In this document: piece by piece, positions 1 through 64,000 of the stretch
Position numbering within the stretch: the first letter of the stretch is position 1
How the letters are laid out: each line of letters starts with the position of its first letter
Source of the DNA: a bacterium
GTDB taxonomy: Bacteria; Patescibacteriota; Microgenomatia; Daviesbacterales; UBA10151
Assembly (NCBI GenBank): GCA_021786315.1
Contig: JAJYNN010000002.1
Coordinates: 334,997 to 398,996 of the forward strand
Length of the DNA stretch: 64,000 nucleotides
Direction: 5' to 3'
Position numbers and translations under genes: made by a program
The notes under the pieces: model-generated
The model's database searches: none
Told to the model about the DNA's origin: nothing
The model's input: the letters and a program-made list of their open reading frames with translations, nothing else

Positions 1-11
1 AACTACAGGCG

Positions 12-512
12 ATGAAAGTAGCTGTTTACGCAGGAAGCTTTGATCCGCCGACAAATGGGCATATGTATATTATCGAGCGGGCGAGTGCTTTAGTCGATAA
101 TTTGATCGTAGCTATTGGCGATAATGTCGGCAAAAAGGGAAAGAATAGGTTTGAGGTTCCGGAAAGATTGGCAATGCTTCGGGAGATTACGTCTAACATG
201 CCCAATGTAGATATTACCAGCTATCCCCTTGAGTACTTAATTAACTTCGTTGAATCGGTAGATGCTCGATATATTGTTCGAGGTTTGCGAAGTGAAGATG
301 ACTTTAAAGTTGAGGCAGCTCTGGATGAATTCAATATGGGGAAGAACGGCGAAGTTACTACTTTCTTCATCCGGACACCTGACAGTATGAACCGAATCAG
401 CTCCAGCTCGGTTATGGGATTAATTGGTTATGACGGATGGGAAAACGATGTTAGATGCAGAGTTCCTGAAGCAGCTTACAACCATATAGTTGCCGCGTAT
501 AAACCCGGTTAA
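12..512 (+). CDS. coaD: phosphopantetheine adenylyltransferase
   Basis: N-terminal 'AVYAGSFDPPTNGHMYIIERA' (T/HxGH nucleotidyltransferase motif); ~160 aa; typical PPAT layout. Confidence 0.9.
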   Translation: MKVAVYAGSFDPPTNGHMYIIERASALVDNLIVAIGDNVGKKGKNRFEVPERLAMLREITSNMPNVDITSYPLEYLINFVESVDARYIVRGLRSEDDFKVEAALDEFNMGKNGEVTTFFIRTPDSMNRISSSSVMGLIGYDGWENDVRCRVPEAAYNHIVAAYKPG

Positions 513-530
513 ACCGTTATGGAAAGAATA

Positions 531-791
531 TTATTGTTTTGAAGGTTTGCCCTGGACCCTTCTTTTGCTTTTGATATCCGATTTGTTGCTTGCGACATCC
601 CCGGAACTTATTCCCGGTGTATACCCCGAATGTTCGCTGTAGCTTAAGTCGCCAGGTTCCTTGGGTGTTTCCATCCCTTTATCCTCGGTATCATCAAACA
701 TCACGTGTCCGGTTTCTTTAATGTGCCTATCCAGCTCATCCTCATCTTGAGCCTCAAAACCACAAACCGGGCATTTCCATTCTTCAGCCAT
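531..791 (-). CDS. small zinc-ribbon / C2H2-like protein
   Basis: 'CPVCGFEAQDEDELDRHIKETGH' Cys2-His2-like pair; rest low complexity. Confidence 0.35.
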   Translation of the reverse strand: MAEEWKCPVCGFEAQDEDELDRHIKETGHVMFDDTEDKGMETPKEPGDLSYSEHSGYTPGISSGDVASNKSDIKSKRRVQGKPSKQ

Positions 792-875
792 ATTTTTCTC
801 ACCTCTTTTTAGACCTTAATATTTTTGGATAAAAAGGGGATAAAGTTTTGGTAAGTAAAATGTATAATATAATTA

Positions 876-1061
876 ATGGAAATTTCCGGAAATGACCCGA
901 ATAGGGTACAACCTGTACCAATAGTTCCAAAGATTGGGGGAGAACTTCCGAAAAAACAGCCGGATACGGAAAATCAGCAATCCGGAGGAGAAAATAACAA
1001 TCCTGACGTTACTGTTCCCAAAGACCCCAATATAGGCGGTAATGTTGATATCAGTGTTTAA
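876..1061 (+). CDS. hypothetical low-complexity protein (Pro/Asn/Gly-rich)
   Basis: ORF only; TATAAT-like upstream; could be spurious. Confidence 0.2.
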   Translation: MEISGNDPNRVQPVPIVPKIGGELPKKQPDTENQQSGGENNNPDVTVPKDPNIGGNVDISV

Positions 1062-1130
1062 GCTTTTAGGTATGTCTTTAGGATTTAATACACGCGCCTG
1101 ACTTTTATCTTACCCAAGATCTCTATACTG

Positions 1131-1547
1131 GTGTCTTACAGGAATATCCGAGAAATTATGCCAGGTAACGATTCCCAAAACCAAGCCCCGCCGGCCCATT
1201 ATTACGGGGATATAGTCAGGATATGTTTTGTCACCGGGGCCCTTTTGATGCTTGTTACCCTGCCCTTTTTTGTGTCCCGTCTCCAATTGCCCTTATTCGG
1301 TTCGATTGTCTTTATTATTGTCCTTATTTTGTTTGCCGGGGCAACCACCCCCAAACAGCTATGGACGGTACTTTTGGATTGGATTATTTCTCTGACCGCG
1401 GTAATCATTTTTGAATATTACGCGGTGGCGACATATATAGGTAATTCCTTGTTTGACTGGTTTGTTTGGGTCAACCAACTTTTGGCAATTATCTTTTTTA
1501 TCGCCCTCTATTTTGCCACCAAAACCCTCCGGGCGTTTCTGATTTGA
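1131..1547 (+). CDS. hypothetical integral membrane protein
   Basis: 3-4 hydrophobic helices; no recognisable motif. Confidence 0.4.
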   Translation: MSYRNIREIMPGNDSQNQAPPAHYYGDIVRICFVTGALLMLVTLPFFVSRLQLPLFGSIVFIIVLILFAGATTPKQLWTVLLDWIISLTAVIIFEYYAVATYIGNSLFDWFVWVNQLLAIIFFIALYFATKTLRAFLI

Positions 1548-1562
1548 GATTTCTAGCAACTA

Positions 1563-2681
1563 TTATTTAAAGAGGTTTTCGGCATTTTGATAGGCATATT
1601 TTTCCTGGATATCTTTTGGCAGCCTACCTGTAAAAGCCCGGGCAAATTCCTCAAACAGCCGGGAAGTTTTCTCGCTGTAATGCCAGCCGACAAAGCGGTC
1701 GGTTCCCCAGCTAAAGCGGGTGGGGTATTTTTCCATCAGCGGTTTCCATAACCTTATTTCATCATTGAGGTTTTTATCAAAATCCTGTGTAAACATCTTG
1801 TCAAACTCGTCTTCCGTGGCAGTGACAAACTTCCCCTGGTAGGCATAAAGGGTGGCGGAATCAACGGAAAAGTAAATATTCGGATAAGTCGCCATCAGTT
1901 TATCCAGGCCATCCATACCAACCATGTCGCTGGCGGTCTGGTAGCCGTGAAGCATCATTTTGACATTAGGAAAAGCCTTGGCCGCGTTGGCCGTGTTTTG
2001 CAGTTGGTTATCACCCGGGTGGAACATCACCGGGAGGTGGTATTTGTCGGCTACCTTAAAAATGGCCATCATGTCCGGATCGTCGGGCTTGCCGCCGGTT
2101 GCATACAGGGCGATTTCCCCGATTCCGTCAAAAATGCCCGGATTGACTGCAAGGATAGCGTCAACTGCTGAGGCGCTAAAACCTTGGGGCTCCAAAAAGA
2201 GATGTAACCTATTGCCGGTCTGCTGCTTTAAAACCGGGGCATTGACCATTTTTTTGTGATAAAAAACATCCGGAAGAAAAGGGAAAGTGGAGGAAGTGTA
2301 GAAGGCGACCGCGCTCTCCGTCTGCTCCTCGTCAAAATGGCAGAGTATTTGTTCGACAGTTACATCTTTTTCCATTATCGGCAGGGGAATACCCATCATT
2401 TTTTGTGTCGGTCCAACGGGGGGCAAGGGCAAATGAAAATGGTCATCGAAAAACGGACCCGTGTAATACGGTCCGTCATTAAATTGGGGAGTAAAAGTCC
2501 GGCCGCAGGTTTTGCGGCCTGTCAAGTTTTCCGTATACGTTTTTGGTGTTTGTGAGACCACGGCCACAGCCGCTATCGCCAATATGACAAGAATTATGGG
2601 AATAATTAAAAGGATTTTGATAAAACCACGCTGATTACCGGGCATTAATTTTACTATCCCACAAGTCTTTGAGGGTTGCAA
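1563..2681 (-). CDS. membrane-anchored TIM-barrel metal-dependent hydrolase-like protein (amidohydrolase-2-like)
   Basis: N-terminal TM helix; 'HLPVMFHPGD', 'MLHGYQ', C-terminal 'FSWGTDRF' resembling Amidohydro_2 GxD(W/F)P end motif; weak. Confidence 0.35.
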   Translation of the reverse strand: MQPSKTCGIVKLMPGNQRGFIKILLIIPIILVILAIAAVAVVSQTPKTYTENLTGRKTCGRTFTPQFNDGPYYTGPFFDDHFHLPLPPVGPTQKMMGIPLPIMEKDVTVEQILCHFDEEQTESAVAFYTSSTFPFLPDVFYHKKMVNAPVLKQQTGNRLHLFLEPQGFSASAVDAILAVNPGIFDGIGEIALYATGGKPDDPDMMAIFKVADKYHLPVMFHPGDNQLQNTANAAKAFPNVKMMLHGYQTASDMVGMDGLDKLMATYPNIYFSVDSATLYAYQGKFVTATEDEFDKMFTQDFDKNLNDEIRLWKPLMEKYPTRFSWGTDRFVGWHYSEKTSRLFEEFARAFTGRLPKDIQEKYAYQNAENLFK

Positions 2682-2732
2682 GACTGCGGAAATGAGCTTC
2701 TAAATTAGGCAAGGAATTGCTAATATATTTCT

Positions 2733-3164
2733 ATGACCACCAACTTCAAAGCCAAGTTAGGCAGTACTTTAGGCTCAATACTGTCCGTTCTAAGCGCCGG
2801 TGGCGGCACTACCACTTCTGTCTGCCAGGCGACTTGCGTTGTGGCTCCGGCGGCTACGCCCTTTTTGGGGATATCACTGCTTTTTACCCCCTTAGTCTTT
2901 TTTACCCACTATCGGATATTGATTTGGTTGGCGGCCTTTCTCCTCTTTTTGCTGATGTTGGGGCTGACTTATTTTAAAAAGGTCCGCTCTAAAGCAGATT
3001 ACGGCCTGACTTGGCTAAACAGCGGATTGCTAATAATTAGCTTTCCCTTTTTCCAAAGTTTAAAATTGGAAACCTTTCTACACTGGTTGGGCGGAGCCGC
3101 AGTAGCAGTTGGCGTAGCATTGTTAATCAGCCGCTTTGTACCAGCTTTTTCTCGGCGAGCTTAG
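2733..3164 (+). CDS. hypothetical membrane protein with CxxxC motif
   Basis: 'CQATCVV' followed by hydrophobic helices. Confidence 0.35.
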   Translation: MTTNFKAKLGSTLGSILSVLSAGGGTTTSVCQATCVVAPAATPFLGISLLFTPLVFFTHYRILIWLAAFLLFLLMLGLTYFKKVRSKADYGLTWLNSGLLIISFPFFQSLKLETFLHWLGGAAVAVGVALLISRFVPAFSRRA

Positions 3165-3224
3165 ATGACACCCCTGCTGTATCGTTTGACATTTGTCCCG
3201 TACTGTTAAAATAATTGATATACC

Positions 3225-3881
3225 ATGCTTGTACCCCCATTCCATTACCAGCTGAATAAATTAGTCCGCAGTTACATTGCCTCGGAGGTGTTAATTTGGT
3301 CGGCCTGGAACAGCGCCATGTCCATCATCGCCGTTTTTGCCACCAACAAGATTAAGGGAGGGGATGTGGCCATTGCCGCCACGGCTTTAAGCGTCCATTT
3401 AATGGTCCGGATGGGGGTGGAACTTTTTGCCGGTAAAGTTTTGTCTAATACCAATGAAACCAAAAAATTAGCGGTGGTGATTGCCGGAATATTCCTCATC
3501 AGCATAGCCTTTATCGGGTTTTCCTTTACCAGGTCAACTGCTCCTTTCTTTCTTTTTTACGCCTTGGCAGGGGTGGGGTTGGGAATTGCTGCCCCTTTAA
3601 AGAATTCACTTTTTGCGACCCACTTGGACAAAAACCGGGAAGCAATGGAGTGGGGAATTTATGATGCCTTAACTTTCATGGGCATGGCCGCTTCTTCGGC
3701 TATCGGAGGGGTGATTGCTAAGACTTACGGGTTTCAGATCCTGTTTTTGGTAGCAGCAGTAGTGAATTTAGGGGGAATTTTGCCTTATTACCTCTATGCT
3801 AAAAGGCGGCTGGATAAACTCATCCACAAGGACAAAGACCAGATGATCATCGAGAATTTGAATGAATTGGAAGAGGCTTAA
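3225..3881 (+). CDS. hypothetical polytopic membrane protein (transporter-like)
   Basis: 6 predicted TM helices, Gly-rich helices. Confidence 0.4.
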   Translation: MLVPPFHYQLNKLVRSYIASEVLIWSAWNSAMSIIAVFATNKIKGGDVAIAATALSVHLMVRMGVELFAGKVLSNTNETKKLAVVIAGIFLISIAFIGFSFTRSTAPFFLFYALAGVGLGIAAPLKNSLFATHLDKNREAMEWGIYDALTFMGMAASSAIGGVIAKTYGFQILFLVAAVVNLGGILPYYLYAKRRLDKLIHKDKDQMIIENLNELEEA

Positions 3882-5065
3882 ACCATATCCAGCACCAGGC
3901 CGCCCCAGGTAAAATTCTCCGCTCCCTGACCCTCCCCGGTTAGGGGGTTAAAATGTTCCCGAAATCCGGATTTTTGGATCAAGGTCAGGGAAGATTCCTT
4001 GATCTCCCTGGCAATGTCCTTAAAGCCGTAATTCTGTAAGCCTTTGTAGATAAACCAATTGGTTCCGATCCATATTGGTCCTCTCCAAAAGCCGTCAGGG
4101 TTAAAAGATGGTTCGTCCAGGGAAGTTGTCGGTACCGGGTAGGGGGTCCGGAACTCTTTTTTATTGAGCAGGTGGCTTTCAACTAGGGTTTTGGCTTCCT
4201 GAGGGCTTAAAATATTGGCAAACAGCGGAGCAAAAATAGCCCAGGTCTTAACCTTAATTTTTTGATAATTTTTCCCGTAAGTGGACCAGAATATTCCGTC
4301 TTCAAACATCAGTTTCCTCATGGCCCCCGAAATATTTTCCGCTTTTTCGGCAAAATAGACAGCATCGTGCGGGTGCCCGACTTTTTTGGCCAGCTCAGAG
4401 AGAAGTTTGAGGTTTGTCACCATAATGCAGTTAAAAGGCACGTCTTTGACCCAGAAAAAGTTCCGCATACAAAAAGGGGCATCGAAGTTACAGCTGATGT
4501 TCTGCTTTACCAGCTCAAACCTCCTTTTAGTGTTTTCTTCCAGTGTTTGTTTGGGTGGTAGGCCTAAAGGTTTATCAAAGCGGGGGGAGTTGTCTTCACC
4601 CGACTCATCCGGGTTCATAATGCCGATAAGGTGTTTTTCATGGGGATCACGTTCAGTTAGCAGGTACCTGTAAAAATGGTACAGGCCGGGGTAGACGGAT
4701 TTTACAAACTGTAAATCCTTATCTTTCTGGAAAATTTCCCAGACGGAATAAGCAATCATTGGGGGTTGGGTGAGGGTGCTGGTGCCGTTTTTACCCCATT
4801 TGATCAGGGGAAATTTGGTTTTATTGGGGTGGTTCCAATAAATCATATGGGGGATCATGCCGTTATCAAACTGTTTGGCAATCAGGGAAAAAATTTCCCG
4901 TTTGGCGCTGCTGCTGCTGAAGTGGTTTAGGATAACGGCATGGAAACAGGAATCCCAAAACCACTGGTAAGGATAAGAGACGGGAGAGGGGACGGTGTAC
5001 TGGAATTTTCCTCTGTGTCGGCGGTTTTTTAAAAGTACCTGCTGGCAGGCAATTGGCAAATTCAT
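3878..5065 (-). CDS. six-hairpin (alpha/alpha-toroid) glycoside hydrolase, GH63-like
   Basis: 'YPYQWFWDSCF' and C-terminal 'GFWRGPIWIGTNWFIYKGL' (WRGP[IV]W signature of GH63 / processing alpha-glucosidase-like enzymes). Confidence 0.55.
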   Translation of the reverse strand: MNLPIACQQVLLKNRRHRGKFQYTVPSPVSYPYQWFWDSCFHAVILNHFSSSSAKREIFSLIAKQFDNGMIPHMIYWNHPNKTKFPLIKWGKNGTSTLTQPPMIAYSVWEIFQKDKDLQFVKSVYPGLYHFYRYLLTERDPHEKHLIGIMNPDESGEDNSPRFDKPLGLPPKQTLEENTKRRFELVKQNISCNFDAPFCMRNFFWVKDVPFNCIMVTNLKLLSELAKKVGHPHDAVYFAEKAENISGAMRKLMFEDGIFWSTYGKNYQKIKVKTWAIFAPLFANILSPQEAKTLVESHLLNKKEFRTPYPVPTTSLDEPSFNPDGFWRGPIWIGTNWFIYKGLQNYGFKDIAREIKESSLTLIQKSGFREHFNPLTGEGQGAENFTWGGLVLDMV

Positions 5066-5178
5066 CTAACTTTATTATACATATTGACAAACAAGGCGCT
5101 TAATATACTATGAGAATAGTTAGCCAAAACGACTGGCTTTTAAGCACATTGTTTCTGCCCGAAGCAGCATAAAGCAAT

Positions 5179-6735
5179 GTGCTTGTTGTTTGGAAAAATA
5201 TCTTTATGGATATAACGGGAGGCAATTTAGGATTTAACGGTCACCATCAGGCAACAAAGGCTTTTACTTGTGATGAAGTTTTTTTAAAACATATCGATCC
5301 CCAAACCGGAGAGGTTGAAGTATCAAGTCCGGTAATAAAATTAAATGATTATTTATCCATTACGCCACCGGAGGATAGGCTCCGCTTATTAGGACTGGCA
5401 AATTCCCTAAAAGGAAGGAAGATCTCTTTTGTTAACGCCACCGCCGCGGGCGGGGGTGTTGCCATTATGCGCACCGCGCAAAGATTTTTACTGAAAGAAT
5501 TGGGGGTTGATGTCCGTTGGTTTGTTACTGAACCCAATGAGGAAGCTTTTAAGATTACTAAAGGTTGTTTCCATAACGTTTTTCAGGGAGTGGCGGATAA
5601 TTGGCTGACCGATGCGGATATGGAAATTTACCGGCAATGGACCGGCCATAATGCCCAAAGAATGGAAGCCGAGCTGGCAAAATCGGATATAGTGGTAATT
5701 GACGATCCGCAACCTTCAGGTTTGATTCCGCATATCAAAAAAATAAACCCGAACGTGAAGATTATTTTCCGCAACCATATTCATAGTTTGGGTAATCTAA
5801 TGGGCAAAAAAGGCACTGTCCAAAACCATTCCTGGCAATTTCTCTGGAAAAATGGAATCTCCCGGGCTGATTTATACGTTTATCACCCGGTGGAAGACTT
5901 TATACCGGCCAATGTGGCACCGGAAAAAACCGTGCTTATGCCTCCTTCGACAGATCCTTTAGACGGATTAAACAGGAATTTAACGGATGAAGAGATTCGC
6001 CGGGGGTTGGAATTTATCAACGAAAAGCTGGAGTTAAACGGCCATCAAAACCCTATTGACCTAGGCCGCCGTTACATTACCCAGATTGCCCGATTTGACC
6101 CCTCTAAAGGAATTCCTGACGTCCTGGAAGCTTACAGTTTATTTTATAAGAAAATGACGGAAAACGGTTTTACTAAAGCATCTATCCCCCAGTTGGTTAT
6201 AGCCGGCAACGGTTCAGTTGATGACCCGGACGGGATACCTGTTTTGGAAGACACGATGAAAAAACGGGAACATAGATATAAGGATATTGCTGATGATATT
6301 AAAGTGGTAAGAATTCCCCATAACGACCAGGCGCTTAATGCTTTACTTAGGGCAAGCTTCATTGTTTTACAGTTGTCTACCCGGGAAGGATTTGAATTTA
6401 AGGTGACCGAGGCAATCATGAAAGGCAAACCGGTTATCGCGTCAGAGGTGGGAGGCATTCCTCTTCAGATTATTCCTGGCGAGTCCGGTTATGTGGTCAA
6501 ACCGGGAGATACCCGGCAAGTGGCGGAACACCTGTTTTCTCTGGTCACTCAACCGGAAATGTATCGCCGTCTAAGTACAGGTGCTTTAAGACTTGCCTCC
6601 GCCAAAAATTACGAGTTTACAACTGTTCCCAATCTTATCAACTGGCTATGGCTGTTTAGGGAGCTTCTGGAAAATCCGGACTTTAAAGGCAACAGACAAA
6701 ATGTAAAGGACTTGGTTGACGGCGGCCGTTTATAA
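5179..6735 (+). CDS. GT4 glycosyltransferase, trehalose glycosyltransferring synthase (TreT)-like
   Basis: 'VNATAAGGGVA', 'RWFV', 'DDPQPSGLI', 'ARFDPSKGIPDVLEAY', 'REGFEFKVTEAIMKGKPVIASEVGGIPLQIIPGESGYVV' match the TreT/GT4 pattern from memory; true start may be an internal Met. Confidence 0.6.
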   Translation: MLVVWKNIFMDITGGNLGFNGHHQATKAFTCDEVFLKHIDPQTGEVEVSSPVIKLNDYLSITPPEDRLRLLGLANSLKGRKISFVNATAAGGGVAIMRTAQRFLLKELGVDVRWFVTEPNEEAFKITKGCFHNVFQGVADNWLTDADMEIYRQWTGHNAQRMEAELAKSDIVVIDDPQPSGLIPHIKKINPNVKIIFRNHIHSLGNLMGKKGTVQNHSWQFLWKNGISRADLYVYHPVEDFIPANVAPEKTVLMPPSTDPLDGLNRNLTDEEIRRGLEFINEKLELNGHQNPIDLGRRYITQIARFDPSKGIPDVLEAYSLFYKKMTENGFTKASIPQLVIAGNGSVDDPDGIPVLEDTMKKREHRYKDIADDIKVVRIPHNDQALNALLRASFIVLQLSTREGFEFKVTEAIMKGKPVIASEVGGIPLQIIPGESGYVVKPGDTRQVAEHLFSLVTQPEMYRRLSTGALRLASAKNYEFTTVPNLINWLWLFRELLENPDFKGNRQNVKDLVDGGRL

Positions 6736-6756
6736 AACTTTTTTTACATTTATCCT

Positions 6757-6972
6757 TTACTTTTTGGATTTTTTCCCGGATAGGGTAAAGGCATGATATG
6801 CCAGGCACCAGGGAATCAAAACTCCGAAGATACTGACCCACATCGGCACTGTCCATTCATTTATGACTACCGTCCAGCCTTGGAAAAGGCGGATCAGGTG
6901 CACAAGCCCGACAACAGCAAAAATGAGTCCGGTAATTTGCAGGTATGATTTTAGAGATAACATCTTTCTCAC
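6757..6972 (-). CDS. small membrane protein
   Basis: 71 aa, two hydrophobic helices. Confidence 0.3.
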   Translation of the reverse strand: MRKMLSLKSYLQITGLIFAVVGLVHLIRLFQGWTVVINEWTVPMWVSIFGVLIPWCLAYHAFTLSGKKSKK

Positions 6973-7105
6973 CCCCCCAATTTAAATATTCCACAAGTCT
7001 TGAATAGGGTCAAGCCGGATACTACTTATCAGAGAAACTTAAAGGTGGAAAGTGGTGTGTGGTTAGATCTTGTCAACTTTTTAAAAAAGTGCGACAGTAA
7101 AGTTA

Positions 7106-8350
7106 ATGGTTTGGAAGAGGTTTTTAAGCTGGAAGATAATTCTTGTCCCCATTGGAATTTTTGCCGTTATTTTCGCGGTGAAGGCTGCAGGCCATGCTTT
7201 TGATCGCTACCGCTACTCAAAGGAAGTAGGTAATAAAACTATTTTTCAATATGGTGAGCTGCCTGCTTGCGGGGATAAAAAGGAGTTTTTTACGGTCTCA
7301 CCGGTCAAGGATGGTCTTTACAGCAACATTGTGCCTTTAGGAAATTTTGGCGCCACGGGTGGCCATGTTATTCCCACCAAACACATTTACTTTATTGCCA
7401 AGGACCCCGACCACCAGCCTCTGACCGATATTTATGCACCAGGGGATTTGCACATCACCACCATTGAGCAGTGGCATAATTTGACTAAAAATCTTACGGA
7501 ATACTTTGTTTATACTTCTCCTTGTCAGGACATAGAGGTTAATTTTTATCATTTTAATGAACTTAGCCCAAAACTTATGGAAGCTTTTAATAAAAAAACC
7601 AGTTGTGATTGGCAGCGTTCCGAACAAACAGGGAATACTTCTTATCAGCATTGCGGGAAAGTTCTCCATGGGGTGACGGTTGCGGCGGGGGAAGTTTTAG
7701 GCAAGGCTACCCCGGCTAACAAAGGCGGCATTAGACAATTTTTTGATTTTGAAATGTCCGACCACCGGACACAGGCTCTAGCCTTTGCCAACCCCAAGCG
7801 TTTTGAAGGCGGCTTTGATTTTAAACATATTGTTTGTCCCCTGGATTACTTTACTCCTGCTCTCAAGCAGAAGTTCTTTTCCCAAATAGCCGATTATTAT
7901 AACCCGAATCTAAAGAGGACTGCCCGGCCTTTATGTGGCGAATATATGCAGGATGTACCGGGAACAGCCCAGGGAGTCTGGTTTAAAAATAATTCCGATA
8001 CGGCTGATAACGGAGAAAATTCTGCCGTGACTTTGGCCCATCATAATGTTTTAACCCAAAAAGGAATTTTTTCTATCGGCACCCAAGCTATGGGCACAAT
8101 CGAAGCGGGGGAGTACCCGTTTGTTCCACAGCTTTCCGGCCTAATAAACCGTGATTTCAAGGATGTTACCGCTGACGGAAAAACTTATTGCTTTGAGCCT
8201 ACCGGTTTGACCGGCACCTACAACTATCCTTTTCGGATCATTTTACAGATGACCTCACCGACAAAGCTGAAGATTGAGGGCCAAAAGGTTCAGGGTTGCG
8301 GCTCTGGCCCCTGGAACTTTGACAATGGTGCCAGTGAGTTCGAAAGGTGA
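7106..8350 (+). CDS. hypothetical N-terminally anchored extracytoplasmic protein
   Basis: N-terminal TM helix then 390-aa soluble domain with several Cys; no known motif. Confidence 0.45.
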   Translation: MVWKRFLSWKIILVPIGIFAVIFAVKAAGHAFDRYRYSKEVGNKTIFQYGELPACGDKKEFFTVSPVKDGLYSNIVPLGNFGATGGHVIPTKHIYFIAKDPDHQPLTDIYAPGDLHITTIEQWHNLTKNLTEYFVYTSPCQDIEVNFYHFNELSPKLMEAFNKKTSCDWQRSEQTGNTSYQHCGKVLHGVTVAAGEVLGKATPANKGGIRQFFDFEMSDHRTQALAFANPKRFEGGFDFKHIVCPLDYFTPALKQKFFSQIADYYNPNLKRTARPLCGEYMQDVPGTAQGVWFKNNSDTADNGENSAVTLAHHNVLTQKGIFSIGTQAMGTIEAGEYPFVPQLSGLINRDFKDVTADGKTYCFEPTGLTGTYNYPFRIILQMTSPTKLKIEGQKVQGCGSGPWNFDNGASEFER

Positions 8351-10758
8351 CCATTTGGTGCTTTCGAGGATGTTAGCTTTTTTTGTAAATCTTTCATTAA
8401 CTCACTAATTTGCATCCAGAAAAATGCCCAAACCCAGGCAATGATAATCCAGATTAAGGGAACCTTGGCGGGCATCAAAAATCCGGTTAGGGCAAAAATG
8501 GTGGCAATGCCTTGGGTTAGGGAAGTGGCCCAAATCACTTCCTTGCTGGGCAAAAACTTCCACCATCTTTCTTTGGTATGGGCTACATAAATTAACATAT
8601 GGCCGGAAACTGTTAGTTTCAAAAAGTAAATCGTTTGGATAAGGTTCCAATTAAGGTGCAGCAAATTGTTCATAATAAAAAACAACAACAGGCTGTTTAG
8701 GATACCGACTGAGCCAAAAAGGGAGCTTAAGATAAAACGCTGGCGGACATTAATTTTTGCCGGGCGGGTGGCGATTTTGACCTTGTCAAAAGCCAAAGAG
8801 ATGATCGGGATATCGTTTAATAGGGCAATGATGATAATTTGTAAGGGGGTTAAGGGGTAAGTCCGGTAGAGGAGCCCCAAAATGGCAATGGTGACTATCA
8901 GCCGGTAGCTTTCGGAGATCCGGTAGAGGGAGTAGGTATAAAGCCTTTCAAAAATTTTCCGGCTTTCAAGTATGGCATCACGGATAACGCTGATGCCTTC
9001 CGAAAGCAGGACAATGTCGGCTGTGGCCTTCAAAGCTGATACGGCATTTTTGACGGCAATTCCCACACTGGCTGCCTTTAAGGCCGGTAAATCATTGATC
9101 CCGTCGCCGTTGGCGGCAACGGTAAAGAATTTTTTCGCCGCCTGCACCAGTTTTAATTTATCGTCCGGTAATATTTCGGCAAAGGCTCCTGTTTGGGCGT
9201 AAAATTCCGGTGGCAAATTATCCCAATTTAGCTTGTCCAGCTCCTCTTTGGTAACAATCTTCCCGTCGTCCAGCTCAAGCTGCAAAGCTACTTGGGAAGC
9301 GATAGCCCGGTTGTCACCGGTTAACATAGTGACACCAATCCCGCTCTTTTCCAAAAACTGGATAACCGACTTGGCATCCTCGCGCAAAGTGTCGGATAAG
9401 GCCAACAGCCCGACAATTTTCATCTTTTGTTCTTTTGCGGTATGGGAGATGGCTACAGCAATAGTCCGGTAACCGCTTTTGGCTAAGGTCTCCACTTCCC
9501 GGTTAAACTTTTCGCCGGTTTTTTTATCAAGGTCACACAACTTTTCAATAACTTGGGGAGCGCCGGAAGAGACAACCAGCTTTTCTTTTCCGGACTGGAT
9601 GGTGATGGTATTGCGTTTTCTTTCGGAATCGGCAGGGATAAAATCGATTTTGGAAAATACCGGCGGTGAAATCTGCAACGCCCGGACTTTTTCTAAAACA
9701 GCCTGGTTAATAGAGTTGGTCTCATCCGACGCTGCAGGGATGGCGGCATACTTTAAAACGTCGTTGTGGGTAAACCCGTCGTAAGCGTAGATATCAGCGA
9801 TGGTGATCTTATTTTGGGTGAGGGTTCCGGTTTTATCGGTTAACAGCAAGTTAACATTGGATAAATCTTCCAGGGCGGAAAGCCGGCGGACCACCACGTC
9901 CTTTTTGGCCAGGTTTAACACCCCAAACTCAATGATTAAAGTCATGACTGTGGGCAGGCTGATGGGGATGCCGGCAATGACCAAACTTAAATCCAGGGTT
10001 AAAAGCTCCAGCAGGGAAACTTTTTGGAGGATAAAGATGCCGCTTAAAATTACCACTGCAATAGCGCTCAGGATGGTCAGGAATTTAGAAATGCTTAAAA
10101 TATCTTTTTCCAGCAGGCTTTCCCGCCTCACTCTCTCCACGGAAAAAATGGTTTTGCCAAAGTTGGTATTTTTGCCGGTGGCGGTAATTTTAATGGTGGC
10201 AAGACCGGTGATTAAAAAGGATCCGGAAAAAACCTGGTCATGCAACACTTTATCTTTAGGGAGGGACTCCCCGGTTAAGGCAGCTTCATTTATGGTAACG
10301 TGGCTGGCTTCCAAAATTTCCCCGTCTGCCGGAACGACCTCACCGGAAGAAAGCTGGATAATATCGCCCGGAACAATCAGCCGGGAGTCGATTGAATGCC
10401 AGGCGTTATCCCGGAAAACCTTAATTTTTTGGGCCAGGTGTTCGTTTAATTTCTTAATGGCATTGTCGGCCTTGTTTTCCTGCCATAAAGAGATACCAAT
10501 ATTTAAAAGCAGTAAAAAGAGGATAAAGAAAAAATCAAAAGTTTTTTGGGTGGCCAAAGATAAAATGGCAGCAGCAAGAAGCATTAAGGAAATAGGGGAA
10601 ACTGTTTTTTGTATGAGCTTGCTTAAGATAGAAGTCTGCTTTTCCGGAATCTCGTTTGGACCGCTAGTCTGAAGCTGCTTTTCTGCCTCTTCCGATGTTA
10701 GGCCGGTAAACTTCATACTATACAGTATATACCGGTTTGAGGCAGTTGATTCAAGCAC
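8290..10758 (-). CDS. P-type ATPase, type III (plasma-membrane H+/Mg2+-ATPase-like)
   Basis: 'DKTGTLT' phosphorylation motif, 'GDGINDLPALKAASVGIAV', TM4 'IPISLPTV' (IIIA-like, no CPC); alternative start at 10716 (MKFTG...); 3' end overlaps the convergent gene by 61 nt. Confidence 0.9.
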   Translation of the reverse strand: MLESTASNRYILYSMKFTGLTSEEAEKQLQTSGPNEIPEKQTSILSKLIQKTVSPISLMLLAAAILSLATQKTFDFFFILFLLLLNIGISLWQENKADNAIKKLNEHLAQKIKVFRDNAWHSIDSRLIVPGDIIQLSSGEVVPADGEILEASHVTINEAALTGESLPKDKVLHDQVFSGSFLITGLATIKITATGKNTNFGKTIFSVERVRRESLLEKDILSISKFLTILSAIAVVILSGIFILQKVSLLELLTLDLSLVIAGIPISLPTVMTLIIEFGVLNLAKKDVVVRRLSALEDLSNVNLLLTDKTGTLTQNKITIADIYAYDGFTHNDVLKYAAIPAASDETNSINQAVLEKVRALQISPPVFSKIDFIPADSERKRNTITIQSGKEKLVVSSGAPQVIEKLCDLDKKTGEKFNREVETLAKSGYRTIAVAISHTAKEQKMKIVGLLALSDTLREDAKSVIQFLEKSGIGVTMLTGDNRAIASQVALQLELDDGKIVTKEELDKLNWDNLPPEFYAQTGAFAEILPDDKLKLVQAAKKFFTVAANGDGINDLPALKAASVGIAVKNAVSALKATADIVLLSEGISVIRDAILESRKIFERLYTYSLYRISESYRLIVTIAILGLLYRTYPLTPLQIIIIALLNDIPIISLAFDKVKIATRPAKINVRQRFILSSLFGSVGILNSLLLFFIMNNLLHLNWNLIQTIYFLKLTVSGHMLIYVAHTKERWWKFLPSKEVIWATSLTQGIATIFALTGFLMPAKVPLIWIIIAWVWAFFWMQISELMKDLQKKLTSSKAPNGHLSNSLAPLSKFQGPEPQP

Positions 10759-10798
10759 CTTTTACTGCTAATATATCCCTACTAGGGGGATTCAATTA

Positions 10799-11335
10799 GT
10801 GAAAAAGGCGCTTCTAACCTTTTCTTTTATTGCTACTTTCTTATTACTTTTCTCAACACCTGCTTTTGCCCAGATGGGGCCGGGGATGATGGGTTGGGAT
10901 AATGACAGCAACTCTTCTGCATCAGCTCAAGGTAGCGACGAATCCCAAAACCTAAGCAAGGTCATTCAGGATATTGCTAAATCCCAAGGGGCAACTTCAG
11001 AAAACAAGATTGATTGCCAAAAGGTCAGTGATGACCAGCTGGAAAAATTGGGGGATGCCTGGATGGATGTCCGGCACCCGGATGAAAATGTCCACCAGGC
11101 CATGGACCAGATGATGGGCGGGGAGGGATCGGCAAGTTTAAAGCAGGCCCATATCAGGATGGGGCAAAATTATCTGGGGTGTTATAGCCAAAATTGGGGA
11201 AGCAGTGGGGGAAGAGGCTATACCTCCATGATGGGTTGGAGGTTTGGTGTCTTTGGCCCGTTATTTGGCGTAGTAGCTCTGGTTGATTCTGCTCTTTTAG
11301 GAATACTTTTGTTACAAAAGGTCCGCCGCAAATAA
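10799..11335 (+). CDS. secreted Met/His-rich protein with C-terminal hydrophobic segment (possible Cu/metal-binding)
   Basis: signal peptide 'MKKALLTFSFIATFLLLFSTPAFA'; repeated MMGW/MxxMM/H motifs; C-terminal TM. Confidence 0.45.
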   Translation: MKKALLTFSFIATFLLLFSTPAFAQMGPGMMGWDNDSNSSASAQGSDESQNLSKVIQDIAKSQGATSENKIDCQKVSDDQLEKLGDAWMDVRHPDENVHQAMDQMMGGEGSASLKQAHIRMGQNYLGCYSQNWGSSGGRGYTSMMGWRFGVFGPLFGVVALVDSALLGILLLQKVRRK

Positions 11336-11419
11336 TTTTATAAGAAACGGATCTTAACTTCTTATTGCCTATTTATTATTTTCCTATTATAGACCCCTCT
11401 TATACTTAGCAGGTTTAAG

Positions 11420-11965
11420 ATGAATACTCAGTTTGAAGGGCTGAAAGAGATGATGGCCCACCAGCAAGGTGACGCCTTCAATGATGCCTTGGAACTTTTA
11501 AAAAGCCTGGATCCGAGTGTGGAAACGATGGTGGGGGACTATATTATTACCCTGGCGTTTGAAAAAGCGGCGGGATGGTATATATATGAGCCTAACGGAG
11601 AGTTGAGGTGGGTGGTGCCGGAGGAGAAGGATAACCTGCATTTGGAGGTGATTGTCCAAGATGCAAACGACCTGAGGTTCCTGCCTTATTTGGAGGTCAG
11701 TGTCAAACTTTTCGATAAAAATAAAGAGTTGGTTGGGGAAAAGGAACAGGAGTTTATCTGGCATCCGATGATTTGGCACTATGCCGAAAATTGGCAAATC
11801 CCCGGCCCAGGGGAGTATTTTGCCGAAATTACAGTGAAAGAACCGACTTTTAGGAGGCACGACCAGCTTCGGGGACAGCGTTATATGATGGATGCGACTA
11901 TTAAACTGGAGCCTTTTGAAATTCCTAAATCAGTAATTGGCCAGAAACCTCTTGGACCGGAGTAG
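11420..11965 (+). CDS. P19/Tpd-like (Fe2+ transport, PF10634-like) protein lacking a signal peptide
   Basis: pattern 'EPNGELRWVVPEE..LHLEV..LPYLEVSVKL..IWHPMIWHYAENW..GEYFAEITV' resembles the P19 cupredoxin-like family from memory; no N-terminal hydrophobic segment. Confidence 0.4.
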   Translation: MNTQFEGLKEMMAHQQGDAFNDALELLKSLDPSVETMVGDYIITLAFEKAAGWYIYEPNGELRWVVPEEKDNLHLEVIVQDANDLRFLPYLEVSVKLFDKNKELVGEKEQEFIWHPMIWHYAENWQIPGPGEYFAEITVKEPTFRRHDQLRGQRYMMDATIKLEPFEIPKSVIGQKPLGPE

Positions 11966-12082
11966 TTTAAAAGTTTAAAAACTTTTTTCCCCTTAACTAT
12001 TCAAATTAAATTCCTGAATTAAAATATCTTCGACTTGCAGACTATCTTGTAAAAGTTATATTGTGAGATAGGGGGTGAGAAA

Positions 12083-12376
12083 GTGATGAAAAAACTTTTA
12101 ATCGGAGTATCAGCAACAGCGATGTTTGGTGTTATGGCAATTCCGGCATTGGCAGCAGGCAACTCAACTCCGGGTCTAGACCGTTATCTTAATAACTTGG
12201 GCCGTCAACAGGCAACTGAAGTCGGAGCCCAATGCGGAACCGGTGCAGGTTCCGGGTCTTTCGGATATTTTGGAAAAGATAAAAATATGGGGATTAAATC
12301 TGATCCCAATGATCCGGGTGCAAACGGCTACCAAACAGGGATAAACAACAGCTCTGTTTGTGGAAACAGGCCATAG
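12083..12376 (+). CDS. small secreted protein
   Basis: signal peptide ...AIPALAAG; 97 aa, Gly/Asn-rich, 2 Cys; followed by a terminator. Confidence 0.4.
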   Translation: MMKKLLIGVSATAMFGVMAIPALAAGNSTPGLDRYLNNLGRQQATEVGAQCGTGAGSGSFGYFGKDKNMGIKSDPNDPGANGYQTGINNSSVCGNRP

Positions 12377-12400
12377 TTGGTATTCGGTTTTTAAATAAAA

Positions 12401-12440
12401 GGCAGCCTGCTGAGTTTTCTCAACAGGCTGCCTTCTTATC
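12401..12440 (+). terminator. rho-independent terminator candidate
   Basis: perfect 9-bp stem GGCAGCCTG/CAGGCTGCC with 14-nt loop, then T-rich tail. Confidence 0.45.
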
Positions 12441-12491
12441 TGGATTAAATTCCCATAAAGAAGTAAAATCAGCAAGAATAATGCACAATGT

Positions 12492-13253
12492 ATGTTTAAT
12501 AGGTATAGAGAATTAAGAGAAAAGAGAGATAATCTTAACCAGATTTTAAAGCGGGAAATTGGCTTAGATTTTACATCCACTCTAATTCTTATATTTTTCG
12601 TTTTTGGAACAGTAGTTATATTTGCAGGATATTTTGTTGGTCTAATTAAAACGAATGATTTTATTTCAGCTTTCATACTTTGGTTTACAGCGGTAGTAAT
12701 CTTGGACTATACGAAAGAAACACATGATTTGAAGGCGAACTCGGACAGGACTTTGAAGGAAATAAGAAAGCAGAATGAACATATTGAAAACCAGCTCAGG
12801 ATTGAACAAGAACCTTATTTAGTTATAAAGGATCATATTGTTATCGCAGGTAGCGACCCAGGTCGTCTACATATCATCATGTTTAAAAATATAGGAAGAG
12901 GTGCGGCTTTAAATGTGCTTGCAACTACAGACCCCGAAGGAAAAATCTCGATAATCGAAGCATCAAATCCGCATTCAGTGGACTTAGGTCCAGGAGAGGT
13001 GAATAACGGTTGGGCAATCGACGAAAACCAGGTTATTAAAGGTTTAAAAGAACAGGGTGTAAGCATTGAAGATTCTGTTGTCCTAGGGATTCCTGATGAG
13101 AGTTCCTTAAGAGAAAGTGAAAAATTCAAAGCTGACTTTTATATATTTCTTTGGTATCAGGACCAACTAGGTAAGAAGTACAAAACTGTGACAAAAATCC
13201 GCCATTCAGGAGCGTTCTTTAAGGTGATGGAGAACAGGCGAGAAAATATTTAA
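12492..13253 (+). CDS. hypothetical membrane protein (2 TM helices plus soluble C-terminal domain)
   Basis: ORF with two hydrophobic helices; no known motif. Confidence 0.4.
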   Translation: MFNRYRELREKRDNLNQILKREIGLDFTSTLILIFFVFGTVVIFAGYFVGLIKTNDFISAFILWFTAVVILDYTKETHDLKANSDRTLKEIRKQNEHIENQLRIEQEPYLVIKDHIVIAGSDPGRLHIIMFKNIGRGAALNVLATTDPEGKISIIEASNPHSVDLGPGEVNNGWAIDENQVIKGLKEQGVSIEDSVVLGIPDESSLRESEKFKADFYIFLWYQDQLGKKYKTVTKIRHSGAFFKVMENRRENI

Positions 13254-13337
13254 AAGCTGGAATTGTTGGGTTGGGGGAATTTGCAGGATTCTTACTTGAA
13301 CCAGAAGCTTAATTGGAATATAATAGTCCCATAAACG

Positions 13338-13371
13338 CCTCACCTAGTGCGAAAGCCCGGTGAGGTTTTTT
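13338..13371 (+). terminator. rho-independent terminator
   Basis: stem CCTCACC/GGTGAGG plus TTTTTT. Confidence 0.5.
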
Positions 13372-13387
13372 GTGGCATAATATACTC

Positions 13388-13972
13388 ATGTCAAATTGCA
13401 TTTTATTTATTGACGGTGAGAACTTTCTTCATAAAGTAGAAGAAGTTTTAAGTGGAACGAGAAAATCTGGAGTAAAGGAACAGTTAGGGAATATTAATCT
13501 CGATCAACTATTTGAGCTTCCATTAAAAGGTCTAAAAGTTAGCAGAAAGGTATTTTATGCTGCTAAACTACACTCCCATCCGGAAACTCAGAAGAAATCT
13601 GAAGAGCTGATAAAACTTCAGAGAAAACTCCGGAATAATCTTGTAAAACAGGGTTTTGAGTTTGTTATTGCCGGGAATGTTCGAGCACAGAAAGTCGGGC
13701 AGAGAGTAGTTTTTAGGGAGAAAGGTGTGGATGTGAGGATCGCAGTTGATATGGTGTCGTTTGCTTGCGATAAAAAATTGGATACTGTTATTCTTTGTAG
13801 CTCAGATTCAGATTTGCAGCCTGCCATATCTGAGGTTAAAAGAAGAAACGCAGAAGTGATCTACTTAGGTTTTGAGAATAATCCTAACAAGGGTTTGGCT
13901 TATACAACAGACAGAACGATTCTGCTTAGAAATTCGGAGATTATTGAAGCGTGCGGAGGTAAAAAGAAATGA
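13388..13972 (+). CDS. NYN-domain (LabA-like) ribonuclease-family protein
   Basis: 'ILFIDGENF', 'RIAVDMVSFAC..DTVILCSSDSDLQP'; the ORF track starts at a TTG (13370) inside the terminator T-tract, so the first ATG (13388) is preferred. Confidence 0.65.
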   Translation: MSNCILFIDGENFLHKVEEVLSGTRKSGVKEQLGNINLDQLFELPLKGLKVSRKVFYAAKLHSHPETQKKSEELIKLQRKLRNNLVKQGFEFVIAGNVRAQKVGQRVVFREKGVDVRIAVDMVSFACDKKLDTVILCSSDSDLQPAISEVKRRNAEVIYLGFENNPNKGLAYTTDRTILLRNSEIIEACGGKKK

Positions 13973-15066
13973 GCTTAAAAGTAGGAATAGTTGGGTTGCC
14001 GAATGTAGGGAAGTCCACTTTATTTAATGCCCTTTTGAAAAAGAGGGTGGCTTTGTCTGCCAATTATCCTTTTGCTACCATTGAACCCAATGTGGGGGTG
14101 GTGGCGGTGCCGGATAACCGTTTGAATGAGTTGGCAGAACTTGTCAAAGACGAGGAAAAGATGGAAAACTTGCCGCCTTTGGTTCCGGCGGTGGTGGAGT
14201 TTGTGGACATTGCCGGGTTGGTCAAAGGCGCGTCCGGGGGAGCAGGTTTAGGCAACCAATTTTTGTCCCATATCCGGGAAGTGGACGCGATTGTCCACGT
14301 TGTCCGGGATTTTGAGAATGGGGATATAGTTCGCGAGGGTTCCGTTTCCCCTGATGAGGATAAATTAACCATTGAAACTGAGCTGGCTTTGGCGGATTTA
14401 CAGGTTATTGAAAAGTTGGTAGCTGCCCAGGAAAAAGAGGTCCGGGGGGCCAAGGACCCTTTGGAAGGGTTAAAGCTGGATATCCTAAAAAAGATCAAGG
14501 AAAACTTAGAGGCCGGAAAAGTGTTGGGCCATTATGAGATTGGAGATGAACGCCTAAAGCATTGGTTTGCCGGATTGCCGCTTTTAACCACAAAGCCAAT
14601 GTTGTATGTGCACAATGTCTCCGAGGAAGATTTAAGATTTAAGAATGAAGAATTAAGAATTGAGGAAAATGTGGTGGTAATTTCCGCCAAAGTGGAGGAG
14701 GAGCTGGCCGAGTATTCGGAAGAGGAGAGAAAAGAGTATCTGAAGGAGTTGGGGATAGAGGAAACAGGTTTGGAGAGGTTAATTAAAAAGGCCTATGAAG
14801 TTTTGGGGCTGATCTCATTTCTCACCGCCGGTAAAAAAGAAGTCCGGGCCTGGACCGTTAAAAAAGGCAGCAAGGCCCCGCAAGCTGCGGGGGTAATCCA
14901 TACCGATTTTGAAAAAGGTTTTATCCGGGCCCAAGTTATCCCTTACGAAAAGTTAATTGAAGCCGGATCCTACGCTGTGGCCAAACAAAAAGGGCTAATC
15001 AGGACTGAAGGGAAGGATTACATTATGCAGGATGGGGATGTTGTTGAATTTTTGGTAAGCAGTTAA
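13969..15066 (+). CDS. ychF: ribosome-binding ATPase YchF
   Basis: 'VGIVGLPNVGKSTLFNALL' G1 motif, YchF-type TGS C-terminus; 365 aa. Confidence 0.95.
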   Translation: MSLKVGIVGLPNVGKSTLFNALLKKRVALSANYPFATIEPNVGVVAVPDNRLNELAELVKDEEKMENLPPLVPAVVEFVDIAGLVKGASGGAGLGNQFLSHIREVDAIVHVVRDFENGDIVREGSVSPDEDKLTIETELALADLQVIEKLVAAQEKEVRGAKDPLEGLKLDILKKIKENLEAGKVLGHYEIGDERLKHWFAGLPLLTTKPMLYVHNVSEEDLRFKNEELRIEENVVVISAKVEEELAEYSEEERKEYLKELGIEETGLERLIKKAYEVLGLISFLTAGKKEVRAWTVKKGSKAPQAAGVIHTDFEKGFIRAQVIPYEKLIEAGSYAVAKQKGLIRTEGKDYIMQDGDVVEFLVSS

Positions 15067-15467
15067 CCTTGGGGAAAAGCCAGGCCAAACCGCCGGGCTC
15101 TATCACGGGCATCAATAAGAAGCTCTTTAGCGCGTTCCTCATCAGTAAGGTCATTAAGCCTGTGTATTTCTTGGACCATGAACCCTGAAGCCTGTATTTG
15201 GTCTATCCCGAAAAACGTAGTGGGGAATACTCCTGTTGGCCGCACTGGATATGTCATACTCAAAGTTCGGCGGTTAATATAGCTCTGCCAATCTGCATCT
15301 GTGGCTTGTCCTGATAAAATTCTTATAATTTCTGTTTCATCACTTTCAGTTGCCTGGCCCTGAAGAACTTTGCGTAACTTGCCTAAACTGTTCCCGATTC
15401 TACTTCGGAAGGCGGCAAACCCTGCTTCTTTATGAACTGTAGTTGGTATTGTTTGAGCTTCAATCAT
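15063..15467 (-). CDS. hypothetical protein
   Basis: 134-aa ORF convergent with ychF; no motif. Confidence 0.35.
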   Translation of the reverse strand: MIEAQTIPTTVHKEAGFAAFRSRIGNSLGKLRKVLQGQATESDETEIIRILSGQATDADWQSYINRRTLSMTYPVRPTGVFPTTFFGIDQIQASGFMVQEIHRLNDLTDEERAKELLIDARDRARRFGLAFPQG

Positions 15468-15588
15468 AAGAGTATATTACTTAATTAGCACATCCTTTTT
15501 CTAAGATCAAGATGTTGAAATAATTTCAGGCCCAAATAACGGATTGATTTAAGAAATTTTCCACACTATATTATAGGGTACCTTAGAT

Positions 15589-16299
15589 ATGGAAAAGTTA
15601 AAGTTTGAAACCAGGAAACACTTTTTTCGGCGGGATGAACTCCCGTCTCCGCTTTCTGAGGCCGCTGAGAATGTAGGCCGGGTGATGGTTGATGGTTATA
15701 GGATGGGTACTTGTTTTGTTGCCAGTTTAGATGACAGGAAATTTTTGGTGTCAGCCCTGCACTGTTTTTTAGAGAGACAGAATAAAGCCCTTACTGAAGG
15801 CTGGGCTGTTTTTCCTTCAGGAGACAACTTTCTTGTTAAGCCTCAATGGGTATTACCGCCTCCGTCAACTGCACCCGATCTGGATTTATTGGTTTCTGAA
15901 GTTAAGAGAACCGGGTCAATCAGACCATTCCGATTATCTGAATCGCACCTTCCAATGATAGGCCAAAGGGTAACTTTATTAGGATATCCGCTGAGCCATT
16001 TGTATTCACCGGAAGCAGAAAACGGAGCTGTGGCGTCGTTTGGGGTAATCGATGATCTAACTCCTTCGGTCACATCCGGTGATGATATCTGGATGTATGT
16101 TAAGGTGGAAAACGGAAGCAGCGGATCGCCCGTTTTAGATGAAAACAATAAAGTTTTAGGTGTTTTAGTCCATACAGTTGAGCCGGGAAGGGGTGGAGTT
16201 AACCAATCAGCCAATATTAGAAGAAAATCTCAAAAGATGAACTATGTTTCGGTGGCGACATCCTTAAACATCCTGAGCACAATAAAAGATTTTGGTTGA
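15589..16299 (+). CDS. trypsin-like (S1/chymotrypsin fold) serine peptidase, no signal peptide
   Basis: catalytic-triad context 'SALHCF' ... 'GSSGSPVLDENNKVLGV'. Confidence 0.55.
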   Translation: MEKLKFETRKHFFRRDELPSPLSEAAENVGRVMVDGYRMGTCFVASLDDRKFLVSALHCFLERQNKALTEGWAVFPSGDNFLVKPQWVLPPPSTAPDLDLLVSEVKRTGSIRPFRLSESHLPMIGQRVTLLGYPLSHLYSPEAENGAVASFGVIDDLTPSVTSGDDIWMYVKVENGSSGSPVLDENNKVLGVLVHTVEPGRGGVNQSANIRRKSQKMNYVSVATSLNILSTIKDFG

Positions 16300-16363
16300 A
16301 CCTTGCCTCTACTATTGAATTTCCCGGCCTTACCTAGTACAATTCTTAAGTTCTTAGGTACAA

Positions 16364-16633
16364 ATGAATAAATACGCTTTAACTTTAATTTTAAAACCTG
16401 ACCTGGAAGAGAAGGCCCGCAAGGAGCTTTTGGATTCCGTGGCCAAGAAATTCGGCAAGCTGGAAAAGGAAGAGCTTTGGGGAGTCCGGGATATGGCTTA
16501 TACAATCCAAAAGCAAAGCAAGGGATACTATGCCCATTACTTTTTTGAGGCTGAACCTCAAACCGCCCGTTCTATTGACAAAGATTTAAAAATAGAAGAA
16601 GATATTTTACGTCACCTACTGGTGCGGGTATAA
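16364..16633 (+). CDS. rpsF: 30S ribosomal protein S6
   Basis: 'MNKYALTLILKPDLEE' S6 N-terminus; 89 aa. Confidence 0.9.
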   Translation: MNKYALTLILKPDLEEKARKELLDSVAKKFGKLEKEELWGVRDMAYTIQKQSKGYYAHYFFEAEPQTARSIDKDLKIEEDILRHLLVRV

Positions 16634-16705
16634 GTCTAAATTTTAAAGCTCAAATTTTTAAATAAGTTTTAAAATTTAAAATTAAAAATTTAAAATTGTT
16701 GATAT

Positions 16706-17224
16706 ATGGCAAGTAGATCTTGGAATAGAGTTGAACTGATCGGAAACCTCACACGAGACCCTGAAATCCGTTATATCCCTTCGGGAACCGCTGTCGCCAC
16801 TTTCGGCATCGCCACCAACCGCGTTTATGTTACCGAGGGCGAAAGAAAAGAAGAGGTTGATTTCCACCGCATTGTTGCCTGGGGCAAGTTAGCCGAGCTT
16901 TGCAGCCAGCTTTTAAAGAAGGGCTCCCGGGTGTTTGTCTCCGGACGCTTACAATACCGTGAGTGGGAAACCCAGGACGGGCAAAAGAAGCGTGATGCGG
17001 AAATTGTTATGGAAGATATGATCCAGCTGACCCCAAAGAGCGGCAGTTATGGCGCTGATGAGGCGGAAGATATTGTTGAACGCAAAGAAGCTCCTGTAGA
17101 GAGTGCCCCGGCAAAAGCTGCGGAACCGGAAAAGGTTGAAGAGAAGGCTGAAGAAGAGCCTGCACCCGCCCCCAAGGCTGACGAGAAGCTGAGTGAAGAA
17201 GATATCCAGGACTTGCCATTTTAG
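16706..17224 (+). CDS. ssb: single-stranded DNA-binding protein
   Basis: OB-fold N-terminus 'RVELIGNLTRDPEIRY.PSGTAVA.F.IA'; acidic linker and C-terminal 'DIQDLPF' tail. Confidence 0.9.
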   Translation: MASRSWNRVELIGNLTRDPEIRYIPSGTAVATFGIATNRVYVTEGERKEEVDFHRIVAWGKLAELCSQLLKKGSRVFVSGRLQYREWETQDGQKKRDAEIVMEDMIQLTPKSGSYGADEAEDIVERKEAPVESAPAKAAEPEKVEEKAEEEPAPAPKADEKLSEEDIQDLPF

Positions 17225-17243
17225 TTTTTACAAACTCTTCCCT

Positions 17244-17271
17244 TGTCAAGCGTGTTCAAAGCTAGTATAAT
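17244..17271 (+). promoter_or_regulatory. sigma70-like promoter for rpsR (TTGTCA-17 bp-TATAAT)
   Basis: -35-like TTGTCA at 17244-17249, 17-bp spacer, TATAAT at 17266-17271. Confidence 0.45.
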
Positions 17272-17347
17272 CCTTAAGTTAGGTTCTAGTCGCTAGAGTC
17301 TTGAGTCTAGACTCTTGATTCTATGCCGCTAGTCACTAATAAGAAAT

Positions 17348-17701
17348 ATGGCAGTTGTCAGAAAAGTTACACCTAAAAATATTACACCCAAAGCCCAAGA
17401 GGCCGAAGATGTAGAAAAAGTCGAGGAAGCGCCGGTTGAGGCAGCGGAAGTTGCTGAAGAAAAGGGTGCCGAGGGCGGTAAAAGAACCGCAACAGTCACC
17501 AAAAAGGCCTGCTTCTTCCATAAAAGTGAGTCTGAACCCGTGTACTGGGACGCCACGGCCCTAAGAAAATTCATGAATGACCGCGGTAGGATTCAACCGC
17601 GCCAGAGGACCGGTAATTGCGCCAAGCACCAAAGAAGGCTTTCCCAGGCCATTAAGCGCGCCCGTTTTTTGGCCCTTCTTCCATATTCTGCCGGAATCTA
17701 A
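17348..17701 (+). CDS. rpsR: 30S ribosomal protein S18 with ~50-aa acidic/Lys-rich N-terminal extension
   Basis: 'YWDATALRKF.NDRGRIQPRQRTGNCAKHQRRL..AIKRAR.LALLPY'. Confidence 0.9.
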   Translation: MAVVRKVTPKNITPKAQEAEDVEKVEEAPVEAAEVAEEKGAEGGKRTATVTKKACFFHKSESEPVYWDATALRKFMNDRGRIQPRQRTGNCAKHQRRLSQAIKRARFLALLPYSAGI

Positions 17702-17734
17702 TCTAAGACCCCTTTTCGTGTTAATATATACCCA

Positions 17735-18340
17735 ATGCCCAAAGTCAGAAGCCTGTCGGAGTTTTTTCCGGGGCTGGAAAACATTCCGATTGAAAACATA
17801 ATTACCCATATCGGCGGTAAAGTTAACCCGACACTTTTGGGAAATAACCTTTGTAATCGTATTATTTATTCCCAAACTGTTCCCACAAATAATGCTGAGC
17901 TGGTGATGGATCTGGCCATTTTAAAAGAGGCTTTAAAAATGCATCCCGGGGAGTATTACAACCAAAACAACCGGAGCATCCTCATACCGCAAGAGTTTTT
18001 GGAACGTTTTCCCGATATTCCGGCAACAGTTCGGGTTTTTATTGATATTTTTGCGGCTCCGGGAATTACCTTTATCTTTTTGAAGGGTGTAGAGTCTAAC
18101 CCTAAAAGTTTAGGGACAGTACTTATCCCCAGTTACACCAAAGACTCGGCAGTTTCCCTGACCCTAGCGGACAAGACTTATGAAATTAAGGCCGGCGAAA
18201 TTAAGATTATCCCGGCTCCGACTTTGCGGGCTGATATTAAATTCTCTTCTAAAAATGCCGCGCTTCTGGGCAAACATGAGTTAACTACCGAGGTTGTTGG
18301 TGGTGAATTTGGTATAGCTGTTGATATGCAAAAAGCATGA
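17735..18340 (+). CDS. hypothetical protein
   Basis: 201 aa, tightly linked to next gene (4-nt overlap). Confidence 0.4.
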   Translation: MPKVRSLSEFFPGLENIPIENIITHIGGKVNPTLLGNNLCNRIIYSQTVPTNNAELVMDLAILKEALKMHPGEYYNQNNRSILIPQEFLERFPDIPATVRVFIDIFAAPGITFIFLKGVESNPKSLGTVLIPSYTKDSAVSLTLADKTYEIKAGEIKIIPAPTLRADIKFSSKNAALLGKHELTTEVVGGEFGIAVDMQKA

Positions 18341-19476
18341 ACAAAATATCAATTACTAACAGGGTCAGGGTTTTGGAAAATGTTGTTATTCACGTTAAGC
18401 GGAGCGTGCCCGTTTCCGGAGGGAAGATTTTGGTGCATATTGGGGATGAGGTTTCCCCTTGGGATATTTTAGGCGAAGGGCAATCGACAACCGGTTTTAG
18501 GGTCTTCCACCTGGCCCAGGAATTAAAAGTTAGTCCAAAGGATGTAATAAAGTTTCTAAAACGCCAAGTCGGGCACAATATTTACAGCGGGGAACTTTTG
18601 GCCGAAAAGCCCGGAACTTGGGGATTTGGTAAAAAAACTATCCTGGCCCCGGTTGACGGAATTGTTGATTTTTATGATGAACACAACGGGGATTTACGGC
18701 TCAAACTTTTGCCCAGGCTTTTAAAGACAGCCAGTGGGGTGTTTGGAATCGTCGATAAAGTGGACGTCACCCGTGGAGAGGTGACTCTCAGGACTATGGC
18801 TAGCGTAGTTTATGGAATCTTTGGTTCCGGGAAAGAGAGGGAAGGGGTAATCAAAGTTTTAGGGAACCCCGGGGAATTAGTAGGTACGAGACACCTGACG
18901 GCTGATTTTACGGGCAAGATTATGGTGGGAGGCGGACTTATTATGAAAGAAGCTTTGGAAAAGGCCCGGGCTATTGGAGTTGCGGGGATCATTAGCGGCG
19001 GGGTTAATGCGGAGGATTATAAGGCAACTGCGGGAGGTGAGTGGTTTCCGGTGAGGAAGCGGTGGTCGGATATTGGTTTGACTTTAATTATCACTGAGGG
19101 TTACGGTGCAGTTCCGGTTGGGGAGGATATCTTCACTATTTTGAAAAGGTTTGACGGTAAGTATGCCTTAGTGGACGGTAACCAAGCCAAAATCATATTG
19201 CCAAGTTTCTCTGAGAACTGTATGATAGATATTCGTAAAGTGAAGCTGCCGATGGGAACGGAGGTAGAGCCAAGTTCTTTGCAAAAGACCACGGAACTTA
19301 ATATTGGTCTTGCGGTAAGAATTGTCTCTCCGACATTTCTTGGGGTTCAGGGTGTGGTTGAAGCGGTAGACAACACGCCCACCAAGCTTCCTTCCGGGAT
19401 TAATACCTTCCTGGTCACGGTTGAGACTAAAAACCAGAAGTTAAGAGTCCCTTTTGAGAATCTAGAGGTTATTTAA
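18337..19476 (+). CDS. hypothetical protein
   Basis: 379 aa; overlaps neighbours' start/stop codons (operon-like). Confidence 0.4.
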   Translation: MNKISITNRVRVLENVVIHVKRSVPVSGGKILVHIGDEVSPWDILGEGQSTTGFRVFHLAQELKVSPKDVIKFLKRQVGHNIYSGELLAEKPGTWGFGKKTILAPVDGIVDFYDEHNGDLRLKLLPRLLKTASGVFGIVDKVDVTRGEVTLRTMASVVYGIFGSGKEREGVIKVLGNPGELVGTRHLTADFTGKIMVGGGLIMKEALEKARAIGVAGIISGGVNAEDYKATAGGEWFPVRKRWSDIGLTLIITEGYGAVPVGEDIFTILKRFDGKYALVDGNQAKIILPSFSENCMIDIRKVKLPMGTEVEPSSLQKTTELNIGLAVRIVSPTFLGVQGVVEAVDNTPTKLPSGINTFLVTVETKNQKLRVPFENLEVI

Positions 19477-20726
19477 TGAATAAACTTTCGTCTATTTTCC
19501 GGAATTTGAGCGTTGGTTTTGTTGCAATTGTTATTTTAGCTTTTGTTTTAGGGTGGCAGGCGGGACACCGGGACTACCAGGTATCCGTAAAAAACTACAA
19601 GCCCTCTTTTAAAGTCACCAACCAGCTTCCTTCCGACCAATCCCAAAATATCGACTTCAAGCTTTTCTGGGAAACCTGGAACTTGGTGTCCTCCAAATAT
19701 ATCGATAAAAAAGCTTTAGACCCTCAGAAACTCTATTTTGGGGCGATTCAGGGAATGGTGGCGGCAATCGGCGATCCTTATACGGTTTTCTTGCCCCCGC
19801 AAGCCCAAAAAGCAACCAAAGAGCAGTTAGGCGGGTCGTTTGAGGGGGTTGGTATCCAGTTGGGGTACAACAAGGATAAGAGGCTGGTGGTTATGGCGCC
19901 GCTGAAAAATACTCCTGCAGACAAAGCCGGAGTCAAGGCCGGGGATTTGATTCTCCAAATTAACGGCAAGGATACAACTAACCTCTCACTACCTGAAGCG
20001 GTCAACCAAATCCGTGGCCCCAAAGGCACAATCGTTGACCTTTTAATGTTTCGGGAAAATGACGGTAAGCCCTGGGATGTAAAACTGATCCGGGATACGA
20101 TCATCGTTAAAAGTGTGGAATATGAAGCCAAGACTACCCCTGCCGGCAAAAAGATTGCTTACATCAGCATTTCCAGTTTCGGGGAAAAGACCCGGGATGA
20201 GTGGGACGAGGCTGTAAGCCAGGCATTATCTGATGCCCCCCAGGGAGTAGTTGTTGATGTCCGGAACAACCCCGGAGGGTACCTGGATGCGGCAGTTTAT
20301 ATTGCTTCGGAGTTTATCGGTAGCGGTAATGTAGTACTACAGGAAGATGCTTTGGGAAACCGGCAGGAACAACCGGTAGTCAGGGAGGGCAAGATGTTGA
20401 AATTGCCTTTGGTGGTGTTAATTAATAAAGGCTCAGCTTCGGCCTCGGAGATCTTATCCGGGGCGATCCAGGACCACAAACGGGGCAAGCTGGTCGGAGA
20501 GCAATCGTTCGGTAAAGGAACTATCCAAACCACGGAGGACTTGGACCAGGGTACGGGTATCCATATCACTACGGCCAAGTGGCTGACTCCCGACGGCAGG
20601 TGGATCCACACAATAGGGCTGACACCGGATGTTAAGGTAGAGATCACTGCTGACATGAAACTTAGCCCGGGTGAGGACCCCCAGCTTCAAAAAGCGCTTG
20701 AGTTGTTTGACAAAGGTGAGATATAA
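19476..20726 (+). CDS. ctpA: C-terminal processing (tail-specific) peptidase, S41 family, with PDZ domain
   Basis: N-terminal TM; PDZ 'GVKAGDLILQINGKDT'; S41 'INKGSASASEILSGAIQDHKRGKLVGEQSFGKG'. Confidence 0.85.
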   Translation: MNKLSSIFRNLSVGFVAIVILAFVLGWQAGHRDYQVSVKNYKPSFKVTNQLPSDQSQNIDFKLFWETWNLVSSKYIDKKALDPQKLYFGAIQGMVAAIGDPYTVFLPPQAQKATKEQLGGSFEGVGIQLGYNKDKRLVVMAPLKNTPADKAGVKAGDLILQINGKDTTNLSLPEAVNQIRGPKGTIVDLLMFRENDGKPWDVKLIRDTIIVKSVEYEAKTTPAGKKIAYISISSFGEKTRDEWDEAVSQALSDAPQGVVVDVRNNPGGYLDAAVYIASEFIGSGNVVLQEDALGNRQEQPVVREGKMLKLPLVVLINKGSASASEILSGAIQDHKRGKLVGEQSFGKGTIQTTEDLDQGTGIHITTAKWLTPDGRWIHTIGLTPDVKVEITADMKLSPGEDPQLQKALELFDKGEI

Positions 20727-20737
20727 TTGCAAAAGAA

Positions 20738-21865
20738 ATGGACCAAAGACTGCCAAAGTTCTTTCCCAACCTTTCCACTTTACTGATAGTTATTATAGTT
20801 GGCGCTTTAGTGGGGGTAGGCACCTATCAGCTTTCCGTTCGGGGATATTTACCAATTAAAAATCTTCCCCAAGTTTCCGTCCCCGAACAAAGGACCCAAA
20901 CTATCCTTTCCGAAGAAAATGCGGTGATTAAGGTTGTAGATAAGGCTTCCCCGTCAGTGGTGGCAATTGGAGCCACCCAAAAAGTTTTTGACCCTTTTGA
21001 CCCCTTTGCTGCCCCGCAAAACCAAAGCAGCACTATTGGGACCGGTTTTATTGTTTCAGATAAAGGGATTATTGTTACCAATAAGCACGTTGTTGCTGAT
21101 CCCAACACCCGGTACACGGTTATTACCCGTGACGGGAAGAAATACGAGATCAGGAAAATTTACCGCGACCCGGTCTTGGATTTGGCTATTGTCCAAATAG
21201 ACGGGGGAGGATTACCGACAGTAGATATGGGGGATTCTTCCAAATTGAAAGTTGGACAGACTGTAGTGGCTATCGGTAATGCATTGGGAAGGTTTACCAA
21301 TACTGTTACCACCGGTATTGTTTCCGGGCTTGGCAGAAGCGTAACAGCGGGGGATCCTTATTCCGGGTCGGCAGAGAGTTTAGATGATTTGGTCCAAACA
21401 GATGCTGCCATTAACCCGGGCAATTCCGGAGGGCCGCTTCTAAATTCTGCCGGACAGGTTATTGGGGTCAATGTGGCGACCACCGAAGGCGCCCAAAACA
21501 TTGGTTTTGCCGTACCGATTAACTCTGTTAAAAAGATTGTCGATGAATTTATCCAGAGAGGATCGGTTTCCCGGCCTTTCTTAGGGGTCAGGTATAAATT
21601 CGTGGCTAAAGATTTGGCTATTTTAAATGATGTTCCCCAGGGGGATTATGTCCAGGATGTCTTAAAAGATTCGGCGGCAGATAAGGCAGGACTCAAAGAC
21701 GGGGACATCATTACTAAGGTTGACGGGCAAGTGGTGAATTCAGACTCAACAATCTCTGGAATTATTCAGAATAAGAAAATTGGGGATACTTTAAATTTGA
21801 GTGTGTGGAATGACGGAAAAGAAAGACAGCTGACAGCTACTTTGCAGGAGCTTCCTAACCAATAA
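20738..21865 (+). CDS. htrA: HtrA/DegP-family serine protease (trypsin domain plus PDZ)
   Basis: 'GTGFIVSDKGIIVTNKHVV', 'INPGNSGGPLLNSAGQVIGVN'; C-terminal PDZ. Confidence 0.85.
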   Translation: MDQRLPKFFPNLSTLLIVIIVGALVGVGTYQLSVRGYLPIKNLPQVSVPEQRTQTILSEENAVIKVVDKASPSVVAIGATQKVFDPFDPFAAPQNQSSTIGTGFIVSDKGIIVTNKHVVADPNTRYTVITRDGKKYEIRKIYRDPVLDLAIVQIDGGGLPTVDMGDSSKLKVGQTVVAIGNALGRFTNTVTTGIVSGLGRSVTAGDPYSGSAESLDDLVQTDAAINPGNSGGPLLNSAGQVIGVNVATTEGAQNIGFAVPINSVKKIVDEFIQRGSVSRPFLGVRYKFVAKDLAILNDVPQGDYVQDVLKDSAADKAGLKDGDIITKVDGQVVNSDSTISGIIQNKKIGDTLNLSVWNDGKERQLTATLQELPNQ

Positions 21866-21895
21866 ATTGCCGGGATTTTAGGCAATTATCCCACG

Positions 21896-22255
21896 ATGCT
21901 AGACAATGAAGAACTCATGCACAGAATTCACCAGGTCGGACAGAAAATTAGTGATGCAGCGACTTTAGAAGAGCTTTATTATTTTCAGGATGGCAATGCC
22001 CCGAAGGAGTGGATTAATTTAATGACTGCAGGTTTGTCCCAAACAGAGAAGGCTTTAATCAAGACTAATCTGGGCGTTATACGGAAAGCATTCCGGGTTG
22101 ATTTACCTTTAGGGTGGTTTCGGGAATTGGGCGTGGAGGGGTTGATGGATTTGCGGATTAACCGGCTGACACTGGCGGGGGCCAGGTTTTTTACCCGCAG
22201 TTTTCAAAAAGGAGAGTGGCCTGTTGAAGAAAAGGAACGACTAACTGACCGTTAA
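21896..22255 (+). CDS. hypothetical protein
   Basis: 119 aa; no motif. Confidence 0.35.
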   Translation: MLDNEELMHRIHQVGQKISDAATLEELYYFQDGNAPKEWINLMTAGLSQTEKALIKTNLGVIRKAFRVDLPLGWFRELGVEGLMDLRINRLTLAGARFFTRSFQKGEWPVEEKERLTDR

Positions 22256-22927
22256 GATCCTTTGTAAGTGAGCCAGATCTTTTTTGACTTCCACCGAGGC
22301 ATTGGGAAAATATTTTTGGGCCTCGAAGGCTGCCAGTTCTCCGTGGGTGTAATCAATTTCCCCTAGGATTAGTTTTGGTTTTAAACCTCTTTCGTTGATT
22401 TGGGTAAACAATTTTCTGTAAAGCTCAAAGCCGTCTTCACCGCCATCCAAAGCCACATGTGGTTCGAAGTCCTTAACGGAGGAATCCAGGTAATTGATCC
22501 TTTCTGTGGGGATGTAGGGAAGGTTGGTAACAATAATCAGATTTTCAGAATGTCGGAGTGTCGGAATATCAGATAGGAGGTTGCTGTGAATAAAAGTGAT
22601 TTTGTTTTCTACTCCGTGGAATTTGGCATTTTGCCTGGCCACATCCAAAGCTTTTTCGGAAACATCGGTGGCAATAACCTTAACATTGGGGGCATTTTTA
22701 GCCAGGGAAATGGCAATATTTCCTGTCCCAGTTCCAATATCCAATACAGTGACCTGATTTTGGGATTTGGCAAAATCCAAGACAGCGTCCACCAAAAGTT
22801 CCGTTTCCGGGCGGGGGATTAAGGCATCAGGAGTAACCTTGAATCTTAATTTATAGAACTCAACAAAACCTTTTATGTATTGATCAGGTTTAGAATTTTT
22901 ATCTGGCATATAATTTTCAATTAACAA
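22241..22927 (-). CDS. prmC: release-factor glutamine N5-methyltransferase (PrmC/HemK family), short form
   Basis: SAM motif 'VLDIGTGTGNIAISLA', 'TNLPYIP' (NPPY-like); immediately downstream of prfA. Confidence 0.75.
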   Translation of the reverse strand: MLIENYMPDKNSKPDQYIKGFVEFYKLRFKVTPDALIPRPETELLVDAVLDFAKSQNQVTVLDIGTGTGNIAISLAKNAPNVKVIATDVSEKALDVARQNAKFHGVENKITFIHSNLLSDIPTLRHSENLIIVTNLPYIPTERINYLDSSVKDFEPHVALDGGEDGFELYRKLFTQINERGLKPKLILGEIDYTHGELAAFEAQKYFPNASVEVKKDLAHLQRILTVS

Positions 22928-23025
22928 GTACCAATTTACAATGAATTTTCAAAAACTCAATGACCAAAAGTTTAAAAGTTTGAACATTGTAATTTATTTG
23001 AAAATTGTAAATTTAAAATTGGAAA

Positions 23026-23964
23026 TTATTTTTCTTGGTCTGCCTCCTGCAAGGCCTTAAAAACCGGTTCCATGCCGCCTTCCATAATAGTTTCCAGGTT
23101 GTACCAGGACTTGCCGATCCGGTGGTCCGTTAGCCGATTTTGGGGAAAATTATAAGTCCTGATTTTTTCGCTGCGGTCACCCATGCCGACCATACTCTTT
23201 CTGGCATCAGTAATCGAGCCAAACCTCTCCCGTTCCTCAATTTCCCAAAGTTTGGCCCGAAGGAGGGCCATGGCGTTTTCCCGGTTTTGCAACTGTGACC
23301 GTTCTGTCTGGCAGGTTACCACAATACCTGTAGGGATATGTTTTAACCTCACTGCAGTATTAACTTTATTGACATTTTGGCCTCCGGCCCCGCCAGACCG
23401 AAAAGCCTCAAACTCCACATCAGCCGGGTTGATATAGACCTCAGCTTCCGGGATTTGGGGAAGCACGGCTACGGTCGCAGTAGAAGTATGGACCCTTCCC
23501 TGGGATTCGGTTTCCGGAACCCTTTGCACCCGGTGGACACCGGATTCATACCTTAAGGCGCTAAAAGCGCCCTTGCCGGTAAACTTCATGGTGATCTCCT
23601 TAATCTGGCCGATTTTGCCCTCAGAACGGTCCAATTCCTCCATTTTCCAGCCCTGGTTGGCCGCATAGCGGGTGTACATCCGGAGTAAATCCCCGGCAAA
23701 AAGCCCGGCTTCATCACCGCCGGCAGCTGATCTTATTTCCATGATGGCAATATTGGGATTGATGTCAGAGTCGTCTGATGAATCTGATTCATCAGACGTA
23801 TCCATCGAGGTTGCAGCTGATTCCTGTAACTCTATCTTTTGCTGTTCCAGATCAGCAATTTCTGCTTTGGCCAGTTCGGCCAAGGTCGGGTCAGCAAGCA
23901 TCCCTTTTGCCTCCTCGATCTTTTTATCAATTTCGGCAATTTGTTGCTCAAGATAATCGTTCAT
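23026..23964 (-). CDS. prfA: peptide chain release factor 1, with acidic Ser/Asp-rich insertion
   Basis: GGQ motif '[27 protein letters not shown]', RF1-type '[17 protein letters not shown]' (PET in place of PAT/PVT). Confidence 0.9.
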
Positions 23965-24014
23965 ATGAGTATTATACCTCCCTCGTTAGGCAAAGACCGG
24001 GGAGTGGCGAGTAT

Positions 24015-24341
24015 CTAAGAAGCGGCGTTCTTTCGGGCGGCAAGAAGCAGGTCTTTCAAGGATGGTTTATCGCCTTTTTCGGTTTTAACTTTAGCCGCCC
24101 GGGCCTCCATGATTTTAGCCCTTTCAGCTTGTTTTTCCTGGGCAATCTGTTGTTTCTTGCCGAATTTTTCAACCTGGCCTTGGGTATCGACAAACTTTTG
24201 CTGTCCGGTAAAGAAAGGATGGCAGGCAGCGCAAATTTCCACCCGGATATTTTCCTGGGTGGAACCGGTGGTGAAGGCGTTCCCGCAAACACAGGTTACC
24301 TTGGCGTTTTTGTAATATGTAGGATGAACATTAGCTTTCAT
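24015..24341 (-). CDS. rpmE: 50S ribosomal protein L31 with Lys-rich C-terminal extension
   Basis: '[15 protein letters not shown]...[10 protein letters not shown]' Zn-ribbon L31. Confidence 0.9.
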
Positions 24342-24504
24342 AACCCGAGCATTATACCAAGAATAGATTGATCCTACAACCCTGCCTTTGTGAAGATAAT
24401 AATTTTCAAATATTTAAGCATTGAGAATTTATTGTAAATTTAAAATTGTAAATTGGAAATTTTAGTGCCGGTGGGCCTTAAGACTGTTAGGTCGCAAGGC
24501 GCAT

Positions 24505-25443
24505 TTAGTGTCTGTGCGCCTTATGGTATTTATGGGACTCTTTGGCCAGGGTGGTCCAGTAGGACCCCAGGCCGACAAGGATCGCCCCAATAATGAAGGT
24601 AAACCGCATCTGTTCACCCAGGATTGCCACCCCAAGAGTAATGGCTACCAGGGGCTCCAGATATTGGAACAGGTCGGCCTTAACTATTCCCAACTTCGAG
24701 AGTCCCCACTCAAAAAGGAAGTAAGCCGAGACGGAGGAGGCGATAGCGCTAAACAGCAGGCCGAAAAGCCCGATATACGTGACCTGGTGCACCCAGCCGG
24801 GATTTTTCAGGTATTCCGTTAAGGCGGGTACGGCAAAGGATAAAATTCCCACCAAAAAGATCATGGATGTCACGGTCAAAGTGGAATATTTTTGCAGCAG
24901 GCCTTTGGAAAGGCCGGCACCCGCTACCCAGGCGGCGGAGGCCAGGATAATTAAAATATTACCGATTAAGGCATTGGAGATGGGCTGTAAACCCAGGGCA
25001 AAATAGGGCACCCCAATGACTAATATTGCCCCAATTAACCCTAAAACGATCCCGATTAAGTTCACGGTATAGATCTTTTCCCTTAAAAACCACCAGCCGG
25101 CCAAAACCGAGAGCATCGGGATAACCATGGTTAGAACTGAGGCGGAGGTGACAGTGGTCCTTTGCATCCCGGTGTAAAAGAGGCCAATGTTCAGGGTAAC
25201 CATGAAAATGCCGACGGCAAAAAGTTTGGGCAGGTCTTCCCGGGCAAGCTTTGACTTTTTCTTCTCGGTTAAGATAAAAGGAAGAAGGAAGAGGATAGCC
25301 AGGATAAAACGCAGGAAAGCCAAAGACATCGGCGGAAATTCCTGCAGGGCCAGCTTGGCTACGACAAAGTTAATCCCCCAAATGGTGTGGGCCAGGACAA
25401 TGGCAAAATACGGCCAACTCTTTTTGAAGACATCGGATGCCAT
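24505..25443 (-). CDS. EamA/DMT-superfamily transporter
   Basis: 10 TM helices, duplicated EamA-like halves. Confidence 0.7.
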   Translation of the reverse strand: MASDVFKKSWPYFAIVLAHTIWGINFVVAKLALQEFPPMSLAFLRFILAILFLLPFILTEKKKSKLAREDLPKLFAVGIFMVTLNIGLFYTGMQRTTVTSASVLTMVIPMLSVLAGWWFLREKIYTVNLIGIVLGLIGAILVIGVPYFALGLQPISNALIGNILIILASAAWVAGAGLSKGLLQKYSTLTVTSMIFLVGILSFAVPALTEYLKNPGWVHQVTYIGLFGLLFSAIASSVSAYFLFEWGLSKLGIVKADLFQYLEPLVAITLGVAILGEQMRFTFIIGAILVGLGSYWTTLAKESHKYHKAHRH

Positions 25444-25472
25444 AATGTGAATTAAGAGTTATGAATTCAGAA

Positions 25473-25838
25473 TTAAGAATTATTCTTAGATTTTCTGATA
25501 ATCGTAACCAGTATTCTTATTATTTCATCATTCTCTTTGAGAAGTAAACCGAGCTCTTTTGAGTTAGTCAGTTTTGCCCTGGAAATTAAAGTTAACCAAT
25601 AATAAGTTTCCCTTGCCTCTTTTAATGCAACATTTAAAGAGTGGGTGAAGTCTTTTTTAGAGTGGGCACTTTGAGCTTCTTGAACATTAGCTCCGATTGA
25701 TGTTCCAGATCTGACAATTTGGGAAGCAATTGCATAACCAGCAGGTGTTTTAGGAAGGCTATTGACTAAGACGATAACTTCAATTGCAAACTCGATTGTT
25801 CTATCTGTGATATCAATTCTTAATTCATTATTCTGCAT
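25473..25838 (-). CDS. four-helix-bundle protein (23S rRNA IVS protein family, TIGR02436-like), free-standing
   Basis: 'IVRSGTSIGANVQEAQSAHSKKDFTHSLNVALKEARETYYWL'; 5' end overlaps hisS stop by 11 nt; AAGAATT repeats at both ends. Confidence 0.8.
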   Translation of the reverse strand: MQNNELRIDITDRTIEFAIEVIVLVNSLPKTPAGYAIASQIVRSGTSIGANVQEAQSAHSKKDFTHSLNVALKEARETYYWLTLISRAKLTNSKELGLLLKENDEIIRILVTIIRKSKNNS

Positions 25839-27030
25839 TCTGAATTCGATTTATCGCTTCATCAAGGGTGGCAGTTTGCTGGGTTTTGTTACTGAGGTCT
25901 TTTAAGGTAGCGGCGCCGTTTTCGGCTTCCTCCGGACCGATAATCACTACATAAGGTATCCCTTTTTGGTCGGCATACTTTAATTGTTTTTCCAGCCTGG
26001 TTTCAGGATCAAGCCAGATTTCCGAGTTTATCTTTTTTGAGCGAAGGGCTTCTAATACCTCAAGAGAATTATTGGCGAGCGCTGGGGAAAAGACGGTCAC
26101 TAAAACCTTGGCGGAAGATTTGAGGTTGGGAAGCAGTCCTTGGGATTCCAAAACTTCAACTGTCCGGTCAAACCCTAAGCCAAAACCTACGGCGGGGTAA
26201 TCAGTACCTGAGAAACTGCCGATCATCTTATCCCACCGACCGCCGCTGCAGATTGAGCCGGTGCTTCCCTCGGCAACAGTCTCAAAGATCATCCCTGTGT
26301 AATAATCCAAACCCCGGGCGAGGGTCGGCTCGTATTTCACTTTATTGGTATCTGCTCCCAGCTTTTCTAAAAGTTCAACAATTTGTTTGAGATTTTCGCT
26401 CATGGGGGTTTCCTGAAGTTTCTTTAAAGCTACTTTGGCATCCTCTTCGGCCATGCCTTTTTGGACCATCTCCGCCAAAACTTCGCTTTCACCGATCTTT
26501 TCCAGCTTATCAATGGCAGAAACGTATTTTTTGTCTAAACCCTCAAAATTTGCCCGGTCATTAACTTTAATGGTGACATTTAGTCCTAAGTTTTGGTAGA
26601 TGCCGAGAACCAAATTGAGAATTTCCGCATCAGCCAGGGGGGAGGAGGAACCGACAATATCGGCATCGCATTGCAAAAATTCCCTGTATCGGCCCCTTTG
26701 GGTATTTTCACCGCGGAAAACCGATTGGATTTGGTACCTTTTGAATGGTTTGGGAAGTTCGGGGTATTGAGCAATGACTCGGGCTAAAGGGACAGTTTGG
26801 TCATACCTTAAAGCTACCTCATCACCGCCTTTGGTTTGAAACTCATAAATCAGCTTTTCCTCCTCGCCGTATTTACCCTTTAAGACTTCGGCAAATTCCA
26901 AAGACGGGGTTTCCAGAGGCTCAAAGCCTAAAAGGCGGAAAGACTCCTTAATTTTGCCCAGCACATACTCCCGGGCGTTAGCCTGGTCTGGTAAGAGATC
27001 CCGGAAACCTTTTGGTGTAGCTGTTTTCAT
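25828..27030 (-). CDS. hisS: histidine--tRNA ligase
   Basis: class II aaRS HisRS pattern 'KGFRDLLP', 'RYDQTVPLAR', 'FRGENTQRGRYREFLQCD', C-terminal anticodon-binding domain. Confidence 0.9.
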   Translation of the reverse strand: MKTATPKGFRDLLPDQANAREYVLGKIKESFRLLGFEPLETPSLEFAEVLKGKYGEEEKLIYEFQTKGGDEVALRYDQTVPLARVIAQYPELPKPFKRYQIQSVFRGENTQRGRYREFLQCDADIVGSSSPLADAEILNLVLGIYQNLGLNVTIKVNDRANFEGLDKKYVSAIDKLEKIGESEVLAEMVQKGMAEEDAKVALKKLQETPMSENLKQIVELLEKLGADTNKVKYEPTLARGLDYYTGMIFETVAEGSTGSICSGGRWDKMIGSFSGTDYPAVGFGLGFDRTVEVLESQGLLPNLKSSAKVLVTVFSPALANNSLEVLEALRSKKINSEIWLDPETRLEKQLKYADQKGIPYVVIIGPEEAENGAATLKDLSNKTQQTATLDEAINRIQNAE

Positions 27031-27278
27031 CCTCTAGCTATTATCGCACAGGGTGTATCTGATTTACAATTATGGCCTATAATTTAGAGTTTTCGAGAAT
27101 TTAGAGGCTTTTTAAAAAGACTCATAATAAGTTGATTTTGAGGCAAAAAAGTTGTAGTATTGAACTGCAAAAAGGGCAAGCGGGGGTTGTTCACAACCCG
27201 AAGCGTGTTTAATTTGCTTACTTATATTTGCACATTAAATAATTTACAGATTTTAGGTTAGAAGGAGAAGGACTTGGG

Positions 27279-27665
27279 ATGAAAACTTGGAAAGTTGCTT
27301 TGGTGTTGGCGCTTATGTGGCTGGTGGCCGGAATTGTTCAATGGCAGGAAACTGGTATGTCCATGATTTTGGATATCCTCCTGATCATTGGGGCAGCAGT
27401 AGGGTTAATCTACATCCTGGTTAATGTAACAATGATGGCCTATTCCATTATGGAGAAGCCGAGAGGCTTTGTCGACTTGTCCCAAATGTTCTATCTGGCT
27501 TGTGGGGTAGTGGTGTCAGCGGTTGTTTTTACCTATGGTTTTGCAGTGATCCACAGCCGTGTGGGTTTAGGAGGCGAGATGGGTATTGATATTGCATTGG
27601 CCATCATTATTCTGGCTGGTGAATTTCATAACCGGCGGACACAGTCACTTCAGGAAGAAGGTTAA
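27279..27665 (+). CDS. hypothetical membrane protein
   Basis: strong SD AGGAGAAGGA; 4 TM helices. Confidence 0.45.
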   Translation: MKTWKVALVLALMWLVAGIVQWQETGMSMILDILLIIGAAVGLIYILVNVTMMAYSIMEKPRGFVDLSQMFYLACGVVVSAVVFTYGFAVIHSRVGLGGEMGIDIALAIIILAGEFHNRRTQSLQEEG

Positions 27666-27769
27666 GGAGGAGTCTGTAAATGAAATGGTAGTGATCAAGG
27701 AAAGCTAGTGTTGAGGCTAGTGGGGAGGATGCAAAGGCGCGTCCAACCGGCCGGCAACGATGCTGGTCT

Positions 27770-27802
27770 TTTTTCTTTCAGCCGGAGGCCTAAAAACCCT
27801 CC
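27770..27802 (+). terminator. rho-independent terminator
   Basis: stem AGCCGGAGG/CCTCCGGCT plus TTTTT; preceded by a second GC hairpin plus T-tract (27730-27767). Confidence 0.55.
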
Positions 27803-27869
27803 GGCTTTTTCGTGGAAAACCCCAATTCTTGCCAAAATAAAACTTTCCGTTGTATATTAAATAAACTCT

Positions 27870-28616
27870 ATGTCCTCAAACATCGACTACGCAATTATTC
27901 TTGCCGGCGGAAAGGGAGAGAGACTTCGGCCTCATACTGACAATAAGCCCAAACCAATGGTGGAGGTGGGAGGCAAACCAATCATTGTTTACCAATTGGA
28001 AAGACTTCAAAGTGTGGGGGTTAAGGAGGTAGTTATTGCTTGTAGCTATAAATGGGAGGCGATTAAGGAATATTTAGGAAACGGGGAGAAACTGGGGATG
28101 AAAATTAGTTATTCGGTGGAAACTGAGCCTTTAGGACGGGGCGGGGGTATCAAAAAAGCGATGCAATTTTTGCCGGACAATTGGGAGGATGCTTTAGTTT
28201 TAAACGGGGATATTCTTTCAAATTCCAGCTTAGAGGATCTAGTAGCCCAGCATTACGATAAAAAGGCCTTAGTTACCCTCACTGTTGTTCCCCTAAAGAG
28301 CCCTTACGGAATTGTTGAATTTAATGAAAATAACGAGGTTCTGGGTTTTCGGGAGAAACCCATTTTGCCGCACTGGATCAACGCCGGAATGTATGTCTTT
28401 TCAAAAGAGATAGAACCGCTTTTACCGGAGGTGGGGGACCATGAGACGGAAACATTCCCTAAGCTGCCGAAAGAAAAGTTCCTGGTTTTTCAAAGCGAGG
28501 ATTATTGGAGGGGAGTGGATACAGTTAAAGACTTAACCGAGGCTGAAAAAGAGGTTGTGGAGATTTTTGGCCAGCCTTCAGTTTCTGGTGGTATTGGTTT
28601 TACTCTTACTGCCTGA
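27870..28616 (+). CDS. sugar-phosphate nucleotidyltransferase (NTP_transferase family, e.g. mannose-1-P guanylyl- / glucose-1-P thymidylyltransferase-like)
   Basis: 'AIILAGGKGERLRPHTDNKPKPMVEVGGKPII' signature. Confidence 0.75.
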   Translation: MSSNIDYAIILAGGKGERLRPHTDNKPKPMVEVGGKPIIVYQLERLQSVGVKEVVIACSYKWEAIKEYLGNGEKLGMKISYSVETEPLGRGGGIKKAMQFLPDNWEDALVLNGDILSNSSLEDLVAQHYDKKALVTLTVVPLKSPYGIVEFNENNEVLGFREKPILPHWINAGMYVFSKEIEPLLPEVGDHETETFPKLPKEKFLVFQSEDYWRGVDTVKDLTEAEKEVVEIFGQPSVSGGIGFTLTA

Positions 28617-29396
28617 AACTTTTGGAGTGGCGGAAGGTGTAGCAACTTTGGCTGATGGTGTTGCCGTATTGGGTTTAAAGTTTGAGGTATAGGGCAGGAT
28701 ATAGATAAATTCAGCGTCAATTACCCCGCTTTTGGGGCTGACCCCGGCCACAATAATCGGTTTATTTTGTTTGACATCTGCAAATGAGGCTGTCTGGCTT
28801 TTGGCGGTTTTAAAGAGTGTCCCGGTGCCGACATTGATGGTGATACTCTGGTTTTCTTTGGTGGTTATCGTGAGAGTGCTGTCTTCAAGCGAGGTAATTT
28901 CCCCAAACACCGTTTTTCTTTCTTCCTCTTTAGGGGCGGTAAATTTAATGATTTTCTTGGCTGTTAAAACCGAGGTTTCGTCAACATCACCTAAAGCCAC
29001 GATATAGTCATCAACTACCAGGTCTTTAGAAGATTTACTCTTACCCGTTGATTTAACCAAGTTGACGTATTGGGTGTAGTCGTTGATATTGATTAGCCTT
29101 GTCCCTTTATCGGTGGCAATAGTAATTGCATCTTTGGAGACGGATTTAATAACCCCCACATAGGCCTTGTTTTGCAGTTCCTTAGTGACCTCGGATTTTA
29201 ACTTGGCTGCCCGGGAGGCAACCTCGTCCTGCAAAGCCTTAAGCTTGGCCTTTAAGTCCGGGCTGGAGGTGGCGATAGAGGTAGGTTCGGCCGCCCTGAT
29301 GGGCAGAATTAAGAATATAGAATTAAGAATTAAGAATGAAAGTAAAATCGCTATAAAATTCATTATTCTAAATTCAGAATTCCTAATTTTTTTCAT
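28578..29396 (-). CDS. hypothetical secreted protein
   Basis: N-terminal signal/anchor; Lys/Thr-rich; 5' end built on AAGAATT repeats. Confidence 0.4.
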   Translation of the reverse strand: MKKIRNSEFRIMNFIAILLSFLILNSIFLILPIRAAEPTSIATSSPDLKAKLKALQDEVASRAAKLKSEVTKELQNKAYVGVIKSVSKDAITIATDKGTRLININDYTQYVNLVKSTGKSKSSKDLVVDDYIVALGDVDETSVLTAKKIIKFTAPKEEERKTVFGEITSLEDSTLTITTKENQSITINVGTGTLFKTAKSQTASFADVKQNKPIIVAGVSPKSGVIDAEFIYILPYTSNFKPNTATPSAKVATPSATPKVSGSKSKTNTTRN

Positions 29397-29812
29397 ATTT
29401 TCTCCGTTGAATAATATACTATCCGGCTGTCGGTTTTACTGTTTCCCAGGTCGTCAAAAGCGGTAGTTGTCAGGTTGTTGACACCGGTTTCCAAATGCAG
29501 TGTTGTGGAAAAGTTGCCGTCGGAATTTGCCTCAAGTGAAGTGTACTCGTGGTTTAAGTCCAAAATTATTACGGCATTAGGGCTGGTTTTTCCTGAGATT
29601 AAAACACTGCTTTCAAAGCTGATGGAGTTGTCATCCGGGTTAGTAAGATCCAAGGTCAAGCTCACCGGTTCCCGGGTTACCGGTCCTTTATCCAAAAGCC
29701 CGGCTTGTTGGTTAGGATGTTGGTATTGAACGTTGAGGATGTAGTGCAGGCCTCCGGCAAAACCCAACCCCAAGACCACGATCGCAATTACTGCAATTAC
29801 AAAAACCCGCAT
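29393..29812 (-). CDS. hypothetical N-terminally anchored protein
   Basis: TM helix then 110-aa domain. Confidence 0.35.
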   Translation of the reverse strand: MRVFVIAVIAIVVLGLGFAGGLHYILNVQYQHPNQQAGLLDKGPVTREPVSLTLDLTNPDDNSISFESSVLISGKTSPNAVIILDLNHEYTSLEANSDGNFSTTLHLETGVNNLTTTAFDDLGNSKTDSRIVYYSTEKI

Positions 29813-29863
29813 TGCAGTTTTATATATTAAAGTTATATTGTTAGGCGGTCAAGTTTTATGTTA

Positions 29864-29945
29864 GTATCGGATAGTCGGAATATCGGCGTATCAGCATGTC
29901 GGAATATCTGACACACTGAAACTCTGATATACTGACACTCTGAAC
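29864..29945. repeat. degenerate period-8 tandem array (about 10 octamers; first half ..TCGGA, second half ..CTGA: imperfect palindrome)
   Basis: GTATCGGA TAGTCGGA ATATCGGC GTATCAGC ATGTCGGA ATATCTGA CACACTGA AACTCTGA TATACTGA CACTCTGA directly upstream of the MBL-fold gene. Confidence 0.55.
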
Positions 29946-29946
29946 T

Positions 29947-30588
29947 ATGGATATTTATTGGTACGGACAATCATGTTTCAAGATTAAAGGTAAAACTGCG
30001 TCGGTAGTTATTGATCCTTTTGACCCGGAAAAATTTGGGCTCAAATTACCTAAGGAATTGGAAGGACAGGTAGTTTTGGCTACCCATCAGCATCCTGACC
30101 ACAACAACGCGAATGCTGTTTCCGGTAATCCATTGATAATCGAAGGGCCGGGGGAATACGAGATCTCGGGTGTTAGTGTGGTGGGGGTACGGACCAACCA
30201 TGATGCCAGCGGGGGGACGGAGCGGGGGAAAAATACTCTTTATCACATTACCATGGACGGAATTGATATTGTTCATGTCGGCGATCTGGGGCATGTTTTG
30301 GCTGAGGAACAGACAAGTGAAATTGATAATGTGGATATTTTAATGATTCCTGTGGGAGGCAATTACACCATTGATTCTGAAACTGCCGCGAAAGTTGTAG
30401 CCCAATTGGAACCAAAAATTATTATCCCCATGCATTACAAGATTCCGGGTTTGACTGCCGAAGTTGAAGGTGTTGAGCCGTTCTTAAAAGAAATGGGAGC
30501 AGAAAATGTTCAACCACAACCCAAACTAACCATCACCAAGGATAAATTACCGGAAGAACCTGCCGTTATACTGCTCAGTAAAGTCTAG
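29947..30588 (+). CDS. MBL-fold metal-dependent hydrolase (UPF0173-like)
   Basis: 'LATHQHPDHNN' HxHxDH motif; 213 aa. Confidence 0.8.
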   Translation: MDIYWYGQSCFKIKGKTASVVIDPFDPEKFGLKLPKELEGQVVLATHQHPDHNNANAVSGNPLIIEGPGEYEISGVSVVGVRTNHDASGGTERGKNTLYHITMDGIDIVHVGDLGHVLAEEQTSEIDNVDILMIPVGGNYTIDSETAAKVVAQLEPKIIIPMHYKIPGLTAEVEGVEPFLKEMGAENVQPQPKLTITKDKLPEEPAVILLSKV

Positions 30589-30655
30589 ATTTAAGATTTA
30601 AGAATATAGATTTAAGAATGAGAACTCCTAAATCCTAAATCTTAATTCCTAAATC
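30589..30655. repeat. AGATTTAAGAAT / AAGAATT-family composite repeat (direct units followed by inverted units)
   Basis: 'agatttaagatttaagaatatagatttaagaat...aatcctaaatcttaattcctaaatct'. Confidence 0.5.
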
Positions 30656-30670
30656 TCTGTTGGAACTAAT

Positions 30671-32032
30671 ATGGCACAATCAACCGCAAAACTTCCGCCG
30701 CAAAATATTGAAGCTGAACAATCACTTCTGGGTGCATTACTCATTGATAAGGATGCCATTGTCCGCATTGCTGAAGCCTTAAGTCCAACCCACTTTTACC
30801 GCACTGAACAGCACGGGAAGATCTATGAGTCGATCATCGACCTGTACGAAAAAAGGGAACCGATTGATTTGGTTACCGTCACGGAAAAGCTCAAACAAAA
30901 AGAAGCGCTGGATTTGGTTGGGGGGCCGGCGTACCTTGCGACCCTGGTTAATACTGTTCCGACAGCGGCTCACGTTGAACACTACGCCCGGATTATCAAA
31001 GAACATGCGGTAAGAAGAGCCTTAATTTCCCAGGCTACAAAGTTAGTTGATATGGCCTATGATGAGGGTACTCCGGTGGGGGATATCCTGGAAAATGCCG
31101 AGGCCGGGATCTTTGCGGTTTCCCAGGCCAATGTCAAAAAGGATTTTGTGCCTTTGAAGGACTTGCTGACGGTGTCTTTTGACCGGCTGGATGAGTTGCA
31201 AAAGACTTCCGGAAAGCTTCGGGGAGTACCGACGGGTTATCGGGATTTGGACAATAAATTAGCCGGGTTCCAGGATTCCAACTTAATTATTTTTGCTGCC
31301 CGCCCGGGTCAGGGGAAAACCTCCTTTGTTTTAAATGTGGCCCAATATGCGGCGGTGAAGATGGGAATTCCGGTGGGGATTTTCTCTTTGGAAATGTCTC
31401 AGGAAGAGTTAGTGGACAGGATCATTGTGGCTCAGGCGGATATTGATGCCTGGAAGCTGAAAACCGGAAAGCTGGATGATGCTGACTTTGACCGGATTTC
31501 CCGGGCTTATGGAGAGTTGGCCGAGGCACCCTTGTTTATTGATGACACTCCGGGTATGTCTTTGGCGGAAATCCGGACCAAGGCCAGAAGGCTGCAGATG
31601 GAACACGGGTTAAGGATGATCGTGGTGGATTATTTGCAGCTTATTAAAGGCCGGGGAATTGAAAACCGGGTGCAGGAGGTTTCGGAAATTTCCCAGGGAT
31701 TAAAGAACCTGGCCCGTGAGCTGAAAGTTCCGGTTTTGGCGGTTTCCCAGCTTTCCCGGGCAGTGGAACAAAGGGGAACCAGGAAGCCGCAACTGGCGGA
31801 TTTGCGCGAATCCGGAGCCATTGAGCAGGATGCGGACGTGGTGATGTTTATTTACCGGGAGGATCCGGAAAATATGAAGGATACCACCTTGGCGATTGAA
31901 AAGCACCGGAACGGTTCCACCGGGGAGATTAAGTTAATGTTTGTGCCGGAAAGGATGAAGTTTTACGGAATGGAAAGAAGCCGGAGCAAACCGGTAGACA
32001 AGGAGGAAGGGGCCAAAACTGCCGCAGCGTGA
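30671..32032 (+). CDS. dnaB: replicative DNA helicase DnaB
   Basis: N-terminal DnaB domain plus Walker A 'ARPGQGKTSFVLN', 'DYLQLI'; 453 aa. Confidence 0.95.
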   Translation: MAQSTAKLPPQNIEAEQSLLGALLIDKDAIVRIAEALSPTHFYRTEQHGKIYESIIDLYEKREPIDLVTVTEKLKQKEALDLVGGPAYLATLVNTVPTAAHVEHYARIIKEHAVRRALISQATKLVDMAYDEGTPVGDILENAEAGIFAVSQANVKKDFVPLKDLLTVSFDRLDELQKTSGKLRGVPTGYRDLDNKLAGFQDSNLIIFAARPGQGKTSFVLNVAQYAAVKMGIPVGIFSLEMSQEELVDRIIVAQADIDAWKLKTGKLDDADFDRISRAYGELAEAPLFIDDTPGMSLAEIRTKARRLQMEHGLRMIVVDYLQLIKGRGIENRVQEVSEISQGLKNLARELKVPVLAVSQLSRAVEQRGTRKPQLADLRESGAIEQDADVVMFIYREDPENMKDTTLAIEKHRNGSTGEIKLMFVPERMKFYGMERSRSKPVDKEEGAKTAAA

Positions 32033-32259
32033 AGAAGCTTAAGTTAGGGAAGTACCAGCATTATAAGGGGGGAATGTATGAAGTTTTGGGGGTGGTACAC
32101 CATAGTGAAAGCCTGGAGGAGCTAGTCCTTTATAAGCAGCTTTACGTTTCTAATTTTCCCATTGGAACACTTTGGGTCCGGCCTCTAAAGATGTTTTTAG
32201 AAAGTGTGGAGCTAGACGGTAAAAAGGTCCCCCGGTTTAAGTATTTAGGAGAACAGTAA
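32029..32259 (+). CDS. DUF1653-like small protein
   Basis: 'KYQHYKGGMYEVLGVVHHSE..LVLYKQLY'. Confidence 0.6.
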   Translation: MKKLKLGKYQHYKGGMYEVLGVVHHSESLEELVLYKQLYVSNFPIGTLWVRPLKMFLESVELDGKKVPRFKYLGEQ

Positions 32260-32708
32260 TGCCTGAACTTAAAAAAGATTGTGGTCTTTGCTATATTCCG
32301 GAAAAATACCGCGATCTCACCATTGCTGAATTTGATCTTTGGAAGTGTAACTTACATGAAAGCCAGGTTTATCCCGGAAGAAGCTTAATTATTTTAAAGA
32401 GACATGTAGAGGATATTTTTGATATCACAAGGGAGGAGAAGCGGGAGTTAGAAGTGATTATTAGAGGTTTTAAGAGGGCTGTGGGGGAAGTGTTTTGCAC
32501 AGATATGTTTAACTATGCGGCTTTAGGGAATACGGTAAGGCATGCGCATTTACATTTTATCCCACGCTATTCTCATCCACTTGAATACGGCGGGGTTATT
32601 TTTGAGGATAGGAATCAGGGACAAAACTATGCCCCTTATGACAAGAACTTCCTGGTTCCCAAACCTGTTTTATTGGGGATTAGGGACTTGATTAGAGATA
32701 GGTTGTAG
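32259..32708 (+). CDS. HIT-family (histidine triad) nucleotide hydrolase/transferase-like protein
   Basis: 'HAHLHFIPRY' HxHxHxx motif. Confidence 0.6.
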   Translation: MPELKKDCGLCYIPEKYRDLTIAEFDLWKCNLHESQVYPGRSLIILKRHVEDIFDITREEKRELEVIIRGFKRAVGEVFCTDMFNYAALGNTVRHAHLHFIPRYSHPLEYGGVIFEDRNQGQNYAPYDKNFLVPKPVLLGIRDLIRDRL

Positions 32709-33320
32709 AAAACTTATTACATCTTCATCGGAGATTTGGGGGAAGTCGTCGTAGTAGGCTCCAACTGCCCCGGTAAAATTTTTTGGCGCATCCAGGGTAA
32801 TTACTTCATCGGCTTGGGTTTTAAGCTGTTCCACGACCTCAAAAGGGGCGACAGGAACAGCGACCACAGTTTTTCTGGCTCCCTGGTTTTGCAATTCATG
32901 GACTGCAGCCGAAATTGTCATCCCGGTGGCGATCCCGTCGTCAACAATCACGGCAATTTTCTCCTCGGCGGAAATGGGGTTTCTGCCATCCAAATAAAGT
33001 TGGTGACGTCTTTCAATTTCCCGGCGTTCGTCTTCAATTTCCTTTTCCAACCAGTATTGGTTTGCGTATTGGGCTCCTTCCTCGGAACACATCAGGTGTC
33101 CGGATTCGGAAATGGCGCAAACTGCAAACTCAGGGTTGGCCGGATGGCCGATTTTACGGACAAGAACCAAATCGAGTGGTAGGTGAAGCGCATTGGCCAC
33201 CTCGGCTCCGATAGCTACTCCTCCCCGGGGGATGGCGTAAATGACGGCGTCTTGGTCTTTGTATTTTATTAAGGCCTGGGCCAGCATTTTCCCGGCCTCA
33301 ACCCTGTCTTTAAACCTCAC
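32670..33320 (-). CDS. phosphoribosyltransferase-domain protein
   Basis: PRPP-binding 'VIVDDGIATGMTISAAV'. Confidence 0.6.
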   Translation of the reverse strand: MRFKDRVEAGKMLAQALIKYKDQDAVIYAIPRGGVAIGAEVANALHLPLDLVLVRKIGHPANPEFAVCAISESGHLMCSEEGAQYANQYWLEKEIEDERREIERRHQLYLDGRNPISAEEKIAVIVDDGIATGMTISAAVHELQNQGARKTVVAVPVAPFEVVEQLKTQADEVITLDAPKNFTGAVGAYYDDFPQISDEDVISFLQPISNQVPNPQ

Positions 33321-33439
33321 TGGTTAAGGATAAAACATGGAAAATTTTGGGGCAATAAAGAGGATTACACAGTTAGGTGTGTTTCAAGGTGACGCCTTAT
33401 GAACTGCAGAAAGTTCATGACAAGTAGGTTTGCTTAAGG

Positions 33440-33445
33440 TATAAT
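33440..33445 (+). promoter_or_regulatory. -10 element (TATAAT) for tRNA-Leu
   Basis: TATAAT 9 bp upstream of the tRNA 5' end. Confidence 0.35.
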
Positions 33446-33454
33446 TACCTTCAT

Positions 33455-33536
33455 GCCGAAGTGGCGGAATGGTATACGCGGTGGTCTCAAAAACCACTAG
33501 TCGCAAGGCTGTGTGGGTTCGACTCCCACCTTCGGC
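33455..33536 (+). tRNA. tRNA-Leu (class II, long variable arm; anticodon most likely CAA)
   Basis: acceptor GCCGAAG/CTTCGGC, D-arm 'GTGGCGGAATGGTATACGCG' typical of tRNA-Leu, T-arm GTGGGTTCGACTCCCAC; CCA not encoded; anticodon stem irregular. Confidence 0.75.
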
Positions 33537-33671
33537 ACAGTGAGGGTACAATTCCGACGTTAGTCGGAACAGGATCTTTGCCGTAGGCAAAGTAGCCCTA
33601 CTCCCTCTCTCGGCACTTTTTCATGGTCTCTGCTTGCCAAAGTAAGAGTGCCCTTGTAAAATACACAGCGT

Positions 33672-34232
33672 ATGATTAATGCCAGCGAACTTCGAAATGG
33701 GATGGTTTTTCAGGATGAAAACCAAATCCTGCAGGTGGTAAATTATGAGCACATCAAGATGGGCCGGGGTTCCGGTACCATCAAAGTTAAGGTTAAAAAC
33801 CTAAAAACCGGTTCCGTAACCGAGAAATCCTTTATTACCGGAGCCAGGGTGGAAGAGGCCAACGTGGAGAAGAAAAAGGCCCAGTTCCTTTACCAGGATG
33901 GGGAAGAGTACTACTTTATGGATTCCGTTTCCTTTGAGCAATTCCCGCTTTCCAAGGATGTTTTGGGGGACCAGGCCAAGTTTTTGCAAGACGGTTTGGA
34001 AGTGCAGCTCATTGTCAACGGTGACCAGGCTTTGGGGCTGGAACTTCCCAACAGCTTGGTTTATGAAGTTATTGAAACCGGCCCGGGGGAGAAGGGGAAT
34101 ACGGTTTCCAACGTTTATAAAGACGCCAAAGTGGATAACGGCTTAATTATTAAAGTCCCGATGTTTATGAAGATTGGGGATAAGGTTAAAGTTGATACCC
34201 GCACCGGCCAATATGTGGAACGGGTGAAATAA
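33672..34232 (+). CDS. efp: elongation factor P
   Basis: 'GMVFQDENQILQVVNYEHIKMGRGSGTIKVKVKNLKTG' KOW-like N-terminus; 186 aa. Confidence 0.95.
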   Translation: MINASELRNGMVFQDENQILQVVNYEHIKMGRGSGTIKVKVKNLKTGSVTEKSFITGARVEEANVEKKKAQFLYQDGEEYYFMDSVSFEQFPLSKDVLGDQAKFLQDGLEVQLIVNGDQALGLELPNSLVYEVIETGPGEKGNTVSNVYKDAKVDNGLIIKVPMFMKIGDKVKVDTRTGQYVERVK

Positions 34233-34331
34233 TTCTCAATTTTAAATTTTAAATTTCCAATGAATTTTCAAGGCATTAATGTTTAAAAATTAGAAATTTA
34301 ACCCTGAACCTGATATAGTTATCACTAAAGT

Positions 34332-35282
34332 ATGCATCCTGTTTTAATCTCCATAGGTTCGCTGTCTGTCTCTTCTTTTGGATTTTTCCTTATGGCAGCC
34401 TTTTTGTCGGCGGCTTTTGTGGCCTGGAGGCTGGCCAAAACTTATGACCTGAATGAAGAAAGGGTTTTGGATTTGGTAATCCTCACATTTTTAGGGGGGA
34501 TCTTGGGGGCGAGAATTTTCTTTGTGGCTACCCATTGGAGCTTGTTTGCGGATATCGGCAAGGCTGTCCTTTTAAACCGCTACCCTGGACTTTCATTTTG
34601 GGGCGGAATTTTCGGAGGGATCATAGCTTTAAGGGTTTTTGCCTCACGCACCAAACTTAACCTTTGGCAGATAGCGGATTTTGCCGTTGTCGGCCTGGCT
34701 TTAGGCTTGGTGTTTGGCGATCTGGGGTGTTTCTTTGGGGGATGCGGATACGGAGCGGTTTCGGATTTGCCGGTTGCCACCGCCGTTGTCGGTTTGGTCG
34801 GTAAAAGGTTCCCGGTTTCCGCCCTGGAAAGCATCTTGTTTCTCTTCCTCTTCTTCTCCCTTTGGAAACAGGCTGTCAGGTTCCATTTTGGGGGGAAAAT
34901 CGCTTCGGTGGGCTTGGTAGCGCTGGGGGTGGTTAAATTTGTCACGGAGTATTTTCGCGGTGATTCCCAGCCTTTGCCGTTTATCCGGTTTTTGGCCTGG
35001 GGGCACCTTTTCTCAATTGCACTCACTATTTTGGGGATCGCCCTTTTTTACAGGCTCTCTAAAAGAGATATTAGAGGAGATTTAACTTTACTGCGGATGT
35101 TTGTCACTTCGGCTAAAAAGAGGGAAATAATACTTTCAAAGATTTCCAAAAGTTGGTATAATCATAGAGTTGGTTTGAGGTTGCATCTGGGTAAGGTCAG
35201 AACAGGTTTGCAATCACTGCCAAAGGCAGTCCGGAGGAAATTAAATGTTAAACCTACACCGTCCAAACTTAGTCAAGATTAA
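34332..35282 (+). CDS. lgt: prolipoprotein diacylglyceryl transferase with C-terminal basic extension
   Basis: typical Lgt N-terminus 'ISIGSLSVSSFGFF...LDLVILTFLGGILGARIFF', 'FWGGIFGGIIA'. Confidence 0.85.
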   Translation: MHPVLISIGSLSVSSFGFFLMAAFLSAAFVAWRLAKTYDLNEERVLDLVILTFLGGILGARIFFVATHWSLFADIGKAVLLNRYPGLSFWGGIFGGIIALRVFASRTKLNLWQIADFAVVGLALGLVFGDLGCFFGGCGYGAVSDLPVATAVVGLVGKRFPVSALESILFLFLFFSLWKQAVRFHFGGKIASVGLVALGVVKFVTEYFRGDSQPLPFIRFLAWGHLFSIALTILGIALFYRLSKRDIRGDLTLLRMFVTSAKKREIILSKISKSWYNHRVGLRLHLGKVRTGLQSLPKAVRRKLNVKPTPSKLSQD

Positions 35283-35607
35283 AAATATACTTCTGAGACA
35301 GCAAAAACAAGTTGCTGAGCAATTAAAATCCATCGAAAAAGAGGATCCCGTTACGGCATCCAATTTGGTACCTGAAGCTTCGGAATCCGGCACAGAGAGC
35401 TGGTTGGCGGAGGCCCACGGGAAATTCACGACTTTAAAAAAGGATTTGATCTCGCTTTCCGGTGGAATTACCAAATCGTTAGCGAAGTTAAAGAGGGGAA
35501 CCTATGGTAAATGTGAAAAATGCGGTAAGGAAATTGAAGCTGCCAGGCTCGAAGCCATGCCGACTGCGAATTTTTGTTTGGCTTGTTCCAAAAAATCCCC
35601 GAAGTAA
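35245..35607 (+). CDS. DksA/TraR-family C4 zinc-finger protein
   Basis: 'GKCEKCGKEIEAARLEAMPTANFCLACS'; overlaps lgt 3' end by 38 nt. Confidence 0.6.
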   Translation: MLNLHRPNLVKIKNILLRQQKQVAEQLKSIEKEDPVTASNLVPEASESGTESWLAEAHGKFTTLKKDLISLSGGITKSLAKLKRGTYGKCEKCGKEIEAARLEAMPTANFCLACSKKSPK

Positions 35608-35628
35608 TTTTGACAATTATCCCACTTA

Positions 35629-36057
35629 ATGCTATACCAAATGGGTAGTCCCAAATCTATGGCTGATAAAAATTATCCCGGCAGAATTTTAGTAATTGAT
35701 GACGATAAGGATATCCAGGATATCTACACTGAATTTTTAACCCAGGCAGGGTACCAGGTGGACAACGCCCATGACGGCCAGGAAGGGCTGACCAAAATTC
35801 TTCAGGGTGGCTATGATTTAATCCTTTTGGATATCATGATGCCCAAAATTGACGGCTTAGGGCTGCTTAAAAAGCTAAAGGAAAATCCTCCCCAAAATGT
35901 CTACAATGGCCCTATTATTGTCTTGTCAGCCTTAGACCAGGACTACATTATTACCCAGGCCTTAAATTTAGGCGCCAAAGGATATCTCAAAAAATCCGGG
36001 ATGACCCCAGACCAGGCTTTAAATAAAATTTCTGAATTTTTACAGAAATCCGCGTAA
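35629..36057 (+). CDS. response-regulator receiver domain protein (CheY-like, stand-alone)
   Basis: 'ILVIDDDKDI', 'DLILLDIMMPKIDGL', conserved K; paralog of 42974..43366. Confidence 0.75.
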   Translation: MLYQMGSPKSMADKNYPGRILVIDDDKDIQDIYTEFLTQAGYQVDNAHDGQEGLTKILQGGYDLILLDIMMPKIDGLGLLKKLKENPPQNVYNGPIIVLSALDQDYIITQALNLGAKGYLKKSGMTPDQALNKISEFLQKSA

Positions 36058-36111
36058 TATATTTTGTTTCTTGCAAAACCTCTTTTCTTAAAAATATACT
36101 AGTTTGTAGCT

Positions 36112-36609
36112 ATGAATATTTATGTTGTTTCCGGAAAGGGAGTAGGTAAGACTCAGCTTTCAGCATTTGATGCAGCTTTAAAGGATGCGGGAGTCCACAA
36201 CTACAACCTAATTTGCTTATCCTCAATCATTCCTCCTCATTCTAATATCATAGTTTCAGAAAGATATAACACCCCAGAAGATGAGTATGGGCATAAACTG
36301 TATGTAGTAAGAGCCACTATTAGTAGTGGCAAAGTGGGTGAATCGCTTGCTGCCGGAGTTGGCTGGTATCGGCCTGAGGGCGACGGAAGAGGCTTATTTG
36401 TGGAACATGAAACCTGTGGAGAGGGGGAAGAGACAGTCAAAAAAAAGGTGGAACAGGATATTAAGAACTCTTTGATGGACCTCTGCGGTTTTAGGGGGAT
36501 CGAATTTGATGAATCCAGGTTACATATGCTTGTAACATCAGCTACCGTAACAGAGCAACCAGCCTCTGCCCTGGTTATTGCCGTTTACCAGGCTAAAGGT
36601 TGGGATTAG
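36112..36609 (+). CDS. pdaD: pyruvoyl-dependent arginine decarboxylase (PdaD-like)
   Basis: 165 aa; 'NLICLSSIIPP' Ser-Ser self-cleavage context, PdaD-like overall pattern. Confidence 0.55.
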   Translation: MNIYVVSGKGVGKTQLSAFDAALKDAGVHNYNLICLSSIIPPHSNIIVSERYNTPEDEYGHKLYVVRATISSGKVGESLAAGVGWYRPEGDGRGLFVEHETCGEGEETVKKKVEQDIKNSLMDLCGFRGIEFDESRLHMLVTSATVTEQPASALVIAVYQAKGWD

Positions 36610-36713
36610 ACTAGACTTCGATTAGCTTCAGGAACTATCACAATTCCAGAAACCGCAAAAAAGCCCTCATTATTGAAGGCCTTTTGCTTTGTACCTTAAT
36701 TTGTACAAATTAA

Positions 36714-37040
36714 TTATTTCTGCCAGGGCAGATGGGCATTGGGTTTGCTGAAAAGCCAAGCATCAGCCAAAGCAATAAATACTCCTCCGATCAAAGCAGC
36801 CCAAAGATTAGCGCCTGCTAAACTAGCTTCCCAGGGGAGGGTCAAACCTCCTTTACCTGAAGCCAAACCAAACATGTACAAGGCAAAGACCACATTAATT
36901 GCTGCGTAAATCACGTTAACCGAAGGCGAAGACACTTTACCGAAAGGGGTCATGTGACTTTGCCCGGTAATACCTTTTACTAAATGGGGAATAGCGTTCC
37001 ATGCAAACAAACCTGCCAGAAAGTACCATAATAAAGCCAT
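36714..37040 (-). CDS. hypothetical membrane protein
   Basis: 108 aa, 3 TM helices. Confidence 0.4.
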   Translation of the reverse strand: MALLWYFLAGLFAWNAIPHLVKGITGQSHMTPFGKVSSPSVNVIYAAINVVFALYMFGLASGKGGLTLPWEASLAGANLWAALIGGVFIALADAWLFSKPNAHLPWQK

Positions 37041-37179
37041 ATTCTCACCCCCTTTTTAAGTGATATCTATAAATAATAGTGGTCATAAATTAAGATAATT
37101 GTCAATGTTGTGTAGGATGTGAGCTTAATTATAGGAAAAATGGACAAGGGGCATAAGATATGCTACAATAGCCTATAGC

Positions 37180-38403
37180 ATGGAAACAATAGGTGATTAT
37201 GTTCATGAATGGGGTGGAAAACAGGCTTACCCCTGTCGAACCACTATTGACGATGAAACCTTCCGCGACGGGAGTCAGGCCTCTTATGTGCTGCAGCCCA
37301 CACTGGAAGAGAAGCAAACTGCGCTGCATATCATGGATGAGATTGGTATTGAGCATGCGGATATTGGTTTCCCCAGAAATGGTGAAACCGAGCTTGCTGA
37401 TGTGGTTGGGCTGGTCAGATACAAGCAGCGGAATGGTTTGAAAATTCAGTTAAGTTGTGCGGGAAGGACATTGGAAGAGGATGTCCAGTCTATTATTCAG
37501 GCTTCAGAAGCGGGGGGAGAGGCACTAAGGGCGGATCTTTTTATTGGGTCATCTGAGATCAGAAAACTGGCGGAAGATTGGGATTTAGTCAACCAGATGA
37601 TCCCTAATGTCAGAAAAAGTGTCACTTTGGCCGTAAAGGCGGGTTTGCCGGTGATGTTTGTAACTGAGGATACAACCAGGGCACATCCGGAAACTCTCCG
37701 TATACTTTATTCTGAGGCTATTAACTGTGGCGCGACTAGGATTTGTGTAGCGGATACTGTAGGGTATGCTACTCCACATAAAACTGCTGCTTTATTGGAG
37801 TTTACTAAAAAGGAGATCATCAAAGGCCAGGATATTAAGGTGGATTGGCATGGACACCGGGATCAGGGTTTAGCTTTAGCTAATGCGATAGCAGCTTTGA
37901 CTGCCGGTGTGGATTGTATTCACGCCACTGCCGGAGGGGTCGGAGAAAGGGCGGGTAATTTAGAGATGCATCTTCTCTTAAACTACCTCGTCCGCGAAAA
38001 TATTAATAACTATAATCTGAATCTACTTACTGAGTACTCTCAGTTTATGTCTAAAATTACCGGGGTTTCTATCCCGGTAAATGAGCCTTTAGTTGGGGAA
38101 GGTTCACTGGAGACTGCTTCCGGTGTCCACGCAGCGGCCATTCTAAACGCCCAAAAACACGGGCGTCCGGATTTGGCTGGAATTGTCTATTTTCCTTTTG
38201 ATCCGACAACGATTGGGCGCCGCATGGATATTAAAATCTCCCGCAAAAGCGGTCGGGCAAATGCCGTTCTGGTTTTAAAGGAGATGTTTAACGATGGCAC
38301 CGAAGATGAGGTTCAGGCTCTTTTGGCCGCCGCCCAAACAAGCAACCATTCTTTGTCTGACCAGGAAATCCGTTCAATTGCCAGAAGAGCTAAGAAATCT
38401 TAA
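37180..38403 (+). CDS. HMGL-like family synthase (2-isopropylmalate / homocitrate / citramalate synthase-like), short form
   Basis: 'DETFRDGSQ', 'VDWHGHRDQGLALANAIAALTAGVDCIHATAGGVGERAGN'; lacks the LeuA C-terminal regulatory domain. Confidence 0.75.
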   Translation: METIGDYVHEWGGKQAYPCRTTIDDETFRDGSQASYVLQPTLEEKQTALHIMDEIGIEHADIGFPRNGETELADVVGLVRYKQRNGLKIQLSCAGRTLEEDVQSIIQASEAGGEALRADLFIGSSEIRKLAEDWDLVNQMIPNVRKSVTLAVKAGLPVMFVTEDTTRAHPETLRILYSEAINCGATRICVADTVGYATPHKTAALLEFTKKEIIKGQDIKVDWHGHRDQGLALANAIAALTAGVDCIHATAGGVGERAGNLEMHLLLNYLVRENINNYNLNLLTEYSQFMSKITGVSIPVNEPLVGEGSLETASGVHAAAILNAQKHGRPDLAGIVYFPFDPTTIGRRMDIKISRKSGRANAVLVLKEMFNDGTEDEVQALLAAAQTSNHSLSDQEIRSIARRAKKS

Positions 38404-40346
38404 AGGTCTTTCGGAGAGCTTATTCGCCCCCGGATTGCGCTGGCAGCTACTACCTCGACATTGGCCAAAAAGGTGTTTCCCTTACCCATCCGTCCATAAA
38501 AGTTACGGTTAGTATCAGAAATAGTGACCTGATTCTCATTGGTTGAAGATCCGGGCCCGGCATTCATACAAGCTCCGCATCCCGGCATTAGTATCCTGGC
38601 TCCGCTTTGTTCAAAGATGTCAAAAAGGCCCAAACTTTTGGCTGTTTGATAAACAGCCCGGGAGTTGGCCTGGACATAAAGCTGGACATTACCGTCAACC
38701 CGTCGCCCATTTAAAATGGCTGCAGCTTTCTGGAGATCCTCTAAGTTGCCTCCGGTGCAGGAACCAATATAGGCAATATCAACAGGGACGCTGTTTTTGA
38801 CCCAGGATAAAGGTACGCCTCTTTGGGGATCGCCGGGCATGGCTACCATTGGCTCCAGCTTATTTAAATCAATATCTATCACATCGGCATACTGGGCGTT
38901 GCGGTCGCTTCGGACAAGTATGCGGGAAATTTCTTCCCGGGATAGTTTGTTTCGCCGTGCCAGGTGGCTAATAGTTTGTTCATTAGGCTCAATGATACCG
39001 GTGTAGGCGTTGCCTTCAATAGACATATTAGTTAAAACAGCCTGCTCGTCAAAGGGAATATCAGAAAGGGCAATTCCTCCAAACTCAAAAACCCGTCCGC
39101 TTCCCAGCCCCGAATCACGCAGCTTGGGCATAGCCAAGATATGCAGTATTAAATCCTTGGCGGTTACCCCGGCAGGCATTCTTCCGGCAATGTTGAACCT
39201 AATTGTTTCCGGGACAACCACGGCGATATCCCCAGTGGCCAATGAGGCCGCAAATTCCGAGGCGCCTTTACCGATAGCAAGCGCGCCTAAAGCTCCCAGA
39301 GTACAGGTGTGAGAGTCGTTCCCTACAATAACTTCACCGGGAAAAACATCATGTTTATGGAGCATCACCGAATGACAGATGCCTTCGACACCCTTATGCG
39401 GATCGTATCGGTAAACTTGGGCTTCTGAAAGGCTGGCAAAGTCATTTTGTAGCTGACGGAAAAATTGACTGGTAGAGTCATTCTCTAAAAGAGCCAGATG
39501 GTCTTCAAAAAAGGTAAAATTTTGTGGGTTGCGGATCCGGTAATCTTCTCCGAATTCTTTCCTCAAAGCGCCGATCCAAAGAGGGGATTGCAGCTCATAG
39601 CCATAACCATGATTGATTTGAATAAAGGCAGTTTGGCCGGGTTGCACATAATCAATACCGGCGGTTTCCTGGCTTTCGGGTTGCTGGACCACATGCCGGG
39701 CAATGATCTTTTCCACCATGGTCATTGGCCGCGCAACAGCACTTTCGGTAGAGAAGCGGGTTTTCCCTTCCAGCCTGGCTTGGGAGAAACCTAATAAACC
39801 TTTATGAAGAAGAATTTCTTTTTGCAAAGGATTTAAGCCGGAGATTAGCTGGTCAAAAGGAATCGGTTCCCGGTTCAGGAATCTTCTTCTGAGTTCCGGA
39901 TGATGGCCGTTAATAGTCATAATCCCATAGTTTTGACAATTTTCATAAAAAATACGTTCAAAACCAGAGGCGAGGACAAATTTAATGCCGCAGGCATCCA
40001 GGGCTAGAGGGGCATGTTCCCGGGAAGAGCCTCTCCCAAAAGATTTTCCGGCAACTACGGCTTCAAACCCGGCTTCCCGCATCTCACCCCGCCGAATTAC
40101 CTGGCTGGTTAATCCTGTAAGAAGATGGTCTCCCAGTTCCTGAGGGGTTCTGGAGGAGTAACAGGCAGCACTGGGGATAATATTATCGGTAGAAATAAAA
40201 TCAATTAAATCACCTTCATCGACATGGGTTAAAACGGATCCTTCCAGCTGGTGCCGGATTAAGTTGGGGTCTTTTGTAAGGAACAGAACTTTTCCCTGAA
40301 GTTTTATGGCTTCATTTTGGGAACCAATTTGTTTTTCCATGTTCAT
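38400..40346 (-). CDS. aconitase-family hydro-lyase, fused LeuD-like (N-terminal) and LeuC-like (C-terminal) domains (3-isopropylmalate dehydratase / homoaconitase-like)
   Basis: N-terminal 'FGRGSSREHAPLAL' (LeuD), 'GNDSHTCTLGALGALAIGKG', 'GSCTGGNLEDL', 'PGCGACMN' Fe-S ligands (LeuC). Confidence 0.8.
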   Translation of the reverse strand: MNMEKQIGSQNEAIKLQGKVLFLTKDPNLIRHQLEGSVLTHVDEGDLIDFISTDNIIPSAACYSSRTPQELGDHLLTGLTSQVIRRGEMREAGFEAVVAGKSFGRGSSREHAPLALDACGIKFVLASGFERIFYENCQNYGIMTINGHHPELRRRFLNREPIPFDQLISGLNPLQKEILLHKGLLGFSQARLEGKTRFSTESAVARPMTMVEKIIARHVVQQPESQETAGIDYVQPGQTAFIQINHGYGYELQSPLWIGALRKEFGEDYRIRNPQNFTFFEDHLALLENDSTSQFFRQLQNDFASLSEAQVYRYDPHKGVEGICHSVMLHKHDVFPGEVIVGNDSHTCTLGALGALAIGKGASEFAASLATGDIAVVVPETIRFNIAGRMPAGVTAKDLILHILAMPKLRDSGLGSGRVFEFGGIALSDIPFDEQAVLTNMSIEGNAYTGIIEPNEQTISHLARRNKLSREEISRILVRSDRNAQYADVIDIDLNKLEPMVAMPGDPQRGVPLSWVKNSVPVDIAYIGSCTGGNLEDLQKAAAILNGRRVDGNVQLYVQANSRAVYQTAKSLGLFDIFEQSGARILMPGCGACMNAGPGSSTNENQVTISDTNRNFYGRMGKGNTFLANVEVVAASAIRGRISSPKDL

Positions 40347-40415
40347 ACCCTATAATTATACTACTAAGGCTTTGAAATTTCAAATACTATATGCTATAAT
40401 TAATGGTAGTCAAAA

Positions 40416-41291
40416 ATGTTAACTGAACGCAAGAGTTATGAAATACCTCTGCCGGTTAAGTCAGAGGCTATGTTGCTTGATGTTAAAAACCCTCACGATT
40501 TAAGAGTGGCAGCCAGGTTAATGGCTGAAGGCGAGGCAATTATTATGCCGATATGTGGAGTTATGGGATTTGTTTGTGACGCTACCCAGGATCGAGGATG
40601 TGACCAGATCTTTGACCTTAAGGACCGTGATCGTAAACAACAACTCATTACTGCCGGAAGCCAGCTAACCAGGAGCCGCTTAATTGATTACCATAAATTA
40701 AATTCTTCCTGGGAAGGGTTTGACTTCGCCGGTATTTATGATATCCCTACCTTTGTTATCTTTCCTGCACAGGCTGGATTGCCAAGAATATTTATTAAGC
40801 CTGATCTTGAAGATCAGCAAACCGATACGGTGGCTGTTTGGTGGGCGAACTATTACTCAGGGATTAAGAGATTAGAGTCTTTTCTTCAGGAAATACGGCC
40901 TGATGCCTTTATTGGGGGTTCTTCCTGTAACCGCTCCCATCATGAAAGCATTACCAAAAGCGACCAGGCTTTTCGGGAATTTGGTAGAGGAAATGATCGG
41001 GTGGCAGCTATAGTTGTGGACAGTGCCTACGATCGGGGAGAGGGTTTAATTAACGGTTCCCATACCATGCTGCATGTTAGTGGAGACAAGATTAAACCGT
41101 TCCGCCCGGGGAGCGTGCATACTGATAGCTTCAGGACTATTTTAGGAGAACGGTTGGAAGTTCCTGCAGATTTTGAGGATTTACCTTCAGCAGCTCTTTT
41201 GGATGTTGCTCAAATTAGAAAGAACCGCCACTATCTCCGTCCGGAAACATTTTCCCAAAGAATTTTCCGTTTATTCCGGGTAACTGCATAA
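40416..41291 (+). CDS. divergent YrdC/Sua5-family domain protein (possible threonylcarbamoyl-AMP synthase)
   Basis: 'IIMPICGVMGFVCDATQDRGCDQIFDLKDRDRKQ' resembles YrdC 'PTDTVYGLGCD..KGR'; weak. Confidence 0.4.
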   Translation: MLTERKSYEIPLPVKSEAMLLDVKNPHDLRVAARLMAEGEAIIMPICGVMGFVCDATQDRGCDQIFDLKDRDRKQQLITAGSQLTRSRLIDYHKLNSSWEGFDFAGIYDIPTFVIFPAQAGLPRIFIKPDLEDQQTDTVAVWWANYYSGIKRLESFLQEIRPDAFIGGSSCNRSHHESITKSDQAFREFGRGNDRVAAIVVDSAYDRGEGLINGSHTMLHVSGDKIKPFRPGSVHTDSFRTILGERLEVPADFEDLPSAALLDVAQIRKNRHYLRPETFSQRIFRLFRVTA

Positions 41292-41364
41292 TTTAGAGAA
41301 AATTCCCCGGCCGCAATTATCTTACTGAAACTAATAACTAAAAACTGTTATACTTGAATTTAGA

Positions 41365-42852
41365 ATGTCTATCCTCGATATTCTGATTTTTGTGCTGACT
41401 GTCCTGGTTTTGGGAGGACTGTTCTACTACTCGTACAGCCGTAAAGTTGCGGCGACAATTAACACCTCTCATTTGGAAGCGCTTTGGGAAGTGGAGAAAT
41501 TAATTCTCAGCACCCTTAATTTCGAGGAGGTAGCTGAAAAAGTTACTAATGTGATTCTAACTGAGTTAGGTTATATGAAACTGGGTTATCAAATTGTGGT
41601 TTTGGCTTTGCTGGATGAGAAGAGGCAGAAATTAAAAAGAGTGGCCATTTCCCATACCGAGAGTGCCCAGAGGTTTATAGACAGCACCCCGGTTCCGTTC
41701 CAGCAAATAGAGATTTCTACTGATGAGGCTTCAAATATCGCGATTGCAGCCTTGATCGAGAATAAAACCAAGTTTACCAATAAGGTGGCGGATGTTTTGT
41801 ATCCGGTAATCGATGAAAGGTTTGTTGAGGGGTTGCAAAACGAATTAGGAATTAAAACCAGTATGGTGGTGCCGATTGTGCTTGGAAGGGAAGCGATTGG
41901 GGTGCTGATTTTTTCCGCTACTAAGGATGCTGCTAAAATTAGCGAACGGGAGAAGTTAATTATCAGGAGTTTTACCCAGGCCGTAGGTATTTCTATCCAA
42001 AATGCCCGTTTGTTTACTTCCTTAGCTTCAACTACCGATCAGTTAAGAAAGGCCAATATCAAACTTCAGGAATTGGATAAGCTCAAGGATGATTTTGTAT
42101 CTGTTGCTTCCCATGAACTGCGGACCCCGATGACGGCAATTCGTTCTTATACCTGGATGGCCTTAAATAGATCGGATGTGCCTTTATCCGACAAACTAAA
42201 AAGATATTTAAGCCGAACCTTAATTTCCACCGAAAGATTGATTAACTTAGTTAACGATATGTTGAATGTTTCCCGTATTGAGGCGGGAAGGATTGAGATT
42301 CGGCCGAAAGGCTTTGACATGATTGCTTTGGCTAACGATGTATTGGCTGAAGTTTCGGCCAAAGCGGCAGAGAAGGCTTTGAAGGTCCAGGTGGTTCCGT
42401 CCCAAATCCCCCAAGTCTTTGCCGATCCGGATAAAGTGCACCAGGTGCTTTTGAACTTGGTAGGCAACGCCATGAAATTTACGCCAAATGAAGGTTCAAT
42501 CACCATCAGTTTCTTTACTGACGGCAAGGTGGTAGAGACAGGTGTCAAAGATACCGGAACAGGCATTTCTCCCGAAGACCAGGCCAGGCTGTTTAAGAAG
42601 TTTGGAAGGTTGGACAACTCCTATGTGGCGGCAGCCACCACCGGAGGCACCGGTTTGGGGCTCTTTATTTCCAAGAGTTTAATTGATTTAATGCACGGCA
42701 AGATTTGGGCAACTTCGGAAGGCATGGGTAAAGGGGCAACTTTTGCCTTCTCTTTACCAATCGCCACCCCGGAACTTTTGGCGGAAGCGGAAAAGTATGT
42801 CCAAAAAGCTTCCGGAGGCGAGGCCAAGGGCTTGGAACCGGTAGCAATTTAG
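41365..42852 (+). CDS. sensor histidine kinase with N-terminal TM and GAF domain
   Basis: H-box 'ASHELRTPMTAIRSY', 'GTGLGLFISKSLIDLMHGKIWA' HATPase_c. Confidence 0.8.
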   Translation: MSILDILIFVLTVLVLGGLFYYSYSRKVAATINTSHLEALWEVEKLILSTLNFEEVAEKVTNVILTELGYMKLGYQIVVLALLDEKRQKLKRVAISHTESAQRFIDSTPVPFQQIEISTDEASNIAIAALIENKTKFTNKVADVLYPVIDERFVEGLQNELGIKTSMVVPIVLGREAIGVLIFSATKDAAKISEREKLIIRSFTQAVGISIQNARLFTSLASTTDQLRKANIKLQELDKLKDDFVSVASHELRTPMTAIRSYTWMALNRSDVPLSDKLKRYLSRTLISTERLINLVNDMLNVSRIEAGRIEIRPKGFDMIALANDVLAEVSAKAAEKALKVQVVPSQIPQVFADPDKVHQVLLNLVGNAMKFTPNEGSITISFFTDGKVVETGVKDTGTGISPEDQARLFKKFGRLDNSYVAAATTGGTGLGLFISKSLIDLMHGKIWATSEGMGKGATFAFSLPIATPELLAEAEKYVQKASGGEAKGLEPVAI

Positions 42853-42952
42853 AGGAGTCAGAGGAGTCAAACGAGCCAGATGGGTCAGAGGTTTAAGACA
42901 TTTGACTCTTTTGACTCAGGACGACAAAGTCGACCTCGACTCTTTTGACTCA
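42852..42952 (+). promoter_or_regulatory. GAGTCA/TGACTC direct and inverted repeat cluster upstream of a response regulator
   Basis: GAGGAGTCA x2 then TTGACTC x3 plus CGACTC; candidate operator/promoter. Confidence 0.3.
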
Positions 42953-42973
42953 TTTATGATATAAATAATAGCA

Positions 42974-43366
42974 ATGGATAATTCAAAAATTCGCATTTTA
43001 ATTGTTGAAGATGACCAGTTCCTCCGGGATTTTTACCAGGAGCTTTTAACTTCTGAGGGTTATGCAGTGGATGTAGCGGCGGATGGGGAAGTGGCTTTAA
43101 CAAAAATGCGCCAGGGCGGCTGGAACCTGGTTTTGTTGGATATCATGCTTCCCAAAAAAGACGGCTTAAATATTTTAAGGGACCTGAAAGTCCAGGGCCC
43201 GGCTGCTCCCAATGGCCCGATTGTAATGCTGACTAACTTAGGGAATGACACTATTATCAACCAGGCCTTTTCCATGGGGGCTACCGGATATTTAATTAAA
43301 TCTGCCTTAAATCCGGATGAAGTTTTGACTGAGATTCACAGCTTCCTCCAAAAAGCCAATGGTTAA
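42974..43366 (+). CDS. response-regulator receiver domain protein (stand-alone)
   Basis: 'ILIVEDDQF', 'NLVLLDIMLPKKDGL'; paralog of 35629..36057. Confidence 0.75.
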   Translation: MDNSKIRILIVEDDQFLRDFYQELLTSEGYAVDVAADGEVALTKMRQGGWNLVLLDIMLPKKDGLNILRDLKVQGPAAPNGPIVMLTNLGNDTIINQAFSMGATGYLIKSALNPDEVLTEIHSFLQKANG

Positions 43367-44132
43367 AGTCATCTTTGAAGCCCCTTCCTTCCTGGTTTTA
43401 GATAAACCCCCGGGACTTGTTACCACTTCCTCTGAAACCCAGAAAGAGCCTTCCCTGGAGGATATTTTAAAGTCGGAATTTAGGATTAATGTTGATCGCG
43501 GAGGCATAGTTCACCGGTTAGACAAGGATACATCCGGGCTTTTGGTGGTGGCCAAAACCCAAGGTGCTTTGGAAAACCTGCAGGCCCAATTTAAAAACCG
43601 GGAAGTCAAAAAACAATATCTGGCTTTGGTTCACGGGGCCATTACTGAAGCGGGAAAAGTGGAGGTACCCATTGGCAGGAATCCCGGAGACCGGGAAAAA
43701 TTTGTGGCGGACCCAAATGTTCCTAATGCCCGGGAGGCGGTGACACTGTATGAACCGGTGCAAAATTTTCAATTTTCAATTTTCAATTTTCAATCAATCT
43801 TCAATGATTTAAATAAAATTCAAACAAGAAAGTTGGAAAGATCTCAGTATGGAATTTTTACGCTGCTCCGTTGCTATCCTCAAACTGGACGGACGCACCA
43901 AATTAGGGTACATTTAAAATACATCGGATTTCCCATCGTGGGGGACGGGAAATACGGTGGCCGGAAAACGGGCAGGTTAGACCACAGGTGGTGTCCCAGG
44001 CAGTTTCTACACGCTGCCAAGTTAGAGTTTAATGACCCCCAGACTGGAGAAAGATTGAGCTTTGAAAGTGAGCTGCCCGAGGATCTGCAGCAAGTTTTGA
44101 AGCTCCTGCAAGGTGACGCCTTGCACGAGTAA
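43359..44132 (+). CDS. RluA-family pseudouridine synthase carrying an in-frame repeat-derived insertion
   Basis: 'GIVHRLDKDTSGLLVVAKT', 'TGRTHQIRVHL'; insertion 'QNFQFSIFNFQSIFND' encoded by (CAATTTT)x4. Confidence 0.8.
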   Translation: MVKVIFEAPSFLVLDKPPGLVTTSSETQKEPSLEDILKSEFRINVDRGGIVHRLDKDTSGLLVVAKTQGALENLQAQFKNREVKKQYLALVHGAITEAGKVEVPIGRNPGDREKFVADPNVPNAREAVTLYEPVQNFQFSIFNFQSIFNDLNKIQTRKLERSQYGIFTLLRCYPQTGRTHQIRVHLKYIGFPIVGDGKYGGRKTGRLDHRWCPRQFLHAAKLEFNDPQTGERLSFESELPEDLQQVLKLLQGDALHE

Positions 44133-45852
44133 TATGAGCGGATCAAATGCTTTATTTTTACAACTGGCGGCGGTTTTAGGCCTGGCGGCTGCGGCCGGCA
44201 TGATCACCAAAGTCTTACGTCTGCCCCTGGTGGTGGCCTATCTTTTAACAGGGGTTATTCTCTCGCTTTTGCCCGTTTTTAATATCACCAGTTTTCAAAA
44301 CTTAAGTTTCTTGCCGGATATCGGCATTGCCTTTGTTTTATTTTTTGTGGGTATGGAATTGGATCTACAGGAGATCAGGGCTTTGGGGAAGCCTATTTTA
44401 GTTGGAGCTTTGGGGCAGATTTTAATTGCCTTTTTAACCGGTTTTTACCTATCCACCTTATTCGGTTTCCCGTCCCAGGAAAGCTTTTATCTAGGGGTGG
44501 GGCTTTCCTTTTCCTCCACCATTGTGGTGGTCAAGCTGCTGTTGGAAAAAAGGGACTTGGGCTCGCTTTACGGCAAGCTTTCCTTGGGGATCCTTTTAAT
44601 TGAGGATTTAGTGGCCATCACCATTCTTATGGCCATGACCATACAAAGCTCAGTTTTTCACTTAGGGTTAACAGAAAGCCTGCCTCTTCTAATGTTGATA
44701 GGTAAAGGTATCCTGCTTTTAGGGCTCTCTTTAGGCTTGTCCCGTTATGTTTTAGCTAAGGTTTTTGAAGCCGTTGCCCATTCAGCTGAGCTTTTGTTTC
44801 TTTCATCTTTAGCCTGGTGCTTTATCTTTATCGCTGTCTCACTTGTTTTGGGTTTTTCGGTAGTGATTGGGGCGTTTTTGGCAGGGGTAGCTTTGGCTAA
44901 TTCTCCCTTCCACTTTGAGATTCAGGGGAAAGTCAAACCCTTGCGGGACTTTTTCACCACCCTCTTTTTTGTCTACCTGGGGTCGAAGGTGGTATTTACC
45001 GATGTCGGTTCAATCTGGCCGCTGATTTTGGCCTTTACTGCCTATGCCATGTTGATTAAGCCGGTGGTTTTCCTGCTTATTTTGGGTTGCTTTGGCTTCA
45101 GGAAACACACCATTTTCCAGACAGCCATTAACTTATCCCAGATCTCGGAATTTTCTTTGATTATCATGGTGGTGGGGACTAGGGTGGGGGTGGTTTCCCA
45201 GCCGGCTTTGACCGCGATGGCTTTAACCGGGGTGATTTCCATTATTGCCTCTTCCATCATGATTTCTTATTCCCGGCAAATTTACCGGTACCTTTTACCG
45301 TTCGTTGGTTTCTTTGAACACCGCAGCTTTACCCATCAAACTGAGGACAAAAAGAACGGGAAAGAAATGGAGGACCATGTGATTTTAATCGGCGCCCACC
45401 GGATTGGCGGGGAAGTGTTGAAGTTTTTAAAGCGGGCCAGTATTCCTTTCCTGGTTTTGGATTTTAACCCGGAAGTGGTCCAGAGATTAACCGATGAAAG
45501 GGCCCATGCTTTGTATGGTGATGTGGGAGACCCGGAAATTTTGGAATTTTTGAATCTGGAAAAGGCCAAGCTGGTAATTTCAACAGCGGACAATATCGAT
45601 GATAATTTAGTTTTGGTGGCAGAGTTAAAGAGAAGAAAGGTCAAAGCGGTGACGATGATCCGGGCTTCCTCAGTAACTGATGCTGAACTGCTTTATAAAG
45701 AAGGTGTGGATTATGTAATTTTACCGGAGATTGTTTCCGGGGACTTTGTCTCGGAAGTTTTGCAAAGCCACTGGCCGAATATGAGCTATTTCCGTAACCG
45801 GACAGATGTCGAGCTGCGCAAACTTTCCCGTTCCCACCTGGCCTTTGGGTAA
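44113..45852 (+). CDS. CPA2 cation:proton antiporter with C-terminal RCK/TrkA-N domain (KefB/KefC-like)
   Basis: 12-13 TM Na_H exchanger region then 'HVILIGAHRIGGEVLKFL' Rossmann. Confidence 0.8.
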   Translation: MTPCTSNMSGSNALFLQLAAVLGLAAAAGMITKVLRLPLVVAYLLTGVILSLLPVFNITSFQNLSFLPDIGIAFVLFFVGMELDLQEIRALGKPILVGALGQILIAFLTGFYLSTLFGFPSQESFYLGVGLSFSSTIVVVKLLLEKRDLGSLYGKLSLGILLIEDLVAITILMAMTIQSSVFHLGLTESLPLLMLIGKGILLLGLSLGLSRYVLAKVFEAVAHSAELLFLSSLAWCFIFIAVSLVLGFSVVIGAFLAGVALANSPFHFEIQGKVKPLRDFFTTLFFVYLGSKVVFTDVGSIWPLILAFTAYAMLIKPVVFLLILGCFGFRKHTIFQTAINLSQISEFSLIIMVVGTRVGVVSQPALTAMALTGVISIIASSIMISYSRQIYRYLLPFVGFFEHRSFTHQTEDKKNGKEMEDHVILIGAHRIGGEVLKFLKRASIPFLVLDFNPEVVQRLTDERAHALYGDVGDPEILEFLNLEKAKLVISTADNIDDNLVLVAELKRRKVKAVTMIRASSVTDAELLYKEGVDYVILPEIVSGDFVSEVLQSHWPNMSYFRNRTDVELRKLSRSHLAFG

Positions 45853-45861
45853 AGGCTTGAT

Positions 45862-46053
45862 TTGATCCTAAGATTTTCTTACACTGGATATATGGGGAAG
45901 GTAAAGAAAAACGTCCTGGTTTTTGCCCTGGGTGTTTCGGGTTTATTGCTCACGTTGGCTGGTTTGGGATTAATTCAACTAAGTTCCCCATTAATCCTTT
46001 ATTCTGGTATTGGGCTTTTGGCGCTTACAGCTTTAATGTACTTTTTTGGCTAA
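45862..46053 (+). CDS. small membrane protein
   Basis: 63 aa, 2 TM. Confidence 0.3.
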   Translation: MILRFSYTGYMGKVKKNVLVFALGVSGLLLTLAGLGLIQLSSPLILYSGIGLLALTALMYFFG

Positions 46054-46074
46054 AAAGGAGGTGTTTTTTAAAAC

Positions 46075-46209
46075 ATGGGTTCTTTTGGAGGTTATTTTAA
46101 AGGCGAACAAAAAAAGAAGAAAAAAGGACAGGAGAAGGGATCATCTTCCGGGTATGCCCCGGTTTTTACTCCACCCAAAATTATTGAGAAAGGCAAGAAA
46201 GACCGTTAA
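46075..46209 (+). CDS. small Lys-rich protein (44 aa), not in ORF track
   Basis: strong SD AAAGGAGGTG 12 nt upstream; 'MGSFGGYFKGEQKKKKKGQEKGSSSGYAPVFTPPKIIEKGKKDR'. Confidence 0.35.
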   Translation: MGSFGGYFKGEQKKKKKGQEKGSSSGYAPVFTPPKIIEKGKKDR

Positions 46210-46224
46210 GGCCTAAAAGTTGTT

Positions 46225-47361
46225 ATGAGATCTGCCCATGGTAAGAAGTCCTTAAAGTCTAAAGTTGGTTGGAAAAAGGTTCAGAGCCAGGGCAGGATGG
46301 CCAGGCAGGTCCGTTTAGGTGTAGTTGCTTTAGCTTTTCTCCTGACGCTTATTTTGGTGGGTAAAACTATCGCCTTTTTGGGCAGCCTTTCCCGCCCTTA
46401 TTCGCCGGATGGTGTGGCTGCGGAGAGACAGGTTAACTGGAGCGCCCCGGAAACATTAAACTTAGCAGTCAAGTACAACGATATCTATCTTTTGTCGTTA
46501 AATCCCCAAAGTGACCAGCTGACAATTTTTAAGGTGCCGTCTGAAGCTTATGTTAATGCTTCTTTTGGCTTTGGCAGCTGGCCGATAAGAAGCATTTATG
46601 GGTTGGGGCAGGGTGAAAACCCTCCCATGGGAGCAAAGCTTTTAGAAACTACGTTAAGCAGCGTTTTGGGTGTAAGTGTTGACGGGTATTTAATCTTGCC
46701 TGATGATAAGGCAGGGAATTTGGAAAATCTGACTGTCAAAATAAAGCAGAATCCCTTGACGTTTATGGGTCTGCTCCGGAAAAGTAAAACAGACCTCTCT
46801 TTAAGTGAGTATTGGAATTTTTGGTGGTCATTAAAGAAAGTCCGGACGGACAAGATAGAAACGGTTGATTTAGGGGATAGCGGTATAGCTAAAACTAATG
46901 TTTTAGCTGACGGCAGTAAGGTTTATTCTCTGGACCAATACAAGCTCGATGCGGTAATCCAAAAGCAGCTGGAAGATTTAAATTTAAGGAAAGAGAGCCT
47001 TTCTGTCGGTGTATTTAATGCCACCGACCACCAGGGTTTAGCTGAAAAGGCTGCCAGGATTGTGACTAATATGGGAGGCAGGGTGATCTTTACCACCAAC
47101 CTGTCGACTTCCCTGGAAAATAGTTTTGTGGTAGAACGACACCAAGCGAACAAAGGAAAGCTGTCCTACACCACATCCCGCCTCACCAAGATCTTTACCT
47201 CATCGGCTTGCAGTAAAGGCGGAAGTATTTTTAGCTTTAAGTCCCAAGGGAAAGAGCCTGTCTGCTCACCCAAAGACCTGACTTTGAGCCCGAGCACGGC
47301 TGATGTAAACATTATCTTAGGAGAAGATTACTACTTAAGGTATAATAAGGGCAGAGAATAG
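46225..47361 (+). CDS. LytR-CpsA-Psr (LCP) family protein with LytR_C-like C-terminal domain
   Basis: N-terminal TM; 'DIYLLSLNPQSDQLTIFKVPSEAYV' LCP-like; C-terminal 'SVGVFNATDHQGLAEKAARIV' LytR_C-like. Confidence 0.5.
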   Translation: MRSAHGKKSLKSKVGWKKVQSQGRMARQVRLGVVALAFLLTLILVGKTIAFLGSLSRPYSPDGVAAERQVNWSAPETLNLAVKYNDIYLLSLNPQSDQLTIFKVPSEAYVNASFGFGSWPIRSIYGLGQGENPPMGAKLLETTLSSVLGVSVDGYLILPDDKAGNLENLTVKIKQNPLTFMGLLRKSKTDLSLSEYWNFWWSLKKVRTDKIETVDLGDSGIAKTNVLADGSKVYSLDQYKLDAVIQKQLEDLNLRKESLSVGVFNATDHQGLAEKAARIVTNMGGRVIFTTNLSTSLENSFVVERHQANKGKLSYTTSRLTKIFTSSACSKGGSIFSFKSQGKEPVCSPKDLTLSPSTADVNIILGEDYYLRYNKGRE

Positions 47362-47437
47362 TCTAATTTTCAATTTACAATTTTCAATTTTCAAATTTTG
47401 AAAATTGGATCATTAAAAATTCATTGTAAATTGTTAC
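47362..47437. repeat. AT-rich intergenic element (AATTTTCAATT ... ATTGTAAATT family) with 11-bp A/T palindrome
   Basis: 'taattttcaatttacaattttcaattttcaaattttgaaaattgg...cattgtaaattg'. Confidence 0.5.
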
Positions 47438-48199
47438 TTGGTAATTGAAAATTTTCTATTTATGCTTATTTGGATTGCGCTTTTTTTAATTGTTTTGGCA
47501 ATTTCTTTGGTTTTGGCAATTCAGTCAATGGCTGACTACGAAACCCGCCCGGCACACTTTAGCACTCCCTACACCTTGTTTTTGGTTACAAAAGAAAAAG
47601 AGCTGAATCAGGATATACTACAAGACCTACACCGGAGTTTGCTGCAAAAGGGGTTCATTTTGTCGCTGGAAAGGCTATTTCGCGGGGGTAGGCGGGCTTT
47701 GGTGTTATATGGGCCATCGGCAATTTTAAAACCCTTAAGTGGGCGTCTGGGGCTTATCGAACTGGAGGATTACAGCAAAAGGGAAATCAAACCCGGACAA
47801 GGTGTTGTTGCCTGGGAAGTTGGGAGAAAGGCACAGGATGATAAGCTGGTTGTGGGAAATATTTTTCAAAACATACCGGAATTTACGGAGGAGGAAGAAT
47901 TTTGGTGGCAGGTTGTGACCCAACCCACTAAAGATTCCTTTAAATCAATTATCCGGGCGGTAGTTTTAGCAGTGGATCAGCGGCGGGCTTCGGCCTTGCA
48001 AAACGAACTTCTGCAAATTGGCAAAGATAAGGGGCTATCTTTGCTTCCTCAAGCCTATTCCACGCCCCAAATGGTCAAACTGTACCAAGACAGAAGTATA
48101 CCGGTGAACTTTTTTTCTAAAGGGCCCAAAGGGGTAATTTTAAACTTGCAGCCTGATGAGCTTCAGTCCCTGCTTTCTTCCTCGTCGGTTTCAACCTGA
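47438..48199 (+). CDS. hypothetical N-terminally anchored protein
   Basis: TM helix then 220 aa; no motif. Confidence 0.4.
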   Translation: MVIENFLFMLIWIALFLIVLAISLVLAIQSMADYETRPAHFSTPYTLFLVTKEKELNQDILQDLHRSLLQKGFILSLERLFRGGRRALVLYGPSAILKPLSGRLGLIELEDYSKREIKPGQGVVAWEVGRKAQDDKLVVGNIFQNIPEFTEEEEFWWQVVTQPTKDSFKSIIRAVVLAVDQRRASALQNELLQIGKDKGLSLLPQAYSTPQMVKLYQDRSIPVNFFSKGPKGVILNLQPDELQSLLSSSSVST

Positions 48200-48948
48200 A
48201 AATCGTCGTCCATCATCTCTTCCGGAGAGACTACAAAATGGTCGGTAGCAGTGTAGGTAACAGTATCCCCCCGGTCTTCCAGGAAAGAAGCCTGGTTGCG
48301 GAACCTGGCAGAGCGGAAAACTTCCCGGATTAAAATGGAAACGCTGTTGGTTTTGATGGTCTTAATGATTGCCTGGTATTTGTTGCCGCCGTTCATTAAG
48401 CGGATCAGGTGGTGGGAGAGATCGTCAGGCAGGACCCCTAAATATTCGCCGAATGTATCAACTGCGGCCACAGCGTGATTTTTAATCACTAAATTAACTA
48501 ACATTCCGGCAGAAAGTAGGGAAAGCTTCTGGGGTTCAGCGACTTTGAGTAAGGTAACCAGGCGGGTTTTCCCTGGTTCCTCAATAAAAAGATCGCTGTC
48601 TATTTGACCATAACAAGGCTGGGGGGTCATTTGAACCTTGGCCCCTTTTTTGGCAAAGGTTTTGATCCTTTTTAAAAACTTGGCAGCAATTTGGTTGTAG
48701 GCATCACATTCCAAGGCCAGTTCAAAGTATTTTTGGGATTGTTTTAACTCGCCCAGCTCAAAATAAGCCCGGCCTAAGCGGTTTAAAGCCTCAACGTTTT
48801 TCGGTTCCAAATCAATGATTTGTTGGTTTAATTTCAGGGCTTCTTCCCAGTTTGCGGAGAGGGCGGCGGAGATTGCGGCTTGGGTCAGTTGTACAGAGGA
48901 GTCATCCATCAGAAAAGGAGTATATTTGAAATCTGTATTGCTTGTCAA
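48163..48948 (-). CDS. TPR-repeat protein with uncharacterised C-terminal domain
   Basis: N-terminal TPR-like repeats 'ALKLNQQIIDLEPKNVEALNRLGRAYFELGELKQSQKYFELA'. Confidence 0.5.
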   Translation of the reverse strand: MTSNTDFKYTPFLMDDSSVQLTQAAISAALSANWEEALKLNQQIIDLEPKNVEALNRLGRAYFELGELKQSQKYFELALECDAYNQIAAKFLKRIKTFAKKGAKVQMTPQPCYGQIDSDLFIEEPGKTRLVTLLKVAEPQKLSLLSAGMLVNLVIKNHAVAAVDTFGEYLGVLPDDLSHHLIRLMNGGNKYQAIIKTIKTNSVSILIREVFRSARFRNQASFLEDRGDTVTYTATDHFVVSPEEMMDDDFQVETDEEESRD

Positions 48949-49088
48949 TCTATCAAGTTGGGGAATTTAAAAGGGTACAAGAAAGGCGCCGTGGGGTAGG
49001 GAAAGAATTTGCGACTAAAATCGCGCATAAACTGCGATGCAGTCACAATTCTCTCTTTATATTACCTTAGGCGCCTCTCTTGCACTGG

Positions 49089-49454
49089 TTAGCCCTGGAT
49101 TTTTCTTTTCCGGAGGTTATAACTCGGTATTTGCTTGCTCTGGTTGCCTTGGTAGTTTGGTGCCGTTGCCAAGATGACAAGACAGCTTGCGATGATAAAG
49201 CAGTTCCTGATCAGCTCGCCATCCGGTCTTCCCATTACTGTGGAAAACAGGAAAATTAAGCCGACACTCAAAAGGATACTTGCGAGGACTACCTGGACAA
49301 GGCATATCAGATAATACATGAAACCAGGTGGTATAGGAACTTGTCTCCAGTAATACCTCCAGTTTTGGTTCCAGCGTATTGCAATAATACTGCATCCGAT
49401 TGCCGATATCCCGAATAGAAAGGTGACCAAAACGCTGTCGAACGGATTCATCAT
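49089..49454 (-). CDS. hypothetical membrane protein
   Basis: 121 aa, 3 TM. Confidence 0.4.
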   Translation of the reverse strand: MMNPFDSVLVTFLFGISAIGCSIIAIRWNQNWRYYWRQVPIPPGFMYYLICLVQVVLASILLSVGLIFLFSTVMGRPDGELIRNCFIIASCLVILATAPNYQGNQSKQIPSYNLRKRKIQG

Positions 49455-49743
49455 TTTGCCTCCTTAGGGCTAAAATTTATTAGCTTTACTCAAGCAAAGC
49501 CTGGTCAAAAACAAGATTCTTAATTCTTAAATCCTAAATCTTAATTCTTGTGCCCAACCAGGCTCTGCCTGAGGTAAAAAAGTTAATCCACAAACTATTA
49601 AAGTGCAAGGGTTCCTTTAGACTTTTTAGGTCCTCGGGAATGGAATAATTATAGCAGGAAAGCCTTGAAATATCAAACTATGGGATACTTATATGCCTCC
49701 ATAGCTTGAAAAAGTAGCCTTCAAGAGATATCATCATAAAGTT

Positions 49744-50499
49744 ATGTCAGGGCACAGTAAGTGGTCGCAAATTAAAAGACAAAAAGGTATGGCTGACGTT
49801 AAGCGTGGGGCAACTTTTACTAAATTGGCCAATGCCATTACTATTGCTGCCCGTTTAGGTGGTTCCGGTGATCCCAATTCCAGCCCCAGGCTTCGTATGG
49901 CTGTTGAGGCTGCCCGTCAGGTAAACATGCCCAAAGATAACGTTCAGCGGGCCATAGATCGTGGTTTAGGAAAGCTTCCCGGACAAGTCTTGGAAGAGGT
50001 GGCTTATGAGGGATTTGGCCCAGGTAAAGTGGCCTATCTTATTGAGGGTGTCACTGACAACCGTTTACGGACTAACCAGGAAGTAAAGAACCTTTTTGAC
50101 CGGGCCGGCGGGGCTTTGGGTGGACCGGGCAGTACCGCCTATATGTTTGACCGGAAAGGGGAGATCAAAGTAAAAACTAGGGGTGGCAATAAGGATGATG
50201 AATTACTGGAGCTCATTGATCTTGGGGCAGACGATGTGGAGGACTTTGAAGAGGATAATATACAAAAGTATTTAGTATATACAGAAGGCTCAGAATTAAA
50301 TACTATGGGTACAAAAATTACTCAGGCTGGGTTTGAAATAGAGGAGCAGGATTTAACCTATAAACCGAACATGGTGACAGAAGTAAAAGATGCCAATGTA
50401 GCGCAAAAGGTAATGGAGTTTACGGAAAAATTAGAAGATTTGGATGATGTCCAAAAGGTATATGCAAATTTTGATATACCTGATGAGATGGTGGAATAA
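49744..50499 (+). CDS. yebC: YebC/PmpR-family DNA-binding regulator
   Basis: 'MSGHSKWSQIKRQKG..D.KRG..F.KL...I..AAR.GG.DP..N..L'. Confidence 0.9.
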   Translation: MSGHSKWSQIKRQKGMADVKRGATFTKLANAITIAARLGGSGDPNSSPRLRMAVEAARQVNMPKDNVQRAIDRGLGKLPGQVLEEVAYEGFGPGKVAYLIEGVTDNRLRTNQEVKNLFDRAGGALGGPGSTAYMFDRKGEIKVKTRGGNKDDELLELIDLGADDVEDFEEDNIQKYLVYTEGSELNTMGTKITQAGFEIEEQDLTYKPNMVTEVKDANVAQKVMEFTEKLEDLDDVQKVYANFDIPDEMVE

Positions 50500-50596
50500 T
50501 TTTCAATTTTTAATTCTTAATTTTCAATAAATTTTTAATGTTTAAATTTTAAAAATTAGAAATTCACTGTAAATTGGAAATTTTAAATTAGAAATT
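50500..50596. repeat. AT-rich intergenic element (AATTTTCAATT ... CACTGTAAATTGGAAATT family)
   Basis: shares sub-motifs with 22928-23025, 24372-24470, 34233-34331, 47362-47437. Confidence 0.5.
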
Positions 50597-51148
50597 ATGA
50601 TTATATTAGGCATTGATCCAGGAACAGCCACAACCGGATATGGACTTATCAAAGTACCTGATGATTTGTTAGGAAGGAAGTTTGACTATGATTTGGAACT
50701 TGTAGACTATGGTTTTATCTCCACGCCCAAAGATACCTTAATGGAAAAAAGATTGGTGATGTTACACCACGATTTGGAAAAGCTCTTGGACCAATTTAAG
50801 CCTGATTTGATTGTCATTGAGATGTTATTTTTTGGTTCCAATACCCGGACAGCGATTGCTGTCGGGCAGGCGAGGGGAGTGATGATGCTTTCTGCCGGGA
50901 TGAGAAATATCCCGATCCATGAATATACCGGGCCACAGGTAAAGTTGATGATTGCCGGATCAGGCAGGGCAGACAAGAAACAGGTCCACGAAGGTGTCCG
51001 GAAATTTTTGGGTAAAAGCGGTAAAAAGACCCGGGAGCTGGTCCAGCCGATGGTGGGAGGCGCCAGAAGGAATAAGAAGTTTTCTGATGATGCCACCGAT
51101 GCCCTTGCCATTGCTATCACTCATGTCTTAAAGTTAGCAGCAGCATAA
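50597..51148 (+). CDS. ruvC: crossover junction endodeoxyribonuclease RuvC
   Basis: 'IILGIDPGTATTGYGLI', 'IVIEMLFF', 'DATDALAIAITH'. Confidence 0.9.
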   Translation: MIILGIDPGTATTGYGLIKVPDDLLGRKFDYDLELVDYGFISTPKDTLMEKRLVMLHHDLEKLLDQFKPDLIVIEMLFFGSNTRTAIAVGQARGVMMLSAGMRNIPIHEYTGPQVKLMIAGSGRADKKQVHEGVRKFLGKSGKKTRELVQPMVGGARRNKKFSDDATDALAIAITHVLKLAAA

Positions 51149-51152
51149 AAGA

Positions 51153-51968
51153 ATGAAGGCTTTATCAGTCAAATTAAAAGTTTTTGGGGTTTCGGCAGAA
51201 TTAACCAAACGCCAAAAGATTATTGTTGCCTCGGGTATCCTTTCTCTTGGGTTATTGTCCACTCAATTGGTGCCGTTTTATCTGGCTTACCGGTTTATTG
51301 CGGGCTTGACGGTTGCCGCTTATCTGCTTTCCCTTTGGGCTTTGTGGGAGGGAATGGACAGGAGAAAGGCGGTAATTTTGATGATCTTGCCGACTTTGTT
51401 TACCCTGGCCGTTGCCAGCTATTATTTTTTGTTGCCGGTCCGCTGGTTAACCAGAATTCCGGTGGCGACACTTTTCGGGCTGACTTTTTATACATTGCTT
51501 TTGTCCCAAAATGTCTTTAATGTGGCTTCCACCAGGACCATTCCTTTGTACAGGGTGGCCTCAACCACAGTTTTTATTTTAACTTTAATTACTTCATTTC
51601 TATTGTTTAATGTCATGTTTTCTTTGAACCTGTTTTTCCTCTGGAACGGGGTAGCGGTCTTTATCTTAACTTTTCCGCTGATTTTACAGGTTCTTTGGAC
51701 AATTGATATGGAAGCTGTTTCGAGCGTAATTTTAATGTATAGTTTGAGCCTATCTTTGGTAGTGGCGGAGATTGGGGTGGCCCTGTCTTTTTGGCCGCTT
51801 TCTAAGTCTATGGCTTCCTTAATGCTATCCACGGCCATTTATACAACCTTGGGAATTGGATCTGATGCCTTAAAGGAACGGCTGAGTAGAGGAGTGGTCT
51901 GGGAATATTTAGGCTGGGGAGCGGTGATCTTCCTTGTAGCTTTACTCGGCACTTCCTGGACGGGGTAG
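51153..51968 (+). CDS. hypothetical polytopic membrane protein
   Basis: 7-8 TM helices. Confidence 0.45.
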   Translation: MKALSVKLKVFGVSAELTKRQKIIVASGILSLGLLSTQLVPFYLAYRFIAGLTVAAYLLSLWALWEGMDRRKAVILMILPTLFTLAVASYYFLLPVRWLTRIPVATLFGLTFYTLLLSQNVFNVASTRTIPLYRVASTTVFILTLITSFLLFNVMFSLNLFFLWNGVAVFILTFPLILQVLWTIDMEAVSSVILMYSLSLSLVVAEIGVALSFWPLSKSMASLMLSTAIYTTLGIGSDALKERLSRGVVWEYLGWGAVIFLVALLGTSWTG

Positions 51969-51974
51969 ACCCGA

Positions 51975-53299
51975 GTATCGGAATATCGGAGTATCAGAAT
52001 GTCAAAAGATTCCGACACTCCGAAACGCAGATATTCTGACACGCTGAATAAAAAGGGGAGAATAGTGTGTTGGAAAGCCCCAAATGAAGATGCAAAAAGT
52101 TGTTTGCCTTTATAGCATCTTCTCGCAGTACGCTTCGCGTACAATTGGAAGTATTCACCATAAAAAAGTGAATACTTCATACGATAGAGGAGGTAGAGAG
52201 GCGAAAACTATGGGACATTGTTTGATATAGTTGATATAGTTTGATATAGTTGCTAGCCTCGAATGTGGATAACTATAAGACATATCAGAGTATCAGAATA
52301 TCGGAACATCAGTGTGTCGGGAGACCAGAACATCAGATGATCAGAGTGTAGAGAACGAGAGAATACACTACTCTGGGGAGGCTACGACAAGATATATTTT
52401 TACCATTCTTACAAGACGACTGCTAACTTCTGTTTACACGCGTGAAAAATTAGGGATCTCCTTTGAAAGAGAGGAGAGCTCCCGTTACTTTATAAAAATA
52501 CGCACAAATTAGAACACGAAGCTGTGAGTTTGCCTCTACTTCAAGATAGATCCAGCCTCACACCCCGCTAAACAGAAGCCCTACTCAATTACTATGTCGC
52601 ACAATGTATCTTATGCGACGTCATGGATGCCTGTAACCAGGGGGAGACCCACCGGTCGCCAAAGCGACCGAATTTATAATTTTCAATTAACAATTTTAAA
52701 TTCTTTATTTTGTACCTATTTTAAATACTTTCCTATCGAAAAATTTTTCTTAATTCTTAACTCTTAATTCATAATTCTCGTTTTTTAGGTTTAGGGCTTT
52801 GGGACAAGCTAATCTGGGATGATGAAGTGTACATCCTCCCCCCGTTTCGACCGTTTTAGGGGCCTTCTAGAGCCTCGTGCGTAAATAGCCAGAGTGCCAG
52901 AGTTTCGGCGTATCAGAGTGTCGGAAAAGACATTAATAAACCCAGGTCTTATGCAAAGCGTTTAATCTTTTGGATAAAATTCGATATTCTTCTAATAAAT
53001 TGTTGGCTTCTACAGAAAAATTTTCATCAATCATTGATAAGGCTCTTAGATGAGTAATTATTTCGTCACTGGAACCAATAGCTATCAATAGATATCTTCT
53101 AAATTCCTTTTGTGAATTACGCTTAGCGAAGCCTTCAGCCTGTGGTAGCTTATTAGCTAATTCGTATAACTCCTTTAGTAACCTTAGTGATTCTTGGTAA
53201 ACCACTAAGTCTGTTACATCCTTAATTTCCATCAATTTTATCTTATTCACGAGTCCTTTTCCGGTTAACCGACATTCCGATACTCCGATATTCTGATAC
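51975..53299. mobile_element. cassette bounded by inverted 29-bp octamer-array ends (27/29 identity), containing a repeat-rich non-coding kb and a four-helix-bundle gene
   Basis: left 51975-52003 GTATCGGAATATCGGAGTATCAGAATGTC; right 53271-53299 is its reverse complement with 2 mismatches. Confidence 0.35.
52933..53232 (-). CDS. four-helix-bundle protein (23S rRNA IVS protein family), free-standing
   Basis: 'MEIKDVTDLVVYQESLRLLKELYELANKLPQAEGFAKRNSQKEFRRYLLIAIGSSDEIITHL'; the ORF track's 5' extension to 53556 is considered spurious. Confidence 0.7.
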   Translation of the reverse strand: MEIKDVTDLVVYQESLRLLKELYELANKLPQAEGFAKRNSQKEFRRYLLIAIGSSDEIITHLRALSMIDENFSVEANNLLEEYRILSKRLNALHKTWVY

Positions 53300-53368
53300 G
53301 TCGCACAATATTTATCCTCTTTCGAGGCTATTCGACTACCTTTTAATCTATGATAGTATGAAATAGAG

Positions 53369-54844
53369 ATGGCTTTGTTTGGAAATAAATTTAAGGTAAA
53401 GGATCTAGTTTCCCTCACTCTCCTACTCTTGTTAATGGCTGCTATTCCTTTGGGGGTGAAATTAATTGAACAACAACAGATATTAAAAGGAAGGGCATCC
53501 TCGAATCTGGATAGTTGTGTCAATAAATTAATCTTTGGGTTTAATGGCCCGGTCAATAATAAAATTAGAGAGCTTTTTACCAGCCCTTCACTTAATTTTA
53601 TTCCAGTTGCTTGGAAGGATATCCAGCCAAATCAAAGTTCTGCTTACGATTTTTCCAAAGTTGATAAATTAATAAATGACACCATTGCCGAAGGCCGGAC
53701 TCCAACTATTAAGTTTTGTGATGGTGATTGTTTCCCTGATTGGGCCAGGCAAATGGACACCGCTCCCGAGAGAACTTATTGCTGTAGTACTGATTATGTG
53801 TGCCGAGTATTAAAGGAAGATACCGGTACTGCAAACGCCTTTTCCGATGTGGTTAAAGCGATGGTGAACCGCTATAAAGATAAGGTGCATTATTGGGATT
53901 ATGGTATTGAGCCAAATTGCCGGGGTTACAACCCACAAAAATATACCGGTTTGCTGAAAAACTTTGCCAACTCTGTTAGGTCACAGGATTCAGGAGCTGT
54001 TATTGTCGGAGGACATTTGGCGGGAGCCAACATCGACTATCTGCGGGCGATGTATGCCGCCGGGGCTAAACCGTATTTTGACCGGCTCTCCGTTGACCCT
54101 TATGGTGAGCCGTTGGACTTTAATGCCTTGGAAGTTGCCCATAATTATATGGTTAGTCAAGGAGATGGCAATAAAAAGATCTGGTTGGGTGAATGGGGTT
54201 TGGCGACTAACAATGATGAGACAAAACAAGCAGATCAAGTCCAGATAGGCCTAAATTATTTGGCAAATCAATCTTGGATTGAAGCTGCTTTTTATCACAA
54301 TTTTGAATGTGAGCTTTGGACTAGCACTTGTTCCCCCGGAACTCCCGGTTACTTAGGCTTTGGTTTAACTAAAAGTGATGGCAGCGTGAAGCTTGCCTAC
54401 AATACCTTTAAGCATGCGGTGAGTGCTTGTATGGCTGCAACCCCTACGGCTCAGCCTTCCCCTATTGCCAGCCCGACAACTTCCGCTTCTCCGACCGGAA
54501 CCATATCCCCTGTGCCGACGGTTTCCTGGGCTCAAAGTACCCCAACCCCAATTTCTTCATCCCAGGGTAATAATTCCGGTAGAGCTACCTCCACCTCTAC
54601 TCCATCTTATAAGAGGAACTTGTCCAAAGCCTTCCCTACCCCGACTCCCCTGCCTACCTTGTCTCAGGAAACCCTCAAGTTTGACTATAACGGTGATAAT
54701 AAAGTTAATAGTTTTGATGTTGGTTTGTTTATCCAAGGATGGCTGAAGAATGATGCTTCCGGAATTGTTAAATTTGACGCCAACGGCGATGGCATTATTA
54801 ACTCACTGGATTATTCCCTTTTGGTCAAGAGTGTTAATCCTTAA
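53369..54844 (+). CDS. N-terminally anchored GH5-like (clan GH-A TIM-barrel) glycoside hydrolase with Pro/Thr linker and C-terminal dockerin module
   Basis: 'WDYGIEPN' (NEP-like acid/base), 'IWLGEWGLA' (nucleophile context); dockerin Ca-loops 'DYNGDNKVNSFD' and 'DANGDGIINSLD'. Confidence 0.6.
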   Translation: MALFGNKFKVKDLVSLTLLLLLMAAIPLGVKLIEQQQILKGRASSNLDSCVNKLIFGFNGPVNNKIRELFTSPSLNFIPVAWKDIQPNQSSAYDFSKVDKLINDTIAEGRTPTIKFCDGDCFPDWARQMDTAPERTYCCSTDYVCRVLKEDTGTANAFSDVVKAMVNRYKDKVHYWDYGIEPNCRGYNPQKYTGLLKNFANSVRSQDSGAVIVGGHLAGANIDYLRAMYAAGAKPYFDRLSVDPYGEPLDFNALEVAHNYMVSQGDGNKKIWLGEWGLATNNDETKQADQVQIGLNYLANQSWIEAAFYHNFECELWTSTCSPGTPGYLGFGLTKSDGSVKLAYNTFKHAVSACMAATPTAQPSPIASPTTSASPTGTISPVPTVSWAQSTPTPISSSQGNNSGRATSTSTPSYKRNLSKAFPTPTPLPTLSQETLKFDYNGDNKVNSFDVGLFIQGWLKNDASGIVKFDANGDGIINSLDYSLLVKSVNP

Positions 54845-54889
54845 GGTTTCACTTGACAACCTTTATATATATGGTCTACGCTAAATTCA

Positions 54890-55177
54890 GTGGATCCTGA
54901 CATGAACCAATTTGATTCGATTAAAGAGCAAACCAGTAAAAGGAAAAATGTTTTAACTGCCTTAATGGTTGTAGCGGCAATTCTAATAATTCCCTTCGGA
55001 GTAAAGCTTATCCAGCAACAACAGGAATTAAAGTCAAAAGCGGCTAATGATTCCATTCAGTTTGCCGGTGATAGTGTCAAGTGTGATACGGCCGGTAAAT
55101 GTACCACCACTTCCAAGACAGTCCAGGTCCAGTTGCGTTCGCCGCTTGGACCGCCGGCCAAACTACCGCAGCATTAA
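54890..55177 (+). CDS. small N-terminally anchored protein sharing the 'P[LF]GVKLI[EQ]QQQ' motif with the preceding gene
   Basis: TM 'LTALMVVAAILIIPFGVKLIQQQQELKSK'; same frame as the next gene, separated by a single TAA. Confidence 0.4.
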   Translation: MDPDMNQFDSIKEQTSKRKNVLTALMVVAAILIIPFGVKLIQQQQELKSKAANDSIQFAGDSVKCDTAGKCTTTSKTVQVQLRSPLGPPAKLPQH

Positions 55178-55180
55178 AAT

Positions 55181-57148
55181 ATGGAATATCTTAAAAAAGC
55201 CTACATTTTAATAATTCCACTTTCCCTCTCCTTATTTTTATTTGTAGCCTTTTTCGTTAGCCCGGTAAAAAGTTATGCTTGTACTCCTGGTGAAAGTGAG
55301 GTTTGTCCTAGCATAAAGCAATGTACTAGTGGCCCTCATCAGGGAGAAGCTTGTGCATCCGGGCACAAATATTGTACAAATTTAAACCCTGCAACTGGTG
55401 AATATGATAACGATGTAACACCTTATTGGACCGATTGTGTGCAGGAGGTAGATAATTGTGGTACACAGTGTACTTCGGCTACAGTTTCTCCGACAGGTTC
55501 GACTGGTAATTGTAGCGGTAATGCCAATACTAAATGTGGATCAATCCCTTGGAGCACTGTAAGCTCAGAGCTGAAAAGTGCTGGTTATGGCGGGCCGTTT
55601 GATTGTAGTCAAACAGAGCTGGATAGTTACAATGGGGTTAAGGTTTGTGAAGGAACAAGTCCTACTGGAAGCCAAAATGGTTCGTGCCCTTTGAGCGGAT
55701 ATAGTGTTGATAACGCTTTGGCTACCTGTATTGCGAGTAAGGACAGCAGCCTGCCGGGAAGTATTAAGAAGTTAGGTAGTGACAACGGTCAGGATTGGAG
55801 TGGCTGCTCAAACCAGCAATTAATTGCCAAGTGGTGTACGGATATTAATTCCAGCGGTTGTAACGATTACAAAAACGGTGCTTGCGCTTCCGGGCCGACT
55901 GCCACACCCACTGTGGCGGTTGCAACTACTGAGTACAGAATTTCTGAAACCCGGTTTGGCCGAAGCGACAGTGGAACCGGTTCCCCTCAATGGGTTGCCT
56001 ATAATAGTGATGACGGTTCTGAACCGATAACCGTTCCTTATACTTTTACCAATGGTAATCCCGGTGATACTTTAACCCTTTGGGTGCAATTTAAGGACAA
56101 TAAGGGCGATGTAACTGAGCCTAAACCTTACTCTATTAAATATATCGGCCCTGACCCAAAGATTACCAGCGCTAGTTGTACCTTTGACCCATCCGGCCAG
56201 GGAACCTTGGTAACTTTGACCGGATCTAATTTCAATACCCACGACGAACAAGGCACGGGCGGTGTTAAGATTAACGGCCAGCAGGCGGATATTATCTCTT
56301 GGGGCGAGGATACTCCGGGTATTACTCCTACAGGTGCTGTTTCTCCCACTATGTCGGTTACACCTACAACTTCCGTATCCCCAACTGCCAGGCCGGGTGG
56401 GACTGTCTGTGCCCAGGTTATAACTTCGGCAAAAAATGCTACCGGGACTGAGTGTAAAGATTTTCCAACCCCTTGTGATGTTCCGGCGGGATGGGTGGTT
56501 GTCAACAGCTGTTCGGGCGGCTCAACTGTTTTGGGTGAAAGCGTTACCAGATCAAAGGTTGTGGCTAAAATCAAAGACCAGCTTCCCGGAAATGCCAGGG
56601 TTCCGCTTTTGCTGACCATGGATGACGGCCGGGCTGTCACGGCTACCTGTAGCATAAACACCACCACTGTCTCATTCCAGGCAAAAATTGGCTGCCGCAC
56701 CTCCGGTGACTATGCCGAAAACGGTGTCAACATTAATATCATGGAGGACATCCGTGGCGCTAAACCTTTGGTCAGGCAAAAGGTCAATATTGACGCTGCA
56801 GGAAATCTTCCCTCTGATTTTGCTCCGGTGCTGGAAGTTGGTAAGAAATACAAAATGTTAATTAAAGCCCCCAATACTCCAACCCGCAGAATTGAGTTTA
56901 CCCCCTCACTAGGATCGAATATTTTGTCTGACGTCAGTATGGATGTTGGTGATATTGCCCCGGCTGGACATGCTGACGGTAAGATCAACGCTTTGGATAA
57001 GTCTGAGCTTGCCAGAGAGTTTTCCGCAGGCTGTAGCACCACAACTGCCAAAGCGGGAGACTTTAACCAGGATGGTTGTGTCAATGCCTTGGACTGGTCT
57101 TGTATGAGGGAAAATATTAATAAGGAGGACGAGGACACAATCCAGTAA
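55181..57148 (+). CDS. secreted Cys-rich protein with Pro/Thr linkers and C-terminal dockerin-like module
   Basis: signal peptide; >30 Cys in N-terminal 230 aa; 'GHADGKINALD' and 'DFNQDGCVNALD' Ca-binding loops. Confidence 0.55.
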   Translation: MEYLKKAYILIIPLSLSLFLFVAFFVSPVKSYACTPGESEVCPSIKQCTSGPHQGEACASGHKYCTNLNPATGEYDNDVTPYWTDCVQEVDNCGTQCTSATVSPTGSTGNCSGNANTKCGSIPWSTVSSELKSAGYGGPFDCSQTELDSYNGVKVCEGTSPTGSQNGSCPLSGYSVDNALATCIASKDSSLPGSIKKLGSDNGQDWSGCSNQQLIAKWCTDINSSGCNDYKNGACASGPTATPTVAVATTEYRISETRFGRSDSGTGSPQWVAYNSDDGSEPITVPYTFTNGNPGDTLTLWVQFKDNKGDVTEPKPYSIKYIGPDPKITSASCTFDPSGQGTLVTLTGSNFNTHDEQGTGGVKINGQQADIISWGEDTPGITPTGAVSPTMSVTPTTSVSPTARPGGTVCAQVITSAKNATGTECKDFPTPCDVPAGWVVVNSCSGGSTVLGESVTRSKVVAKIKDQLPGNARVPLLLTMDDGRAVTATCSINTTTVSFQAKIGCRTSGDYAENGVNINIMEDIRGAKPLVRQKVNIDAAGNLPSDFAPVLEVGKKYKMLIKAPNTPTRRIEFTPSLGSNILSDVSMDVGDIAPAGHADGKINALDKSELAREFSAGCSTTTAKAGDFNQDGCVNALDWSCMRENINKEDEDTIQ

Positions 57149-57194
57149 ACCGGGAGTTGTAGACAAGCAATCTTGGTTATGTTTAGATAAATAT

Positions 57195-57803
57195 ATGGAG
57201 CAAACACAGGGAATAATCAGTAAACTAGCTACCAGAAGAAACATTGTTACCGTGATTGTGGTTATTTTGGTGGCTGAGATAGCTTGGGGCGTTTGGACTT
57301 TAACCAAACCCACCAAACAAGGGTCCACCGAGCGGGGTTTGGTGTCTGAAGCCAAAGCCTCTTCTGCCTCCGTCTTTTTACAGACCCCTAAGTCCAGCTA
57401 CACTATTGGGGAAAAAGTGGTTGTAACCATCAGCATCTCCTCTACCCGCCACACCGATGGAACGGATTTAATCATTAAATATGATCCGAAGGTATTGGCG
57501 ATGGATCCTGCTGTAACTAAAGCCCCGGTGGCTGTCGGCAAGATTTATACTGAGTACCCAATAAATACCGTGGATGAAAAAGCCGGGAAAATTACTGTTT
57601 CCGGAATTACTTCTGCTCCGTCCGGAGTAGTCCCGCAAGGGGTTTTTGGAACTGTCACATTCGTGGCTAAAGCTTCCGGAAAAACAAAAATCGCTTTGGA
57701 CTTTACTCCCGGAAGCACCTCAGATTCCAATGTTGTGGAATCAAAAACAGCCCTGGATGTCCTTGATGGGGTGAAAGACGTCGACCTGACAATCGTGCCA
57801 TGA
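57195..57803 (+). CDS. N-terminally membrane-anchored single-cohesin protein
   Basis: TM 'IVTVIVVILVAEIAWGVWTL'; cohesin-like 'GEKVVVTISISS...DLIIKYDPKVL', 'GKITVSGITSAPSGVVPQGVFGTVTFVAKASGKTKIALDF'. Confidence 0.55.
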   Translation: MEQTQGIISKLATRRNIVTVIVVILVAEIAWGVWTLTKPTKQGSTERGLVSEAKASSASVFLQTPKSSYTIGEKVVVTISISSTRHTDGTDLIIKYDPKVLAMDPAVTKAPVAVGKIYTEYPINTVDEKAGKITVSGITSAPSGVVPQGVFGTVTFVAKASGKTKIALDFTPGSTSDSNVVESKTALDVLDGVKDVDLTIVP

Positions 57804-58540
57804 AAAGATTATTGACCCGCTGCCTTTTGTCTGTAGCCGCTTTGGCGACCATATCCTTTTCTGCCGCTCCTGCATTTGCTACCGGAGCGACACTTTCGTT
57901 GTCCCCCAGTACCGGAACCTTTAATAAAGGCTGCGGCTTTACACTTTCAATTAATTTAGACACCGGTGGCGCCCAAACAGACGGCACCGACGCTATTTTA
58001 TTCTATGACCCTACCCGTTTTACCGCTAATGCCATTCACAGCGGAACAATTTATGCAGATTACCCGGGCAATAATATCGATGCCACAAATGGAAAGATTA
58101 CTGTTTCCGGATTGTCTTCTGTAAGCAGCGCTTTTTCAGGGGCAGGGACGTTGGCGACAATAGACTTTGCGGTAGCAGATGATGCTCCGGCCGGCACCAG
58201 CCAGATTAAGTTTGATTTTGACCCCGCTGATAAAACCAAAACTACCGATTCCAATGTTGTGGAAAGAGGGACGGTTACAGATATCTTAAACCAAGTGGTA
58301 GACGGTAACTACACTATTGGTACCGGGGCCTGCGGCACCACCAATTCAGGGACAACAACGACAACTACGAATAATACAGCCACCGGTTCCGGTGTTTGGA
58401 CTAAGACACCTGTTGGCGGGCCTCTCCCGACCAAAACTCCGGTTCTTCCCCAATCCGGGAACATTTCTCCGACGGTTTTAGTGGCCGTCGTTGGCAGCGC
58501 TTTGACTATTTTAGGCATCTTAGGTCTCGCGATACTTTAA
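57800..58540 (+). CDS. secreted single-cohesin protein with Thr-rich stalk and C-terminal LPQSG plus hydrophobic anchor
   Basis: signal peptide; cohesin-like 'GCGFTLSINLD...DAILFYDPTRF', 'GKITVSGLSSVSSAFSGAGTLATIDFAV'; 'LPQSGN' then TM, no basic tail. Confidence 0.55.
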   Translation: MKRLLTRCLLSVAALATISFSAAPAFATGATLSLSPSTGTFNKGCGFTLSINLDTGGAQTDGTDAILFYDPTRFTANAIHSGTIYADYPGNNIDATNGKITVSGLSSVSSAFSGAGTLATIDFAVADDAPAGTSQIKFDFDPADKTKTTDSNVVERGTVTDILNQVVDGNYTIGTGACGTTNSGTTTTTTNNTATGSGVWTKTPVGGPLPTKTPVLPQSGNISPTVLVAVVGSALTILGILGLAIL

Positions 58541-58541
58541 T

Positions 58542-59459
58542 ATGGCTCTCTCTGCTCTTGTCACCGATTTCCTGGAATACCTGGAGGTAGAACGTCATGC
58601 CTCCCAAAAAACGATCGAAAATTACGACCACTACCTTAAAAGGTTTGTCGAGTTTGCCGGGGATATTGATCCGAGGGCAATCAATTTGGCCTTGATCCGT
58701 AAGTTTAGGCTGCACTTAAACCGCTGGATTGATCCTAAAACCAAGAAGCCCTTAAAAAGGGTGACCCAAAATTATTTCATGATTGCTCTCCGGGCATTCT
58801 TAAAATATCTCGCCCGCCAGGACGTAGATACTTTATCTCCGGAAAAGGTGGAGCTGGGAGAAACCGATGCCGCTCCGATCAAAGTTTTGGATGAGGAAGC
58901 CTTAAAGAGACTATTAGAGGCGCCGGATGTTTTGGACAAGTCCGGGCTTCGGGATAAAGCCCTTTTGGAAACGCTGTTTTCTACCGGCCTGCGGGTTTCC
59001 GAGTTGGCTTCTTTAAATAAGGACACTGTAAACCTCGACAGAAAAGAATTTTCAGTGGTCGGGAAAGGTTCCAAGGAACGGATTGTCTTTTTGTCTGACG
59101 ATGCAGCCAAATGGCTTGACCAGTACCTTAAAAGCCGCAAGGACCCCTATAAACCGCTGTTTATCCGCTATCAGGGAGCAGATGACCCGGCGGATAATGG
59201 GGAAAATATGCGGCTTACTTCCCGCTCGATCCAAAGGATTGTGGAAAAATATGTTAAAGGTGTGGGACTTCCGGTAAAAGCCACTCCCCATACTTTGCGC
59301 CATAGCTTTGCTACGGATTTGTTAATCAATGGAGCCGATATCCGTTCGGTGCAGGAAATGCTGGGCCACTCCAACATAGCCACCACCCAAATTTATACCC
59401 ATATCACGAATAAGCACCTCAAGGATGTCCACAAAAGTTTTCATTCTGGAAATAAATAA
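58542..59459 (+). CDS. tyrosine recombinase, XerC/XerD family
   Basis: 'HTLRHSFATDLLINGADIRSVQEMLGHSNIATTQIYTH' (R..HxxR...Y catalytic residues). Confidence 0.85.
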   Translation: MALSALVTDFLEYLEVERHASQKTIENYDHYLKRFVEFAGDIDPRAINLALIRKFRLHLNRWIDPKTKKPLKRVTQNYFMIALRAFLKYLARQDVDTLSPEKVELGETDAAPIKVLDEEALKRLLEAPDVLDKSGLRDKALLETLFSTGLRVSELASLNKDTVNLDRKEFSVVGKGSKERIVFLSDDAAKWLDQYLKSRKDPYKPLFIRYQGADDPADNGENMRLTSRSIQRIVEKYVKGVGLPVKATPHTLRHSFATDLLINGADIRSVQEMLGHSNIATTQIYTHITNKHLKDVHKSFHSGNK

Positions 59460-59489
59460 GGGATATGGTGTATGTAGTAAGGGGTATGG

Positions 59490-59864
59490 ATGGAAAATCA
59501 GAAAATAAAGTCTTTTACTGAGCTTAACGCCTGGCAAGAGGGCCATCAATTAGTTTTAGCAATATATCGTTTAAGTAAATCATTTCCTCAAGAAGAGAAA
59601 TTTGGATTAACAGATCAAATAAGGAGGGCATCTGTTTCTATAACTTCTAACTTAGCCGAGGGTTTTTCGAGATTAGGCAGAAAAGAGAAGTTACAGTTTT
59701 ATCGCATGTCTTTGGGTTCCTTAACTGAATTACAAAATCAACTGATTATTGCAAGGGACTTAGAATACGTGACTTTTGAAGAATTCAGGAAAATAGAAGA
59801 CTTATCTGTGGTAGTTAGTAAATTATTAAATGGTTTACTTAAATCTCTTTCCCGTAATACATAA
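59490..59864 (+). CDS. four-helix-bundle protein (23S rRNA IVS protein family), free-standing
   Basis: 'LNAWQEGHQLVLAIYRLSKSFPQEEKFGLTDQIRRASVSITSNLAEGFSR'. Confidence 0.8.
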   Translation: MENQKIKSFTELNAWQEGHQLVLAIYRLSKSFPQEEKFGLTDQIRRASVSITSNLAEGFSRLGRKEKLQFYRMSLGSLTELQNQLIIARDLEYVTFEEFRKIEDLSVVVSKLLNGLLKSLSRNT

Positions 59865-59867
59865 TAC

Positions 59868-60713
59868 TTACCCCTTACCCCATAAACTTTTCAGTAATTC
59901 CACATTATTCTTATCCGGTCCTTGTCCTGCCTCCCCTGGGATTTCCAGGATAAAGGGTACATTTTGTAGTTTGGGATGGTTTATTAAAGCCCGGAAACCT
60001 TCCAGTCCGATATAACCTTGGCCGATATTCTCGTGCCTGTCTTTTTTGCTTCCCAGCTCTGTTTTGGAATCATTGGCATGGATGGCCACCAATTTTTCTA
60101 CCCCAATTTCCCGGTTTATCACCTCTACCCACTCCTCTACTTTCTCTTTTGTTCTTAAATCATATCCTGAGGCAAAAGCATGCTGGGTATCCAAACAAAC
60201 CTTTAGCCTGGGATTGTTGACTGCCTTGATAATTTGCCCAAGTTCCTCAAGGGTATCCCCTATTAAATTCCCTGCTCCGGCCGAATTTTCCAGGATCAAA
60301 TTAGCCTCACCGGTTTGGCTCAAAATAGCTTTGATGGCTTGGACAACCTGGCCTATTGCCTGCTCCTGGGTAGTGCCTTTATATGACCCAATATGGAAAA
60401 TAGTTCCCCCTATTCCCAACTTTTCCGCCGTCTTTTGGGAATAAATGAGCCAATTGACGGATTTTTGTAGGTGCTCCTGGTTAGGTGTAGCCAAGCTGAC
60501 AAGGTAAACTGCGTGGATAAAGTTAGGGCCGATCCCTGATTCTTGGGCTTTAGCCCGGTATTTTTGAATTTCCTCTTCCGGATGGCTTATTTGAACCCAT
60601 TGCTGAGGCGGGGTGATAAATATTTGGGTGCATTCTGCTCCCAGCTCTTCTGCCCGGTTAAAACTTAGATCCAGTGATCCGGCAGCTGAAACATGAGCAC
60701 CCACCTTTGGCAT
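59868..60713 (-). CDS. nfo: endonuclease IV (AP endonuclease family 2)
   Basis: 'GAHVSAAGSLDLSFNRAEELG', His/Glu metal-site pattern; 281 aa. Confidence 0.9.
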   Translation of the reverse strand: MPKVGAHVSAAGSLDLSFNRAEELGAECTQIFITPPQQWVQISHPEEEIQKYRAKAQESGIGPNFIHAVYLVSLATPNQEHLQKSVNWLIYSQKTAEKLGIGGTIFHIGSYKGTTQEQAIGQVVQAIKAILSQTGEANLILENSAGAGNLIGDTLEELGQIIKAVNNPRLKVCLDTQHAFASGYDLRTKEKVEEWVEVINREIGVEKLVAIHANDSKTELGSKKDRHENIGQGYIGLEGFRALINHPKLQNVPFILEIPGEAGQGPDKNNVELLKSLWGKG

Positions 60714-60919
60714 TAGAGCAAAACTTTTCCTGCCCAGCCGTAGTATTGGAAGTCAGAGATAAATCCCGGAAGCTGGATAGGCCAGGTTAAGACTACTGCA
60801 TAAAATCCGGGGCTGAAGAAGGATAAGCTGGGCCAGTGATAAAAGAAGGCGTAAAGGATGGCAAAAATTAGCCCGATGACAAAGTATATAATGGCAAACG
60901 TTGGCAGTTTTTTTGTCAT
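60713..60919 (-). CDS. small membrane protein
   Basis: 'MTKKLPTFAIIYFVIGLIFAILYAFF'; the ORF track's longer form overlaps gyrA. Confidence 0.3.
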   Translation of the reverse strand: MTKKLPTFAIIYFVIGLIFAILYAFFYHWPSLSFFSPGFYAVVLTWPIQLPGFISDFQYYGWAGKVLL

Positions 60920-60920
60920 T

Positions 60921-63470
60921 TTAATTACTGTCCTCTTTTTCCTTCTCAACCACGGAGGCGGCGACAACCCTTTCGCCATCCCTCACTCTCATCAAGATAA
61001 CACCTTGGGTTTGCCGTTGTAAAGTCGGAACATCTTTGACCATTATCTTAATAAGCTGGCCTTTGTTAGAGGTCATTACCAGTGTACTTCCGTCGGAGCC
61101 GACTATTTGGGCGGTAACGATTGACCCGGTTTTAGAAGTGACTTGGGCAGCTTTGACTCCCATGCCGCCTCTTCCCTGCCTGCTCCAATTGGAGACTAAT
61201 GTCCTTTTGCCTAAGCCGTTGGCCATCACCGCTAAAAGTTGGTCAGATTTGGGGTCGCCGATCTTATTTAAGGAAACTACCTCATCCCCCTTGGAAAGTT
61301 TAATGCCTCTTACCCCCGAAGTATCTCGGTGGGTTGGTCGGACATCTTTTTCGGTGAACCTGATTGATTGTCCTTGCTCTGAAACGATGATTAAATCATC
61401 ATCACCGCTTGTGGGGCAGACCCAGCACAAAGTATCCCCTTTATCCAGGTTGATTGAGATCAGGCCGTTTTTGCGGATCGAAGCATACTCTTCGATGGCG
61501 GTTTTCTTGACGTTGCCTTCCTTGGTGCACATAAAGAGGTATTTGGCGGTTTCCTTTTTCTGCCTGGTGGTCAAAACTGCGGTAATCTTTTCGCCTTGAT
61601 CGATATTAATCAGGTTGACGATGGCTTGGCCTTTGGCAATCCGGGAGGCTTCGGGGATTTCCCAAACTTTGAGCTGGAAAACCCGGCCCCGGTCGGTGAA
61701 AAAGAGGATATTGTCTAAAGTCATGGTGTAAAAGATATGGCTGACTGCATCTTCTTCCTTGGTGGTAATGCCGGAAACACCCTTGCCCCCGCGGTTTTGG
61801 ACCCTAAAGGTTGAAGGAGCTTGTCTTTTGATATAGCCCCCCTCAGTAATGGTGACAATGGTATTCTCATCAGCAATTAAGTCCTCTTCGTTAAACTCCC
61901 CTACTTTCTGCTTGTAGACCCGGGTTTTTCTTTCGTCCCCGTATCTTTCTTTAATTTTTACCAGCTCATCCTTGATAACTTTCAGTATCTTTTCCGGATG
62001 GGCCAATAAGTCCTCAAGGTAAGCAATAGTTTCCCGGACCATCTTTAACTCATCCTCAATTTTTTGCCTTTCCAGGGCAGCCAGACGTCTAAGTTGCATA
62101 TCCAAGATAGCCAGGGATTGAATCTCGCTTAACTTGAATTTAGCCATCAGGTTAGTTTTCGCCTCATCAGCATCCTTACTCTTTTTAATGGTTTCGATCA
62201 CCGCATCGATATTGTCAACGGCGATTTTTAAGCCTTCCAAAATATGTTCCCGGGCCCGGGCTTCTTTAAGCTCAAATTCGGAGCGTCTTCGAATAACGAC
62301 CTGACGGTGGGAGATAAATTCCTCCAGGATGTGCTTTAAGGTGAGAAGTTTTGGTACCCCGTCCACCAAAGCGACCATATTAACATTAAAGACCGATTGC
62401 ATGGCGGTATGCTTATACAAATTATTAAGCAGGGATTGGGGTTTGGCGTCGCGCTTGAGCTCAATGACGATCCGCATTCCCCGTCTGTCGGATTCATCGC
62501 GTAAATCGGCAATTCCTTCTATCTTTTTCTCCTTGTGCAGCTCGGCAATCCGGGTAATTAAGTTAGCTTTATTAACTTGATACGGAATTTCAGTGACGAT
62601 GATATCGAACCGCCCGCTTTTGGTTTCCTCGATCTCGGCCTTGGCCCGCATGACGATTCTCCCCTTGCCGGTAGCGTAAGCGTTCATGATTTCTGATTGG
62701 TCGTAAATAGAACCACCGGTTGGGAAATCCGGGCCTTTGACGAATTGGACAAGTTCTTCGACGGTAGCATCAGAGCTAAATTTTTCAGAGGAATCAGTTT
62801 TTTCTGATTCACTGGTTAACAGATTTTCTGATAGATCCGATTTTCTGGTCTTCTGGTTTTCTGATTTGCTGGGGTGGTCAATCATGTAAATCAACGCACT
62901 GGTTAATTCCCCCAGGTTGTGGGTCGGGATTTGGGTGGCCATGCCGACGGCAATACCGGCGGCGCCGTTAAGAAGCAGGTTAGGGATGACTGAAGGTAAA
63001 AGTGTTGGTTCCTGGGTTGTTCCGGAATAATTATCGATGAAATCAACAGTATCCTTGTGGATATCCCGCAGGAGTTCATCAGCGATGGCGGAAAGCCTGG
63101 CTTCGGTATAACGCATAGCAGCCGGCGGATCGCCGTCTACTGAACCGAAGTTTCCCTGGCCGTCGATTAACATGTAACGCATGGAAAAGTCCTGGGCCAT
63201 CCGGACCATGGCTTCATAAACCGGAACATCGCCGTGGGGGTGGAAATTTTTTAAAACCTCTCCCACAACTGCGGCTGATTTTTGGTAGCGGGCGGTATGG
63301 TGCAGGCCGGATTGCTGCATGGCGTAGATGATTCTCCGCTGCACCGGTTTTAAGCCGTCGCGGACATCAGGAAGGGCCCGGGAAACAATAACCGACATGG
63401 CGTAGTCCAAATAGGACTTCTTCATTTCTTCTACAATTGGGGCTGGTTCTATCTTACCTATATTACTCAT
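60921..63470 (-). CDS. gyrA: DNA gyrase subunit A, with ~40-aa Ser/Glu/Lys-rich insertion
   Basis: '[25 protein letters not shown]', active-site Tyr region, C-terminal beta-pinwheel repeats. Confidence 0.95.
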
Positions 63471-63607
63471 AAATTACTCATATCTAGGGGCTACTTTGGT
63501 CATTAAAAATTGCCCTTTTGGGCATACTCATTATGTCATCTTTAAGATAAAATAGCAACCCTTATAAGCTCAATTCTGAGGCTAATTTTAAGGCTAAATG
63601 GGATAAT

Positions 63608-64000
63608 TTATTCGACTTGGGATGGATAGATAACGATGGCTCGGTGAGTCCAGTCTTCATTAAACTTTTCAACTGGAACTGGGTAAGCTTTGCCACCGTT
63701 TCCTTCTGAGTTAACCCAGGGATCATTTAAGATATAGTTTCCATTTTCTTTGCCCTTGATGACTACTAAGTGAGTAGCGGAAGTTTTAGCATAAGTGGGT
63801 CTCATGGAAGCAATAACTGGAATCTCTTGATCGATAAGTTGGTCGATTGCCTCTTTGATCCCCTTTTCCCTGGCTGTTTGGAAAATTTGAGTAAATTTTT
63901 CAATTTCTTCCTGAGTAGCTCCTTCCCTAGCTAAAATTGGACCAACTTTAGCTAAGTCCTCATCTTTTAGGAAATCAAAATTGATCCGAAAGCCGTGAAG
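63608..64000 (-). CDS. hypothetical protein with C39-like papain-fold peptidase C-terminal pattern; 5' end outside window
   Basis: open to the window edge; 'THLVVIKGKENGNYILNDPW' resembles the C39-like 'H.vVv.GYd...y..DP' pattern. Confidence 0.35.
   Translation of the reverse strand, partial: LHGFRINFDFLKDEDLAKVGPILAREGATQEEIEKFTQIFQTAREKGIKEAIDQLIDQEIPVIASMRPTYAKTSATHLVVIKGKENGNYILNDPWVNSEGNGGKAYPVPVEKFNEDWTHRAIVIYPSQVE

Follow-up and report, generated by a model that had tools for sequence, protein, structure and literature searches.

Intervening sequences (IVS) of 23S rRNA that carry an S23p/PF05635 open reading frame (ORF) are known in Leptospira, Coxiella, and Brucella, and their excision by RNase III has been demonstrated experimentally. 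Short tandem repeats of 7-8 nt, such as the cyanobacterial short tandemly repeated repetitive (STRR) sequences and the heptameric simple-sequence repeats (SSRs) of Xanthomonas, belong to the most frequent features of bacterial intergenic DNA that lack an explanation, and PF05635/TIGR02436 is, to our knowledge, among the largest small-protein families without a known role outside diversity-generating retroelements. In the Coxiella IVS, two to three tandem GACAGAT heptamers lie upstream of the S23p ORF in a copy number that varies among strains, and RNase III cleaves at the first of these repeats (PMC4990558). Some heptameric repeats occur in inverted pairs that are capable of forming stem-loops (PMC4692102). 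Here, we describe arrays of an 8-nt unit in a 64-kb stretch of DNA (the window) from an uncultured Candidatus Daviesbacteria bacterium of the candidate phyla radiation (CPR). We lean toward the view that the arrays, with their period of 8, form the stem arms of palindromes of tandem repeats, which are built like the bacterial rRNA IVS and lie outside rRNA.

The unit reads R-T-R-T-C-R-G-A and keeps an exact 8-nt phase at all five sites listed in an earlier note on this sequence, which had described a class of dispersed repeats whose octamer core is fixed in phase; direct inspection found all five arrays where that note had placed them. Together with an array at 22534-22576 in a coding gene, the class comprises six sites in the window, and its core is conserved at 5 of 8 positions. 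Pairs of TCRGA/TCYGA cores bear out the repeat class: 15 were counted at a spacing of 8, 9 at 16, and 7 at 24, compared to 0.23 expected at spacing 8 and ~0.25 at each spacing (maximum 3) in 100 dinucleotide-preserving shuffles, so that the period-8 signal clearly exceeds that of shuffled sequence. A phase-8 chain detector found 6 arms in the window and 0 in 50 shuffles, and Tandem Repeats Finder returned period 8 at 29865-29908, 29907-29944, 51976-52000, 52282-52312, and 53276-53299. The arrays are not an assembly artefact: two Logan assemblies, made independently from different runs, agree at 100% identity over 22934-34265 and 50921-64000, and the arrays lie in the interior of these contigs. 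No copy-number difference exists among assemblies of the source organism, the only other ones being identical. With 8-nt head-to-tail units and no spacers, the arrays differ from CRISPR, which has identical 24-48-nt repeats and unique spacers. The octamer sites and the sequences associated with them are the following.

22534-22576, plus strand: one-armed array of five TCRGA cores at an exact spacing of 8.
29864-29906, plus strand: left arm of palindrome A, 5 units in TCRGA orientation, pairing with 29907-29945.
29907-29945, plus strand: right arm of palindrome A, 5 reverse-complement units (TCTGA/ACTGA).
51975-52047, plus strand: palindrome B, with left arm 51975-52003, a loop, and right arm 52010-52047.
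52254-52276, plus strand: outer inverted-repeat partner TAGCCTCGAATGTGGATAACTAT, immediately left of array C, pairing with 53308-53330.
52281-52350, plus strand: array C, one-armed, with some 8-9 degenerate units; the surrounding non-coding region is conserved, but this segment of it is variable.
52886-52930, plus strand: left arm of the cargo-bearing palindrome, TCRGA units, its end 2 nt away from the enclosed gene's stop codon.
52933-53235, minus strand: cargo, a truncated PF05635/TIGR02436 four-helix-bundle (4HB) gene ('23S rRNA intervening sequence protein') of 100 aa.
53268-53303, plus strand: right arm of the cargo-bearing palindrome, reverse-complement units.
53308-53330, plus strand: outer inverted-repeat partner, pairing with 52254-52276 (23 nt, 87% complementary).

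Two of the sites previously counted among five separate arrays, 52886-52930 and 53268-53303, are thus the two arms of one palindrome around a gene. Their inverted-repeat score is 29, compared to a control 95th percentile of 21, and the right arm is 85% complementary to 52906-52925 and 93% to 51975-52003. The left arm is also conserved in the relative L240; the right arm is one unit (8 nt) longer than its L240 counterpart, and L240 has an additional array. The earlier reading overlooked these paired arms around a PF05635 gene, as well as heptamer arrays around two further PF05635 genes. It had also described a mid-array switch to the reverse-complement unit, which is found at 29864-29945 and 51975-52047 but not at the one-armed 52281-52350.

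The enclosed gene matches Pfam PF05635 (E=1.4e-10) over profile positions 47-105 only and TIGR02436 (41 bits) over positions 43-107, and alignments show a deletion that takes away helix 2 (about 20-22 residues). In L240, the orthologous gene encodes an intact protein (119 aa, 72.6 bits). A decay series of the 4HB gene can be followed at the DUF5656 locus, from the intact copy of L240 through the truncated one of the window to a ~170-nt remnant in L244 and complete absence in L245. The nearest relatives show 79-82% protein identity, and unit numbers differ there. The truncated protein shares only 26% identity with the octamer-flanked 4HB proteins of L069 and L104, as against 70% between those two. 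It thus shows no particular similarity to 4HB proteins that lie between octamer arrays, and co-transfer of arms and cargo is unsupported.

The right arm of palindrome A stops 1 nt short of the ATG (29947) of an MBL-fold gene, in agreement with the earlier description of the arrays as lying just upstream of genes. That description does not hold for the other arrays; palindrome B, for example, begins 7 nt past the stop codon of the DUF5656 gene (51153-51968). As RNA, palindrome A folds at -37.8 kcal/mol (z -7.0) on the plus strand and at -29.3 on the minus strand, and palindrome B at -32.4 kcal/mol (z -6.1) on the minus strand and at -23.4 on the plus strand. The position of palindrome B is kept in L240, in which units and arm lengths differ and the orthologous hairpin reaches -43.3 kcal/mol (z -7.1). 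Of the hairpins or cruciforms suggested before, RNA folding of these two arrays supports the former; the DNA folds are weak (z -1.6 to -4.4) and give cruciforms no better support than an RNA hairpin. The RNA fold of array C is no better than shuffles (z -0.2); this array is present in L240, its segment is deleted in L244, and it is replaced by other sequence in L245.

Palindrome A, about 72 nt in length, separates a promoter-like -10 box from the start codon of the MBL-fold gene, the orthologues of which are almost leaderless. It is missing at the orthologous site of L238/L239, which read TAGTATCGAACCGATG; the empty site is TAGTATCG^AACCGATG, where ^ marks the place at which the window carries the 72-nt palindrome. 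It is also missing in L235-237 and in ten more distant orthologues. Comparison of the filled and empty sites reveals no clear duplication, in relatives that are just 76-79% identical in the neighbouring protein. The array at 22534-22576, with the units TAATCAGA TTTTCAGA ATGTCGGA GTGTCGGA ATATCAGA, lies within the minus-strand ORF of a PrmC-like methyltransferase (22241-22927) and, according to an orthologue alignment, is translated as LSDIPTLRHSENLI in a variable loop. The orthologue in L119 has only a unit-like TTATCAGATATT at that place and no array. The earlier argument from a period that is not a multiple of 3 is weakened by this array, which is translated in frame within a gene. The asymmetry of G-U versus A-C pairing was considered as an indicator of the strand of action but does not point consistently to one strand: it favours the plus strand for palindrome A, the minus strand for palindrome B in the window, and the plus strand for palindrome B in L240, and among PF05635 cassettes the more stable strand is sense in 13 and antisense in 8 of 21.

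The strong fold z-scores of the two palindromes could be explained by RNA structures under host selection, that is, factor-independent terminators, intercistronic processing sites, or mRNA-stabilising stem-loops, whose link with PF05635 would be incidental. The location of palindrome B 7 nt past a stop codon, kept in L240, agrees with this explanation, as do the heptamer palindromes that fill many spacers directly after stops and before starts. However, no T-run follows the octamer stems, and scans for consensus promoters and terminators found nothing above shuffle expectation at the arrays. The place of palindrome A between a -10 box and a start codon would be poor for a terminator, one array lies within a coding region, and 662 kb of related genomes, in which the same genes are expressed, contain no such arrays. 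Convergent gene pairs, furthermore, are not in excess around such arrays elsewhere. We consider host-selected RNA structures an unlikely explanation.

Among relatives, five octamer arrays occur in L240 and one in L244, all at the orthologous DUF5656 locus, and 662 kb of other Microgenomates contain none. The octamer class is confined to one Daviesbacteria subclade. A scan of reference genomes with three RTRTCRGA units returned >117 loci in many phyla, which cannot be read as one homologous family, because in viral contigs two permuted octamers used as controls turned up at much the same frequency as the genuine unit (9 matches vs 8 and 6). A single cross-phylum octamer family was therefore rejected, and the >117 loci show the general architecture only. 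In other genomes, such arrays lie between co-directional genes in 39 cases, divergent genes in 8, and convergent genes in 7. As many as 32 of 117 array matches fall within 300 bp of a contig end; such arrays break assemblies and can mislead gene callers, either by being translated or as a source of stop codons.

Two further PF05635 genes in the window are flanked by arrays of a 7-nt unit.

25449-25847, minus strand: heptamer sister element, with inverted (GAATTMA)n arrays (25449-25482 and 25815-25847) around an intact PF05635 gene (25473-25838).
59457-59887, plus strand: heptamer sister element, with inverted (TAAGGGG / CTTACCC)-type arrays (59457-59489 and 59864-59887) enclosing an intact PF05635/bAvd-like gene (59490-59864).

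The first of these is inserted in a hisS-eamA junction, which in relatives measures ~5 bp and holds no cassette. PF05635 genes thus lie between inverted tandem arrays in 3 of 3 cases in the window, and the same was found in L069, L104, L115, L082, L124, and L156 and in an independent sample of cyanobacterial, Bacteroidota, and other plasmids. Flanks were compared with those of 502 control ORFs by a local-alignment inverted-repeat score, which replaced RNAduplex energies of 116-nt flanks because the latter were too noisy. The score exceeded the control 95th percentile in 17 of 21 PF05635 genes and the 99th in 14 of 21 (Mann-Whitney p=1.6e-9), and strong 7/8-nt periodicity in a flank was seen in 77% of PF05635 genes, compared to 18% of controls. 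Inverted arms are absent in 4 of the 21, with direct arrays instead in Pseudanabaena and Gemmatirosa. Of 18 significant PF05635 cases, 17 begin with the purine-rich arm, and cargo-less TCRGA arrays have their partner downstream at 46 loci and upstream at 3. The unit sequence differs from cassette to cassette. One case, L205 (Azospirillum), is identified by Rfam (680 bits) as genuine 23S rRNA, and its PF05635-bearing insert has (CRGAGGA)n arms.

The octamer arrays had been said to match no known named repeat family. This is correct insofar as Rfam at the gathering threshold (the window, 18 loci with similar hairpins, and three relatives) and at E<=5 (51900-53400) gave only tRNA and chance matches and no family for the arrays, and the literature searched contained no description of octamer arrays. 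The class is nevertheless not without known relatives, because inverted arrays around PF05635 genes tie it to rRNA IVS and STRR-like repeats. Heptamer palindromes fill many intergenic spacers of the window right after stops and before starts (30587-30656, 47365-47453, and 50498-50597), and the window has several AT-rich heptamer palindromes in which the pyrimidine-rich arm leads.

The flank statistics bear on the explanation that the arrays are plain SSRs, lengthened by local polymerase slippage, in which inversion and nearby PF05635 genes have no significance. Many bacterial genomes contain an excess of SSRs with units of 7-8 nt (PMC4692102, PMC4679880). Permuted octamer arrays are about equally common in viral contigs, unit numbers vary between species, and a unit-like octamer was present in the ancestral sequence at both new sites, all of which could be expected from slippage. 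Slippage, however, yields direct repeats and no complementary arm, whereas the arms pair with z -6 to -7. Inverted arrays are also far commoner around PF05635 genes than around controls (the above p value), slippage alone would not lead one to expect the strong purine-first polarity (17 vs 0 for PF05635 genes and 46 vs 3 for cargo-less loci), and the unit family occupies six sites in 64 kb and none in 662 kb of relatives. Plain SSRs are thus quite improbable in our estimation. A diversity-generating retroelement was rejected, as the three PF05635 genes have no reverse transcriptase in their vicinity: no RVT domain is found among the Pfam-annotated genes at 22.9-34.3 kb and 50.9-64 kb, and the DivGenRetAVD scores of 23.7 and 18 bits are far under the cutoff of 80.

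A gene between inverted copies resembles RAYT genes between REPs, and the elements could accordingly be REP/MITE-like and non-autonomous, moved in trans by a transposase (RAYT, IS200/IS605 type, or other IS), with PF05635 as a passenger. They are dispersed, palindromic, mostly intergenic, confined to one lineage, and inserted relative to empty orthologous sites, and the predominance of co-directional neighbours elsewhere (39 vs 8 divergent and 7 convergent) is a REP-like distribution. The enclosed gene, however, encodes a four-helix bundle and not a Y1 transposase, no transposase is present among the Pfam-annotated neighbours, and no clear target-site duplication is seen between filled and empty sites. 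In addition, the arms are internally tandem, with unit numbers that vary by arm and species, unlike REP heads or MITE terminal repeats, and the different unit sequence in every PF05635 cassette fits local array evolution better than recognition by a single enzyme. Mobilisation of this kind appears rather unlikely.

The densest array cluster lies in the conserved non-coding region, which contains a dif-like palindrome and in which the GC skew changes sign. A replication origin was rejected for this region, since there is one perfect DnaA box and no cluster and the skew turns in the terminus-type direction. The cluster, the fixed phase, the core conserved at 5 of 8 positions, and the -10 box adjoining palindrome A would all be in line with DNA-level binding iterons, i.e., cooperative sites for a regulator, the 4HB protein, or a terminus/Xer-associated factor that act on promoter use or chromosome processing. 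Avd proteins, which are relatives of PF05635, are generally known to bind nucleic acids (PMC10053308). On the other hand, an 8-bp period is off the DNA helical repeat, the cargo gene beside the octamers is truncated in this genome, unit sequences differ wholly between PF05635 cassettes so that there is no common recognition motif, and one array lies within a coding region. We regard binding iterons as very improbable.

Collectively, the reading that we favour, that of palindromes built like rRNA IVS, draws directly on the periodicity, pairing, cargo, shared architecture, empty sites, subclade restriction, unit turnover, and decay series. In its layout, a purine-rich array with units of 7-8 nt would be followed by a loop or cargo and by the complementary array, and a PF05635 four-helix-bundle gene would be the characteristic cargo. 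In the window, 52886-53303 would be the element with a decaying PF05635 gene, 29864-29945 and 51975-52047 would be cargo-less, and 52281-52350 and 22534-22576 could be one-armed fragments. Array length probably changes through replication slippage, and the complementarity of the arms may be maintained by selection or intrastrand template switching. Cargo-less palindromes could stem from cargo-bearing ones, as MITEs do from transposons. At both new sites, a unit-like octamer was already in the ancestral sequence, which suggests microhomology-seeded copying; neither a clear target-site duplication nor a mobilising enzyme was found.

When transcribed, a palindrome would fold into a long and imperfect stem in which mismatches recur about every 8 nt and which, by analogy with IVS, might be cleavable by RNase III. 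Such cutting would free the insert from the host RNA and could make insertion in operons, leaders, and rRNA tolerable. The window, translated in all six frames, contains no RNase III signature motif (ERLEFLGD). Most likely, the elements are either selfish or neutral and affect mRNA processing as a side effect.

A broader reading, which we put forward as possible although somewhat doubtful, is that PF05635 genes and purine-first palindromic arms constitute one widespread and unrecognised element class. The 23S IVS would be its best-known insertion site, the STRR-type heptamer arrays and the cargo-less palindromes of CPR, Nitrospirota, Omnitrophota, and Bacteroidota its derivatives, and the arms an RNase III self-excision module. 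RNA-level excision would then let the element sit harmlessly in rRNA, operons, and leaders, and the Avd-like protein might help to spread it, for example with a reverse transcriptase or by stem binding. One shared architecture links short tandem repeats, PF05635/TIGR02436, and rRNA IVS, from CPR bacteria to cyanobacteria and Alphaproteobacteria. If this link holds in a full survey, it would provide a common origin for many 'orphan' repeat families and would suggest a function for the arms, namely RNase III-mediated detachment of the insert from the host RNA.

Compared to known systems, the window elements are closest to the IVS. Terminal inverted repeats that form a long stem around a PF05635 gene are found at 52886-52930/53268-53303; tandem 7-nt units with the purine-rich arm first characterise the IVS as well (L205 (CRGAGGA)n; Coxiella GACAGAT x2-3), as do a unit number that varies between strains or species, an ORF prone to decay, the existence of ORF-less versions, and a sporadic, lineage-specific distribution. 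A PF05635 (S23p) ORF in the loop is present at 52933-53235 but not in the cargo-less palindromes at 29864 and 51975. The elements are not IVS in the strict sense, because the window has no rRNA gene (Rfam finds only a tRNA). Their sites are a 5′ leader, the sequence past a stop codon, conserved non-coding DNA, an operon junction, and a coding gene, and not helix 25 or helix 45 of 23S rRNA; L205, by contrast, does lie inside LSU rRNA. The unit, moreover, is 8 nt in the octamer class and 7 in IVS, and RNase III excision, demonstrated for IVS, is a prediction for the window elements.

The similarity to REP/BIME and to REPIN with RAYT consists in short imperfect extragenic palindromes, often within operons, that form lineage-specific families, and in a gene between inverted repeat copies as the family signature. 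The four-helix-bundle gene in place of a Y1 (IS200/IS605-like) transposase, the internally tandem-periodic arms, and the lack of a conserved GTAG-type head set the window elements apart. As in MITEs and Rickettsia palindromic elements, cargo-less copies exist beside cargo-bearing ones, with a decay series across relatives, and, as in the latter, one copy is translated in frame in a host protein loop. Inverted arms are present, as in MITEs, but no transposase-bearing parent is known and no clear target-site duplication was seen; unlike Rickettsia palindromic elements, the coding-region copy has a single arm and takes the place of a similarly long loop without adding a domain.

STRR are known from heterocystous cyanobacteria, whereas the window host, judged by the names of its closest proteins, is Candidatus Daviesbacteria of the CPR, and the window unit RTRTCRGA has a period of exactly 8, although separate heptamer families do occur in the window. 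The STRR literature searched draws no link from these repeats to PF05635 genes or IVS. Nevertheless, the STRR and the heptameric SSRs of Xanthomonas and Nostoc are, like the window arrays, dispersed and mostly intergenic tandem arrays of 7-8-nt units, whose length varies strongly between close relatives, and plasmids of Nostoc, Anabaena, and other cyanobacteria carry heptamer arrays that flank PF05635 genes.

The earlier note had listed five period-8 arrays, and sequence inspection recovered head-to-tail octamers with a fixed-phase T-C-R-G-A core at 5/5 sites, at each of which Tandem Repeats Finder also called period 8. Pairs of the core (TCRGA/TCYGA, both strands) occur 15 times at spacing 8, 9 times at 16, and 7 times at 24, compared to a mean of ~0.25 per spacing (maximum, 3) in 100 dinucleotide-preserving shuffles; no other spacing from 5 to 32 is prominent in the window. 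A phase-8 chain detector, which returned nothing in 50 shuffles, picked out six arms in the window. Approximately 40 units yield the consensus R-T-R-T-C-R-G-A, and an additional sixth array, missing from the first list, lies at 22534-22576. Across 22934-34265 and 50921-64000, the window shows no difference from two independent Logan assemblies built from separate sequencing runs, and the arrays are internal to these contigs. Both doubts raised in the earlier note, chance periodicity and an assembly artefact at contig ends, are thereby removed. In reference genomes (L002-L118), 32 of 117 matches to the octamer pattern lie <300 bp from a contig end, indicating that such arrays often break short-read assemblies.

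The evidence supports the reading that the octamer arrays are the stems of tandem-repeat palindromes of the type found in 23S rRNA intervening sequences (IVS), here located outside rRNA. The elements concerned are as follows.

Octamer arrays and PF05635 genes in the window
29864-29945, + strand folding better: palindrome A, compact, before the MBL-fold gene; TCRGA units first, reverse complement second; RNA fold -37.8 kcal/mol, z -7.0
51975-52047, - strand folding better: palindrome B, compact, after the DUF5656 stop; same unit order; RNA fold -32.4 kcal/mol, z -6.1
52281-52350: array C, one-armed
52886-52930 (TCRGA units) and 53268-53303 (complementary units): left and right arm of a single long-range palindrome
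between these two arms, - strand: truncated cargo ORF of 100 codons, PF05635 ('23S rRNA intervening sequence protein') and TIGR02436 ('four helix bundle protein')
22534-22576: octamer array within the - strand ORF 22241-22927 of a PrmC-like methyltransferase; its in-frame translation forms part of a variable loop (LSDIPTLRHSENLI) that immediately precedes the NLPY motif
25473-25838, - strand: intact PF05635 gene flanked by heptamer arrays, (GAATTMA)n, in inverted orientation
59490-59864, + strand: intact PF05635 gene between TAAGGGG-type and CTTACCC-type arrays

The stems of palindromes A and B are interrupted by a mismatch or small internal loop roughly every 8 nt, and their folds are much weaker as DNA than as RNA; array C gave no fold signal. 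Segments 51975-52003 and 53271-53299 are 93% complementary, and an outer 23-nt inverted repeat (52254-52276/53308-53330) spans array C to the right cargo arm, making this a compound region. The truncated cargo ORF matches only the C-terminal 60% of both profiles and lacks ~20-22 residues corresponding to helix 2.

Among the fetched loci, inverted tandem 7-8-nt arrays bracket every PF05635 gene with complete flanks, with a unit that differs from gene to gene: GTGTCAGA/CTTTGACA in L069 and L104, GTCACAA in L115, ATGCATT in L082, GTGAATT in L124, and a GGGTAAG-like unit in L156. The first four of these loci were located through the octamer pattern and are thus not independent of it, whereas L124, L156, the window genes, and the plasmid set are. 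In that repeat-blind set, twelve tblastn matches to plasmid records were inspected, and inverted arrays were found in Nostoc punctiforme (GGAGTCA), Riemerella (GGTTCAA), Geminocystis (GGGAAAA), Anabaena sp. 90 (GGTGACA), Picosynechococcus, Stanieria, and Leptolyngbya. The arrays are direct rather than inverted in Pseudanabaena and Gemmatirosa, and the Calothrix and Nostoc PCC 7120 flanks show no clear array pair. The Azospirillum gene (L205) lies within bacterial LSU rRNA (Rfam, 680 bits) between (CRGAGGA)n and its complement, and this insert is a classical IVS. When upstream flanks were locally aligned with reverse-complemented downstream flanks, 17/21 PF05635 genes scored above the 95th percentile of 502 control ORFs and 14/21 above the 99th (Mann-Whitney p=1.6e-9), and strong 7/8-nt flank periodicity was present in 77% of PF05635 genes versus 18% of controls. 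Mobilisation of the arrays in the manner of REP sequences or MITEs, which needs a transposase and defined ends, is unlikely, because no transposase was found among the Pfam-annotated neighbours, no defined ends were seen, and the flanked PF05635 gene is not a transposase.

The upstream arm is purine-rich in 17 of 18 PF05635 cassettes with significant inverted repeats and pyrimidine-rich in none. Because a palindrome reads alike on both strands, this polarity is a property of the element and not of gene orientation, and it places GGAG-/AGGA-like strings upstream of the cargo in either cargo orientation. Cargo-less TCRGA arrays of other genomes share it, with the pairing partner downstream in 46 loci and upstream in 3. 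Plain slippage, by which the arrays would be simple expansions, is distinctly improbable, since it leaves the complementary arm, the polarity, and the PF05635 association unaccounted for; protein-binding iterons, for which no specific support was found, are improbable as well.

Many window spacers between a stop codon and the next start are filled by AT-rich heptamer palindromes (units AATTTTC/GAAAATT, AGAATTA/TAATTCT, and AGATTTA/TAAATCT).

AT-rich heptamer palindromes in the window
22911-23027
29305-29382
30587-30656
43764-43839
47365-47453
50498-50597

In contrast to palindromes of the PF05635 type, several begin with the pyrimidine-rich arm; these AT-rich elements could represent another class, such as terminators. 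In the 272-aa ORF 28578-29396 (- strand), the first ~30 codons (MKKIRNSEFRIMNFIAILLSFLILNSIFLIL..., 29305-29396) come from a heptamer palindrome; the start may have been miscalled, or else the repeat array supplies the signal-peptide-like N-terminus. Among the reference-genome matches to the octamer pattern, those in Nitrospirota, Nitrospinota, and Omnitrophota MAGs form hairpins with GTRTCAGA on the left and CTTTGAYA on the right, so that on that strand each unit contributes a single G-U pair. The octamers of different phyla were not taken as homologous, since permuted control octamers occur at a similar frequency in viral contigs.

RTRTCRGA arrays were absent from 80 related Microgenomates loci (662 kb; 47-73% identity in the MBL-fold protein) with both strict and sensitive detectors. 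The MBL-fold gene leader reads GGTCAAGTTGTATGGTAGTATCGAACCGATG in L238 and L239, compared to GGTCAAGTTTTATGTTAGTATCG, a 72-nt palindrome, and GAACTATG in the window; palindrome A is also absent from the leaders of L235-237 and ten more distant orthologues. In the latter orthologues the ATG follows a conserved -10-like box at a short distance (~8 to 25 nt). Palindrome A is hence an insertion, at a start that previously had next to no leader. The unit GTATCGGA and the ancestral GTATCGAA agree at 7/8 positions. Likewise, the hisS-eamA junction measures ~5 bp in L235-238 and holds the heptamer-armed PF05635 cassette in the window. The end of hisS now falls within the right heptamer arm (25828-25838), where the ORF overlaps the cassette gene start, so that the insertion gave hisS a new stop codon. 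Across orthologues of the PrmC-like methyltransferase, the loop that holds the array in the window ranges from 18 to ~65 residues; the closest orthologue (L119) carries a comparable peptide and the unit-like TTATCAGATATT, with no array periodicity. Arrays evolved by the host as terminators or processing sites are quite unlikely, being hard to square with insertion between promoter and start codon, with the copy in a coding sequence, and with the lack of arrays in related genomes.

Compared to the other window sites examined in relatives, the octamer family is older at the DUF5656 locus. L240-242 (82% DUF5656 identity) carry array C, the palindrome after the stop, and a further array not in the window. 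They also have both arms, the right one shorter by a unit than its window counterpart, and these enclose an intact PF05635 gene of 119 codons. L244 (72%) retains the arms and ~170 nt of the gene, and L245 (70%) keeps the flanking conserved non-coding sequence, with neither arrays nor gene. Together these loci document progressive decay, starting with cargo-bearing copies and ending with ones that have lost nearly all cargo; the arms outlast the cargo, and their units turn over.

Downstream of the DUF5656 gene, an ~850-nt non-coding region (52050-52890) is conserved in four Daviesbacteria (L240, 1560-2290; L244, about 1300-2010; L245, about 5790-6480). Its invariant blocks include TGATATAGTTTGAT, ATGTGGATAACT, GACTGCTAA, CACGCGTGAAAA, and ATGTCGCACAATGT, the second of which holds a perfect DnaA box (TGTGGATAA, 52264-52272). 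A promoter-like TTGATA-17-TATAGT lies at 52222-52250, and both sides of a terminator-like hairpin (52653-52670) are changed in L240 (GGTCGC/GCGACC to CCGGAC/GTCCGG). The region has no Rfam, tRNA, or tmRNA match and could be a novel non-coding RNA or chromosomal site. A conserved dif (XerC/D)-like palindrome, ATGTCGCACAATGTATCTTATGCGACGT (52594-52621), has ~11-nt arms around TGTATC and fits ~23/28 positions of the dif consensus; a half copy, GTCGCACAATATT (53299-53311), lies directly 3′ of the right octamer arm, as in L240 and L244. GC skew (50-64 kb) is positive until ~52 kb and then zero or negative, and 58542-59459 encodes a tyrosine recombinase of the Xer type. This part of the window may be the replication terminus region.

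In rRNA, the IVS stem is known from published work to be cut by RNase III and the insert removed. By analogy, a transcript over the window palindromes would form a long stem with regular interruptions and likewise be cut, which would uncouple the insert from the host RNA and so allow elements to be tolerated within operons, leaders, and rRNA. G-U pairing favours no single strand of action: palindrome A folds better on the + strand, palindrome B on the - strand in the window and on the + strand in L240, and 21 PF05635 cassettes divide into 13 sense and 8 antisense. Operon-internal PF05635 elements occur at hisS-eamA in the window and at cas10-cmr3 and cas6-cas4 on cyanobacterial plasmids. Cassettes in CRISPR-cas operons (L200, Picosynechococcus; L203, Pseudanabaena; L210, Anabaena sp. 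90) may explain why large surveys reported the family as 'CRISPR-linked' (PMC10910872). Differences in unit number between species fit slippage, and empty palindromes could derive from loaded ones, with which the shared purine-first polarity and the decay series are consistent.

In literature searches whose coverage left out most subscription journals, so that an earlier description is possible, no paper tied PF05635 genes in general to tandem-repeat palindromes, a link of greater interest if true in a full survey, or described octamer versions, extragenic IVS-type elements in CPR bacteria, or cargo-less derivatives. Heptamer repeats are known within one IVS, that of Coxiella, where the 5′ arm has 2-3 tandem GACAGAT heptamers in strain-variable number and the S23p ORF is decaying (PMC4990558). 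Inverted heptamer arrays are described in Xanthomonas (PMC4692102), and heptamer repeats are abundant in Beggiatoaceae (PMC4679880). The resemblance to REP/RAYT elements and MITEs is one of functional analogy only. The nearest known systems are ORF-bearing 23S rRNA IVS and the cyanobacterial short tandemly repeated repetitive (STRR) sequences or heptameric simple sequence repeat arrays; the window elements differ from strict IVS in location, and the octamers from STRR in period and host.

Follow-up and report, generated by a model that had tools for sequence, protein, structure and literature searches.

The window analyzed here, a 64-kb stretch of a contig of about 943 kb, probably contains, at or near the replication terminus, the locus for chromosome dimer resolution in a Daviesbacteria-like member of the CPR/Patescibacteria, and not an island moved by an Xer recombinase. 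In our reading, the locus combines a housekeeping Xer and a linked dif site with a clade-specific operon and independent selfish inserts. The terminus is the likely place of this stretch on the chromosome.

The tyrosine recombinase gene xer (58542..59459, plus strand), identified with both Pfam and NCBIfam, is the last gene of the predicted operon. On both the XerC and the XerD models its product scores 247 bits, where about 330 is required; on the archaeal XerA model of NCBIfam it just passes, with 221 bits for a cut-off of 220. The best solved relatives are XerD (1a0p, 139 bits) and XerA (4a8e and 5hxy), with similarity over the full length, and the alignment contains all of the catalytic R, K, HxxR, H, and Y motifs. 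No second Xer was found within the window.

The genes around xer are arranged in a conserved order. On the left, ruvC (50597..51148, plus strand; Pfam RuvC) is a conserved backbone gene that is syntenic in the related loci L003, L008, L013, and L090-L093. It is followed by a gene that the initial annotation did not mention, which encodes a DUF5656 membrane protein (51153..51968, plus strand; PF18900, E 2.7e-10). This is the last backbone gene before a non-coding stretch; its homologues bear Daviesbacteria names, and it lies constantly 400-650 nt upstream of the palindrome described below. On the right, the backbone gene gyrA (60921..63470, minus strand; Pfam in the called genes) shows 51-86% identity to its counterparts and is convergent with xer in all relatives compared. 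The gap between xer and gyrA has a variable occupant, here nfo (endonuclease IV; 59868..60713, minus strand; TIGR00587, 262 bits), which is present in L002, L008, L013, and L093 and missing from this interval in L003, L010, L090, and L091.

The order YebC-RuvC-DUF5656-[non-coding]-dockerin proteins-cohesin-cohesin-Xer-(variable)-gyrA is common to ten related lineages, across which Xer or DUF5656 identity is 59-83%. The portion from DUF5656 to gyrA was seen in L002, L003, L006-L010, and L013, and again in L090-L093, four genomes added later as a test. Xer is a core gene: more distant relatives that lack the cohesin genes retain either DUF5656-palindrome-half-site-Xer-gyrA (L016 and L076) or Xer-gyrA (L012 and L014). 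The fallback offered by the initial annotation, a housekeeping dimer resolution Xer, is supported by these four loci, where Xer sits beside gyrA without cohesin, and by the linkage of a dif-like site.

The preferred proposal of that annotation was a genomic island with its own Xer-like integrase, inserted between ruvC and nfo-gyrA and ended by two four-helix-bundle (4HB) genes. Its genes are all present by Pfam and NCBIfam, the cohesin-dockerin genes are missing from more distant relatives, the dockerin cargo differs from lineage to lineage, and a recombinase stands at one end of the cluster. Against this, the gene order is identical in ten lineages, a finding that the annotation itself had named as speaking against an island, and Xer remains beside gyrA even where the cluster is missing. 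The cluster genes are ordinary in GC, GC3, and codon usage, all within 1.4 SD of the window mean, and neither direct repeats nor dif-like arms were found on the two sides of the cluster, at 53.3 and 59.9 kb. There is no tRNA near either edge of the cluster, and a window-wide Rfam search found only one distant tRNA. The two 4HB genes do bracket the cluster, but they are not repeats of each other (about 33% identity), most relatives lack one of them, and there is a third copy at a distance of 27 kb. We therefore consider an island highly improbable. The Xer-carried island thus falls, whereas the housekeeping Xer and the accessory, clade-specific nature of the cohesin-dockerin genes stand.

Within the non-coding stretch we identified a candidate dif site (52594..52621, plus strand), ATGTCGCACAA-TGTATC-TTATGCGACGT, a 28-bp sequence with 11-bp imperfect inverted arms around a 6-bp center. 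The 28-mer occurs once in the 64 kb searched of the roughly 943-kb contig. It has the 11-6-11 architecture and matches the core of E. coli dif (sequence from PMC3025954) at 14/16 positions. When the window was scored with a matrix derived from dif sites in the literature (Acidobacteria, Actinobacteria, Bacteroidetes, Chlamydiae, Chlorobi, and E. coli), this sequence came first, at 18.2 bits compared with 10.3 for the runner-up; a score of 18.2 bits is attained by 2.5% of shuffles. The palindrome also came first in L003, L008, L013, L016, L076, and L090-L093. An 18.6-bit match lies within a coding region of L002, so a score of this size is no proof of a dif site. The candidate is found at the equivalent place in 10 lineages; when these are aligned, 19 columns of the 24-bp core are invariant and the flanks are unconserved. 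Symmetric arm positions vary independently (C..G, T..G, C..A, and T..A), a pattern more in keeping with two arms bound by protein than with the stem of an RNA. Taken together, these features make it probable that the palindrome is dif.

Strand composition also shifts at this site. Plus-strand GC3 skew falls at the candidate dif in 8 lineages, significantly in 7 (P = 0.005 in the window, 0.002 in L003, 0.001 in L013, and 0.036 to 9e-5 in L090-L093); the remaining value, for L008 (P = 0.077), comes from a locus with just two genes on the left. Left of the site, most genes in the window are encoded on the plus strand, whereas those from 59.8 kb on use the minus strand. A clean inversion of the skew is not seen: over the 10-12 kb available on the right, the skew is about zero in most lineages. 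The skew of gyrA in the window (+0.21) is opposite to the expected direction, and the bulk cumulative skew maximum, at 59.8 kb, is about 7 kb from the candidate dif.

The only other good copy of a dif arm in the 64 kb is a half-site (53298..53308, plus strand), ACGTCGCACAA, which repeats the left arm immediately before the operon and may be a promoter or operator element of xer. The motif also precedes the operon in L003, L008, L013, and L090-L093; in 14 or more distant loci it stands immediately ahead of xer and is fused to TGTTACAAT or TGTTATAAT. In all, more than 20 loci have it in front of the gene or the operon. As the left-arm copy stands before the operon here and directly before xer in distant relatives, the cohesin-dockerin genes would lie between the xer promoter and xer.

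These observations raise the question as to whether the palindrome and half-site are ordinary transcription factor operators or promoter elements of the xer/cohesin operon, with the real dif elsewhere. A -10-like TACAAT or CACAAT is part of the left arm; distant relatives have this arm joined to an extended -10 located 7 nt ahead of the start codon of xer; palindromes of similar size are common in the window; and comparable matrix scores arise by chance, as in L002. However, among 128,000 positions scanned the palindrome is the best fit to the dif sites of other phyla, and likewise in nine other loci. It also has 11-6-11 geometry, coincides with the skew shift in 8 lineages, and has kept its linkage to xer through gene gain and loss. 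On balance we judge the operator explanation unlikely and continue to read the palindrome as a probable dif.

Other elements surround the candidate site. Upstream, three tandem TGATATAGT boxes resembling extended -10 elements are followed by a DnaA box (52222..52272, plus strand). A promoter scan of these boxes returned TTGATA-17-TATAGT with TG ahead, and boxes of the TGATATAGT type are conserved in L003, L008, L013, L016, and L076. The DnaA box (52264-52272) is the only perfect one in the window; together with an AT-rich stretch beside the candidate dif, it is an unexpected feature for a terminus. Downstream, a conserved element of about 110 nt (GGGCTTTGGGACA...CCGTTTTAGGGGCCTTCTAGAGCCTCGTG; 52779..52891, plus strand) is found in 8 lineages. 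RNAalifold gives it a weak long-range helix with 4 covarying pairs, and an Rfam search with this element produced no match.

The interval between the full site and the half-site bears on another possibility, namely, capture of DNA by the host Xer acting at dif, as in integrative mobile elements exploiting Xer (IMEX). Such capture could have brought in the cohesin-dockerin cluster, or no more than the 0.7-kb slot that separates the full site (52594-52621) from the degenerate half-site (53298-53308). The two sites are in direct orientation, an arrangement also seen in the gonococcal island with dif and its degenerate counterpart difGGI (PMC5357621). Passengers in the slot vary, being a 4HB gene in the window, L003, L008, and L091, a GIY-YIG gene in L090, and an HAD/NT5C gene in L076, and the slot has no passenger in L013, L016, L092, and L093. 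A look-alike site is also present in non-coding DNA of a phage contig, although by our estimate about 0.1 such matches are expected by chance. The cohesin cluster, however, is not enclosed by the site pair, and its right end lacks a second site. Many distant loci with no full site nearby also have the half-site linked to the xer promoter. The slot contains the conserved 110-nt element and is thus not simply foreign DNA, and the 4HB passenger has inverted-array ends of its own and inserts at many non-dif places. Xer-mediated capture therefore seems quite unlikely, and a resident dif beside a housekeeping Xer is the reading that we retain.

The predicted operon begins with a gene for a secreted dockerin protein with a weak GH5-like region (53369..54844, plus strand; Dockerin_1 E 8e-10; Cellulase E 0.004, sub-threshold). 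Its product has one weak PDB match and no orthologue in the related loci, making it window-specific cargo. Next come a 95-aa signal-anchor protein (54890..55177, plus strand), which belongs to no Pfam or NCBIfam family and has homologues at the equivalent position in L003 and L008, and a large TIG-domain dockerin protein (55181..57148, plus strand; Dockerin_1 E 3.6e-6; TIG weak), whose orthologues in relatives are 742-997 aa long. Cohesin protein 1 (57195..57803, plus strand; Cohesin E 1.5e-6) has an N-terminal membrane anchor and is conserved in 10 lineages. Cohesin protein 2 (57800..58540, plus strand; Cohesin E 4.8e-9) has a C-terminal hydrophobic anchor, a conserved ...ILGILGLxLL helix; its gene has a 4-nt overlap with that of cohesin 1 and is separated from xer by 1 nt. 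As accessory genes, the cohesin-dockerin genes are specific to one clade, and their dockerin-bearing cargo varies with the lineage. This clade specificity and varying cargo indicate that they were acquired at some point, long ago and with no visible integration signature. Gene spacing and domain content suggest that they are co-transcribed with xer and that the cohesins display the dockerin proteins at the surface.

The 4HB genes that frame the cluster lie in separate cassettes. The left cassette (4HB_L; 52892..53300, minus strand) holds a decayed gene (52933-53250; PF05635/TIGR02436, E 1.6e-9, a match limited to the C-terminal half of the model) within inverted octamer arrays (52892-52930 and 53269-53300). 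Its termini pair in both the MFE and centroid folds (z = -2.7). Compared with L003 it has lost 60 nt in frame, and a separate deletion, of 43 nt, is present in the L008 copy. The inverted repeat behind the repeat-bounded cassette reported earlier at this boundary was confirmed (51975-52003 and 53271-53299), with 29 nt and 93% complementarity. Its left copy falls within an unstranded solo hairpin (51973..52047) of 8-nt-period repeats of the GTATCRGA type, a forward array followed by an inverted one, recognized from the sequence and repeat families D1, I2, and I4.

The right cassette (4HB_R; 59457..59887, plus strand) has an intact gene (59490-59864; full-length, Pfam E 8.5e-37) within inverted 8-nt-period arrays, the right one overlapping the final codons of nfo. 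The terminal stem is present in the MFE and centroid folds. This cassette is missing at the equivalent position in every relative compared, and homologues in other CPR phyla are 65-71% identical. A third cassette outside the cluster (25436..25860, minus strand) has a gene (25473-25838; jackhmmer E 1e-26) within inverted GAATTAAG-type arrays, with inverted repeats of 46 nt, and its presence indicates that 4HB genes are frequent in this genome. The three genes are only about 33% identical and sporadic in relatives: tblastn gave no cross-match between 4HB_L and 4HB_R at E<1, and the orthologue of 4HB_L that is intact in L003 shares 33% identity with 4HB_R. Inverted 8-nt-period arrays flank 9/9 copies examined (the three in the window and those of L003, L008, L091, L083, L085, and L087). 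In other CPR lineages, 4HB cassettes occupy tight operon gaps, such as thyA|4HB|folA.

The probable history of the locus is as follows. A single housekeeping recombinase, Xer (58542-59459), would act on the palindrome (52594-52621) as its dif, presumably cleaving within the 28 bp. In the ancestral layout, which appears to persist in distant relatives, dif would lie 0.5-1 kb upstream of xer, itself transcribed from a promoter in which the left dif arm is repeated. Within one clade, two cohesin genes and a variable set of genes for dockerin-bearing secreted proteins would have come to lie between promoter and xer, so that all are now transcribed as a single operon, and the two membrane-anchored cohesin proteins would tether the dockerin proteins at the cell surface. 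The framing 4HB genes probably reflect unrelated events, each a small selfish cassette akin to a 23S rRNA intervening sequence (IVS): an old, decaying one in the dif-promoter slot and an intact one between xer and nfo, in this genome alone.

Several known systems resemble parts of this locus. The cassettes match the anatomy described for the Coxiella IVS (PMC4990558). Like the 23S rRNA IVSs of Leptospira and Coxiella that carry a PF05635 (S23p) ORF, they are elements of about 430 nt whose terminal inverted repeats form a hairpin with the ORF in its loop, and they share a sporadic distribution suggestive of horizontal transfer (PMC4990558). Here, however, they lie between protein-coding genes and not in rRNA, their ends are 8-nt-period arrays that differ in sequence from cassette to cassette, and ORF-less solo hairpins of the same repeats occur (51973-52047 and 29860-29945); processing of their RNA by RNase III is putative. 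As in cellulosome-type systems, Pfam-significant cohesin and type I dockerin domains are on separate secreted or anchored proteins encoded by adjacent genes. In contrast to those systems, there is one cohesin per anchor protein with no multi-cohesin scaffoldin, the sole enzyme-like cargo is a sub-threshold GH5-like region, and the genes are fused into a predicted operon with xer; binding is predicted from the genes. IMEX elements (CTX phage, the gonococcal genetic island, and LME-1) likewise have full and degenerate dif sites in direct orientation enclosing variable DNA (PMC5357621, PMC9765430), whereas the DNA enclosed here is only about 0.5-1 kb, includes a conserved element, and leaves the large accessory cluster outside the site pair.

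Dimer resolution systems are further parallels. XerS/difSL of streptococci and lactococci, in which recombinase and site form one module (PMC5357621, PMC2731167), XerH/difH, archaeal XerA/dif, and Legionella XerL all link a single Xer to an imperfect palindrome in non-coding DNA near the terminus, as proposed here. Yet this Xer is nearest XerD and XerA by sequence, not XerS or XerH, and the candidate site is a classical 28-bp 11-6-11 sequence with a dif-like core, unlike the 31-bp difSL with its 11-bp center. The site is adjacent to the gene in single-recombinase systems but would have been 0.5-1 kb from xer ancestrally and is 5.9 kb away here, and an additional half-site at the xer promoter sets this locus, with its putative activity, apart from them. 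With the classical XerCD/dif systems of E. coli and B. subtilis, it shares a 28-bp palindrome, a GC skew shift, and XerD as the best solved relative. It differs from them in the one Xer gene seen in the 64 kb searched, which scores below the XerC and XerD equivalog cut-offs, and in arms that are both near-symmetric, as expected for a homodimer-type site.

Domain searches across the window confirmed every gene named in the initial annotation, namely, the two four-helix-bundle (4HB; PF05635) genes, the cohesin and dockerin genes, xer, nfo, and gyrA. The region opens with a minus-strand 4HB gene (here 4HB_L; PF05635/TIGR02436; 52933-53250), and continues on the plus strand with genes encoding a 491-amino-acid (aa) dockerin protein with a weak GH5-like region (53369-54844), a 95-aa protein (54890-55177), a 655-aa TIG and dockerin protein (55181-57148), two cohesin proteins (coh1, 57195-57803; coh2, 57800-58540), an Xer-type tyrosine recombinase (58542-59459), and a second 4HB protein (here 4HB_R; 59490-59864). 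To the right lie nfo (59868-60713) and gyrA (60921-63470), both on the minus strand, while the left flank encodes YebC, RuvC (50597-51148), and a DUF5656 membrane protein (51153-51968). The coh1 and coh2 reading frames share 4 nt, and the start of xer follows 1 nt after the end of coh2, so the cohesin genes and xer appear to be translationally coupled. Homologs of DUF5656 and 4HB_R bear Candidatus Daviesbacteria or Microgenomates names, which is the basis for our assignment of this genome to the Daviesbacteria.

The cohesin and dockerin modules reside on partner proteins, and in the window both score above the Pfam gathering thresholds. Each cohesin protein of the cluster has a single cohesin; a multicohesin scaffoldin with carbohydrate-active enzymes, as in a cellulosome proper, was not seen there, and matches to GH5 and related families in the cluster proteins are subthreshold. 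A sortase signal on the second cohesin protein was considered and rejected, as its LPQSG motif is not kept in orthologs, where the hydrophobic tail alone is kept. A Q-rich motif following a conserved N-terminal signal anchor (e.g., IPLGVKLIEQQQILKGRA and IPFGVKLIQQQQELKSKA) is common to the secreted proteins of the cluster, both in the window (53369-53500 and 54890-55040) and in the related locus L002 (14648-16876 and 16986-18821). It may represent a lineage-specific export or anchoring signal.

The initial annotation had suggested that this cluster might be an integrated genomic island, with a housekeeping dimer-resolution Xer as the alternative. To compare gene order, we mapped the window proteins onto related loci obtained by exact look-up (L001), by an nfo-based scan of reference genomes (L002), by an Xer-based scan of metagenomes (L003 to L082), and, after our hypothesis was formed, via DUF5656 homologs (L090 to L093). 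The order YebC-RuvC-DUF5656, approximately 1 to 1.4 kb of noncoding DNA, dockerin proteins-coh1-coh2-Xer, zero to four variable genes, and gyrA recurs in L003, L006 to L008, L010, L013, and L090 to L093, and its Xer-proximal part is seen in L002. Dockerin cargo varies by lineage: the GH-like 491-aa protein with the 95-aa and 655-aa proteins in the window, a single 906-aa protein in L003, proteins of 488, 335, and 888 aa in L008, and none in L093. The coh1-coh2-Xer segment, in contrast, is constant throughout. More distant relatives lack cohesin and dockerin genes and retain the backbone, either as DUF5656, 0.9 to 1.4 kb, Xer, and gyrA (L016 and L076) or as Xer-...-gyrA (L012 and L014), from which we conclude that Xer is a core gene inherited vertically.

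The composition of the cluster is likewise ordinary, with an unremarkable GC profile and z-scores for third-codon-position GC (GC3) and codon usage of −1.4 to +0.7. Searches for flanking direct repeats at 53.3 and 59.9 kb returned short chance-level matches alone, no tRNA or tmRNA that could serve as an integration target is near the region (the only tRNA of the window is at 33.5 kb), and no further dif-like arms were found within the cluster or at its right end. We therefore rejected an integrated island carrying its own integrase: the gene order is shared in ten lineages, an outcome that the initial annotation itself had named as refuting evidence, and Xer is in place where cohesin is absent. 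The observation in the initial annotation is confirmed, and its island interpretation is not. For island calling more generally, a recombinase beside accessory surface genes is insufficient evidence. Separately, the gyrA open reading frame (ORF) in the lineage of L004 to L008 is 1280 aa long (e.g., L008, 14113-17955) versus 849 aa in the window, and the window gyrA match covers only 85% of it, suggesting a large insertion, possibly an intein, in those relatives.

The recombinase itself has the SAM-like N-terminal and catalytic C-terminal domains of the family (PF02899 and PF00589) and aligns over its full length with Escherichia coli XerD (1a0p; 139 bits) and archaeal XerA (4a8e and 5hxy). Alignment with 1a0p recovers the catalytic R-K-HxxR-H-Y motifs as TGLRVSEL, GKGSKER, HTLRHSFAT, and LGHS...QIYTH. 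Its score falls below the XerC and XerD equivalog cutoffs and just above that of XerA, and no second Xer is encoded within the 64-kb window. Xer recombination at dif is normally controlled by FtsK. Sites of this kind are approximately 28 to 31 bp long and consist of two imperfect inverted arms of about 11 bp around a center of 6 to 8 bp, and they lie in noncoding DNA.

We aligned the 1.4-kb stretch from DUF5656 to the first dockerin gene with its counterparts in L003, L008, and L013. Strong blocks of noncoding conservation emerged, the sharpest of which is ATGTCGCACAA-TGTATC-TTATGCGACGT (52594-52621), located in noncoding DNA between DUF5656 and the 4HB_L cassette. It has 11-bp imperfect inverted arms, complementary at 9 of 11 positions, and a 6-bp center. 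One full copy of the site was found within the 64-kb window of the 942,606-bp contig. Core positions 7 to 22 read CACAATGTATCTTATG here versus CATAATGTATATTATG in E. coli dif, whose sequence is confirmed in PMC3025954, a match at 14 of 16 positions.

We next scored the locus with a matrix built from E. coli dif and the published predictions for Acidobacteria, Actinobacteria, Bacteroidetes, Chlamydiae, and Chlorobi (PMC3025954 supplement). The candidate is the top match in the window on both strands (18.2 and 17.6 bits), with the next unrelated match at 10.3 bits; 2.5% of shuffled windows reached 18.2 bits. It is also the top match in nine further loci (L003, L008, L013, L016, L076, and L090 to L093). 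Since a coding region of L002 yields an 18.6-bit match, matrix score alone is no proof of a dif site. We had predicted beforehand that a functional site should follow DUF5656 in other Daviesbacteria-type genomes, and in all four loci fetched through DUF5656 (L090 to L093) it does so, 400 to 550 nt downstream of that gene and as the best matrix match of each 20.8-kb locus.

An alignment of ten lineages shows 19 invariant columns in a 24-bp core, whereas its flanks show essentially no conservation. At the symmetric positions 7 and 22, each of the four combinations is found (C..G, T..G, C..A, and T..A), which favors two protein-contacted arms over an RNA stem. The palindrome may instead be purely an operator. 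An intrinsic terminator was rejected as the explanation of the palindrome because no T-run follows it, and the one nearby hairpin of terminator type (52653-52670) lacks conservation. Rfam returned nothing relevant, either for the whole window at the gathering threshold or for 51.9 to 53.4 kb at permissive E values.

To examine the location of the candidate dif site relative to the replication terminus, we measured plus-strand GC skew at third codon positions in the genes to its left and right. Skew is positive for nearly all genes to the left, including those on the minus strand, and drops rightward, from +0.14 to −0.03 in the window (P = 0.005), from +0.35 to +0.02 in L003 (P = 0.002), from −0.11 to −0.35 in L013 (P = 0.001), and from +0.17 to +0.25 down to −0.06 to +0.07 in L090 to L093 (P = 0.036 to 9e-5). 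With L008, where only two genes lie to the left (P = 0.077), the drop occurs in eight lineages and is significant in seven. Skew shifts without cleanly changing sign, with approximately 11 kb available to the right of the site, and the bulk cumulative skew maximum falls at 59.8 kb, 7 kb from the candidate. Gene strands also converge, being mostly plus to the left of the site and minus beyond 59.8 kb. Such a drop is what a terminus would produce, an origin giving the opposite change, and it supports a probable terminus location for the site.

A replication origin had to be considered given a perfect DnaA box (52264-52272; TTATCCACA), an AT-rich stretch nearby, and the proximity of gyrA. We rejected it because this box is the only perfect one in 64 kb, with no DnaA box cluster near the candidate dif site, and because the skew shifts downward and the genes converge. 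In the segment 52208-52272, it follows three tandem TGATATAGT boxes, which are extended −10-like and conserved in relatives. DnaA-box-like 9-mers with one mismatch number 34 in the window versus 14.8 expected, and to the right of 52 kb, 10 of 10 lie on the minus strand.

Apart from the candidate site, the window contains one good copy of a dif arm, the half-site ACGTCGCACAA at 53298-53308, which precedes the first dockerin gene by 60 nt. The half-site motif, GTCG[CT]ACAATAT, lies upstream of the operon in L003, L008, L013, and L090 to L093, and in at least 14 distant loci it directly precedes xer. In those loci, it typically takes the form of GTCGCACAA fused to an extended −10 element (TGTTACAAT or TGTTATAAT) 7 nt before the ATG, a spacing so short that it suggests a leaderless xer transcript. 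In the distant relatives L016 and L076, the full site occurs together with the promoter-linked half-site. In the simplest history, the ancestral layout would have been DUF5656-dif-(slot)-half-site/promoter-xer-gyrA, where the slot is the DNA between the two sites, and cohesin and dockerin genes would later have been inserted between promoter and xer in the Daviesbacteria-type clade. Xer may bind the half-site and so autoregulate its operon.

What occupies the slot differs between lineages: 4HB_L in the window, a GIY-YIG gene in L090 (11684-11959), a HAD/NT5C-like gene in L076 (909-1691), or nothing. This variability, together with the formal flanking of the 0.7-kb slot by a full site (ending at 52621) and a half-site (starting at 53298), raises the question as to whether the slot is an element integrated at dif by the host Xer (IMEX). 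A viral search added a single look-alike, in noncoding DNA of a phage contig encoding a large terminase and a portal (L089; IMGVR_UViG_3300035698_008332; 6104-6131). Its sequence, GCGTCGTACAA-TGTATC-TTATACGAAGC, has a left arm and center identical to those of the candidate dif site and a degenerate right arm, as IMEX attachment sites do. About 0.1 such matches would be expected by chance, however, so that this one is only suggestive. The half-site is, moreover, promoter linked in distant relatives, and the slot also contains a conserved noncoding element. Capture is conceivable for this small slot; the cohesin cluster, in contrast, is not enclosed by the two sites and lacks one on its right.

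The conserved element spans approximately 110 nt (52779-52891; GGGCTTTGGGACA...CCGTTTTAGGGGCCTTCTAGAGCCTCGTG) between the candidate dif site and the operon promoter and is also present in L003, L008, L013, and L090 to L093. RNAalifold predicts a long-range helix with only four covarying pairs, and Rfam has no match to the element. It may serve as an accessory sequence in recombination or represent a small RNA.

The two 4HB genes had been taken to bracket the cluster. 4HB_R shares 33% identity with the intact L003 ortholog of 4HB_L, so they are not a pair, and the window has a third copy (25473-25838, minus strand). 4HB_L is at the same position in L003, L008, and L091 and is decaying, with a 60-nt in-frame deletion in the window copy and a different 43-nt deletion in that of L008. 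4HB_R is at its position in this genome only; at the corresponding place, relatives carry either a holin-like gene or nothing, and its nearest homologs (65 to 71% identity) come from Levy-, Davies-, and Andersenbacteria and Saccharimonadales, several phyla of the CPR. All nine 4HB copies examined, six of them from other genomes, are closely flanked by inverted arrays with an 8-nt period. The repeat differs by cassette (GTATCRGA, GGTAAGGG/GTATGG, GAATTAAG, or GTATTTAG), and folding pairs the cassette ends and encloses the ORF. Since the locus and its relatives have no reverse transcriptase among their called genes, we rejected a DGR reading of these genes; on the bAvd model, 4HB_R reaches 29.5 bits, short of the threshold of 40.

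Individual cassettes show further features. The third copy lies between two minus-strand genes, in a cassette (25436-25860) whose inverted arrays, each 46 nt long, consist of GAATTAAG-type 8-nt repeats. The right array of 4HB_R (59864-59890) overlaps the final codons of nfo, so that GGGGTAAGGGGTAA repeats encode the ...WGKG* at the nfo C terminus. Orthologs of nfo have other ends, consistent with a landing of the cassette on the stop codon of nfo. In other CPR phyla, close 4HB_R homologs (2001-2375 in L085/L086 and in L083; 2001-2372 in L087) occupy very tight gaps of codirectional gene pairs, each with inverted 8-nt-period arrays. Their settings are thyA-4HB-folA in Saccharimonadales, a gap in Daviesbacteria that is flanked by two giant DUF2341/Laminin_G proteins, and a position after a TraC-like gene.

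Arrays of the same period (GTATCRGA or TTCTTAAT types) also occur without an ORF, at 22536-22570, 29860-29945, 50496-50560, 51973-52047, and 52671-52790. Several of these are forward-plus-inverted hairpins in intergenic DNA (e.g., 29860-29945 and 51973-52047), and the arrays may be ORF-less derivatives of 4HB cassettes. The repeat-bounded cassette that the initial annotation placed at 51975..53299 amounts to the outermost pairing among these arrays.

Taken together, the locus is best read as three parts: a conserved dif/Xer module, probably near the terminus, an operon of cohesin and dockerin genes that is specific to the clade and was spliced into this module, and independent 4HB cassettes that resemble 23S rRNA intervening sequences (IVS). 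A broader pair of linked readings is tentative, and we consider it rather unlikely as a whole: that CPR 4HB genes constitute an undescribed class of IVS-like mobile cassettes and that dif and its half-site delimit a passenger-capturing slot serviced by Xer. The cassettes would be widespread and not restricted to rRNA, would have 8-nt-period arrays as ends, would enter gaps in operons (xer/nfo and thyA/folA), and would probably be removed at the RNA level. The terminus slot would repeatedly capture selfish passengers (4HB, GIY-YIG, and HAD genes), with Xer regulating its own operon via the half-site.

A 28-bp dif candidate with a putatively cognate Xer, the only one in the window, offers a candidate terminus marker for Daviesbacteria-type genomes, useful for genome curation and for replication rate estimates from metagenomes. 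Two further leads are a housekeeping recombinase apparently drawn into a single operon with a cohesin-dockerin surface module and 4HB "IVS proteins" acting as hairpin-bounded cassettes outside rRNA, the latter of which may hint at the role of a very large uncharacterized family. The novelty is modest, consisting of a first candidate dif site with a linked single Xer for this CPR lineage and the 4HB cassette lead.

No part of the locus departs from known kinds of system. The Xer and candidate dif site resemble known single-recombinase systems such as XerS/difSL, in which the recombinase is likewise genetically linked to its own site (PMC5357621, PMC2731167). The IVS of Coxiella is 428 nt long, with a 28-bp terminal stem, an S23p ORF in the loop, and excision by RNase III (PMC4990558), and the 4HB cassettes similarly place a PF05635 ORF within a hairpin of terminal inverted repeats. 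They differ in location: the Coxiella-type IVS lies inside 23S rRNA, whereas the three cassettes of the window, which contains no rRNA, lie between protein-coding genes.

Follow-up and report, generated by a model that had tools for sequence, protein, structure and literature searches.

A decaying IVS-type 4HB module beside a conserved dif-like element in Ca. Daviesbacteria: a 1.3-kb interval that is probably composite

The question whether the intervening sequences (IVSs) of rRNA genes are mobile dates from the 1990s and is still open (PMC4990558), and the 4HB (23S_rRNA_IVP) domain is still termed uncharacterised (PMC11270868). A 4HB gene lying between protein-coding genes in a 64,000-nucleotide stretch of Daviesbacterales DNA (the window, in what follows) raises this question in another setting: is the gene the cargo of a small mobile cassette, or does it belong to something else? 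The first-pass annotation favoured the former, reading positions 51975-53299 as a single MITE/IS-like or hairpin-ended element, with 29-bp inverted ends as its termini and the 4HB gene and non-coding DNA as its cargo. The features that it listed are all present, including the inverted match, the octamer arrays, the triple GTT(T)GATATA (at 52220-52252), the ORF-free stretch (no ORF of at least 70 aa across 52050-52930) and the 4HB gene, whose product matches Pfam 23S_rRNA_IVP (PF05635) with an E value of 1.4e-10, above the cut-off. The cassette itself, by contrast, is contradicted on current evidence. Considering anatomy, synteny, the presence/absence pattern among relatives, the arm signature of the gene family and the predicted pairing of the arms, we are fairly confident that the interval is made of three juxtaposed units: an ORF-less hairpin, a conserved non-coding element (CNE) with a dif-like site, and a decaying IVS-type 4HB module (Table 1).

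Table 1. Coordinates of the features discussed in the text (window positions)
Feature	Position	Strand	Details
First 4HB module	25449..25847	-	Inverted heptamer arrays; arms 25449-25483 and 25815-25847, 81-86% complementary; Pfam 23S_rRNA_IVP, E 2.9e-23
Second ORF-less octamer hairpin	29862..29947	.	RNA fold -37.8 kcal/mol, z -5.7; homologous to 51978-52048
ORF-less octamer hairpin, 80 nt	51967..52046	.	Forward arm (RTRTCRGA units) 51967-52006; reverse arm 52011-52046
CNE, ~690 bp, ancestral in Ca. Daviesbacteria	52204..52895	+	Always directly downstream of the DUF5656 gene
CNE block 1	52220..52279	+	Tandem GTT(T)GATATA x3, readable as TTGATA-17-TATAGT (promoter-like); DnaA-box-like nonamer TGTGGATAA at 52265-52273
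Forward-only octamer array	52282..52345	+	~8 units; inside a CNE segment of varying sequence and constant length
dif-like palindrome ATGTCGCACAA-TGTATC-TTATGCGACGT	52593..52620	+	11-6-11, 28 bp; inside the CNE
GC-rich hairpin GGTCGC-CAAA-GCGACC	52653..52670	+	Followed by 120 nt of A+T-rich DNA; terminator-like
3' arm of 4HB module	52886..52925	+	~5 octamer units, TCYGA on the gene sense strand
4HB gene (Pfam 23S_rRNA_IVP / S23p family)	52933..53232	-	99 aa, or 105 aa from GTG at 53250
5' arm of 4HB module	53260..53299	-	~5 octamer units, TCRGA on the gene sense strand; contains the supposed right 'end'
Half-site TACGTCGCACAATAT, second copy of the palindrome left arm	53297..53311	+	Right arm degenerate; direct orientation relative to the full site
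Third 4HB module	59460..59883	+	Inverted CTTACCC-type arms at the very ends; empty site in a relative

The interior of the interval is an old resident of this chromosome. At 38 of 38 genome loci from related Daviesbacteria, an ORF-free gap of 630-1455 bp homologous to 52204-52895 follows the DUF5656 gene, with or without a 4HB gene or octamer arrays, and an nhmmer profile of the CNE finds a match in every one of these relatives (best match per locus, E 1e-15 to 1e-97). These loci offer no empty site of the proposed 1.3-kb unit: all 38 relatives retain the inner ~690 bp at the same place, arrays or not. Throughout the sampled Ca. Daviesbacteria, the CNE separates the DUF5656 gene from the xer region. 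The non-coding sequence shares 76% identity with that of the closest relative (L003), compared with 74% for the flanking genes, and L003-L005 keep the gene order of the window: RuvC and DUF5656, then ~880 non-coding bp, then the 4HB and GH5 genes; dockerin and cohesin genes are further neighbours in the window. What varies among relatives is only the ~415 bp formed by arm, 4HB gene and arm at 52886-53299. Within the CNE, the nonamer TGTGGATAA of block 1 occurs as a single copy in fixed orientation in 38 of 39 loci, 27 of them with a perfect copy, and its total count is 45 vs 12.4 +/- 3.5 in shuffles. Relatives lacking the arrays have a similar spacing from the nonamer to block 2 (~160-175 nt in most loci with both motifs), filled with unrelated sequence. 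A replication origin, which could be evoked by the A+T-rich tract and the lone conserved DnaA-box-like nonamer, was rejected because on the left side both the genes and the GC skew point towards the CNE, not away from it.

The inverted match between 51975-52003 and 53271-53299 (29 nt, 27/29, 93% complementary) is real, but the two sequences are probably not a pair of element ends, as they belong to two different local structures. The left one is the forward arm of the hairpin at 51967-52046, whose reverse-oriented array starts 5 nt later (predicted RNA fold -28.5 kcal/mol, z -3.9); the right one lies in the 5' arm of the 4HB module. Arrays of the octamer unit RTRTCRGA are found at 51967-52046, 52282-52345, 52886-52925 and 53260-53299, and they are far above chance: a position-weight scan of the 64 kb detected 8 arrays in 4 places, vs 0-1 per shuffle, and the scenario of hundreds of random copies considered in the first-pass annotation does not apply. 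Five of the eight sit in this single spacer, and one, at 22534-22573, is within a coding gene and has no 4HB gene near it. The pairing of the two 'ends' is nevertheless not special, because any two arrays in compatible orientation agree at 21-25 of 29 bases, because there are 15 forward x reverse pairs to draw from, and because the orthologous pair in L003 agrees at 21/29, which is the background value. The forward-only array at 52282-52345 has no partner and does not fold alone (z 0.45); the stem model proposed below leaves it unexplained.

The module at 52886-53299 is an IVS-type element, that is, an S23p/23S_rRNA_IVP gene held within two inverted arms of short tandem repeats. In the predicted RNA fold of 52876-53312(-), the ORF is enclosed by pairing of 53260-53299 with 52886-52925 (-109.1 kcal/mol, z -3.67). 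The window contains no rRNA, and its sole Rfam match is a tRNA, so the module is not inside a 23S or 16S helix. Its protein is truncated: the Pfam match is partial (profile positions 47-105 only), and 22 residues of helix 2 are missing, a gap that takes out the Q..RA..SI..NI.EG motif, whereas the 4HB proteins of relatives all measure 119-127 aa and the intact orthologues 119 aa. The nearest solved structure is 2GSC, XCC0516. Other states exist at the same site. The module is intact in two lineages, has lost helix 2 in the window, is internally deleted in L024 and is absent elsewhere; among the 38 loci, L013 alone also has a 4HB gene here, and octamer arrays bracket that gene too. L024 carries arrays and a remnant in which the first ~5 codons run directly into the C-terminal ..LSKR(I/L)NSLH.. 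codons, while L010, L012 and L043 retain TCYGA arrays beside the half-site. Arrays are present in relatives that have, or once had, a 4HB gene at the site; in nearly all the remaining ones, none reaches the scan threshold. On our reading the module is old at this site and decaying, the copy in the window having lost its second helix. Once transcribed, the arms would pair into an imperfect stem of ~40 bp with the ORF looped out, and such a stem could be cleaved by RNase III, as in the rRNA intervening sequences.

We identify the octamers as the arms of an IVS-type element because the same arrangement surrounds the family at large: the 52-54 metagenomic 4HB genes analysed have inverted flanks of 7-10-nt tandem repeats, with TCRGA upstream and TCYGA downstream. 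The survey covered genes 30-55% identical to that of the window, not the whole Pfam family, and every 4HB gene examined is bracketed by inverted short-tandem-repeat arms. For 54 genes, alignment of the upstream flank with the reverse complement of the downstream flank gave a mean score of 33.5, compared with 16.1 in direct orientation and ~14.5 in shuffles, and 96% of the genes exceeded z = 3. For 52 of them, the 110-nt upstream flank contains on average 3.9 TCRGA and 0.6 TCYGA, and the downstream flank 3.1 TCYGA and 0.4 TCRGA. Among 20 loci checked, 5 copies are inside rRNA genes, 1 adjoins a 16S gene, and for the other 14 no rRNA gene lies within 2.5 kb; the rRNA-internal copies (23S and 16S) carry the same arms as those outside. 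Repeat period follows protein relatedness weakly, with the nearest protein neighbour having the same period in 31/51 cases, vs 41% by chance. In the literature that we covered, which is part of the whole, we found no published account of TCRGA arms flanking 4HB genes that are located outside rRNA.

The second unit contains a 28-bp palindrome that resembles a chromosomal dif site of the single-Xer type (XerH/difH), with two near-palindromic 11-bp arms and a 6-bp centre. In the 493 kb covered it occurs once per locus: 24 sites were found, all within the CNE and all in the same orientation, and variation across these 24 genomes falls in the centre, the arms being conserved. By our own count it agrees with the E. 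coli dif printed in PMC3325230 at 18 of 28 bases, sharing the inner bases CGCA.AATGTAT.TTATG. As with dif, a xer gene is close and the GC skew changes at the site. Orthologues of xer lie 0.05-6 kb downstream of the CNE in relatives, and the xer ORF of the window (58542-59459) combines a Phage_integrase match (1.2e-44) with a SAM-like domain. Most likely, this nearby Xer recombinase binds the palindrome and carries out crossover there. In contrast to known dif sites, however, it is embedded in a ~690-bp CNE with an extra half-site downstream, and the full palindrome is missing from a third of the related genomes; another palindrome is found in these, beside a xer paralogue of 31% identity. Since 13 genomes have no full palindrome in the CNE, with 11 of the 13 keeping a half-site there, the motif may have another role. 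The GC skew drops at the CNE in 25 of 26 loci, and in the window its slope also changes at the site; yet to the right of the CNE it falls to about zero and not below, and for this reason we regard a placement at the replication terminus as no more than suggestive.

The left arm of the palindrome recurs as the half-site at 53297..53311. The sequence GTCGNACAAT occurs exactly twice in the 64 kb, and in 25 loci the half-site lies 117-537 nt past the end of the CNE, usually 45-130 nt ahead of the next gene. A role as a general promoter was discarded, given this rarity and the canonical TTGACA promoters that stand downstream of the half-site in relatives. The stretch from the 3' end of the CNE to the half-site is probably a hotspot that accumulates small selfish genes, with the 4HB module as one of its occupants: GIY-YIG genes are found there in L012 and L026, and other palindromes elsewhere.

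Several other readings of the interval have to be weighed against this composite one. That it is a single cassette is extremely improbable. The 27/29 agreement of the ends does speak for it, as 5-unit arrays assembled at random from the observed units attain that value with P = 0.005 per pair, but the interior is ancestral and syntenic in 38 relatives without the ends, each end has a closer local partner, and their similarity is not kept in L003. The sequences outside 51975 and 53299 (GACCCGA and GTCGCAC) form no direct repeat, and hence no target-site duplication, the interior has no second copy in the window, and no transposase was found. A longer inverted repeat (52254-52320 / 53269-53330) was considered as an alternative pair of ends and set aside, since it occurs in the window but in none of the relatives, L003 included. 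It is also very unlikely that the arrays are generic intergenic hairpins (terminators or REP-like sequences) that adjoin 4HB genes by coincidence. The hairpins at 29862-29947 and 51967-52046 and the array within the coding gene do lie away from 4HB genes, other short tandem repeats abound in the spacers of this genome, and Xanthomonas has many convergent heptamer arrays that were reported without any tie to S23p genes (PMC4692102). However, coincidence does not account for the concentration of arrays in this spacer, for the way in which they track a present or past 4HB gene at the site, or for the strong enrichment of polar TCRGA/TCYGA arms around 52 independent 4HB genes, rRNA-internal copies included; moreover, the hairpins have no U-tracts and one overlaps a start codon.

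Two further readings concern the CNE and its sites. The CNE could be the gene of a large non-coding RNA, of which the arrays and the palindrome would be parts, a reading that we consider unlikely. It would fit with a conservation on a par with that of the neighbouring genes, with the promoter-like block 1, with the segment that keeps its length as its sequence varies, and with the GC-rich hairpin at 52653-52670, which in L003 reads CCGGAC-AAA-GTCCGG, the stem being preserved through changes on both sides. Against it, Rfam, searched with the window and with 11 relatives at gathering and permissive thresholds, gave no relevant match (none for the CNE even at E <= 10), RNAalifold on block 4 and the whole CNE returned almost nothing (33 pairs in 701 columns), the hand-drawn helices that we tested covary no more than shuffles and controls, and the variable arm position of the palindrome shows no base-pair covariation. 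The near-null RNAalifold result and the covariation at shuffle level led us to reject structured RNA as the main reading of the element. Alternatively, the 4HB module might be an IMEX-like element, integrated by Xer between the dif-like palindrome and the half-site; this is improbable. It is true that the full site (52593-52620) and the half-site (53297-53311), whose right arm is degenerate, flank the module in direct orientation, that a xer gene is nearby and that the hotspot gathers different small elements. But the two sites also enclose conserved CNE sequence, namely its 3' part at 52640-52895, neither of the two remaining 4HB modules in the window has comparable sites beside it, and the half-site is present in genomes without this kind of insert, from which it follows that the site pair predates the module.

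The broader idea that 4HB genes move in short-repeat DNA survives in part. They are carried in units bounded by inverted repeats that come and go, although not in the 1.3-kb cassette, and part of the support comes from another module: L003 offers a clean empty site for 59460-59883, where, as read by eye, the 4HB gene is missing and the 3' ends of xer and the endonuclease IV gene overlap by 15 nt. No filled and empty pair of this kind supports a cassette at 51975-53299. The possible target-site duplication at 59460/59883 is at most a weak ATAAA. Like MITEs and other small elements with terminal inverted repeats, the 4HB modules are short, have inverted arms and contain no transposase; ORF-less copies exist (the two homologous hairpins of the window), and the third module is polymorphic between filled and empty. 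The differences are that target-site duplications are not convincing, that the arms are degenerate tandem repeats and not unique termini, that the 1.3-kb interval is not the unit, and that a recent burst is not apparent: pairwise identity among the three 4HB proteins of the window is only 25-33%, and for that reason we see no sign of recent movement within the genome. Any mode of movement of these modules is an inference.

The closest parallel lies in the 23S rRNA IVSs with an S23p ORF of Coxiella burnetii, Leptospira and Salmonella (PMC4990558). In the Coxiella IVS, tandem heptamers stand upstream of the S23p ORF, RNase III cleaves at the first repeat and the ORF is decaying (PMC4990558). The window module and these IVSs have in common (i) the Pfam family of the ORF, (ii) its position, predicted for the window, in the loop left when the inverted flanks pair into a long stem, (iii) arms of short tandem repeats in variable copy number, the units of Coxiella being GACAGAT heptamers, and (iv) ORF decay by deletion and a sporadic distribution. 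They differ in that the window copy sits in a spacer between protein genes, next to a dif-like site and not in an rRNA gene, that its arms consist of octamers, and that ORF-less hairpin copies exist in the same genome. The architecture of the module is that of the 4HB genes within 23S and 16S rRNA IVSs. Avd of the diversity-generating retroelements (Pfam bAvd) belongs to the same four-helix-bundle fold family, and the third 4HB protein of the window also matches bAvd (E 1.1e-6, below the Pfam cut-off). Such a retroelement was ruled out here: near the three 4HB genes of the window there is neither a reverse transcriptase nor a template/variable repeat pair, nor any long direct repeat.

Extra-rRNA copies thus keep the polar repeat arms of the rRNA-internal ones, and a single site holds intact, truncated, gutted and ORF-less states, which together supply a defined cis-element and a series of decay stages for testing. 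The analysis also flags a conserved dif-like element and an adjoining insertion hotspot in a CPR lineage whose chromosome biology is almost unstudied. A broader proposal, to which we give only limited credence, is that 4HB (S23p / Avd-like) genes, in and out of rRNA, share the polar arms (~5 TCRGA upstream, ~5 TCYGA downstream) as a cis-signature of the whole family. The role of the arms may go beyond that of an RNase III stem: they could serve as the register for binding of a pentameric 4HB ring to its own RNA or DNA. Arm, ORF and arm would then form a self-recognising module, with ORF-less hairpins as its non-autonomous copies and the shared arms as the homology for ORF gain and loss, and, as a separate point, the ~690-bp CNE would act in Daviesbacteria as a hitherto undescribed landing pad, associated with dif, on which small selfish genes settle.

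The ORF-less hairpins themselves are probably either the end state of module decay or non-autonomous copies. L024 is the sole intermediate between module and ORF-less hairpin, and the hairpins may also have had an independent origin. The hairpin at 51967-52046 is 82% identical over 71 nt to that at 29875-29944, and it is also present in L003, where the number of units is different.

The 1.4-kb spacer between the DUF5656 and GH5/dockerin genes belongs to a CPR bacterium close to Candidatus Daviesbacteria. The first-pass annotation had read 51975-53299 within it as a 1.3-kb mobile cassette with near-identical inverted 29-bp ends. What was seen there holds up, but its reading as a cassette does not. 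The locus is best explained as three things side by side: an ORF-less hairpin, an ancestral element carrying a dif-like site and, in an insertion hotspot, a decaying module of the intervening-sequence (IVS) type around a four-helix-bundle (4HB) gene. The listed features are present, namely the inverted match between 51975-52003 and 53271-53299 (27/29), the octamer arrays, the triple GTT(T)GATATA, the stretch between repeats and 4HB gene, confirmed to be ORF-free, and the 4HB gene itself, a 99-aa minus-strand ORF matching Pfam 23S_rRNA_IVP (E 1.4e-10).

Features of the locus and related features elsewhere in the window
Feature	Position	Sequence, setting or fold
Second ORF-less octamer hairpin	29862-29947	between divergent genes; z -5.7
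DUF5656 membrane-protein gene	51153-51968	follows ruvC
ORF-less octamer hairpin	51967-52046	-28.5 kcal/mol, z -3.9
One of the best-conserved blocks of the element		promoter-like tandem repeat and one DnaA-box-like nonamer
Another such block		GTTTACACGCGTGAAAAAT
Another such block, 28-bp palindrome	52593-52620	ATGTCGCACAA-TGTATC-TTATGCGACGT
Another such block		CCAGGGGGAGACC, then a hairpin preserved in L003 by changes on both sides
Another such block		A+T-rich tract
Terminal such block		..GCCGTTTTAGGGGCCTTCTAGGGCCTCGTGC..
GH5/dockerin gene	53369-54844	far side of the spacer
Xer-type recombinase gene	58542-59459	
Third 4HB module	59460-59883	inverted arms at its extreme ends; flanked by the xer stop codon on one side and the endonuclease IV 3' end on the other

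The arrays to which the inverted match belongs are built of RTRTCRGA units. A position-weight scan found eight arrays in four places in the 64 kb, five of the eight in this spacer, where shuffles give 0-1 each. Any array has 21-25/29 bases in common with any other, random arrays from the unit pool reach 27/29 with P = 0.005 per pair while 15 forward x reverse pairs exist, and the orthologous end pair in the nearest relative agrees at only 21/29; the match is thus probably no signature of element ends. Looking for a duplication just outside 51975 and 53299 gave none, nor does the 64-kb window hold a second copy of the interior. The supposed left end is one half of the local ORF-less hairpin, of which 29875-29944 is a homologue (82% identity over 71 nt, 51978-52048), and the supposed right end is the 5' arm of a module at 52886-53299.

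Several minor observations concern these repeats. The forward-only array 52282-52345 takes the place of a segment of the conserved element of similar length and variable sequence. A 68-nt inverted repeat (52254-52320 / 53269-53330; 20 of the 23 nt of its core, TAGCCTCGAATGTGGATAACTAT, match, z 8.1) lies beside two arrays, is absent from L003, the closest relative, and 22 others, and looks like a recent window-specific inverted duplication. The 3' arm of the second hairpin overlaps the ATG at 29947. A 5-unit octamer array (22534-22573) lies in frame in a PrmC/HemK-like methyltransferase ORF, 22241..22927(-), and encodes ..LSDIPTLRHSENLI.. immediately ahead of the NLPY motif. A+T-rich heptamer arrays (AATTTTC, AAGAATT, TTCTTAA) occupy many spacers of the window (for example 14627-14661, 24431-24461, 29305-29382, 43764-43794, 47365-47398, 49516-49549, 50498-50597 and 52747-52778); the first 4HB module has arms of the same kind (25449-25483 / 25815-25847).

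The supposed cargo, some 950 bp of repeat-rich non-coding DNA, is by sequence homology mostly an ancestral conserved element. With the DUF5656 protein we recovered 38 genome loci from Candidatus Daviesbacteria or MAGs of the same kind. In one related genome (loci L003-L007) the order of genes and spacer is the same, ruvC and DUF5656 are 74% identical in DNA, and the non-coding part of the spacer, at 76% aligned identity, is no worse conserved than the coding flanks. An ORF-free gap of 630-1455 bp follows DUF5656 in almost all 38 loci, and an nhmmer profile found 52204-52895 to be homologous in 38/38. The element has no match in Rfam and almost no consensus RNA structure (RNAalifold), and its tested helices show no more covariation than shuffles.

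The palindrome among its best-conserved blocks fits a protein-binding site better than an RNA stem, since its sole variable arm position shows mismatches and no compensatory changes. The 11-bp arms are conserved around a variable 6-bp centre (TGTATC, TGATGG, TATAGA, TGTAGC and others), and 18/28 bases, by manual count, equal those of E. coli dif (PMC3325230), the matches clustering in CGCA.AATGTAT.TTATG. Each of 24 genomes has exactly one full palindrome, which makes 24 sites in 493 kb; none lies outside the element, and all have the same orientation. In these genomes the orthologues of the window xer gene lie 0.05-6 kb downstream of the element. GC skew falls across the element from +0.12 to +0.03, without turning negative, with a drop in 25/26 loci; the cumulative slope changes at 52 kb in the window. 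The palindrome-bearing element is therefore, as scored within the 493 kb of loci, probably a dif/terminus locus. The left arm of the palindrome is repeated as a half-site at 53297-53311 (GTCGNACAAT, exactly two occurrences in 64 kb), and a half-site stands 117-537 nt past the element in 25 loci. Thirteen genomes lack the full palindrome; 11 of them retain a half-site in its place, and nine (L014, L019, L023, L025, L028, L031, L032, L035 and L041) were found to have a xer paralogue, 31% identical to the window gene, directly after the element (about 150-250 nt past it) and preceded by an ATAA-N6-TTAT palindrome. Upstream of the paralogue, a TTGACA promoter overlaps this other dif-like palindrome, e.g. 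ATGAGTATAA-TCAACC-TTATACTCA. In the window, an island of GH5, dockerin and cohesin genes (53369-58540) separates half-site and xer; it appears to have been inserted at this same locus, because xer lies within about 0.05-1.7 kb of the element in L030, L016 and L038.

From the 3' end of the element to the half-site the sequence is hypervariable among loci, with the 4HB module as the unit that varies. This stretch has a minus-strand 4HB gene with octamer arrays on both sides in the window, L003 and L013; L024 has the same arrays around a remnant whose first codons are fused to C-terminal codons; L010, L012 and L043 retain TCYGA arrays alone, beside the half-site; GIY-YIG genes, each with inverted flanks of its own, occupy the hotspot in L012 and L026; and the remaining genomes have unrelated short sequence. 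The window protein lacks 22 residues, helix 2 with its conserved Q..RA..SI..NI.EG stretch, where its relatives are all 119-127 aa. Compared with the window copy, the protein at this site is 89% identical in L003 and 55% identical in L013, a pattern consistent with long-standing vertical inheritance and recurrent decay. The GIY-YIG nuclease ORFs (L012 7344-7880, Pfam E 2.2e-16; L026 7586-7978) are small and stand between GTCATCCTGAGCGAAG..-type inverted repeats. Solo palindromes of this flank type occur in other genomes, and further hotspot entries are in L011, L014, L034, L037, L040, L043 and L044, immediately past the element.

Every 4HB gene in the Daviesbacteria loci stands between inverted short-tandem-repeat arrays, the units differing. 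Among 54 distinct metagenomic 4HB genes, the upstream flank and the reverse-complemented downstream flank gave a mean alignment score of 33.5 (direct, 16.1; shuffles, about 14.5), with z > 3 in 96% and a median z of 8.3. The arms repeat in tandem every 7-10 nt (30 genes have a modal spacing of 8 nt, 10 of 7 nt, 7 of 9 nt and 4 of 10 nt) and have a polar core motif: in the 52 genes counted, the upstream 110-nt flank has 3.9 TCRGA vs 0.6 TCYGA per gene, and the downstream flank 3.1 TCYGA vs 0.4 TCRGA, with modal unit numbers of 5 (TCRGA, upstream) and 4 (TCYGA, downstream). Rfam placed four of 20 such loci inside 23S, one inside 16S and one adjoining 16S; at the other 14 there was no rRNA within 2.5 kb. 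The Coxiella 23S IVS likewise has tandem GACAGAT heptamers, variable in copy number, upstream of an S23p ORF that is decaying by deletion, and is cleaved by RNase III at the first repeat (PMC4990558). The module at 52886-53299 resembles it in its S23p-family ORF, tandem-repeat flank and ORF decay, and differs in lying outside rRNA. In the predicted fold of this module's sense transcript, 53260-53299 pairs with 52886-52925 round the ORF (-109.1 kcal/mol, z -3.67). Arm signature, Coxiella likeness and predicted pairing together point to 52886-53299 as an IVS-type stem-loop element located outside rRNA.

The suggestion that 4HB genes move in short-repeat DNA holds in part. Where the window has its third module, the xer and endonuclease IV genes of L003 overlap by 15 nt (TCAGGTAACAAGTGA) with no 4HB gene, and this filled/empty pair supports gain or loss of 4HB modules as units. 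Identity among the window's three 4HB proteins is only 25-33%, so that no recent transposition within the genome is indicated. ATAAA stands at both joints of the third module, but 5 bp of such A+T-rich sequence are too little to be taken for a duplication. Movement might have proceeded by recombination between shared arms, by a transposase in trans or, given kinship with Avd, by an RNA route. The xer/endonuclease IV joint varies too: filled by a 4HB module in the window, it is empty in L003 and is occupied in L030 (9010-9290) by an unrelated small minus-strand ORF.
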